From Macrostomum lignano (Eukaryota): a stretch of 64,000 nucleotides of DNA. A program made the translations under genes and the position numbers. The stretch covers positions 35,291 through 99,290 of the forward strand of contig NIVC01002402.1 in NCBI GenBank assembly GCA_002269645.1, read 5' to 3'. Below are positions 1 through 64,000 of the stretch, piece by piece; the stretch's first letter is position 1; every line of letters begins with the position of its first letter. Below the pieces are notes generated by a model. The model was not told the origin of the DNA. It worked only from the letters and a program-made list of their open reading frames with translations, and did not search any database.

Positions 1-3000
1 CTAACTAGCCCTGTCGCTGTCAATATATAGAATTAAATGGAGAGCTTAGAAATGACACTCAATGGGGCTGATATACACAGGTGCAAAGATGACGCAGAGC
101 CGCTACTCTCAGCATCTCTAACTAGCCCTGTCGCTGTCAATATATAGAATTAAATGGAGAGCTTAGAAATGACACTCAATGGGGCTGATATACACAGGTG
201 CAAAGATGACGCAGAGCGCGCTACTCTCAGCATCTCTAACTAGCCCTGTCGCTGTCAATATATAGAATTAAATGGAGAGCTTAGAAATGACACTCAATGG
301 GGCTGATATACACAGGTGCAAAGATGACGCAGAGCCGCTACTCTCAGCATCTCTAACTAGCCCTGTCGCTGTCAATATATAGAATTAAATGGAGAGCTTA
401 GAAATGACACTCAATGGGGCTGATATACACAGGTGCAAAGATGACGCAGAGCCCGCTACTCTCAGCATCTCTAACTAGCCCTGTCGCTGTCAATATATAG
501 AATTAAATGGAGAGCTTAGAAATGACACTCAATGGGGCTGATATACACAGGTGCAAAGATGACGCAGAGCCCGCTACTCTCAGCATCTCTAACTAGCCCT
601 GTCGCTGTCAATATATAGAATTAAATGGAGAGCTTAGAAATGACACTCAATGGGGCTGATATACACAGGTGCAAAGATGACGCAGAGCCCGCTACTCTCA
701 GCATCTCTAACTAGCCCTGTCGCTGTCAATATATAGAATTAAATGGAGAGCTTAGAAATGACACTCAATGGGGCTGATATACACAGGTGCAAAGATGACG
801 CAGAGCCCGCTACTCTCAGCATCTCTAACTAGCCCTGTCGCTGTCAATATATAGAATTAAATGGAGAGCTTAGAAATGACACTCAATGGGGCTGATATAC
901 ACAGGTGCAAAGATGACGCAGAGCCCGCTACTCTCAGCATCTCTAACTAGCCCTGTCGCTGTCAATATATAGAATTAAATGGAGAGCTTAGAAATGACAC
1001 TCAATGGGGCTGATATACACAGGTGCAAAGATGACGCAGAGCCCGCTACTCTCAGCATCTCTAACTAGCCCTGTCGCTGTCAATATATAGAATTAAATGG
1101 AGAGCTTAGAAATGACACTCAATGGGGCTGATATACACAGGTGCAAAGATGACGCAGAGCCCGCTACTCTCAGCATCTCTAACTAGCCCTGTCGCTGTCA
1201 ATATATAGAATTAAATGGAGAGCTTAGAAATGACACTCAATGGGGCTGATATACACAGGTGCAAAGATGACGCAGAGCCCGCTACTCTCAGCATCTCTAA
1301 CTAGCCCTGTCGCTGTCAATATATAGAATTAAATGGAGAGCTTAGAAATGACACTCAATGGGGCTGATATACACAGGTGCAAAGATGACGCAGAGCCCGC
1401 TACTCTCAGCATCTCTAACTAGCCCTGTCGCTGTCAATATATAGAATTAAATGGAGAGCTTAGAAATGACACTCAATGGGGCTGATATACACAGGTGCAA
1501 AGATGACGCAGAGCCCGCTACTCTCAGCATCTCTAACTAGCCCTGTCGCTGTCAATATATAGAATTAAATGGAGAGCTTAGAAATGACACTCAATGGGGC
1601 TGATATACACAGGTGCAAAGATGACGCAGAGCCCGCTACTCTCAGCATCTCTAACTAGCCCTGTCGCTGTCAATATATAGAATTAAATGGAGAGCTTAGA
1701 AATGACACTCAATGGGGCTGATATACACAGGTGCAAAGATGACGCAGAGCCCGCTACTCTCAGCATCTCTAACTAGCCCTGTCGCTGTCAATATATAGAA
1801 TTAAATGGAGAGCTTAGAAATGACACTCAATGGGGCTGATATACACAGGTGCAAAGATGACGCAGAGCCCGCTACTCTCAGCATCTCTAACTAGCCCTGT
1901 CGCTGTCAATATATAGAATTAAATGGAGAGCTTAGAAATGACACTCAATGGGGCTGATATACACAGGTGCAAAGATGACGCAGAGCCCGCTACTCTCAGC
2001 ATCTCTAACTAGCCCTGTCGCTGTCAATATATAGAATTAAATGGAGAGCTTAGAAATGACACTCAATGGGGCTGATATACACAGGTGCAAAGATGACGCA
2101 GAGCCCGCTACTCTCAGCATCTCTAACTAGCCCTGTCGCTGTCAATATATAGAATTAAATGGAGAGCTTAGAAATGACACTCAATGGGGCTGATATACAC
2201 AGGTGCAAAGATGACGCAGAGCCGCGCTACTCTCAGCATCTCTAACTAGCCCTGTCGCTGTCAATATATAGAATTAAATGGAGAGCTTAGAAATGACACT
2301 CAATGGGGCTGATATACACAGGTGCAAAGATGACGCAGAGCCCGCTACTCTCAGCATCTCTAACTAGCCCTGTCGCTGTCAATATATAGAATTAAATGGA
2401 GAGCTTAGAAATGACACTCAATGGGGCTGATATACACAGGTGCAAAGATGACGCAGAGCCCGCTACTCTCAGCATCTCTAACTAGCCCTGTCGCTGTCAA
2501 TATATAGAATTAAATGGAGAGCTTAGAAATGACACTCAATGGGGCTGATATACACAGGTGCAAAGATGACGCAGAGCCCGCTACTCTCAGCATCTCTAAC
2601 TAGCCCTGTCGCTGTCAATATATAGAATTAAATGGAGAGCTTAGAAATGACACTCAATGGGGCTGATATACACAGGTGCAAAGATGACGCAGAGCCCGCT
2701 ACTCTCAGCATCTCTAACTAGCCCTGTCGCTGTCAATATATAGAATTAAATGGAGAGCTTAGAAATGACACTCAATGGGGCTGATATACACAGGTGCAAA
2801 GATGACGCAGAGCCCGCTACTCTCAGCATCTCTAACTAGCCCTGTCGCTGTCAATATATAGAATTAAATGGAGAGCTTAGAAATGACACTCAATGGGGCT
2901 GATATACACAGGTGCAAAGATGACGCAGAGCCCGCTACTCTCAGCATCTCTAACTAGCCCTGTCGCTGTCAATATATAGAATTAAATGGAGAGCTTAGAA

Positions 3001-6000
3001 ATGACACTCAATGGGGCTGATATACACAGGTGCAAAGATGACGCAGAGCCCGCTACTCTCAGCATCTCTAACTAGCCCTGTCGCTGTCAATATATAGAAT
3101 TAAATGGAGAGCTTAGAAATGACACTCAATGGGGCTGATATACACAGGTGCAAAGATGACGCAGAGCCCGCTACTCTCAGCATCTCTAACTAGCCCTGTC
3201 GCTGTCAATATATAGAATTAAATGGAGAGCTTAGAAATGACACTCAATGGGGCTGATATACACAGGTGCAAAGATGACGCAGAGCCCGCTACTCTCAGCA
3301 TCTCTAACTAGCCCTGTCGCTGTCAATATATAGAATTAAATGGAGAGCTTAGAAATGACACTCAATGGGGCTGATATACACAGGTGCAAAGATGACGCAG
3401 AGCCCGCTACTCTCAGCATCTCTAACTAGCCCTGTCGCTGTCAATATATAGAATTAAATGGAGAGCTTAGAAATGACACTCAATGGGGCTGATATACACA
3501 GGTGCAAAGATGACGCAGAGCCCGCTACTCTCAGCATCTCTAACTAGCCCTGTCGCTGTCAATATATAGAATTAAATGGAGAGCTTAGAAATGACACTCA
3601 ATGGGGCTGATATACACAGGTGCAAAGATGACGCAGAGCCCGCTACTCTCAGCATCTCTAACTAGCCCTGTCGCTGTCAATATATAGAATTAAATGGAGA
3701 GCTTAGAAATGACACTCAATGGGGCTGATATACACAGGTGCAAAGATGACGCAGAGCCCGCTACTCTCAGCATCTCTAACTAGCCCTGTCGCTGTCAATA
3801 TATAGAATTAAATGGAGAGCTTAGAAATGACACTCAATGGGGCTGATATACACAGGTGCAAAGATGACGCAGAGCCCGCTACTCTCAGCATCTCTAACTA
3901 GCCCTGTCGCTGTCAATATATAGAATTAAATGGAGAGCTTAGAAATGACACTCAATGGGGCTGATATACACAGGTGCAAAGATGACGCAGAGCCCGCTAC
4001 TCTCAGCATCTCTAACTAGCCCTGTCGCTGTCAATATATAGAATTAAATGGAGAGCTTAGAAATGACACTCAATGGGGCTGATATACACAGGTGCAAAGA
4101 TGACGCAGAGCCCGCTACTCTCAGCATCTCTAACTAGCCCTGTCGCTGTCAATATATAGAATTAAATGGAGAGCTTAGAAATGACACTCAATGGGGCTGA
4201 TATACACAGGTGCAAAGATGACGCAGAGCCCGCTACTCTCAGCATCTCTAACTAGCCCTGTCGCTGTCAATATATAGAATTAAATGGAGAGCTTAGAAAT
4301 GACACTCAATGGGGCTGATATACACAGGTGCAAAGATGACGCAGAGCCCGCTACTCTCAGCATCTCTAACTAGCCCTGTCGCTGTCAATATATAGAATTA
4401 AATGGAGAGCTTAGAAATGACACTCAATGGGGCTGATATACACAGGTGCAAAGATGACGCAGAGCCCGCTACTCTCAGCATCTCTAACTAGCCCTGTCGC
4501 TGTCAATATATAGAATTAAATGGAGAGCTTAGAAATGACACTCAATGGGGCTGATATACACAGGTGCAAAGATGACGCAGAGCCCGCTACTCTCAGCATC
4601 TCTAACTAGCCCTGTCGCTGTCAATATATAGAATTAAATGGAGAGCTTAGAAATGACACTCAATGGGGCTGATATACACAGGTGCAAAGATGACGCAGAG
4701 CCCGCTACTCTCAGCATCTCTAACTAGCCCTGTCGCTGTCAATATATAGAATTAAATGGAGAGCTTAGAAATGACACTCAATGGGGCTGATATACACAGG
4801 TGCAAAGATGACGCAGAGCCCGCTACTCTCAGCATCTCTAACTAGCCCTGTCGCTGTCAATATATAGAATTAAATGGAGAGCTTAGAAATGACACTCAAT
4901 GGGGCTGATATACACAGGTGCAAAGATGACGCAGAGCCCGCTACTCTCAGCATCTCTAACTAGCCCTGTCGCTGTCAATATATAGAATTAAATGGAGAGC
5001 TTAGAAATGACACTCAATGGGGCTGATATACACAGGTGCAAAGATGACGCAGAGCCCGCTACTCTCAGCATCTCTAACTAGCCCTGTCGCTGTCAATATA
5101 TAGAATTAAATGGAGAGCTTAGAAATGACACTCAATGGGGCTGATATACACAGGTGCAAAGATGACGCAGAGCCCGCTACTCTCAGCATCTCTAACTAGC
5201 CCTGTCGCTGTCAATATATAGAATTAAATGGAGAGCTTAGAAATGACACTCAATGGGGCTGATATACACAGGTGCAAAGATGACGCAGAGCCCGCTACTC
5301 TCAGCATCTCTAACTAGCCCTGTCGCTGTCAATATATAGAATTAAATGGAGAGCTTAGAAATGACACTCAATGGGGCTGATATACACAGGTGCAAAGATG
5401 ACGCAGAGCCCGCTACTCTCAGCATCTCTAACTAGCCCTGTCGCTGTCAATATATAGAATTAAATGGAGAGCTTAGAAATGACACTCAATGGGGCTGATA
5501 TACACAGGTGCAAAGATGACGCAGAGCCCGCTACTCTCAGCATCTCTAACTAGCCCTGTCGCTGTCAATATATAGAATTAAATGGAGAGCTTAGAAATGA
5601 CACTCAATGGGGCTGATATACACAGGTGCAAAGATGACGCAGAGCCCGCTACTCTCAGCATCTCTAACTAGCCCTGTCGCTGTCAATATATAGAATTAAA
5701 TGGAGAGCTTAGAAATGACACTCAATGGGGCTGATATACACAGGTGCAAAGATGACGCAGAGCCCGCTACTCTCAGCATCTCTAACTAGCCCTGTCGCTG
5801 TCAATATATAGAATTAAATGGAGAGCTTAGAAATGACACTCAATGGGGCTGATATACACAGGTGCAAAGATGACGCAGAGCCCGCTACTCTCAGCATCTC
5901 TAACTAGCCCTGTCGCTGTCAATATATAGAATTAAATGGAGAGCTTAGAAATGACACTCAATGGGGCTGATATACACAGGTGCAAAGATGACGCAGAGCC

Positions 6001-9000
6001 CGCTACTCTCAGCATCTCTAACTAGCCCTGTCGCTGTCAATATATAGAATTAAATGGAGAGCTTAGAAATGACACTCAATGGGGCTGATATACACAGGTG
6101 CAAAGATGACGCAGAGCCCGCTACTCTCAGCATCTCTAACTAGCCCTGTCGCTGTCAATATATAGAATTAAATGGAGAGCTTAGAAATGACACTCAATGG
6201 GGCTGATATACACAGGTGCAAAGATGACGCAGAGCCCGCTACTCTCAGCATCTCTAACTAGCCCTGTCGCTGTCAATATATAGAATTAAATGGAGAGCTT
6301 AGAAATGACACTCAATGGGGCTGATATACACAGGTGCAAAGATGACGCAGAGCCCGCTACTCTCAGCATCTCTAACTAGCCCTGTCGCTGTCAATATATA
6401 GAATTAAATGGAGAGCTTAGAAATGACACTCAATGGGGCTGATATACACAGGTGCAAAGATGACGCAGAGCCCGCTACTCTCAGCATCTCTAACTAGCCC
6501 TGTCGCTGTCAATATATAGAATTAAATGGAGAGCTTAGAAATGACACTCAATGGGGCTGATATACACAGGTGCAAAGATGACGCAGAGCCCGCTACTCTC
6601 AGCATCTCTAACTAGCCCTGTCGCTGTCAATATATAGAATTAAATGGAGAGCTTAGAAATGACACTCAATGGGGCTGATATACACAGGTGCAAAGATGAC
6701 GCAGAGCCCGCTACTCTCAGCATCTCTAACTAGCCCTGTCGCTGTCAATATATAGAATTAAATGGAGAGCTTAGAAATGACACTCAATGGGGCTGATATA
6801 CACAGGTGCAAAGATGACGCAGAGCCCGCTACTCTCAGCATCTCTAACTAGCCCTGTCGCTGTCAATATATAGAATTAAATGGAGAGCTTAGAAATGACA
6901 CTCAATGGGGCTGATATACACAGGTGCAAAGATGACGCAGAGCCCGCTACTCTCAGCATCTCTAACTAGCCCTGTCGCTGTCAATATATAGAATTAAATG
7001 GAGAGCTTAGAAATGACACTCAATGGGGCTGATATACACAGGTGCAAAGATGACGCAGAGCCCGCTACTCTCAGCATCTCTAACTAGCCCTGTCGCTGTC
7101 AATATATAGAATTAAATGGAGAGCTTAGAAATGACACTCAATGGGGCTGATATACACAGGTGCAAAGATGACGCAGAGCCCGCTACTCTCAGCATCTCTA
7201 ACTAGCCCTGTCGCTGTCAATATATAGAATTAAATGGAGAGCTTAGAAATGACACTCAATGGGGCTGATATACACAGGTGCAAAGATGACGCAGAGCCCG
7301 CTACTCTCAGCATCTCTAACTAGCCCTGTCGCTGTCAATATATAGAATTAAATGGAGAGCTTAGAAATGACACTCAATGGGGCTGATATACACAGGTGCA
7401 AAGATGACGCAGAGCCCGCTACTCTCAGCATCTCTAACTAGCCCTGTCGCTGTCAATATATAGAATTAAATGGAGAGCTTAGAAATGACACTCAATGGGG
7501 CTGATATACACAGGTGCAAAGATGACGCAGAGCCCGCTACTCTCAGCATCTCTAACTAGCCCTGTCGCTGTCAATATATAGAATTAAATGGAGAGCTTAG
7601 AAATGACACTCAATGGGGCTGATATACACAGGTGCAAAGATGACGCAGAGCCCGCTACTCTCAGCATCTCTAACTAGCCCTGTCGCTGTCAATATATAGA
7701 ATTAAATGGAGAGCTTAGAAATGACACTCAATGGGGCTGATATACACAGGTGCAAAGATGACGCAGAGCCCGCTACTCTCAGCATCTCTAACTAGCCCTG
7801 TCGCTGTCAATATATAGAATTAAATGGAGAGCTTAGAAATGACACTCAATGGGGCTGATATACACAGGTGCAAAGATGACGCAGAGCCCGCTACTCTCAG
7901 CATCTCTAACTAGCCCTGTCGCTGTCAATATATAGAATTAAATGGAGAGCTTAGAAATGACACTCAATGGGGCTGATATACACAGGTGCAAAGATGACGC
8001 AGAGCCCGCTACTCTCAGCATCTCTAACTAGCCCTGTCGCTGTCAATATATAGAATTAAATGGAGAGCTTAGAAATGACACTCAATGGGGCTGATATACA
8101 CAGGTGCAAAGATGACGCAGAGCCCGCTACTCTCAGCATCTCTAACTAGCCCTGTCGCTGTCAATATATAGAATTAAATGGAGAGCTTAGAAATGACACT
8201 CAATGGGGCTGATATACACAGGTGCAAAGATGACGCAGAGCCCGCTACTCTCAGCATCTCTAACTAGCCCTGTCGCTGTCAATATATAGAATTAAATGGA
8301 GAGCTTAGAAATGACACTCAATGGGGCTGATATACACAGGTGCAAAGATGACGCAGAGCCCGCTACTCTCAGCATCTCTAACTAGCCCTGTCGCTGTCAA
8401 TATATAGAATTAAATGGAGAGCTTAGAAATGACACTCAATGGGGCTGATATACACAGGTGCAAAGATGACGCAGAGCCCGCTACTCTCAGCATCTCTAAC
8501 TAGCCCTGTCGCTGTCAATATATAGAATTAAATGGAGAGCTTAGAAATGACACTCAATGGGGCTGATATACACAGGTGCAAAGATGACGCAGAGCCCGCT
8601 ACTCTCAGCATCTCTAACTAGCCCTGTCGCTGTCAATATATAGAATTAAATGGAGAGCTTAGAAATGACACTCAATGGGGCTGATATACACAGGTGCAAA
8701 GATGACGCAGAGCCCGCTACTCTCAGCATCTCTAACTAGCCCTGTCGCTGTCAATATATAGAATTAAATGGAGAGCTTAGAAATGACACTCAATGGGGCT
8801 GATATACACAGGTGCAAAGATGACGCAGAGCCCGCTACTCTCAGCATCTCTAACTAGCCCTGTCGCTGTCAATATATAGAATTAAATGGAGAGCTTAGAA
8901 ATGACACTCAATGGGGCTGATATACACAGGTGCAAAGATGACGCAGAGCCCGCTACTCTCAGCATCTCTAACTAGCCCTGTCGCTGTCAATATATAGAAT

Positions 9001-11650
9001 TAAATGGAGAGCTTAGAAATGACACTCAATGGGGCTGATATACACAGGTGCAAAGATGACGCAGAGCCCGCTACTCTCAGCATCTCTAACTAGCCCTGTC
9101 GCTGTCAATATATAGAATTAAATGGAGAGCTTAGAAATGACACTCAATGGGGCTGATATACACAGGTGCAAAGATGACGCAGAGCCCGCTACTCTCAGCA
9201 TCTCTAACTAGCCCTGTCGCTGTCAATATATAGAATTAAATGGAGAGCTTAGAAATGACACTCAATGGGGCTGATATACACAGGTGCAAAGATGACGCAG
9301 AGCCCGCTACTCTCAGCATCTCTAACTAGCCCTGTCGCTGTCAATATATAGAATTAAATGGAGAGCTTAGAAATGACACTCAATGGGGCTGATATACACA
9401 GGTGCAAAGATGACGCAGAGCCCGCTACTCTCAGCATCTCTAACTAGCCCTGTCGCTGTCAATATATAGAATTAAATGGAGAGCTTAGAAATGACACTCA
9501 ATGGGGCTGATATACACAGGTGCAAAGATGACGCAGAGCCCGCTACTCTCAGCATCTCTAACTAGCCCTGTCGCTGTCAATATATAGAATTAAATGGAGA
9601 GCTTAGAAATGACACTCAATGGGGCTGATATACACAGGTGCAAAGATGACGCAGAGCCCGCTACTCTCAGCATCTCTAACTAGCCCTGTCGCTGTCAATA
9701 TATAGAATTAAATGGAGAGCTTAGAAATGACACTCAATGGGGCTGATATACACAGGTGCAAAGATGACGCAGAGCCCGCTACTCTCAGCATCTCTAACTA
9801 GCCCTGTCGCTGTCAATATATAGAATTAAATGGAGAGCTTAGAAATGACACTCAATGGGGCTGATATACACAGGTGCAAAGATGACGCAGAGCCCGCTAC
9901 TCTCAGCATCTCTAACTAGCCCTGTCGCTGTCAATATATAGAATTAAATGGAGAGCTTAGAAATGACACTCAATGGGGCTGATATACACAGGTGCAAAGA
10001 TGACGCAGAGCCCGCTACTCTCAGCATCTCTAACTAGCCCTGTCGCTGTCAATATATAGAATTAAATGGAGAGCTTAGAAATGACACTCAATGGGGCTGA
10101 TATACACAGGTGCAAAGATGACGCAGAGCCCGCTACTCTCAGCATCTCTAACTAGCCCTGTCGCTGTCAATATATAGAATTAAATGGAGAGCTTAGAAAT
10201 GACACTCAATGGGGCTGATATACACAGGTGCAAAGATGACGCAGAGCCCGCTACTCTCAGCATCTCTAACTAGCCCTGTCGCTGTCAATATATAGAATTA
10301 AATGGAGAGCTTAGAAATGACACTCAATGGGGCTGATATACACAGGTGCAAAGATGACGCAGAGCCCGCTACTCTCAGCATCTCTAACTAGCCCTGTCGC
10401 TGTCAATATATAGAATTAAATGGAGAGCTTAGAAATGACACTCAATGGGGCTGATATACACAGGTGCAAAGATGACGCAGAGCCCGCTACTCTCAGCATC
10501 TCTAACTAGCCCTGTCGCTGTCAATATATAGAATTAAATGGAGAGCTTAGAAATGACACTCAATGGGGCTGATATACACAGGTGCAAAGATGACGCAGAG
10601 CCCGCTACTCTCAGCATCTCTAACTAGCCCTGTCGCTGTCAATATATAGAATTAAATGGAGAGCTTAGAAATGACACTCAATGGGGCTGATATACACAGG
10701 TGCAAAGATGACGCAGAGCCCGCTACTCTCAGCATCTCTAACTAGCCCTGTCGCTGTCAATATATAGAATTAAATGGAGAGCTTAGAAATGACACTCAAT
10801 GGGGCTGATATACACAGGTGCAAAGATGACGCAGAGCCCGCTACTCTCAGCATCTCTAACTAGCCCTGTCGCTGTCAATATATAGAATTAAATGGAGAGC
10901 TTAGAAATGACACTCAATGGGGCTGATATACACAGGTGCAAAGATGACGCAGAGCCCGCTACTCTCAGCATCTCTAACTAGCCCTGTCGCTGTCAATATA
11001 TAGAATTAAATGGAGAGCTTAGAAATGACACTCAATGGGGCTGATATACACAGGTGCAAAGATGACGCAGAGCCCGCTACTCTCAGCATCTCTAACTAGC
11101 CCTGTCGCTGTCAATATATAGAATTAAATGGAGAGCTTAGAAATGACACTCAATGGGGCTGATATACACAGGTGCAAAGATGACGCAGAGCCCGCTACTC
11201 TCAGCATCTCTAACTAGCCCTGTCGCTGTCAATATATAGAATTAAATGGAGAGCTTAGAAATGACACTCAATGGGGCTGATATACACAGGTGCAAAGATG
11301 ACGCAGAGCCCGCTACTCTCAGCATCTCTAACTAGCCCTGTCGCTGTCAATATATAGAATTAAATGGAGAGCTTAGAAATGACACTCAATGGGGCTGATA
11401 TACACAGGTGCAAAGATGACGCAGAGCCCGCTACTCTCAGCATCTCTAACTAGCCCTGTCGCTGTCAATATATAGAATTAAATGGAGAGCTTAGAAATGA
11501 CACTCAATGGGGCTGATATACACAGGTGCAAAGATGACGCAGAGCCCGCTACTCTCAGCATCTCTAACTAGCCCTGTCGCTGTCAATATATAGAATTAAA
11601 TGGAGAGCTTAGAAATGACACTCAATGGGGCTGATATACGCAGGTGCAAA
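1..11650. repeat. 118-bp tandem satellite array, about 99 copies, running off the window start
   Basis: Unit CTAACTAGCCCTGTCGCTGTCAATATATAGAATTAAATGGAGAGCTTAGAAATGACACTCAATGGGGCTGATATACACAGGTGCAAAGATGACGCAGAGCCCGCTACTCTCAGCATCT. The register shifts 2 nt per 120 nt, giving a period of 118. The array ends mid-unit at ...CAGGTGCAAA (11650). Confidence 0.99.
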
Positions 11651-12217
11651 TATTGTTATTTACATAGTTATTTGAATAACTATAACTTCAAATAGTTTTT
11701 CGAAGGATTGTAGTTTTGTCTCTTGAAGTCTAATATGTGTCTTTGTTTTTCTCCTTAAAGTAGTGTATCTGATTTTAGCTTTATTTTTGTTGGGATAGGG
11801 AAAATCTTGTGTTGTTTTATTGGTTTAAGTTTCGTCATTTTTTATATGGGGTATATTTAGAATATATCCTTTTTTGAAACGGTAATTTTTTGCGCGTCAT
11901 TTTTAGTTACTTAGAGGATATATTCGATTGTGTCATTTCTACATTCTGCGTCATCCAAACGCCCCGGTTGGTGACCAATTTGATTGCCGGCGAGGTGGCT
12001 TATGATTTTCTGTTTGAGAAAAGTTGTATCTGGAAGGATATGAAATCTAGACAGAAATTCATCCACTGCGTTGTCATGGCAACTAATGGCTGGGTTGTGT
12101 TTTCTGATGGGGTCTTTTTTATCGTCTTGCATTCTCGACTTGGTGAGTTTTTGTCCTAAAGCATCTGCGCGCTTCACTCTAATGTGTCCGCGAGTCTGAG
12201 AGGAATTTCCCTGGAAA

Positions 12218-12560
<343 letters not shown>

Positions 12561-13144
12561 GATTGAAGAACACCTAAGCTACAAAGTTTAGTCCCTTCAG
12601 CGCAGATGGCTCAAACTGCACTGTTAACAAAAGAAGCAGAAATCGAGTGCACATTTATTTCATTCCAAAAGGTCTTCAAAATAGCTATAGGAGTTGAAAA
12701 ATGACAGTCTTTCACAATTTTAGGCCCCAGAAACCTTGTTGAGCATGAAAAAATGTTGAGCATGCAGCAGCGGCAGTAGCCAGGCGGCTGTAAAAAAACT
12801 TGCGCTCGTAAAATCAAGAGAAAAAGCAGAAATTGCAGAGAAGCAAGCAGTAGGCGGCTGCAGTAGAATGAGCTGTACACAAGGATGTGATCGCGCGGAT
12901 TGCTTCAACACCTTCGCCTCCAGAGCTTACAAATTAATACATGTGACAGTACTAAATATTTATTGAATGGGGAAGTTTCCAGTTCCAATTCGTGAGCGAA
13001 AATATGAGGAAGAAGACAGTTTGAACTCAGCAGGCGCGAATTAGTTAGAATTCGAGACAACCGCCAGCAGGCAAAGTGTCACTGCTGACCGCCTGCTGAG
13101 AAGGCTTGGCCAGTCACCGATGAAGCTGCGGATGCTGCAGCGCC

Positions 13145-20020
<6,876 letters not shown>

Positions 20021-20499
20021 CTGGTCCAATTATCAGTGAAGGCAGCGGCGCGGGCAGAGAGAGGCAACTGGTAGGAAAAATTCGGACCAAAGGCCTCATC
20101 AGTCAATGGTTTCAGTGATAGTAGTGTGCGCCGCCTCTTGTTGGGGGGGGGGGGGCGCAGCGGCCCCGCTTAGTCAGTCCAGTCCGCTGACAAATGACCC
20201 CCGCATCCAGGGGCTTCGGTGTTGGACTGACTTCCACTGCTGGTGGAGATAGCCAGCGGAGGAGTGAAAGAGGAGAGATGCTTTGCAAGCAAGCAAACTT
20301 CTTGCTTTTGCAAAGTAATGCTTTCAAGACTGCCCAGTCCTCCTGCTTGTTTTGCCGCCAAAGAGCGAAAACAAACGATCCCGACGTTGAGGGAGAAAAT
20401 GCGTTCTAACAAAGTGGATTCCAATTGGAGAAATCGGAGAATGGAACTCAACAGGGTCTTCTTACATTCGTATGTTGCGTCTGGGTAGCTGGTGGAGTT

Positions 20500-20845
20500 T
20501 CCTGTCTTGTCCTGTCCTGTCCTGTCCTGTCCTGCCCTGTCCTGCCCCTGTCCTGTCCTGTCTTGTCCTGTGTCCTGTCCTGTCCTGTCCTGCCCTGTCC
20601 TGTCCTGTCCTGTCCTGTCCTGTCCTGTCCTGTCCTGTCCTGTCCTGCCCCTGTCCTGTCCTGTCCTGTCCTGTCCTGTCCTGTCCTGTCCTGTCCTGTC
20701 CTGTCCTGTCCTGTCCTGTCCTGTCCTGTCCTGTCCTGTCCTATCCTGTCCTGCCCTGTCCTGTCCTGTCCTGCCCCTGTCCTGTCCTGTCCTGTCCTCC
20801 TTTCCTGTCCTGTCTGTCCTGTCCTGTCCTGTCCTCAACTGTCCT
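20500..20845. repeat. (TCCTG)n microsatellite
   Basis: Direct reading. Confidence 0.95.
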
Positions 20846-21469
20846 GCTTCACATTAAAGGGCGAGTTTGAAACCCATTTGCACTCTGTGTGTGAACTGCT
20901 TTCCAGAGTACAATTTCATCTGCACAACTAGCCACTTTCCCATGCACTGACGCCACACATCTTATTTTGTGCTCTTTTCCATGAACGGTAACAGTCGGAT
21001 GGGTACAGCTTGCAAACACCCGAGCCCTTGGGCATTAGAGAACCAGTTCTCAGACAGGCAAAGCTGTCATGTACTTCTAAGTGTAACAATTGCTTGCACA
21101 GCACTGATTGAAACTGTATTTGACCAAAACGGAGTTGAGGCACATCGAACTTGTAGCCAGCCGAGAACCGAACGACACAAAAATTTCTCATGATGCAAGA
21201 TAAACAAAAAAGAAGGTGCTGAACGGCTTGCGCAAATATTGGTACATTAAGGATAGGAAAATGTGCAAGTGAATGTTTTACGAAACAAGCTGTGAAACAT
21301 GCCAGCAGTGAAGCCAGGATTGAATATGATCGAACGCACACTGTAAAGCTGATTGTGTGCTTGAATTTGAACAGCCTTTGAGTAGAAAATTCTTATTAAA
21401 AAGCCAATCAATTCAGACAAGCTGTAAATTATAAATTTTTGCGATTTTCCGGCATGGAATGAGTGGGAG

Positions 21470-21725
21470 GGAGCGGAGAGGGGGAGCGGTGAGGGGGAGC
21501 GGTGAGGGAGAGCGGTGAGGGGGAGCGGTGAGGGAGAGAGGAGAGGGTGAGAGGAGAGGGGGAGCGGAGAGGGAGAGCGGTGAGGGGGAGCGGTGAGGGA
21601 GAGCGGTGAGGGGGAGCGGTGAGGGAGAGCGGTGAGGGGGAGCGGAGAGGGGGAGAAGATAGGCAGAGTGGAGAGAGAGAGAGCGGAGAGGGAGAAAGGA
21701 GAGGGGGGCGGTGAGAGGGAGTGAT
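21470..21725. repeat. Purine-rich ~13-bp repeat (GAGGGGGAGCGGT)
   Basis: Direct reading. Confidence 0.85.
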
Positions 21726-21887
21726 GAGGGTTAGGGTTAGGTTAGGTCAGTTTAAGCAATCAAGATCAGCAATCAGTTGTCAGCAACCAAAAGCCAGCAG
21801 CTGCATGCAGAGCAGAGCACATACAGCTATAATAGGTTATCAGGTTAACTTTTTTAGTTATAAAAATTAGCTGCCGCTTTCAGTCGC

Positions 21888-24313
<2,426 letters not shown>

Positions 24314-25044
24314 CCGCTGGGGAGGCGAGGCGAGACGGAGTCCCGGTTTCTTTCATCAGAGACGTTGATGAGTAAAATTGAGTGAGCAATATGAAATATA
24401 ATGAAGAACAAAAAATGTTAAACCCATGATTTCAGCTTGACAATTACCTTCTTTAAATACATTGGGGTTTTAATGTTGCTTCAAAAAACGTCTTTTTCCA
24501 CGCGAATTTAAATGTTTTTTAATTTACAAAAAAGCGGTTTGACAGCTGCAGAAGCTTTTCAATCAAGATTTGGCACCAGCTTTTTTGCCTGGTTGGCCAA
24601 TTAGCCAATTAGCGGTCTGTTATTCGAACATGAGAGAGAGGTGAGAGAGGTGAGAGAGGTGAGAAATACGATAAGAGCAGAATTTGGCTTACCGGCCTCG
24701 AGTGGGCAGCACAGGAAGGAAGCAGGCTGGCTGAGGCGGGGTCGGTGGGGTCCAGGACTGCAGGCTCGCTTTGAGGCCCCTCGTGCCCCGAGCGGCGACC
24801 GGCTGCAGGCTTTTATGGGCTGACCCCCCCCCCTGCCCTCACCCCTCAGTGCCATCAACTCCAACCAATGGCGCAGGAGCACAATGTGTTTTTGACCGCT
24901 CCAAGAGCTGAGACCAGTAGCAACAGTAAACAGTACGATTCGAGAGAGTTTTACGTACAAAGACTACCAATTGTACCGAATACTATTGAAAAGTCCTTGA
25001 TACATCGAATTTTATTGGATGAAACGCAATCTACCGGACTGGTT

Positions 25045-26172
25045 CTGTCCTGTCCTGTCCTGTCCTGTCCTGTCCTGTCCTGTCCTGTCCTGTCCTGTTC
25101 TGTCCTGCCCCTGTCCTGTCCTGTCCTGCCCCTGTACTGTCCTATCCTGTCCTGTCCTGTCCTGTCCTGTCCTGTCCCTGTCCTGTCCTGTACTGTCCTG
25201 TCCTGTACTGTCCTATCCTGTCCTGTCCTGTCCTGTTCTGTCCTGTCCTGTCCTGTCCTGTCCTGCCCCTGTACTGTCCTGTCCTATCCTATCCTGTAAT
25301 GTCCTGTCCTGTCCTGTTTTGTCCTGTCCTGTCCTGTCCTGCCCCTGTCCTGTCCTGTCCTGTCCTGTCCTGTCCTGTCCTGTCCTGTTCTGTCCTGCCC
25401 CTGTCCTGTCCTGTCCTGCCCTGTACTGTCCTGTCCTGTCCTGTCCTGTCCTGTCCTGTCCTGTCCTGTCCTGTCCTGCCCCTGTCCTGTTCTGTCATGC
25501 CCCTGTCCTATCCTGTCCTGTCCTGTCCTATCCTATCCTGTCCTGTCCTGTCCTGTCCATTCCTGTCCTGTCCTGTCCTGTCCATTCCTGTCCTGTCCTG
25601 TCCTGTCCATTCCTGTCCTGTCCTGTCCTGTCCATTCCTGTCCTGTCCTGTCCTGCCCAGTTCTGTCCTGTCCTCTCCTCTCCTATCCTATCCTATCCTA
25701 TCCTATCCTATCCTGTCCTGTCCTGTCCTGTCCTGTCCTGTCCTGTCCTGTCCTGCCCCTGTCCTGTTCTGTCATGCCCCTGTCCTATCCTGTCCTGTCC
25801 TGTCCTATCCTATCCTGTCCTGTCCTGTCCATTCCTGTCCTGTCCTGTCCATTCCTGTCCTGTCCTGTCCTGTCCATTCCTGTCCTGTCCTGTCCTGTCC
25901 ATTCCTGTCCTGTCCTGTCCTGCCCAGTTCTGTCCTGTCCTCTCCTCTCCTATCCTATCCTATCCTATCCTATCCTATCCTATCCTATCCTGTCCTATCC
26001 TGTCCTATCCTATCCTATCCTATCCTATCCTATCCTATCCTATCCTATCCTATCCTATCCTATCCTATCCTATCCTGTCCTATCCTATCCTATCCTATCC
26101 TATCCTATCCTATCCTATCCTATCCTATCCTATCCTGTCCTATCCTATCCTATCCTATCCTTGTCCTGTCCT
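25045..26172. repeat. (TCCTG)n grading into (TCCTA)n
   Basis: Direct reading. Confidence 0.95.
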
Positions 26173-26635
26173 TACTTGACGTAGCTGATGTACTCCATCA
26201 AGTCCGGTTCGGGCTGCATACTGCCATGGCCTTCGCTGCAAGCAGATTTCGCACTGCTGAGATATCAACCACTCGATTAAACATTAAATTCACTGCAGAG
26301 CTGAAAGCACTGCTTACCCCCGCTTCGCCCTCCCCCAGTCTCTGGCGCATTTGGCTGGCTTGCTTTCGTCAGTCTAGACAACAATTAGAGCAATTAGGGC
26401 TCATATGGAGGGTCTCAGTGAAAGCGAGAGTGTGTATCGCCACAATGGCAGCAATGTTCTCACATGTCGCCCATGCCGTCTCAAAGGAGCTCGGCGGCTC
26501 CCCCTCCCTACTCCAATTATTTTCCTGGCTGCTGCAGAAAAGCCTCATCTTAACTTTAAATTGCTTTCCCACGTCCGCCCAGATGAAAGGCACGAACAGG
26601 GGCGGGGCCGCTGTGCTCCATCGAGTTTCCCAGCT

Positions 26636-26639
<4 letters not shown>

Positions 26640-26718
<79 letters not shown>
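26640..26718. repeat. (GA)n microsatellite
   Basis: Direct reading. Confidence 0.97.
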
Positions 26719-26723
<5 letters not shown>

Positions 26724-27054
26724 CTTTGCAACAGAAACAAGTTTTCACTTTCAGGCAAGGGCTATTAAATAAGTCTAAAAGCAAAGTTTAACGAGCGCTT
26801 ATGATGCGCCATAAGTGGCAGGATAAACAGAAGCAGCAATGCGTTATTATGGATGCCTGCCTCTGCAGGGTAAGAACTTGTTTCAACTGGATTTGAGTAG
26901 AGATAAATGCAAACATGCCGCAGCGAAAATTTACATAATCACTCAACAACAAATTAATGTATGAGTAGTCTGACGGACAGTCAATAACTCAGTTCCCCGC
27001 AGAGCTTTGACCTTCAATGTAGCTTTGACCTTCATTGTGTGTATCCAAGACCGT

Positions 27055-27632
27055 TCCTGTGCATCCCTAAGCATTCCAATGCATCCCTGAACATTCCAGT
27101 GCATCCCTGAACATTCCAGTGCATCCCTGAACATTCCAGTGCATCCCTGAACATTCCAATGCATCCCTGAATACATCCCTGAACATTCCAGTGCATCCCT
27201 GAACATTCCAATGCATCCCTGAATGCATCCCTGAACATTCCAGTGCATCCCTGAACACTCCAATGCATCCCTGAACATTCCAATACATCCCTGAACATTC
27301 CAATACACCCCTCAACATTCCAATACATGCCTGAACATTCAAATACATCCCTGAACATTCCAATGCATCCCTGAATATTCCAATACATCCCTGAACATTC
27401 CAATGCATCCCTGAACATTCCAATACATCCCTGAACATTCCAATACATCCTTGGACATTCTAATACATCCCTGAACATTCGAATACATCCCTGAACATTC
27501 GAATACATCCCTGAACATTCCAATACATCCCTGAACATTCCAATACATCCCTGAAAATTCCAATGCATCCCTGAACATTCCAATACATCCCTGAACATTC
27601 CAATACATCCCTGAACATTCCAATACATGCCT
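27055..27632. repeat. 20-bp minisatellite (GAACATTCCAATRCATCCCT)
   Basis: Direct reading. Confidence 0.95.
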
Positions 27633-27661
27633 GCATCGCATTTCTGCCGCTCCCCCAGCCC

Positions 27662-28249
27662 TCACTTATAGTGGTAGCGGTCCAGGCGCAGGTGCCGCAT
27701 GAAGCCGTGGCAGCAGGCGCCCAGCAGCGATGGAAACACGGCGGGCAGGGCGAAGGCCAGCAGCAGCAGCAGCACCGAGCAGCAGCCGGAGAGCCACATG
27801 GAGAACCAGGGCTCCGTGACGGGGCTCTGCCGCAGCAGCATGGGCGCGGTCAGCCCGAACAGGAACATCCCGATAGACAGGACGGCGCCGTGGCACAGCA
27901 GCAGCACCGCCAGCTGTGCCGACCGGCTCGGAATCAGCCGGCGCCTGCGACGGGCCGGACCGCCGCTCTCCTCTGCAGGCTCGGACTGTGGCGGGTGCAC
28001 CTGGTCGCGCTTCCTGGCGCTCTCGCAGGCGTCCTCGAGGCTGCCGTGCTGCCGGCTGACGCTGAAAAGGTCGGTCATCGTCACGTCTCGGCGGGCGATG
28101 AACTTCAACAGTAGGCTGGAGGCGTAGGACTCCACGGAGGAGGTGCCGTTCCTGTTCAGGCCAATGATCTCCCGCTGCTGCTGCAGCATGTCGCTGCGCA
28201 TCCGGGTGCCGCGGGATGAGGACACCTGCGACCGGCGTTGCGGCTTCAT
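27662..28249 (-). CDS. Intronless 195-aa orphan protein with two predicted C-terminal TM helices
   Basis: GC-rich, non-repetitive ORF from ATG to stop, with hydrophobic segments LAVLLLCHGAVLSIGMFLFGLTA and WFSMWLSGCCSVLLLLLAFALPAVF. Confidence 0.65.
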   Translation of the reverse strand: MKPQRRSQVSSSRGTRMRSDMLQQQREIIGLNRNGTSSVESYASSLLLKFIARRDVTMTDLFSVSRQHGSLEDACESARKRDQVHPPQSEPAEESGGPARRRRRLIPSRSAQLAVLLLCHGAVLSIGMFLFGLTAPMLLRQSPVTEPWFSMWLSGCCSVLLLLLAFALPAVFPSLLGACCHGFMRHLRLDRYHYK

Positions 28250-28494
28250 GTTTCGGGCTGATGATAGCAGAGCTTGTTGTGCGATTCTGGTCAGTGCTGC
28301 TGCATCATGAGAAATGGCTGGGTAGATCGGCTTTTGTAAAGCCGAGTCTTAACCATAGACAACCAACCAACAAGTATAACAACTCATGACAAAAAAATTT
28401 TACCTCAAGGTTAATTGGTTGAGATTGTGATGCTTTGCCAGTATCTTTGTCTAGTGCTTGACAAATTATTAATTTTTTTATGAAGAATTTGATG

Positions 28495-29742
28495 CTGAAT
28501 GAATGTTCAGGATTCTTATTGAATGTTCGAGATGCTTAATGAATGTTCAAGATGCTTAATGAATGTTCGAGATGCTTAGTGAATGTTCGAGATGCTTAAT
28601 GAATGTTCGAGATGCTTAATGAATGTTTAAGATGCTTAATGAATGTTCGAGATGCTTAGTGAATGTTCGAGATGCTTAATGAATGTTCGAGATGCTTAAT
28701 GAATGTTTAAGATGCTTAATGAATGTTCGAGATGCTTAATGAATGTTCGAGATGCTTAATGAATGTTAGGGATGCTTAATGAATGTTCGAGATGTTTAAT
28801 GAATGTTCGAGATGCTTAATGAATGTTCGAGATGCTTAATGAATGTTCGAGATGCTTAATGAATGTTCGAGATGCTTAATGAATGTTCGAGATGCTTAAT
28901 GAATGTTCGAGATGCTTAATGAATGTTTGAGATGCTTAATGAATGTTAGGGATGCTTAATGAATGTTAGAGATGCTTAATGAATGTTTGAGATGCTTAAT
29001 GAATGTTAGGGATGCTTAATGAATGTTCGAGATGCTTAATGAATGTTCGAGATGCTTAATGAATGTTAGGGATGCTTAATGAATGTTCGAGATGCTTAAT
29101 GAATGTTCGAGATGTTTAATGAATGTTCGAGATGCTTAATGAATGTTAGGGATGCTTAATGAATGTTCGAGATGCTTAATGAATGTTTGAGATGCTTAAT
29201 GAATGTTTGGGATGCTTAATGAATGTTAGGGATGCTTAATGAATGTTAGGGATGCTTAATGAATGTTAGAGATGCTTAATGAATGTTCGAGATGCTTAAT
29301 GAATGTTCGAGATGCTTAATGAATGTTCGAGATGCTTAATGAATGTTAGGGATGCTTAATGAATGTTCGAGATGCTTAATGAATGTTCGAGATGCTTAAT
29401 GAATGTTTGAGATGCTTAATGAATGTTAGGGATGCTTAATGAATGTTCGAGATGTTTAATGAATGTTAGAGATGCTTAATGAATGTTTGAGATGCTTAAT
29501 GAATGTTAGGGATGCTTAATGAATGTTCGAGATGCTTAATGAATGTTCAGGATGCTTAATGAATGTTCGAGATGCTAAATGAATGTTCGAGATGCTTACT
29601 GAATGTTAGGGATGCTTAATGAATGTTCGAGATGCTTACTGAATGTTAGGGATGCTTAATGAATGTTCGAGATGCTTAATGAATGTTCGGGATGCTTAAT
29701 GAATGTTCGGGATGCTTAATGAATGTTCAGGATGCTTAGGCA
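28495..29742. repeat. 20-bp minisatellite (GAATGTTCGAGATGCTTAAT), about 62 copies
   Basis: Direct reading; strict 20-nt register. Confidence 0.97.
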
Positions 29743-30049
29743 TTAAGAGGTTGCTAATTATGAATAGCAGCAATAAATACAGAAGCACTGACTCAAGAAG
29801 TCAATATAATCCATTGTAAAAGTTCAATAACTCTTATGTCGATTTAAAATGTGCTTAAATAATTTTTGTAGCAATGCGTTCAACGGAGATACAGTATTAT
29901 ACAGTAAGACAGTATTATTTTCCTTCATGTCAGATCAATCCACTGTTGAAGCCGCCAAAGGTGAAATTCCTGCAATTTTGTTGGATTTAAATGATTCCAA
30001 AACAAAATCAATTGGATTTTCGGCTATTAGAACACGGATCCGAAACCAA

Positions 30050-30400
30050 TTAAAATCTCACCGGCTTTGCTTTGCTTCTTCCAGATAAGTTTTGCTCCGG
30101 ATGCGGCGCAGTCAGCCTTGTCGGACAGGACGCAGACTCCGTTGATGAAGCTGTAGGAGAGGCTGCCACCAGTTTGAGCGCATTTCAAAGCACACTCAGT
30201 GTCGCTGCGAGCGCTCACGGTGGCCGAGCTCGCAGAGCAGGGGGCGGTCGCTACGACAGAGCTGAACTCAAATGCAATCAGGTAAATGCACAAATATTCT
30301 CAATTTGGGAGCTCACCTTGACTATCCGTGATTACAGGGAAAACTTACACACTGAGAACTGCAGTCAGAGTGATGTTGCCGCGAGTAGCTCTACAGCTCG
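30050..30400 (-). pseudogene. Partial duplicate of the signal and PAN/apple exons of the neighbouring fibrinogen-domain gene, probably disabled
   Basis: FEFSSVVATAPCSASSATVSARSDTECALKCAQTGGSLSYSFINGVCVL closely parallels exon 33130-32915. The leader reads ITLTAVLSV*VFPVITDSQG|GTGAGC with an in-frame TAA. No FReD exons follow. Confidence 0.6.
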
Positions 30401-30724
30401 GATCGATGACTGCTAGCTCAGTTATTTCAATTTTCATCTGGTTTTTTGTTTTATACTTTGTATTATTTATTTCCGCATGTGCTCTGTTCGTTTTTATGAA
30501 GATTTGCATGTCACGCATTCGTTCTGCGCGCGCTCCATGCGCTGTTGTGAGCAACAGGCTTTCATGCAGTCAGATTTTTAGGCCTTTTTCTGCGAGTCCC
30601 GTCAGGAGTTGCAACTGTCAATCAAATCAGGCCAGTCCTGGTTGAGCCAGAGATCAGTAGCTTGAGCAACCTCTAGCCCTCTGTATTGATGGACTGAATT
30701 GTCTAAGTTAAAAATACAGATCCT

Positions 30725-31592
30725 AGCGCCCTCCCTCACTCTGAGATAGTCGCCCTCCCTCACTCCAGAGAGAATCGCCCTCCCTCACTCCAGAGAGAAT
30801 CGCCCTCCCTCACTCCAGAGAGAATCGCCCTCCCTCACTCCAGAGAGAATCGCCCTCCCTCACTCCAGAGAGAATCGCCCTCCCTCACTCCAGAGAGAAT
30901 CGCCCTCCCTCACTCCAGAGAGAATCGCCCTCCCTCACTCCAGAGAGAATCGCCCTCCCTCACTCCAGAGAGAATCGCCCTCCCTCACTCCAGAGAGAAT
31001 CGCCCTCCCTCACTCCAGAGAGAATCACCCTCCCTCACTCCAGAGAGAATCGCCCTCCCTCACACTGAGAGAGAATCGCCCTCCCTCACTCCAGAGAGAA
31101 TCGCCCTCCCTCACACTGAGAGAGAATCACCCTCCCTCACTCCAGAGAGAATCACCCTCCCTCACTCCAGAGAGAATCGCCCTCCCTCACTCCAGAGAGA
31201 ATCGCCCTCCCTCACTCCAGAGAGAATCGCCCTCCCTCACTCCAGAGAGAATCGCCCTCCCTCACACTGAGAGAGAATCGCCCTCCCTCACTCCAGAGAG
31301 AATCGCCCTCCCTCACTCCAGAGAGAATCACCCTCCCTCACTCCAGAGAGAATCGCCCTCCCTCACTCCAGAGAGAATCGCCTTCCCTCACTCCAGAGAG
31401 AATCGCCCTCTCTCACTCCAGAGAGAATCGCCCTCCCTCACTCCAGATAGAGAATCGCCCTCCCTCACTCCAGAGAGAATCGCCCTCCCTCACTCCAGAG
31501 AGAATCGCCCTCTCTCACTCCAGAGAGAATCGCCCTCCCTCACACTGAGAGAGAATCGCCCTCCCTCACTCCAGATAGAGAATCGCCCTCCC
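30725..31592. repeat. 25-bp minisatellite (CGCCCTCCCTCACTCCAGAGAGAAT)
   Basis: Direct reading. Confidence 0.96.
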
Positions 31593-32072
31593 CCCATTTC
31601 CACTCACTCCCACCTCCAAGGCAGAGTGAGTGTACATGCCTGATGAATATAAAGCCAGAGCCACTGTCTGTAAATCCTGCCAGAGTGTGAGTACGTGCCC
31701 ACAGTATCCACACGGTTGCAGCTCGCATGTGCTCAGGGGTCAGTGGAATGGGCAGAATTGCCTCAGCTCTGGTTGTGTGACAATGTCCCGCAAAAGACGT
31801 TTCGGCATGGTGCCCGCCGCTCTCCTGCCAATATTTATTGTATCAAATTTCAGTACACTAATTAGTACAGTTGAATTTATTTTGATCGGCTGTTGCAAAA
31901 AGCGTTAAGATAATGGCTTCTTCATTCAAAACAATTCCCAAGGCTCATTTCGACAAGCTGTTGCATAAGTAAGCTGCATATTTCACTGTGATCAATCAAA
32001 TAAAGAGGCAGGTCGGAGTTTCAACTCAAAAGCAATCGTCCCTCGATCTCTCAAGGCTCGATCAACGCGGCT

Positions 32073-33282
32073 TCATCCCTGCAGCATCATCCGCATCGCC
32101 CGCAGAGCCTTGTAGCCTCCGATGCAAGACGAGGCCATTTGGGAAGAGCTGGACGTCTCAGTTGAGTACACACCGTTTGGGTTGGAGTTCATGCAAGCTT
32201 CCCACCAGTAGCCGCCGCCCCCATACTTGGTGCAGCAACTGTAAGAAGCACCGTCGTTGTCCTTGTCGAAGGTGGAGAACTGCTGGCCCCGAGCCCTGGA
32301 CAAGAAGTCACAGTTGGTGGTGGAGTTGGCGCTAACGAAGCTGTTGTAGTTCATCCTGTAGTTCGTGCCGGAGTCCCCGATGGTGAAGTTGAGCCACTCG
32401 AACACGTAGAACTCGCCGATTGCAGTGTAAATCTCGATTCGCAAGTTGCTGACTTGGGCCAAAGTGTAGCTGTGGATTTGTTCAAGTCCTGCCAAGAACA
32501 AAGATTCTCTTCATTTTCCACTGCTTTCTTAGAAGTTTACCGAAGAAGGTCTTTAAAAAAGTCGAACTCGCCAACCCAAAACTCGGTGGCGTTCCCAAAC
32601 CCGGCAACGTAGTCATCCCAGCTCCTGTTGAAGGCGATCTGGCCCGTCTGTCGCTGCTGGAATACCCAGAATGTCCGGCCGCCGATCTGCTGCTGGTATC
32701 CGGGACTCAGTATGGGGAAGCTGGGGATTTGAGCACTTGTCGTCATCCCGGGAGCTGCGCTACTCGAGCTCTCCGTTGGTATTGGAACTGCATGTAAAGT
32801 TAGTTTTTGTACTGTTTTGAATCAACGAATACAAAATCAAATCAGCATCGATACGTTCGACTCCGAAGATATAAATTTGGCTATTGAAGCTACTGAAGCA
32901 GAGCGCAAACCCACCCCCGTCCAATTGCTTCCGGTACACTGACGCAGCATCGGATGCGGCGCAGTCGGCGCTGTCGAACAGGACGCAGACTCCGTTGATG
33001 AAGCTGTAGGAGAGACGGCTGCCAGCTTGAGCGCATTTCACAGCGCACTCGATGTCACTGCGAGAGCTCACAGTGACCGAACTGGCAGCACAGGAGGCGT
33101 TCGAAGCGATCACGTCGAACTCGAAGGCTGCTGTTGGGCGTAGAGCAAAATGGTTGACTTTCTTGCAAGAATTCGGCAAATCGAGCTAATTTAAGTCTGG
33201 ACTCACCCTGAGCAGCCGCCAGCGCAGCTACAAACTGAAGACCCAGAATCGCTTTAAACAACATCACTGACTGCATTTGCAT
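32073..33282 (-). CDS. Secreted PAN/apple-like + fibrinogen C-terminal (FReD) domain protein
   Basis: Exons 33282-33207 (signal peptide), 33130-32915 (PAN-like), 32787-32572 and 32488-32073, all with phase-1 junctions. FReD motifs FQQRQTGQIAFNRSWDDYVAGFG, EFWVGLEQIH, FSTFDKDND, GGGYWWEAC..SNPNG. Confidence 0.9.
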
Positions 33283-34143
33283 TTTATTAGTTTTCTGCTC
33301 GGCTTTGAAATTCCCCCTCTAAGCTGAGCTGCTTTAAATAGACTCCGCAAAGCTGCGGCGGGTGGTTACTAAAGTAAATAACGGTTGCTAAGGCCTGACC
33401 GGCTTTGTTGGCAGTGAAAGCAAGCTGCTGGCGAAGTCCCGGTCACAGTGGCAGGACTTTCCACAGAGAAAAAGGTGAAATGAAGTTCACAGAAAAAACA
33501 TTTGCTGTAGCTGTGTGCGGAGACCACTCTCTGACTTGCAAGTGAAATTCGTTTGCGCAAACAGAGCAGGGGAAAATGAAAATTTGAATTGGGTAGCAGA
33601 CTTCTACAGGAACAGGGTCTCGGACAAGAGACTGGGGTCCCGTACAGGAACATTGGGTGTCTCATTTTGCAGGACAGGAATGTCTCGTACAGGAAGGGGT
33701 GTCTCGTCTCGCAGTTCTGGAATGTCTCGTACAGGAAGGGGTGTCTCGTATCGCAGGAACGGGGTGCCTAGATCTATAGCGCTGAACCCTGATTATTATT
33801 CCCAATGGAAGGCAGAGTAAATCAATAATGAAAAATGTAAAACAGTTAAGCAAAGCGCAAGGCAAATTTATTTCTTTCCATTAGTCCGCAGTCAGCGCCG
33901 TGAGCGCGGCATTCTTGTAAGCATAAAAATCTAATTTTGTAAAAACAGGCACCGACGGTAAAATTAAACTCTGTAGCGCAGTCTGTCATCGGCATCAAAG
34001 TATTTCTAGGCTTTGAGAAAAATATAGAAGAGAAGGCCGTTCATACGATGCTCAAGACAACTTGAGCAGATTGACAAGATGCTCGAAATTATAAATTCAT
34101 GGTAAGCGTCCAACTGAAGGCGGCAAACGAAGGCTCCGAGGGT

Positions 34144-37079
<2,936 letters not shown>

Positions 37080-39549
37080 GCTTTAATTCAAGTTACTTTT
37101 AAGTTTTCAATGGCTGCGCTTTTGCTTTCTGGGTGTTCTTCGTTTATACTCGTAAATTAATTTGAGCATTTTTTAGAAATCGATTGAATAGCAGTTAGTT
37201 CTGAGAAGTGTCTGTGGCCAAGCCCGGTCCCGGTTTTGAAAGCTTTAATTTAAACATCAAGAAAGAAATCGCGCATGTTGTCTTTTTACTTCATTAAATG
37301 TTCCAATTGGATGCTCTCTTAGCTGCTGGCTGCTCATCAGATTCCTTAAGAGCACTCGAGCTGGAGTAATACGTTACGAGCTACAACGACTAGTAGAATA
37401 GTATAAATCTTTCACAAATAGTCAGCTATGTTGTTTTTTATCGACATAACGTAAATTGGCTTACAACTTAAAATAGTAAGTATCTAGCATTTTATTAAGA
37501 TTTCTGGCTCAAAAGCCGCTTAGTAATTCTTTTTTATGCACAACACATTAATAAAAGAAGCACCATGTCAAACATATACATGACTCCATGTCAAACATTC
37601 AAGAGACACCATGTCGAACATAGAGCAGAAAATTTACGGTACAGACAACCTGCTCAAAGCTTTGATTTCATTTCTTTCATCCCTAGGCCTAAATCGACAT
37701 TCTTGTGACTTGTTGTGACATTGTCTGTCATAAGGCGAATTTAAGTAAATGAGCTAATTTACACGAGCGTATTGCCGTATTCGCGAGTAAAAAGCTTGGT
37801 CGAGAGCTGGACAAGACTGTCAGAGTTGTGTGCGCGCGCGTCAATTTATAGAACTATGCAAGCTCAACCTAAGGTTGGTCGCGTGAAACACACACAAAGC
37901 ATCGTACAACAACTATTGATAAAATATTCAGCCTTTGACGTCACCCGTGTACAGTTTTGCTGGAATATATCACAAATAAGTGCAGCAAAAAGGGTCAGAT
38001 ATCATGATACGACATACTACTACTACGTGAATAACGAGAGCAGCGTAGTATCGCGCGGCCAGAATCTATAGACAACTTTTCGCAGTTTTTTTAACTCAAG
38101 CAAACAGTTCACTTTATTTAAAGTTTATTACAACAGTTACAATGTTGAGGATACATCTTCCAAATACTTTATTTAATTTATTACTACGTTTACATTTTTT
38201 TAGCACAGAATGTTTTATGTAGGCCCCTACTCGTTCCATCCAATTATTAAAGTTTACACTATTAGTATTGTAAAATAGGCCTATGTTTAATCCTATAGGT
38301 TATATATAAAACTAAAAATGGTATAAATTACAATAGAAGTCGGGTTGCTTATAGCTAAGTTTTTGAATCTATTGAATTTATCATAGTCATAATACCTAAT
38401 ATGCTTTTAAAGTGTTACTGACACTGACAGCAGCTAAGTAATACTGTATTACTCTTTTGGCCTCTGTTTGCTTTTAACCAATTTATATGAAAATGTTTTA
38501 GTGTCTGGTGGAAGAAAAAAACTTCGTAGGCCTAGCAAATATAACTACTAAATTAAAAAAATTTTTAATCTAGTAATTTTTTTCTGTTTTTTAGAAAGAA
38601 TCGTTTAATAAATGATATTATAATATTCCTTTATAGCTATAGTCTAAATGGTTATTTTTCTAATTTGTTGGCGCATGACCATGATTGCCACAAACTAAGA
38701 AGATGGCCACAGCTCTGAATGGCTGCATCGATAGAAGTAGGTCTATATATTTCCTCATTTCCTATTGGCTATAATAAGGTCAGGTCATAGAATATACATA
38801 GAATGGCAAATTGGCAGTTCTCTATGAAAGTGAAAATAAATGCACTTGCACTACTAATGTTGTGAAGCTGATAAATAGCTGTGATTTTTTAAATGCAAAG
38901 TTGAATATAAAAATTGAGCTCAAGACAGCCTTTGAAAGCTTTGAGTCATCATTTTGATGCTGCAGATAAATGCTATGCTATCATTGTAATTAATTTGTTT
39001 ATAATGGTGTGTACGCAAAGTCATGAGCAGTAGTAACAACTGTTATAACCTCATTGCCATATATATATAAGCTAAAAAATGAAAGTAACAAACATATAAC
39101 AATAGGTTAAGTTTTAGCCCTGCACGCAAGGCAGGAAATGCTAGGCGCAACAGAAATTGCAAATCTCATGCAATCACACTCATCCTCTTGAACTTCCTTG
39201 ATTGCTCATTGCAAAATGCTCGCCCTTGCTTTCTCTCTTGAGCCGCAATCCTGTGCCCATTGCAGCAATGGTGTAAGTGCAGCTTTGAGAACAGCCTCGC
39301 AATGCCCATCACGCATCTCTCTGAGTGCTCAGCGCAATGAGTCGCAATATGTTGCAATCGGCCAATAATTTGCTGATTCTGTGTGACACACCAGCAGGCA
39401 TGAACTTTGGCACTTCCAGCAATTTGAATTGGCATTCCATCTCAGTGACAGCTCTGATAACTGCTCTGCTTGGGGTGACTAAGCTGTCATCTCACTTGTA
39501 CTTCAGTCGCAGGAAGCGTGTCCAATCAAATTGCTCCCTTCAGTTCCTG

Positions 39550-40028
39550 CTAGCACACCTCACACTTGCACTTGGTTTTAAAGAAGCAGAACAGCAACCA
39601 ACTGCCGACATATGCACACTTCTTGTGATCTAAGTTATCCGATGTAGCAAAGAGCTTATCACCTGCTTCTGTTAGATCTGAGTCACAAGTGTTGCCCTGC
39701 AGGTGGACTGGATCTGGAGCTTCTTGGCTCACTGCAGCCTTGGATGCTCTCTGGCTGCTGGAAACTGGTGAAATCTAGTGCCTAGCAGACACTTGCCAGC
39801 GTAGTTGGGGCATCCATATGCAGTGCACACTGAAGCCTCAAAGCAGACGCAGGCATGCAAAACAGTATCATAATAAGCTGCATATTCAACTCTAGCAGAT
39901 ATGCCTTCAGTATTAGCACTTTTGAAGCCAAACCTAGCTTCAGCAGCACTAGCTTGTGCTATAAAGAATGCAAAACAGCAAAGACAGGCTAGCACGATCA
40001 ATAATGCATTTGACCTGCATGCTTTCAT
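39550..40028 (-). other. Possible secreted Cys-rich protein coding region split over two frames
   Basis: ORF 40028-39729 starts with a signal-peptide-like MKACRSNALLIVLACLCCFAFFIAQASA. A second Cys-rich frame runs 39732-39550. I found no clean splice that joins them. Confidence 0.3.
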
Positions 40029-40684
40029 GCCACGAGCTCATGCTAGAACGCCCAAGGTATGCTGTCTATAGCACTAACTTAGAGTACAGAGGCAGCAGAA
40101 GGCAGGGCCAGTAGTTTCTAAAAATAGCACAGTTTATAAGGGGGTGAGTTGGTTCTATCAAGCCTTCCTATATTCTGTGGGACAAACCCGCAATAAATGG
40201 CAAAGAATTGGTAAAGTGCCATTCAGCCTACTTAGTTTTTCTTTACAACAAGAGTAGCCAATATAGAATATCATTCTTGTGCAAGAAATTTTCTCAAAAT
40301 GTGAGATTTGCATTCTGTGTATATTCTGTGGGTAAGGTATAGATAAGGTAAGGTAGCTTCAAATTTTGGAAAAGATAGATATTGTAATAGATAGTCTATT
40401 CTAGATGAATGTTTTCAACAATAAAATCTACACAAATGTATCTATGATCTAGTTAAAAATGCAAGTTTACTAGCCGGATCATAGGGCTACTCTTTGGTAT
40501 AACCATAGGCCTAGTTTGTATTTTTGGCAAGTTATTTAAGTGACAGCTTATTAGGGATACACTTTAGGCTCCCACCATATTGCAAATATATCTCTTCAGT
40601 AATTGCCATGACTGTTTGCAAGTAGTTTCTGTTTGGTTTTCTAATTGTGGCCTATTATAACTGCAATACTAAACCTGGGTTGCA

Positions 40685-40798
40685 AATTCAGACAATTCAG
40701 ACTGGGGCAACACTTACAAACCACAGTTCAAAACATTCTGTCACCAAAGCAAGGTTTAGCCATAGACAAAATTGTCCCCAGTCTGAATTGTCTGAATT
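40685..40798. mobile_element. MITE-like element with a perfect 23-bp inverted repeat
   Basis: AATTCAGACAATTCAGACTGGGG (40685-40707) and CCCCAGTCTGAATTGTCTGAATT (40776-40798). Confidence 0.5.
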
Positions 40799-41451
40799 GA
40801 ATTTCTGCTAGTTTTTTTAGAACTGGACTTTGATCAAAATTGAATGTGGAAAGGTGTACTATAGGAATGAATAGTTTTTCATGCCCCCACACTAGACCCC
40901 CATAGCCCCATAGGGGGATAAACTAGTATCCCCATATCTTCCCCCTTGCCTATGCCATTGAATATTCCAATCCTTCTATGTTTTTTATGTCACTATGAGC
41001 AGAATGATATATCATTTGTGTATAAGTTACTTAGGCTCCATTATATAAATTGCTATTATTATTTAATATATTTTCTCCCATGTCTCTACTTTTTGGTAGG
41101 ATATCAAATAAAAGTTCCCTAATATAAATTTTATGAATGCAATGTTGATATTTTTACTATAAATAAAGTACTAAGAAAAAGTATATATAGAGTCAATAGT
41201 ATTAATGTGTCTTAAAATACTAATTATGCAGTATTTTATACTAGTCTGCAATTAAAACAATCTAGTCTAATGTATATGTATATAATATATATAAGTATAG
41301 GCATACTAATTTACTTATTGCTAGTTAATTGTCTAACAATACAACCCCAGTCTTCTCTGCTCAACATGTGTAATTTCTTGGACACTGGTATAATTTTTTG
41401 TGTTTCAAATTATTGCAATAAGTTTACCAAAAACACTACTTCATAATTTGA

Positions 41452-44692
<3,241 letters not shown>

Positions 44693-44809
44693 AGTCTTCG
44701 CTGGACTCGGGGCTGGGGGCGTGGAGAGATGCTGAACTGAGTATCTGAGCATGCTCTGAGCATTGCGCAGGATTTTGCATTCCTTTTACAGCAAATTTCG
44801 GATGTCAAA

Positions 44810-45590
44810 AGGGCGGATTTGGGGTTCCTACTGGGGCGGATTTGGGTTCCTACTGGGGGCGGGGCGGATTTAGGGTTCCTACTTAGGTGGATTTAGGGTT
44901 CCTACTGGGCGGATTTAGGGTTCCTACTGGGGGACGGATTTAGGGTTTTTACTGGTGCGAATTTCGAGTTCCTACTGGGGCGGGTTTAGGGTTCCTACTG
45001 GGCCGGATTTGGGGTTCCTACTGGGCGGATTTAGGGTTCCTACTGGGCCGGATTTGGGGTTCCTAGTGGGCGGATTTAGGGTTCCTACTGGGCGGATTTA
45101 GGGTTCCTACTGGGGGACGGATTTAGGGTTTTTACTGGTGCGGATTTCGAGTTCCTACTGGGGCGGGTTTAGGGTTCCTACTGGGCGGATTTAAGGTTCC
45201 TACTGGGCGGATTTAGGGTTCCTACTGGGGGACGGATTTAGGGTTCCTACTGGGCGGATTTAGGGTTTCTACTGGGGGACGGATTTAGGGTTTTTACTGG
45301 TGCGGATTTCGAGTTCCTACTGGGGCGGGTTTAGGGTTCCTACTGTGGCGGGTTTAGGGTTTCTACTGGGGCGGGTTTAGGGTTCCTACTGGGGGACGGA
45401 TTTAGGGTTCCTATTGGGGTGGGGGTGGTTTTAGGGTTCCTACTAGGGGGTGGGTTTAGGGTTCCTAATGGGGGCGGATTTAGGGTTTCTACTGGGGGCG
45501 GATTTAGGGTTCCTACTGGGGCGGATTTGGGGTTCCTTGGGGGCGGATTTAGGGTTCCTACTGGGGCGGATTTAGGGTTCCTAAGAGGAT
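44810..45590. repeat. ~22-25-bp G-rich minisatellite containing TTAGGG (GGGCGGATTTAGGGTTCCTACT)
   Basis: Direct reading. Confidence 0.93.
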
Positions 45591-46574
45591 CAGAGGATGA
45601 ATGAGAGGATTTCGAGTTCCTGTCACGTCTAGCATAGCGGATTTCGCAGCTCACTGCCGTCTGGGAATCTGCTAGTGTAGATTCTCTCGCTTTGAATCTG
45701 AGATCCTTTCTAGGATTCGTCCTTGAGCTGCTCTGTAAATCCCCATGGCAACATAATTTTGTTATGATATCTAGTTTCAGATTCCAAAACAGACCATTTT
45801 GATTGCATGTCAAATTGTTATTCAGTGATTGGAAATATGCATTGAAGCATTCTTTCCTTTAATTGTGAAATTTTGTTTTCTCGTAGTCCGTTTATAATTG
45901 ACAATCAAGGTGTACTGATATTTTAGTCTATAAACCATTTTGATTAGCCAAGACAGGTTTTATAGAATTTTAGTTGCTTATATAAGAAATCTTATGTAGC
46001 CTTAGCATAATTGAGTATAAAATATTTATCCACCCTAGCCTGTAGTTAGAGCCTTATCGCATAGATACCTGTTGATTGAAATTTCTTATACGAGTATTTG
46101 GGTCAAGGACCACTGGTAGCAACTGTTGCACCTGTTGTCCTTGATTTCTGTATGGTGCTGTGCATTGATTTTGTTAGTTAATAAACTGTATTGAAATGAT
46201 ACTCTTTAAACAGATTAATCAGCCGTGAATTATGTGGACTTAGCGACTATTACTCGTAGTTGTGTTGGATTGGTTATTATATTTTTTTAAATCTAGGAGG
46301 CTTGTGCGGCATAGAGGTGACGACAAAGTTAGTCGCGTATGTAAATAATAAACACCGTTTAATTCACATTCTGTGGTTAGAATTCTCTGAGTTATTTTTA
46401 GAGTTTCTGCTGAGTCCCTGGACGAAGCTGCTCTAAAAAAAAGCGAAAAAAGTTGAGTATGAGTATGCTAAGTTTTGTTGTTATGTCAGTTGTGTTTGTT
46501 GCTAAATATACTTTTGGCTTGTTCACTTCAATGTTCCATATAATGCTCCTGATTTCGAGGAGATTATGTAAATA

Positions 46575-46719
46575 ATAAACGCCGTTTAATTCACATTCTG
46601 TGGTTAGAATGTCCGAGGCTGCGTTTAATGGTCTCGAGGCGAGCGTAGCGAGCCGAGGACCATTGATTGCAGCCGAGGATATTCTAACTATAGACTATGA
46701 TGAATTAAACGGCGTTTAT
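46575..46719. mobile_element. MITE-like element with perfect 19-bp terminal inverted repeats
   Basis: ATAAACGCCGTTTAATTCA (46575-46593) and TGAATTAAACGGCGTTTAT (46701-46719). A partial left-end copy lies at ~46341-46383. Confidence 0.6.
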
Positions 46720-46760
46720 CATATATTAAATTCGACTGCTCCTGATTTCGAGGAGATTAT

Positions 46761-46954
46761 AGGCCGTATGCAGAAAGCTCTGTCTAAGGTAGTCCGGTCT
46801 TGAAAAGCTAGTCTGGACTTGGATTTGGTATGCAGAAACACAAAGTTAGACCGGTCTACTATAGACAGAACTAAGGTAGCTAGACCATAGACTATAGACT
46901 GAACTACCCAAGTCCGGACTAGCTAGTCTGGACTAGGCTTTATACATACGGCCT
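46761..46954. mobile_element. MITE-like element, 194 bp, with 18-bp imperfect TIRs and an apparent TAT target-site duplication
   Basis: AGGCCGTATGCAGAAAGC and GCTTTATACATACGGCCT (16/18 match as inverted repeats); TAT immediately outside both ends. Confidence 0.6.
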
Positions 46955-47691
46955 TATATGATATAATATCCTAGTTTTTGTTAAAAATTACCACAGACAA
47001 CACATTCCCGGCTCAGAATAGTACAATTTTTTAACGATTAAATAAGCAATCGTATTTTATATGATATAGCTCGTAGTATCCAAAAATTACCATAGACAAC
47101 ACATTCCCGGCTCAGAATAGTACAGTTTTTAACTAATAAATAAGCAATCGTAGTTTATATTTTCCTGCACAAGCCCAGTATGATGTGAACACGTGCAGAA
47201 TCCAAAGGTACTTTTGACGTCTTGACCAAGTTTACGGCATTTTGTGTGCAAGTGAGTTCCTGCATTTGAAAAAAGCATCCATTTATTTCGGCTGGTTAAA
47301 AGATCCAGCTTAAACTGGTTCGATAGTTCGTCAGAGCAGCAGTTGGTCGGCAAGAGACGAGGGTTAAAAGGGGCAGCATTTTACACGAGTAAGTAGTTAG
47401 TGTCTAGCATTGCTAAAGCGTGGTGTATAAATAGTGCTAATTGGTTTAATTGGTACAGAACATACTGATAAAATGTTTGATAACAAGTTAATTAAATATG
47501 AATAATGCTACAGCGCTACTCATCGATTAACACTATGCATACTCAAAGAAAAAACACTGCTAGATTGCCGAACGCTTCACAGCGCGTAATTCTGAAATTA
47601 TGATTAGAAGCTACTCATGTTTTCTCAGTTCTGGTGAAGTTGGGATCCAAATCCGCCATTCGCGGTGCCACTCCAGCAGCCATCATTTCAG

Positions 47692-50600
47692 TCAGTCTTC
47701 GTCGCGGCTTCTTGCCAGGCTGTGCGAGAAGCACGAACTGCAGCACTGGGCCTGCGCGTATTCACAGGCTCGTGCATCATTCTGGAGCACCAGGCTGCAG
47801 TATTCAGCGTCCTGGTCCAAGCAGTCCGGCGGCGGTGTATCGGCTGAATTTCAAGATATACGTTGTGTTTTTCAATTTGTTTTCTCAGTTATTTAAGCTG
47901 AGTCGTCCAAAAGTTTGTTGAGCAGAATTTGCTTACCCGAGATGCACTCCGTCTGGAACTTGGTGCAATCGTTGATGTCTAGGCAGAATGGCCGGCAGAC
48001 CTGGCCTTTATTGCAGGTGTTGTCCTGGCACGGGTTGATGCACTGGCAGGTTGAACAGGTTTTATTGTCCCTCTGGTATCCATAGCGACACCTGGTGTCG
48101 CACTGAACATCGCCACATTCTGCAAATGTTGACAGTTTTGATTCTGATGCGTCCCGAACGATGATGACCTTCTTGTCTTGGGAATCTTGTGTGCTTTTAC
48201 GAGAGTTTTAATCCTATTGCTTAGCAGAGGATATTTTCAGTGGGTAGCATTTCAGTGTCGAAAGGACACTCACGGGACATCACAGTGACGGTAACTCGCT
48301 CAGACTCCACTGTCTCGAACTGGTTCGTGACCCGCAGGAAGTACCTCCCACTGTGCGACAGCTTCAGCGGGTCCAAGTCCAAAGACATGCCGGTGCCGAG
48401 AGGCGCAGCGGTTGCGACTGATCCGTTGGTTGAAGACTCGCTCTGCTGCACCTCCTTGAACCAGAGATACAAGAAGGGTGCCGGGTACCCCGCTTTTAGC
48501 TGGCTCTGCAGCCGGATGCGACCGCCTTCCTCAGTTTTGCCGGCCGGACTGATGACTTCAACGGCTGCCCGCAGTGGCTCGCGGAATTCAATACTCGTCT
48601 TGGCCTGGACCGGCGGCCCGGCCTCGTTCTCGGCTTTGCAGGTGTACTCAGCCACTGCGGCGGGGCCGACTGTCAGATTCAGTGTGTCGGCCTGCGTTCG
48701 TTTTGAGTTTCGAGTGTTTGTTTTATCTACGGCTATCTATGTGGAATAGAAGCAGAGTGTGCTAGAAGCAAACTCACTATTTCCCCTGGAATCGTCTGAT
48801 CGTACTTCAACCAGCGGATTTCCGGCTTTGGCTTCCCAGTAGCGTTGCAGATCAGCTGGATTTGTTCGCCCCGCACCAGCAGCGGCTGCTCGGGCGCCTC
48901 GAGGCTCAGGATGGTCGCGGGCACCTGAACTGCCAGACTGATCTTGCGCGCGGCTTGGCCCTCTGAGTTGTAAGCGGAGCATTCGTATTCGCCCGAGTCG
49001 GATTCCGTGACTTGGCGCAACTTCAGTTTCTGGCCATCGATGCGGACTCGCTGGTCTTGCACCACCGGCCGGTTGTCCTTGAGCCACATCACAGTAGGCT
49101 TTGGCACCGCCAAGAAGCCGCAGTCCAATTTCAGTCGAACGCCCTCGAGCACGACGATGCTCTGCATAGGGCTGGGAAACTTGCTTTTGGGAGCGAACGG
49201 CGGGCAGTTAGTCAGACTCGGGTTGTCCGCCGTAGTCTCTCCGTCCGGGCAGCAGCCGTGGGGCGTCTTGTCGCACGGGACCTGCGGCGGCCGATTTGTT
49301 GTCGGCGGCGGCGGCGTCACGTAGGGATTCTGGCAGGAGCGGCCTTGGGCGCAGCCGCTCTGGCAGCACTTTTGCCTCTCGTCCGGGCAGTCGAGGTCAA
49401 AGTCGCACTGGCGCTCGCAGGCGTCGCCAGAGATTTTCAGCGGCGGACAGTCGCCCGGCGAGTCACTGCGGAGTTTTTCGTTGAAAATTGGCTGAATGCA
49501 AGGGATTCATAACTGCCTACCATTGAAGCCGCGAAATTCTATTAGAACTTCAGCACTAAGTAGTGAAAATGGTGAAATAGTATATACTACTTTTTATTCT
49601 TCACCTCAGGAGTAATATCTACGGCTTTTTATTTCGACTTTCGATAAGCAAGCTGATTGAGTGTAGAGTGTAGAGATTGAGAAACAAGCTGGTGAGTGTA
49701 GCCCTAGCAGAATGCAATCCAACAAAATAGATATGCCAGCTTAACTACTCAGATGAAAACTCACACGCTAAACACTTTGCATTGACCTCGGAGCACTGCT
49801 CATCGTTGCAGCTGGCCTTGCAGCGCTCGGTTGGCGGGCATTTTCCCTCGCAAGGATCAAAGCATCGGCAGATGAGGCAGCCGCTGCTGTCCAGCTGCTG
49901 AACGCTGCGCTTGTACTTGCAGTCTGTCGGGCATGGCGAGCTGGTTGGGCACTCTGAAATAATTAATGCGGACTTTAGCGGAGCGGCCTTTCATCACTTT
50001 AAAAAATCGTGACAACAGTTTTCGCGATGAATCCAAGCCTCAATCTCTTTAAAACTACTTCAATACAGTTTAGAAGCACATATAGAAGTACTGAGTCAGA
50101 CAACGGCTTACTCTTCGTCGCCACTGGACAGGCGCTCTCGCAAGCCGAGCGGCTCCAGAAGGCGGCACCGCGCAGCTCCGTGTCGCCGCAGAATTCAAGC
50201 GCCGATTGGAAGACTTCGCAGCTGAATGTCTCTTTCTTGAACACGAACACCTTTTGGAGCTTTCCGTCCGGACAAGAGGCCGCTGGCGTTTTGGTAACCA
50301 CTTCAGGTGACTCTGATAGGCACTTCTCCATGCCGAAAGTTGTTGTCGGCGTCGGTGCTTCCATGGCTGTTGTGGTTGGATCAGATGTCGTTGTAGTGGC
50401 GCTTGTCGTGGTGGCTAGTAGGCGAGCTGCGGTGGGTGCGGCCGAGCGAGCGGAAGCCTTCCCGCGCGGCCTTCGCATCTTGACGACTCGGCTGGCTCTG
50501 CACTGCTCCTTGCATTGCTCCCCACTGGCAAACAGGTTCCGACTGCCGCCGCAGCCATTATAGGTGAACTCGTAACAATTTTTGGTGCTACCTCGGTAAA

Positions 50601-53600
50601 AGTACATTACCTTTCGTGAGACTTCCGGGGTCTGTCCGGGGCAGATCTGGCCGTGAGACGGTGGGTACAAACAGGGATCCCTTTGCAGCTGGTCCTCGCA
50701 CATGTTTTTGCACTCGCTCATCGTTAAGAAGCGATTTCGATTGCCAAGGCAGCCACCGTATGTCATCTCCTCACAGGCGCCCGTCGTCTGATTAAAGTAG
50801 TATCGCTTCAGGTTGGCCTTGCAAGGGCCGGGGTCGCTCTCCAGAAAGCAGATTAGGTGTCTCTTTTCCGGATAGCAGAAGCTCTTGCATTCGTCCACGA
50901 TTTGAAGAAGTTCATGCCGATTCCGTGTCTACCCATGGACTGGTAGCAGTTGAAAGTTTTATAATCAAAGTAGAATCCTTGTCCCTGGCTATTGGCAGTA
51001 TTCCGAGTTTCGGTTTCGGCGCTCGGCGGTGTTGGAGCGTCTTTGGGCAGCTGGCAGCGTCCTGCATCATGTCCAAGGCCATCCAGCTGCCGCTACAAAG
51101 CTTCTGGTGCGCTTCGCACAGGCTTCCGGGTGAACATGCCGGTGCTGTGCTCTGGCACAAAGGCTGTCGGCTCGAGTCTGGGGGGATCAGAGTTCAATTA
51201 TTGTGCCATTGAAACCGAGCCTAGTTTGCGTCAAACTGAAATAAACTGATTGAAATTGCTTCTTAGATATAAGAACTACATGTAGCAAATTAATAGCCAG
51301 ACGATATTGTACTTAAACTACTACTATTCATAAGCACCCTTCCTTCCTACTGTAGTTCCTGCAGGCGTAATGACAGTCCTCGCCAGTCTCGAAGTTGTTC
51401 CCGTTGCCACCGCAGCCAGTGTATTTAAACGTGCGGCATTCATCCTTCGTTGGGTCGTAAAAGTACCTTAACAGTCGTTTTCCGTCCGTCATAGGACAGG
51501 AGCCAGCGGACGGTGGCAGTCTGCAGACGCTGCCTTCGACTAGGAGTGGCGGCTGATCATCCGCTGTCGGCAGTCGGCTGCTGTTCAGCGACGCTCGGGG
51601 CGGCGGCGCTGTAGCTGCCGCTACAACGCAAGTCTTTCGGCAGTCGGCCTCATCAAAGAACGATTTTTGTTGCCATGACAACCGGAATAGCTGAACGGCT
51701 GGCATTTGAGCTGCTCCGAGTCGTAGTAGTAGCGGAGCAGCTTTTTCCCTTGGAATTCGCACGAGCCGGGATCTCGCGGAAGGCTGCAGAGCTCTGCAAC
51801 AACAAGTTTCATTCGAATGGTTTGGAACGTTACCGGTTCCACAGAGGCGAGGGGAGCCGTGGCCCGACTATTGCCCTGCGATTTTTGTGCCAGGTTGAAG
51901 TTGGTAAACAGTGACCACTGTTTCTCTCTTACTAATTTCGGCATTCTACTTGTTTGCCTGTGTTTAGATTCCTACATCGTGTCTCCATCCTTAAAGCAGA
52001 GATTTTTAGCTGCTTTGTTCAACACTGCATGCTTAAATATGGTTGTGTGCCCTTCATTCCGGGAGCCATTGATCTTGTCTCTGTATCTGCCTCCGTTTCC
52101 TATGCTTCCCATCGACAGATGGCAAACAACCTGGCCATCCAAAGTAAGAGGTAGAACTGTGATGGACCCAGACCTGCAACAGAGCGGGGCAGACAGAACT
52201 TCTGACACTCCTCCAGGGAAGCAAAACTGTTGCTGACAACCTCCGTGCCGCACGCTTGCCGACTGATGCACTGCTTTGTTTGCTCGTTGTAGAAGTACTT
52301 CTTCTCTCGGAACGGACAAAATGTGCCGTCCTTCTCGGATTTGAAAACGGCAAAGCATCGATCTGGAATCGGAAGTCACGTTGGCTTCAATTTAAGTTGT
52401 CGATTCAGCGTTTAGTTATAATGCGCAAATTGGCTCGCACCCTGAATGACACTGTCAGTTGCGGGCCGCACACACAGGTCGCTGCAAGCTTGCTTCTGCT
52501 GGAAGAACTTGGTCTCTCCCAGCCTGCTGCACTCGGCCGTGTCCTTGAGCACAGCTTGGATGCAGGTGCCGATCTTCTTCACGTAGTAGTAAACAAGAGA
52601 ACTACTTGAGTACTTCGAACTGTCGTAGTCGATGCAATCCGTTGCCTCCTCGAACGAGCAGTTGATGTTGCTGCTTTCTAACGAAGTTGATTTAATGCAA
52701 CGTGACTCATTAGTGTCCCTAGTGCATTTTTCCCACAACCCAAGTCATTCATTTGCTTTGTATGCATGTAAGCTCGTAGCAGTGAAGAACCCACCAAGCA
52801 AAAATAGCAAGGTTGGCGAAACTCACGTTCAAAGCGTCTCTGACAAGAATTCTCACATGACTCTATGGAGTCGAAGCGGTTCGAGGAGCCAGCGCTACCG
52901 TAGTAGTTGTAGGGCATGCAGCGACCTTGATTGGGCTGGTAGCCATAGACTGTGATGGCTCTCGAGTCTGACATCCCGTTGATGTGATCGCCTTGACTTG
53001 TCTCCTGACGACATGGCTCGAAATCTAGGAAATATTAACATTATACAGAAATAGCTTTTAGTCTACAGATTACTAATACTAATTATTTTTATTAGAACAC
53101 CCTTACTTAATATTGGCATCGAATCGCTGGGTGTTGGTTGACTGGTTGGTACAAGCGGGTTGAGCTGACCAGCGCTTCTTCCGCTTCCAGTCTCGTTCTG
53201 CCGTCCTCGAGATCCTGGAGGCGTATTCATTGTAGTTATTACCCTACTCCCTGATTCCGTTGTTGCCATGGATTCCTTAGTTGGTTCCTCTGTTTTAGTC
53301 GTTGGTTCCTCAGTTGTAGTCGTTGGTTCCTCAGTTGTAGTCGTTGGTTCCTCAGTTGTAGTAGTTGGTTCCTCCGTTGTAGTCGTTTGTTCCTCAGTTG
53401 TAGTAGTTGGTTCCTCCGTTGTAGTCGTTGGTTCCTCCGTTGTAGTCGTTGGTTCCTCCGTTGTAGTCGTTGGTTCCTCAGTTGTAGTCGTTAGTTCCTC
53501 AGTTTGTAGTTAGTTCCTCAGTTGTAGTCGTTGGTTCCTCAGTTGTAGTAGTTGGTTCCTCAATTGTTGTCGTTGGTTCTTCAGTTGTAGTCGTTAGTTC

Positions 53601-54455
53601 CTCAGTTGTAGTAGTTGGTTCCTCAGTTGTAGTAGTTGGTTCCTCAGTTGTAGTAGTTGGTTCCTCAGTTGTAGTAGTTGGTTCCTCAGTTGTAGTAGTT
53701 GGTTCCTCAGTTGTAGTAGTTGGTTCCTCAGTTGTTGTCGTTGGTTCCTCAGTTGTAGTAGTTGGTTCCTCAGTTGTAGTAGTTGGTTCCTCAGTTGTAG
53801 TAGTTGGTTCCTCAATTGTTGTCGTTGGTTCTTCAGTTGTAGTCGTTGGTTCCTCAGTTGTAGTAGTTGGTTCCTCAATTGTTGTCGTTGGTTCTTCAGT
53901 TGTAGTCGTTGGTTCCTCAGTTGTAGTAGTTGGTTCCTCAGTTGTAGTAGTTGGTTCCTCAGTTGTAGTAGTTGGTTCCTCAGTTGTAGTCGTTGGTTCT
54001 TCAGTTGTAGTCGTTGGTTCCTCAGTTGTAGTCGTTGGTTCCTCAGTTGTAGTCGTTGGTCCGTCGTTTGTCGTTAATTCTTCTGTTGCTATTGGCTGTT
54101 CAGTTGTTTGTTCCTCATTTATCGCTGGCTGCATAACTTGTGTTGTACCTGCTACTCCTGAAGTTTCAGTTTGATCTGAAATATTATAAAAAATTATAGT
54201 TTGTATCTTTAAGCATCTCATAGATGCACATGGCACTGAAATAGATGTTAGAAAAATATTTTAGATTCAATAAGAGAACTTTCTCCAAAAGCGTCTACTC
54301 ATTGTGATGCGGGTAAGTTGAAGCGGGTGCGGATCTTGAACTATAGATAATTTATTACCCGTTTGAGCTTCTGCAGCAGCAATTGTCGTCAGCAGCACTA
54401 GAACAAGCGCCGCAGCCGCCCCAGTAGCAAACGGAGTTCTGTTCCGGACCGTCAT
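47692..54455 (-). CDS. Papilin/lacunin-like extracellular protein: signal, mucin-like EEPTTTT repeat, multiple Kunitz domains, antistasin-like, WAP, papilin-type GCCPDG repeat, Ig domains, antistasin-like, C-terminal PLAC; four apparent frameshifts in this assembly
   Basis: Signal exon 54455-54359; mucin exon 54175-53107; Kunitz exons from 53024 down to ~50100; CPTSSPCPTDCKYK...GCLICRCFDPC; WAP PGDCPP...C..DLDCP..QKCCQSGC; CDKTPHGCCPDG; Ig motifs (LDC...W...DSGEYECSAYN, YTCKAEN); last exon 47843-47692 CLDQDAEYCSLV...C...CCSSC..*. Confidence 0.85.
53275..54060 (-). repeat. Coding 21-bp repeat (EEPTTTT)n, a mucin-like O-glycosylation tract
   Basis: Direct reading and translation. Confidence 0.95.
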
Positions 54456-55899
54456 GGGTCCCTTGGCTCAGGCTTAATGAAGGGCGGGCGGCACCAAATC
54501 TGCGCGGCAAAGTGGAAAAGAAAAGCGTCTGGGTTTGATGAGGCGGTTTTCAATTGCTTTCCGGATGTAAAGAACCGAATCGAAGTGGAGGGTGCAGAGA
54601 CGGTACGGCTGAAGTCTTTAAACCCGCGCTCCGTATTGCGGAAAGAAATGTAGAGGAGAGGGTGGGGGCTTCAGACTGGGAATTGATCGCCACCGCAACA
54701 GGCACTGGTTGGCCAATAAAAGTCTCGAGAGCCTTCCGTTTACAAATTTTCCTGCATGGCCACGGTACCTGTGAAGGCAGGGTAGAACGGGGATCAGAAC
54801 CAATAGGATCTGAGGCTTACCTGGCTTTCCCATGGCATAGTTCTTAAATATTAGCGAAGACCCTTGGTATAAACCTGTCTTCTCGGCGAGTGACGTAATA
54901 ACACAGCAGCCCAAGGAGAGTGGCGGATCTGTTTTAATGTTGCATAACCAGTCAGCTTTTCCATGGATTGCCTCCAAGACCACAATAGTTTTGCTTTTCT
55001 TTGGAAATGCTAATCAAGCAATGCGGAGGCCGAGATTTTATCTACGAATTCGGGCTGAAAGAGAGCGGAGCAGTCAATCAAGATGAAGCTGTTCGGAATG
55101 CAGGATTGCATTCGGTTGCATTCCAAGTTGCTACCCGCCTGATTTCGCCTCCTCGGTAACGAGGGCGGACGGAACCGCTGTGAGCGGCAAGGAACTGGCG
55201 GTTGGGCTGCTGCCTCGCACCGCTTCATCATAAATCCAGCAGTGTAGCAACTGGCATCTTCGGGCGGACCCAGGAGGAGTCATATAACTGCCGAACGTTC
55301 AGCTGGTCGGAAAATGTCATCCCAGTTTTAGTGTACTTGTACCACAGTTCCCGTCTGACAGCCTTCAAGTTTACACTTTAATCGGAGGCTGATGCTCGAG
55401 TCCCAGCTGTCAAGGCAGCTTGTCTACGCGATAAAAGCCTATTGATGCGTGAGAGAATTTTCGGATAGAGTCTGATTTGATGACTTACAGAAGTTCGCTA
55501 TGCACTTTCGGGCACTTGTACTGACGCGGCCAGGTCAGAACGCGTCGAAACTTTCATAGGGCGTAGACCTTCGCAAGGATTGCCATGTGATACTGCAGTA
55601 TAGTTGTCAAAATTTATGTCCGTGTATGCTCTTTAAATGCGCAGGTTGCAATCTGACCTACTTGACAGTAGCAAGACAGAAATGCGCAGTCACCCGAACT
55701 TCACCGAATCGTTTACTTACGGATCTGGTCCAACTACCAGGTCTATACAAAGGTCTACTACTACAAAGGTCTATATGGGTTAGGGTTAGGGTCGCTGGGG
55801 CGCTGATTGCTAGTTTATCCTGAAAGCATTATTTTTATTACACCTGCCCTAACGGGCAGATTTGCAACCGACAGCTCAGCCGCAGCTATTGCGCGGCGC

Positions 55900-56086
55900 A
55901 TCTGAAGGCTACGTAGGGCTGTTCAGTCCAAGGACTGGGCTGGGGGGTCGCCACACACACCCTCAATTGCCCCAGCTAATGCTGGCACCTATTTACAGGT
56001 GGGTGAAGTGAAGCAATGTTGTTCCCAGTGAGTCGAGAATCGAACCCTCGACCTTTCAGTTGTGTGTCCTACTATGCTACAACCCT
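55900..56086 (-). mobile_element. tRNA-derived SINE, degenerate
   Basis: Minus strand reads TGTAGCATAGTAGG (A-box-like)...GGGTTCGATTCTC (B box), then a non-tRNA body TGCTTCACTTCACCCACCTGTAAATAGGTGCCAGC. There is no full cloverleaf. Confidence 0.55.
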
Positions 56087-56414
56087 ATTTTAAACAATAT
56101 AAAATGGCTTGAGCTCCTGTAGATGCTATCAAAACCGGGGCGATTGTCCTCCGTAGATTAAGCGACCCTCTTCATCTTCCCTAATTACTTCGCTTTTCTA
56201 CACCACTATTCACTGATCAGTGCAAAACCGCAGCCCACAGCCAAATAAATAATTCATAAAGATTGGTAGACCACAAATTCCTGATGAAAAAACGTTTTAA
56301 TTACAGAGAATATCCTTATTCCACAAGAGACTCAGGTAGGGCGTTTCAGACCTGGATTTAAAGAGCGAAGACAAACGCAGATGTGACCTGAGAGTGCTCA
56401 ACTCCAATCCGGAC

Positions 56415-59400
56415 ATGAATCAGCAGCAGAAGCAGCACAAATCGCAGGTCCCGACTTCTGCAGCCGTTGCCGCGAGCACGCTGATCCGCGTGCGGCCCGA
56501 GTTCTACCTGGCCGACCTGGGTCCGCAGACGCCGCCAGCGCTCACCTTTGCGCTGCCGCCTCGAGCATTCGACGCTTCCTCCGGTTTCGGAGGAGCCGTC
56601 GTCAACAGCGCCTCGTCCAGCTGCTCCCTGCCTGCGGACGTGTCTGACGCCGGGCGCGGAGGCGCTGAAGATGACGACGCGCCCACGGCTGGCAGGATCG
56701 ACCACCGGCAGGTGCCACCGCGGAAGAACTCTGCCACGAGTCCGCTTTTAGTCTGCACTTGCCAGCGACAGGCGAACGATGAAGATGCTGACGATGGGCA
56801 GTGGCTGTCCCAGCCGCCGCCGCTTCATCCGTCCGTTCGTCATTCCAATGTGAGAAACAGCTGAGTTGTTTCAGGGCTTCAGAATTCGTGTTTTGCTGGA
56901 AAAATATTTCTAAAATCCTGATAAAACTGCAGTTACCATTTATCTTTGAGATGTTTACAGGAGTTTTTGTACATGAAGAAACCAACTCTACCGTGATTTG
57001 ACCCCGTATGCTACTCGAATTGAACATAACCTCAATCTTGATCCTTGATCCTTGATCCATCCTTGATCAAGGATCCACAGCTTGATCCCAAAGACATCCC
57101 GATCCCAAAGACACCTCAATCTCAAAAGACACATTGATCCCTAAGACATTGATCCCAAAGACACCCTGATCCCAAAGACACCCCGATTCCAAAGACACCC
57201 CGATCCCAAAGACACCCCGATCCCAAAGACACCCCGATTCCAAAGACACCCCGATCCCAAAGACACCCCGATCCCTAAGACACCCCCTAAGACACCCCGA
57301 TCCCAAAGACACCCCGATTCCAAAGACACCCCGATCCCAAAGACACCCGATTCCAAAGACACCCCGATCCCAAAGACACCCCGATTCCAAAGACACCCCG
57401 ATCCCAAAGACACCCCGATCCCAAGGACACCCCGATCCCAAAGACACCCCGATCCCGAGGAAAGCCTGCACCAGAGCAGCAAGTAGCTAGCTGTAACTGA
57501 ACGAATATCAGGTAATGTCAGGATGTCTGAGGATACGAGTATTTTGACTGAACAATAATTTGATGATAAACTGGTTATGCTGTAAGCGTTATCAACTATC
57601 CACCTCGCAGACTCAGCTGTTCGGCCACTCCAGAGGTGAACGTCAGTTTGACGCCGAGCTGGAATCTGCATCCGCGTCAGTGGAATATCGTCATGAGGTA
57701 TTTTTGGACATTCTCCTGCATGTTATTACGAGCCTACCTTATGAGAAAATAGAATTCCTACCTACATTGGCGCGAGAAAGCTGTAAGTTCAAGGCCGATG
57801 CTCTCCCCCAAAAAAAAGCCGATTACTGCCCCATCAGCTCTTGAATGAAGCTGGCACTTCGCCGGCGCACGCCTTGCGGTCATGAGCCAGCGAGACTCAG
57901 TTGTCAGAGGATCAGAAGCGGGCATGGATTTTCTGAAAGCAAATGGACCCTAATGCCCTATTTTTGAGTCTCTTTTTCCGATTCTCCCACTCCGCAGTCG
58001 ATGGAAAAGCTTTCCTTTTCTTTTTTTTTGAAAGTTGAAACTCAGTTTAAAAGTTCCTCTTAAGCGCTCCATCTTTCGAAATGCGGACCGGGCTTTTCCA
58101 CCTTGAGCAAGGATTGCCACCCCGAGGCGACTCATCGATTTCACTCGCCTTATTCCTCGGTTCTTTAGCCGAAGCAGCCTAGACATTGTGGGGGGGGGGG
58201 GTTCCAGGGCTGATGGCAAGAAAAATCCCACCAAAAACAACATTGACGGGTGGAACAGGCGGCCGAGCGCGAGCGAGACGGCTTCGCCTCGGCAACGCGC
58301 CGCCTGGAGGAAGAGAATGAAAGCCTGCGGCGGCAGCTGCGTGACGCGCGCAGGCGACTGGAGGACGCCGAGCAGGAGTCCGACCGGCTGCGAGCGGCGC
58401 ACCAGCGCGCTGAGAGAGCGCTCGAAGGCCGGGAGCGGCTGCAGAGGCTGCGTGTTCGAGCTTTGGAGCAGCAGGTGCGCGTGTTTAGATATTGCGCCAG
58501 CCTTTTGCCTTTTCTGCTTTGATTGCAGCTTTGAAACATTTGGCTGCCAGTGACATTTAGCTGCCAGTGACATTTGAATGTCAGTGAAATTTGACTGTCA
58601 GGGACATTTGATTGTCAGTGACTTTTGGCTACCAGTGACATTTGACTGTCAGTGACATTCGACTGTCAGTGACATTTGACTGCCAGTGACATTTGACTGC
58701 CAGTGACATTTGACTGTCAGCGACATTTGATTGTCAGTGACTTTTGGCTACCAGTGACATTTGGCTGCCAGTGACATTTGACTGTCAGTGACATTTGACT
58801 GCCAGTGAAATTTGACTGTCAGTGACATTTGGCTGCCAGTGACATTTAGCTGCCAGTGACATTTGAATGTCAGTGAAATTTGACTGTCAGGGACATTTGA
58901 TTGTCAGTGACTTTTGGCTACCAGTGACATTTGACTGTCAGTGACATTCGACTGTCAGTGACATTTGACTGCCAGTGACATTTGACTGCCAGTGACATTT
59001 GACTGTCAGCGACATTTGATTGTCAGTGACTTTTGGCTACCAGTGACATTTGGCTGCCAGTGACATTTGACTGTCAGTGACATTTGACTGCCAGTGAAAT
59101 TTGACTGTCAGTGACATTTGGCTGCCAGTGACATTTGACTGTCAGTGACATTTGACTGCCAGTGACATTTGACTGTCAGTGACATTTGACTGTCAGTGAC
59201 ATTTGGCTGCCAGTGACATTTGACTGCCAGTGACATTTGGCTGTACATCTGGGATTAAATCTCAGGCGAATTCCATAACGGGAATGGAAACTCCTGTCCT
59301 CAGATTTCAGCCCTGAAGGTGCAGCAGCAGCAGAAGGAGGAAGCGGCTGAGGAGGAGCATCGGCGAGCATCGAGGCGGTCGTCGTCGCTGCGACGCCATC

Positions 59401-59615
59401 GCCAGCTCGGAGGCGACGGTCGCGCTGGCGGCGAGCTGATGGAAATCCGCGGCCTACTCGACGCCTCGCTGGCGACCGTCAGCCGGGAGCCCCGGCTGGA
59501 CGCGGCGCTGCTGGAGGCGGAGACTCGTCGCCTGAGCGACGCCCTGCTGCTCCGGGGAAGTCACCGAGCCGACAACAAAGACGCCATCGGCCGGCTTGGC
59601 GTTTGGAGACGCTGA
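56415..59615 (+). CDS. Multi-exon coiled-coil protein of unknown family (internal exon set incomplete)
   Basis: Phase-0 exons 56415-56711, 57611-57697, possibly 57753-57782, 58259-58474 (RRLEEENESLRRQLRDARRRLEDAEQE heptads) and 59304-59615 (to TGA). Confidence 0.6.
57060..57460. repeat. ~17-bp intronic minisatellite (GATCCCAAAGACACCCC)
   Basis: Direct reading. Confidence 0.93.
58535..59240. repeat. 17-bp intronic minisatellite (TGCCAGTGACATTTGAC) with a 289-bp higher-order duplication
   Basis: The variant block starting TGACATTTAG recurs at 58551 and 58840. Confidence 0.93.
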
Positions 59616-60330
59616 CGCTCACAAGGGTCTCGAGCCGGGCTGGCCCCGAACTCGTGCTGTTTTTAGCAATGAATTTCCCATGGCTAATAGTTGTATTTAG
59701 TTTGTTGTCTTTTAGGTTTAGTTGTCACAAACAATATCAATAAAAGCAATACGATTTGAGCATATTTAATAACAATGAAGTAGTTCCGGGTCTCAAAGGA
59801 TGTCTCAAAGAAAAATAAAGTATTTAATTTATGCTCGTGTCGAATTTCTAAAATACTCTCTTTCGAGCTGTAATTGACGTCACTACCATATTGGTGGGCC
59901 TTGGAGAACTCTGATCAAAAAGCAGCCAAGGTGTCGCGTGCTTCGAAAGAAAATCGAGTAAATTCGGGGGCAGGTAAATTCGTTTGATTTTCTTCGGCCA
60001 TATACTGAGACTCAGAGCAGCGATGTATTAGCCAGAGTTAACAATTTTCGCAGAGAAAATATTGCTACATATTAGGAATATTGCGGATGTAACGAGTCGC
60101 CTAAGTGATTGCGTGATTTATAGGGCGAGAATCGGTACAGATCAGTGCCCGGCAACTGGGCATGGGACAGCAAAATGCGTTCTGATCGGATCTGATTGGT
60201 TGTAACAAGGCCTGACCACTCACCTTCGAAATCAACTTTCTAATCATATATAGACTCGAATGCTTGCCATGGCAGCACGTGTGCTGCAGTTCTAGATTTA
60301 TTCAACATAGAGAACCTGTCAAAAGAAACA

Positions 60331-60647
60331 ATGAGCTGGCTACAACTGCTGCTACTCGTTGCCGTGTCAACAAGTACCGCCAGATCTTACGCCTCAGGCG
60401 GCCGCCATCACGCCTTTCTGGCCCAGTCGACCGACGCCTTCGACGATCCGGACTCGCTGAAGGAGTACCTGTTGAATCTCAACCGATATTTTGCCTCGCT
60501 GGGCAGACCCAGGTAATGCATCTGCAACTTACATTTTTGTATGCACTGTAGTAACTATAAGCTCAATTCCCGCTTCGATTCCAAACTTTCAGATACAACA
60601 AGCGTGCGATGGACAATGCGGTGAAGCTGAAGGCTGACGATCAGTAA
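60331..60647 (+). CDS. NPF: Neuropeptide F/Y precursor (2 exons)
   Basis: Signal peptide MSWLQLLLLVAVSTSTARS, then ...FDDPDSLKEYLLNLNRYFASLGRPR|Y. Tyr sits at positions 10 and 17 from the C-terminus. A phase-2 intron (60513-60592) splits the penultimate Arg codon, as in NPF/NPY genes. Exon 2 encodes YNKRAMDNAVKLKADDQ*. AATAAA follows at ~60665. Confidence 0.9.
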
Positions 60648-61659
60648 TGTGTGGGTGATTCCCACAATAAATTCCCACAAACACTTGGTTATTTGTTAAA
60701 TAGACTATGAAACGTACGAGCAAGATGAATGTACATGTACTTCGAATACATGTCACAAATAAGGACGAACGAAGTCCCTCTTGTGTAAAGGGCTTTTTTC
60801 TTGGCAAAAATACTTACCAACGTTACGAACTGCTTCGTGGTTGGACAAATAAATTTATTGTGCAAGTTCTCCTTCGAGAAATGATAAATTATTGAAAAGC
60901 GCCAATGCACGACAAGCTAGATGAGTTAAATAACATACGCAAAGACTCAGAACTCAGGCCAATTTAGAAAAAAATGTTTCAAGACAATATTGCTGCCAAA
61001 AATGGAAAGACAATGCAGCTTCTTTCATTTTAATTAACCGGAACATGAATTGTGCAATTGTGGATGTGGGTTCAATGCAGTTCTATGGTGACCTGCTAGA
61101 GTTAGGCTTCGATCGCACAAAAGCCATGCGATATGATGACGATCGTGCCGGCTTCTTCAGCAAGACGTAACGCGGTGGAGTGCTGTTAGCGCAGACCTTG
61201 GTACTTGATGACACCAACAAAAATAATATAAATGCAACAGCGTCTGTTTCGACTTCAACAGCCTTAGCGGCTGCAGCAAAACTCACTGCCGCTTCGCTCA
61301 TCAGTGCTCACAGCCGCACCCCGAAGCCCGAGTCCACGCTGATGATGGAGACTCCGGCCAAATTTCAAAAAGCTAGCGTGTGAGGTGGGTGGGGCACAGA
61401 ACTCGGGTCACCTGTGCGTGTCCATGTCCTTGCACTGTTCAGCTGGTGGAGCTGAGGACCTAACAAAGCACCGCCTGGTCTCGTTGGTCACTTGGTCACT
61501 TCGTTGGTCACTGGCCTTACCCAGGCAGACCTTATAGACCTTCAACAGGTGGCACCAGTTGACTATGGATACCCTGTTGCGAATTTCTCTATGACCAGTA
61601 TGAGCATAATTCATGGAGTAAAATCGGCATCAGTTATTCTATTCTGTTGGTGTGTTCTA

Positions 61660-61757
61660 TTCATCATCATCATCTTCATCATCATCATCGTCATAATCAT
61701 AATCTTCATCATCATCATAATCATCATCACCATCAGCATCATTATCATCATCATCAT
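61660..61757. repeat. (ATC)n microsatellite
   Basis: Direct reading. Confidence 0.9.
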
Positions 61758-63332
61758 TTCCTAACAGCCTCCCATACAGCCTGACGGCAGCCATATCATT
61801 CAGCTATAAATACAGTATAAAATTCTCAATATGATGCTTTAAAAGCATTTTCAAGCGAAATTATGAATAATTTGTGCATCGGACAGCAAGCCGGGCGGTC
61901 AGATCCGGACAATGGGCGAAAAACCCGCTCTGCAGACCGGGCATGCGGGTCCTCCTTTGTCCGCCTCAACTCGCTGCTGCACGGACTTGCTCGCTGGTGA
62001 CAACTTCCACTATACGAGCTGCTAAAATGATCTGTTTATTGATTTTCAAGCTTCACAGGGGCTGTGAGAGTGTGGATCAGAGAAAGGGAACCAATTTTGA
62101 GCAGCAAGGACTGATAGAAAACAATATGGGAACCAAGGGATGAAAAAAGAGAGATCATTTTCTCCCGTTTGTAAGTTGTCACGAGGAGGCTTTCAGGACA
62201 GAGTTTTTCATTGCCTTTATAATCGCATTAACTCTATAGTGGCTATCACTAAATTCATGTCACAGGCAGGAAAGCGAAGACTGAAAAGAGCTGTGCTAAA
62301 GTGGAAAGTCCCTAACAAAGCAGTCTAAAGCCAAAACAGAGTCAGAGTAGCGAAGGTGAACAGTGGCTGGTGAGCTGAGCTGCTGTCGCAACCACTTGAT
62401 GTAGCGGAAAAAAAGTCGAAACGCTTCTCCAGTCCCCCCAGAGATATGACTTCAGACCCCTGAGCAGCGAATGTCCTGAGATTGCTGCTCCACGGTCGAA
62501 AGCTGCCGCTGTTGCCGCTTGAATCAGCTGTGTGGGGAACTGCAACCGACAGAGAGGGGGCGAGTCGCTGACCAGATCGGATTGAAAACAGAAGCGCATC
62601 GGGACCGTCTGCCGCCACCTGGTTTCGCTTGAGATGCGCTTTGGCACTGTGGCAGCCAGACTTGGTGGTGCCGTGGTGGCATTAAGAGAACTGATTGGTA
62701 TCTTTCTACATGTAGTAGGCGCGGGTCCTTTAATCGAATAGCGCCAGCGGAGAGTCGCGAGTTTCGAGTCGCTACAGCAGATGGAAGACCCGGGTTCCAT
62801 CCTTGCTTCCTTGCTTAACAGGAGCTGCAATGACTGCATGCGTCAGCGGATTCGGGGATGCCGCAGAGTTCTGGGCTGGTGACTAGCTTCAGTGCCGATT
62901 TCAATTAATTGAAATGAATTAGCATTACCTGCTCATTGAAATTCCACTTTCTGATCGAACTACCTAGGCAAGTTCGTGACAGCGCGAATTGCAGACCTTG
63001 AAAATATCCACAACATGTCTGTGGCCAACCCGAGAAACCTGCGGGTGCAGGCAACCCCGCCCTCCCTGTAGTCTGACACAAAGATCGATGAGTGTGACCG
63101 ATAAATTTTCGACTACTACTATACTACGATATATAGATATGATACGAGAATTTTACATAAAAAAGCTCTAGAAGAGCCAAGAGCTCCGCAAGTTTTGCCA
63201 AAATACTACCAGTGCAACGAGGTCGCAGAAAAAAGCGCGTGCAATATGCTGACTAAGCATCAGGGAGTGTGCATGGTACATCACTCACGTTTCACTACAA
63301 GGACCACTGTAGTAGTAGTACAGTGGTCCTTG

Positions 63333-63471
63333 GTTTCACTAGCGAATCACTATTGGAGACGAAACCTCGTGGCGAATATTCATAATGAAAAAGTTTATTT
63401 ATCAGACATATTTTTTGCGATAGCGAATTGTTTTCTAAAAAATGGTGTGATGGTTTATTCGCTAGTGAAAC
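63333..63471. mobile_element. MITE-like element with perfect 15-bp inverted repeats
   Basis: GTTTCACTAGCGAAT (63333-63347) and ATTCGCTAGTGAAAC (63457-63471). Confidence 0.45.
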
Positions 63472-64000
63472 GTAAGTCGTGCATCTCTCTTCTTTATATT
63501 TTCATGGAACGGTACATTAAAACAAAACAGATCACTCTAGTTTAGGCAAAAAACGAGCGAAATAGCTTTAAACTCGCAGAAACATAAAAAATGAAGAACT
63601 GAGTTGTCGAAAAATTTGACTGCTGACAATTTATATTACAATTTAGACTTCCAATTCCATTTCGCGCGCTCTCATAGCTCGAGCACAAGTTGAGTACTGA
63701 GAGGGCTCTAGTCAAACTCAATATTTAGAATTTTATTATATTGAAAACTACCGACTGGGCATACAATCCCGTAAAATGTAGATGGCAGTAAAAATATGGC
63801 CACTCTATAGGTAGGACTAATTTTAATCTAACTTAGGCCACATATAAGGGGTAAACTAGAGAATTTCGAATTTCTGTGTTGCTAGTTTTTGTAATTCAGA
63901 ATGTTTTCAATTTACAATCAAGTAAACAAGCCTAGGCCTACTAGGCTCTAATATAATTGTCAAAACAGCCCACAATTTAAAATAGCTACATTGGCTAGAT

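Follow-up and report, generated by a model that had tools for sequence, protein, structure and literature searches.

A probable transcribed neuropeptide F/Y paralogue of the flatworm Macrostomum lignano with asparagine in place of the amidation-donor glycine

Peptides of the neuropeptide Y (NPY) and neuropeptide F (NPF) family are held to need a C-terminal amide for signalling almost without exception. Peptidylglycine alpha-hydroxylating monooxygenase needs a C-terminal Gly, and the free acid of NPY is essentially inactive. For RFamide-type peptides, the free acid was found to be without significant potency (PMC4058657). In planarians, reproductive maturation is controlled by NPY-family peptides, and the intron that splits the penultimate Arg codon in phase 2 occurs at the same position in 10 of 11 planarian npy genes and in vertebrate NPY genes (PMC2953531). 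The donor Gly is kept in all 11 npy genes of Schmidtea mediterranea, including the atypical npy-11, which ends in RPRL-GKR (PMC2953531, supplement). An expressed paralogue with every other NPF hallmark but without this Gly amounts to a natural experiment on the rule, with two outcomes: a freshly disabled ligand caught before its decay, or a peptide that signals without an amide.

The DNA analysed here, hereafter the window, was a stretch of 64,000 nucleotides from the free-living flatworm Macrostomum lignano (contig NIVC01002402.1, positions 35,291 to 99,290 of the forward strand). A two-exon NPF/NPY gene was read directly from the sequence at window 60331-60647 on the plus strand, and the coordinates and all sequence statements of the original prediction were found to be correct on direct reading. 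The features of the locus, all on the plus strand, are as follows.

60247-60253, plus strand: TATA-like box TATATAG, located by pattern scan, 30-36 nt upstream of the annotated transcript start.
60283-60330, plus strand: 5′ UTR, which the partial GenBank model PAA85310.1 translates in frame as AAVLDLFNIENLSKET; matches the window translation and the three-copy alignment.
60331-60512, plus strand: exon 1, with the ATG at 60331 and the 3′ end ...CTG GGC AGA CCC AG.
60331-60381, plus strand: signal peptide MSWLQLLLLVAVSTSTA, codons 1-17, with a predicted cleavage site (alternatives after Ser19 or Ala21).
60382-60512, plus strand: portion of the mature NPF-like peptide encoded by exon 1, RSYASGGRHHAFLAQSTDAFDDPDSLKEYLLNLNRYFASLGRP, and the Arg codon up to its second base; overlaps the Pfam Hormone_3 match (residues 31-63) and includes the helix of the structural model.
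60513-60592, plus strand: intron of 80 nt, GT..AG, phase 2, splitting the penultimate Arg codon (AG|A).
60593-60647, plus strand: exon 2, A|TAC|AAC|AAG|CGT GCG ... CAG, with the TAA stop at 60645-60647.
60593-60596, plus strand: third base of the Arg codon followed by TAC for Tyr (A|TAC), closing the RPRY motif, from the sequence.
60597-60599, plus strand: AAC, Asn at the position of the family's amidation-donor Gly, from the sequence; GGC in the paralogue Mlig022158.
60600-60605, plus strand: AAG CGT, Lys-Arg, the dibasic prohormone-convertase site at residues 64-65, from the sequence.
60606-60647, plus strand: C-terminal flanking peptide AMDNAVKLKADDQ and the TAA stop, from the sequence.
60666-60671, plus strand: AATAAA polyadenylation signal, located by scan, 19 nt past the stop.

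The splice donor is GTAATG at 60513, and the acceptor, ...ACTTTCAG, finishes at 60592. Splicing gives a product of 78 aa, MSWLQLLLLVAVSTSTARSYASGGRHHAFLAQSTDAFDDPDSLKEYLLNLNRYFASLGRPRYNKRAMDNAVKLKADDQ, with the layout MSWLQLLLLVAVSTSTARSYASGGRHHAFLAQSTDAFDDPDSLKEYLLNLNRYFASLGRPRY-N-KR-AMDNAVKLKADDQ, in which the mature part ends in ...LGRPRY. In the predicted signal peptide, small residues at -3/-1 come after the hydrophobic core LQLLLLVAV, and the segment aligns with its counterparts in other NPF precursors. In PAA85310.1, the partial CDS taken from the transcript begins at the equivalent of window 60283 with AAVLDLFNIENLSKET, which is the translation of 60283-60330, and this places the 5′ end of the transcript 30-36 nt downstream of the TATA-like box. 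Scans of the 64-kb window for tRNA genes and Rfam families returned no matches.

Residues 31-63 matched Pfam PF00159 (Hormone_3) with E=2.2e-11 and 44 bits, the curated cut-off being 28.7 bits. A phmmer search of 1.84 billion proteins returned NPF precursors, and in a profile search of PDB sequences the best match was Moniezia expansa NPF (1K8V, E=1e-7), followed by pancreatic polypeptide and PYY. When the Tyr before the Asn is counted as 1, Tyr is found at 10 and 17 and G-R-P-R at 5-2 (...KEY(17)LLNLNRY(10)FASLGRPRY(1)), and the C-terminal motif R-x-R-[F/Y] is present. The signal peptide, with its predicted cleavage site, runs straight into a single peptide, with no dibasic site before the KR at residues 64-65. 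The phase-2 intron in the Arg codon (CCC AG|gtaatg...tttcag|A TAC) agrees in position and phase with that of Mlig022158, and is also found at the same place in an unrelated invertebrate NPF locus. In an AlphaFold2 model built from 31 family sequences, residues 40-57 formed a helix (block pLDDT 76-85) and the GRPRYN tail was non-helical; confidence in the model as a whole was modest (mean pLDDT 65, pTM 0.31).

The hallmarks named in the original prediction (signal peptide, Tyr at -10 and -17, GRPR and the intron in the Arg codon) were thus borne out by the sequence, the 44-bit Hormone_3 match and the shared intron, the signal cleavage site remaining a predicted one. Its remark that a terminal Tyr is unusual for an invertebrate does not apply to flatworms, since 4 of 11 planarian npy genes (PMC2953531) and Mlig022158 end in Tyr. 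The Pfam profile, signal peptide, motif, intron and dibasic site all agree with the family, whereas the amidation donor does not, Asn standing there instead of Gly. The gene is therefore a flatworm NPF/NPY gene by descent, and is better termed a non-amidatable family variant than a standard NPY/NPF member. With high confidence, we regard it as a genuine, transcribed and expressed NPY/NPF prohormone paralogue of M. lignano that cannot be amidated at the canonical site.

The protein search returned one close cluster, consisting entirely of M. lignano proteins: PAA91104.1 (Mlig008652g2), PAA85310.1 (Mlig008652g1, partial) and UniProt A0A1I8J1G8, all of which read ...GRPRYNKR. The UniProt entry, which already carries the automatic name 'Neuropeptide F', presumably comes from an earlier, independent assembly. 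The window aligned with NIVC01000094.1 at 98% identity over ~9.4 kb (94-98% across ~13.6 kb aligned) and with NIVC01000337.1 at 1-3% divergence around the gene. Only the window has Asp77, matching neither of these contigs, and it therefore represents a third genomic copy of Mlig008652. In the three-way alignment, TAC AAC AAG CGT and intact splice sites were present in 3/3 genomic copies, the signal and mature peptides were identical at the protein level, and the sole amino-acid differences, A65V and D77A, lay in the C-terminal flanking peptide. M. lignano is a recent hidden polyploid whose genome contains large duplicated blocks (PMC5730564). For assembly Mlig_3_7, the annotation in GenBank was built from RNA evidence alone (PMC5730564): RNA-seq (StringTie/TACO), a transcriptome assembled de novo, and sites of trans-splicing and polyadenylation determined by experiment, the ORFs being predicted with TransDecoder. 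The models of PAA91104.1 and PAA85310.1 both use the junction equivalent to 60512^60593.

An artefact, that is, a sequencing or assembly error or a wrongly placed splice junction, is exceedingly improbable as the source of the Asn. A base error is excluded because the same AAC is found in three distinct genomic copies, which differ by 1-3% elsewhere, and as YNKR in A0A1I8J1G8; the junction agrees with the RNA-derived gene models and with the family-wide intron position. The expectation that AAC is not a base error and the spliced reading ...GRPRY-NKR both held. It had also been argued that AAC lies two substitutions from GGC; the count of bases is right, but two separate events need not be assumed, as GG>AA on one strand corresponds to CC>TT on the other, a tandem change that could have arisen as one.

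Restoration of the Gly at the RNA level was considered separately. Double A-to-I editing of AAC to IIC (read as GGC), or a 3′ exon lying beyond the window, would make the main product an amidated one. The window was scanned on both strands for AG followed by N-T[TA]Y-GGN and a basic codon or stop, the three forward frames of 60513-64000 were scanned for [FY]G[KR][KR], and every pyrimidine-rich acceptor was translated as joined to the 60512 donor. Between 60513 and the window end at 64000, no plus-strand alternative exon or acceptor yielded R[FY]-G-[KR] and no plus-strand frame contained [FY]G[KR][KR], so that the alternative acceptor or exon giving RF/RY-G-KR, by which the original prediction could have been refuted, was not encountered in this interval. 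The Gly-restoring pattern matched just once in the window, at 42809 of the minus strand, in unrelated sequence. A downstream exon is further disfavoured by the poly(A) signal just 19 nt past the stop, and the transcript-derived models take the 60593 acceptor.

As for editing, AAC is converted into GGC by just two A>G changes of the kind that ADAR makes, and the public protein models do not exclude it, since GenBank proteins are translations of the genomic sequence in which RNA editing is invisible. However, the pre-mRNA around AAC folded no better than shuffled sequences (z = +1.37), and the sole complementarity to the AAC site was a 9-nt, 89% inverted repeat in the intron. ADAR prefers other neighbouring bases than those that flank the site, which likewise counts against editing. 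Taken as a whole, RNA-level restoration of the Gly is very unlikely.

The surroundings of the gene are rich in repeats. Window 1-11650 is occupied by a 118-bp satellite array (98.7 copies, 99% identity) that extends past the window start, and ~12200-45600 by dense micro- and minisatellites of 0.3-1.2 kb each, whose units are CTGT, CTGTC, TATC, TCTG or 10-25 bp long. Most of the long 'ORFs' in this latter region overlap satellite arrays, and a Pfam scan of three of the window's ORFs (21888-22727, 27662-28249 and 44243-44752) gave no match. The upstream neighbour, on the minus strand at ~48700-54250, is a multi-exon gene with Kunitz/BPTI domains at 49999-50898 and 51328-51762 and I-set immunoglobulin domains at 48733-49320; on NIVC01000094.1, too, the NPF gene is flanked by this Kunitz/Ig gene of 1511 aa. 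In or beside the window's Kunitz/Ig gene, at 53280-54060, is a tandem array with a 21-bp (7-codon) unit. Minisatellites with a 17-bp unit are found 1-3 kb upstream of the NPF gene, at 57084-57456 (22 copies) and 58536-59244 (42 copies); they vary between the homeologous copies and inflate the apparent divergence of the flanks.

To place the change within the family, NPF/NPY/PP precursors of crustaceans, an insect, molluscs, an annelid and mammals were retrieved by profile search, and intron-truncated ORFs were removed. Gly followed the aromatic residue in 73/73 other peptide copies from the 54 retrieved precursors, and within this set Asn at the Gly position was confined to the three Mlig008652 proteins. 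Three other NPF gene families of M. lignano, Mlig022158, Mlig009822 and Mlig007142/003006, retain Gly. Mlig022158 encodes ...LARPRY-GKR and reads ...CAG|A TAC GGC AAG CGC with the same phase-2 intron; Mlig009822 has three RPRF-GKR copies, and Mlig007142/003006 two or three. The GGC of Mlig022158 in the same context indicates that the change in the window gene was GGC>AAC in otherwise conserved surroundings. The survey of flatworm NPF paralogues for Gly-to-Asn changes, which had been proposed as a check, was run, and the other M. lignano families and 11/11 planarian genes keep Gly. Judged from the sequences retrieved, loss of the Gly is rare in the NPY/NPF family. A literature search found no paper mentioning Mlig008652, its Gly loss or a non-amidated flatworm NPF.

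One metagenome ORF (P0010, ...AGRPRYNTTS) was considered as a second case of RPRYN and rejected, because its translation continues past exon 1 into intron sequence (CG|GTATAATACAAC). The genuine exon 2 of this locus lies 1.47 kb downstream and gives RPRF-GRS, and close relatives diverge right after RPR; the 'RPRYN' of P0010 is spurious and arose because a prokaryotic gene caller was applied to eukaryotic DNA. In about 20 such 'metagenome' proteins (P0010, P0023-P0044), exon 1 of an invertebrate NPF gene (...FPERPNVFRSPDELKEYLRALNEYFAIAGRPR) is followed by translated intron. The loci concerned (L004 at 3501-3722 and ~5195, L005 and L006; JGI 3300006913 and 3300027544, ENA ERZ27247802) are animal DNA in metagenome assemblies, and they show the conserved intron position independently.

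Other precursors met in the survey contain several peptides. At NIVC01000624.1 (L007) 6001-6426, Mlig007142 is one uninterrupted ORF of 141 codons with three tandem NPF copies, each ending in SRPRF-GKR, and without the family's intron in the Arg codon; one of the three repeats is absent from the GenBank model of 108 aa. A forward frame ~4 kb upstream (L007 ~2229-2330) contains further tandem NPF-like units, ...LSRF-GKR and ...SRPRY-GKR. Several NPF copies per precursor without an intron are, to our knowledge, unusual for the family. The best non-flatworm matches to the query were NPF precursors of the northern krill, Meganyctiphanes norvegica (P0004, P0012, P0021 and P0022), with three tandem GRPRF-GKR peptides.

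The fate of the precursor can be outlined from established prohormone processing. The signal peptide would be removed, most likely after Ala17 (alternatively after Ser19 or Ala21), a PC2-type convertase would cut after Lys64-Arg65, and a carboxypeptidase-E-type enzyme would trim Lys and Arg. The predicted product is a free acid ending in ...LGRPRYN, of 42-46 residues, or of 38 if Arg25 is also cleaved, and the 13-residue C-terminal peptide AMDNAVKLKADDQ would be released alongside. The product would stay a free acid because the amidating monooxygenase requires a C-terminal Gly. In this respect the original prediction, that the canonical site cannot be amidated and that the product should end in RPRYN, is upheld as far as the DNA can tell, with AAC in every copy and no Gly-restoring exon. 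The amidation machinery itself must exist in M. lignano, because the paralogues carry GKR sites, and canonical amidated NPFs would be supplied by Mlig022158 (RPRY-GKR) and by Mlig009822 and Mlig007142 (2-3 x RPRF-GKR). Since the free acids of related peptides are essentially inactive, the extra Asn and the carboxylate should weaken or redirect receptor binding, and a Tyr-Asn-OH terminus may fail to activate the classical receptors altogether.

That the RPRYN peptide is still secreted and keeps a signalling role, with its pharmacology altered by the Asn and the free carboxylate, is plausible and has close to an even chance. Such a peptide would not simply have dropped out; it would be weaker at classical NPF receptors, or would have moved to a different member of the expanded NPY-type receptor set of flatworms. 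A more specific version, in which the RPRYN free acid is a true ligand, a natural antagonist or a decoy and has a receptor of its own among these GPCRs, is unlikely. The gene may instead be real and transcribed while the loss of Gly killed the ligand, so that it is drifting towards a pseudogene and is tolerated through redundancy. We consider this inert relic possible but somewhat doubtful. It was absent from the original prediction, and is an equally live option beside the divergent ligand, antagonist or neofunctionalised paralogue proposed there.

Several observations fit an inert relic. An amide is required in related RFamide-type peptides (PMC4058657), Gly in 73/73 copies and in 11/11 planarian genes implies strong selection for it where the peptide is functional, and amidated NPFs from three other gene families provide redundancy. 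A hidden-polyploid genome with duplicated blocks (PMC5730564) would tolerate a dead copy, and the divergence of the CDS between copies is no lower than that of the flanks. Against it, the ORF, signal peptide, splice sites, KR, TATA box and poly(A) signal are intact in three copies with identical mature peptides, all hallmarks are preserved, with a Tyr at -10 that is more canonical than the residue in the amidatable Mlig022158, and expression is sufficient for transcript-derived annotation. This evidence is not decisive if the loss of Gly was recent.

The divergence between the copies was compared directly. All three substitutions in codons 1-64 were synonymous (P=0.016 under neutrality with all substitution types, 0.05 with transitions only). 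Substitutions in the 237-nt CDS and in the flanks numbered 5/237 versus 41/2970 for the window and L001, 1/237 versus 61/2963 for the window and L002, and 4/237 versus 81/2987 for the third pair. The CDS of Mlig008652 was no more conserved than the flanks, in copies just 1-3% apart with few substitutions (5, 1 and 4), and because the copies are so similar, purifying selection after the loss of Gly is not demonstrated by these counts. Two protein searches returned no orthologues from other Macrostomum species.

On balance, we lean slightly towards a secreted peptide with altered pharmacology over an inert relic. As an overall explanation, an expressed, non-amidatable paralogue combined with a signalling role is the one that we rate best, and we hold it to be reasonably probable. 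A biological role is at present a proposal, and the Asn may quite possibly be a recent mutation that left the peptide inert.

If the free acid is a true ligand, the NPY/NPF family would gain its first signalling member that is non-amidated in nature, and the amide, held to be obligatory in the family from flatworm to human, would be dispensable in evolution; if the peptide is inert, the result is merely an annotation caveat on the UniProt name 'Neuropeptide F'. As M. lignano is transgenic and RNAi-tractable, the question is directly testable.

Among described systems, M. expansa NPF (1K8V) and S. mediterranea NPY-1 resemble the window gene in having a signal peptide that is followed directly by a peptide of ~40 aa and a dibasic site, in the core FDDP...YL...LN.YFA..GRPR[F/Y] with Tyr at -10 and -17, and in the phase-2 intron in the Arg codon; 15/26 core residues are identical between the window gene and S. 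mediterranea NPY-1 by manual count. They differ in having Gly and a terminal Phe, where the window gene has Asn and a terminal Tyr. The paralogue Mlig022158 (PAA78650.1, ...LFDDPEVLRQYLRSLNGHYATLARPRY-GKR) shares the two exons, the split Arg codon AG|A and the terminal Tyr, with ~53% identity in the peptide region, but it has kept GGC (Gly) and is amidatable, and it has His-Tyr at -10/-9 in contrast to the Tyr-Phe of the window gene. Smed-npy-11 (...SRPRL-GKR) is likewise a flatworm paralogue with an altered C-terminus and a preserved gene organisation (PMC2953531); there the aromatic residue was changed and Gly-Lys-Arg kept, whereas the window gene kept the aromatic residue and lost the Gly.

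The nearest conceptual precedent is seminalplasmin/PYY2, a duplicate of the NPY family without the amidated RY end that took another role. It is reported to be non-amidated and non-hormonal (Herzog et al., 1995). The bovine protein has been named peptide YY2 (PYY2) (PMC2698874). It differs from the present case in being a vertebrate protein with a far more altered C-terminus and expression in the seminal vesicle, whereas in the window gene the change is limited to one codon and the NPF signature is otherwise intact.
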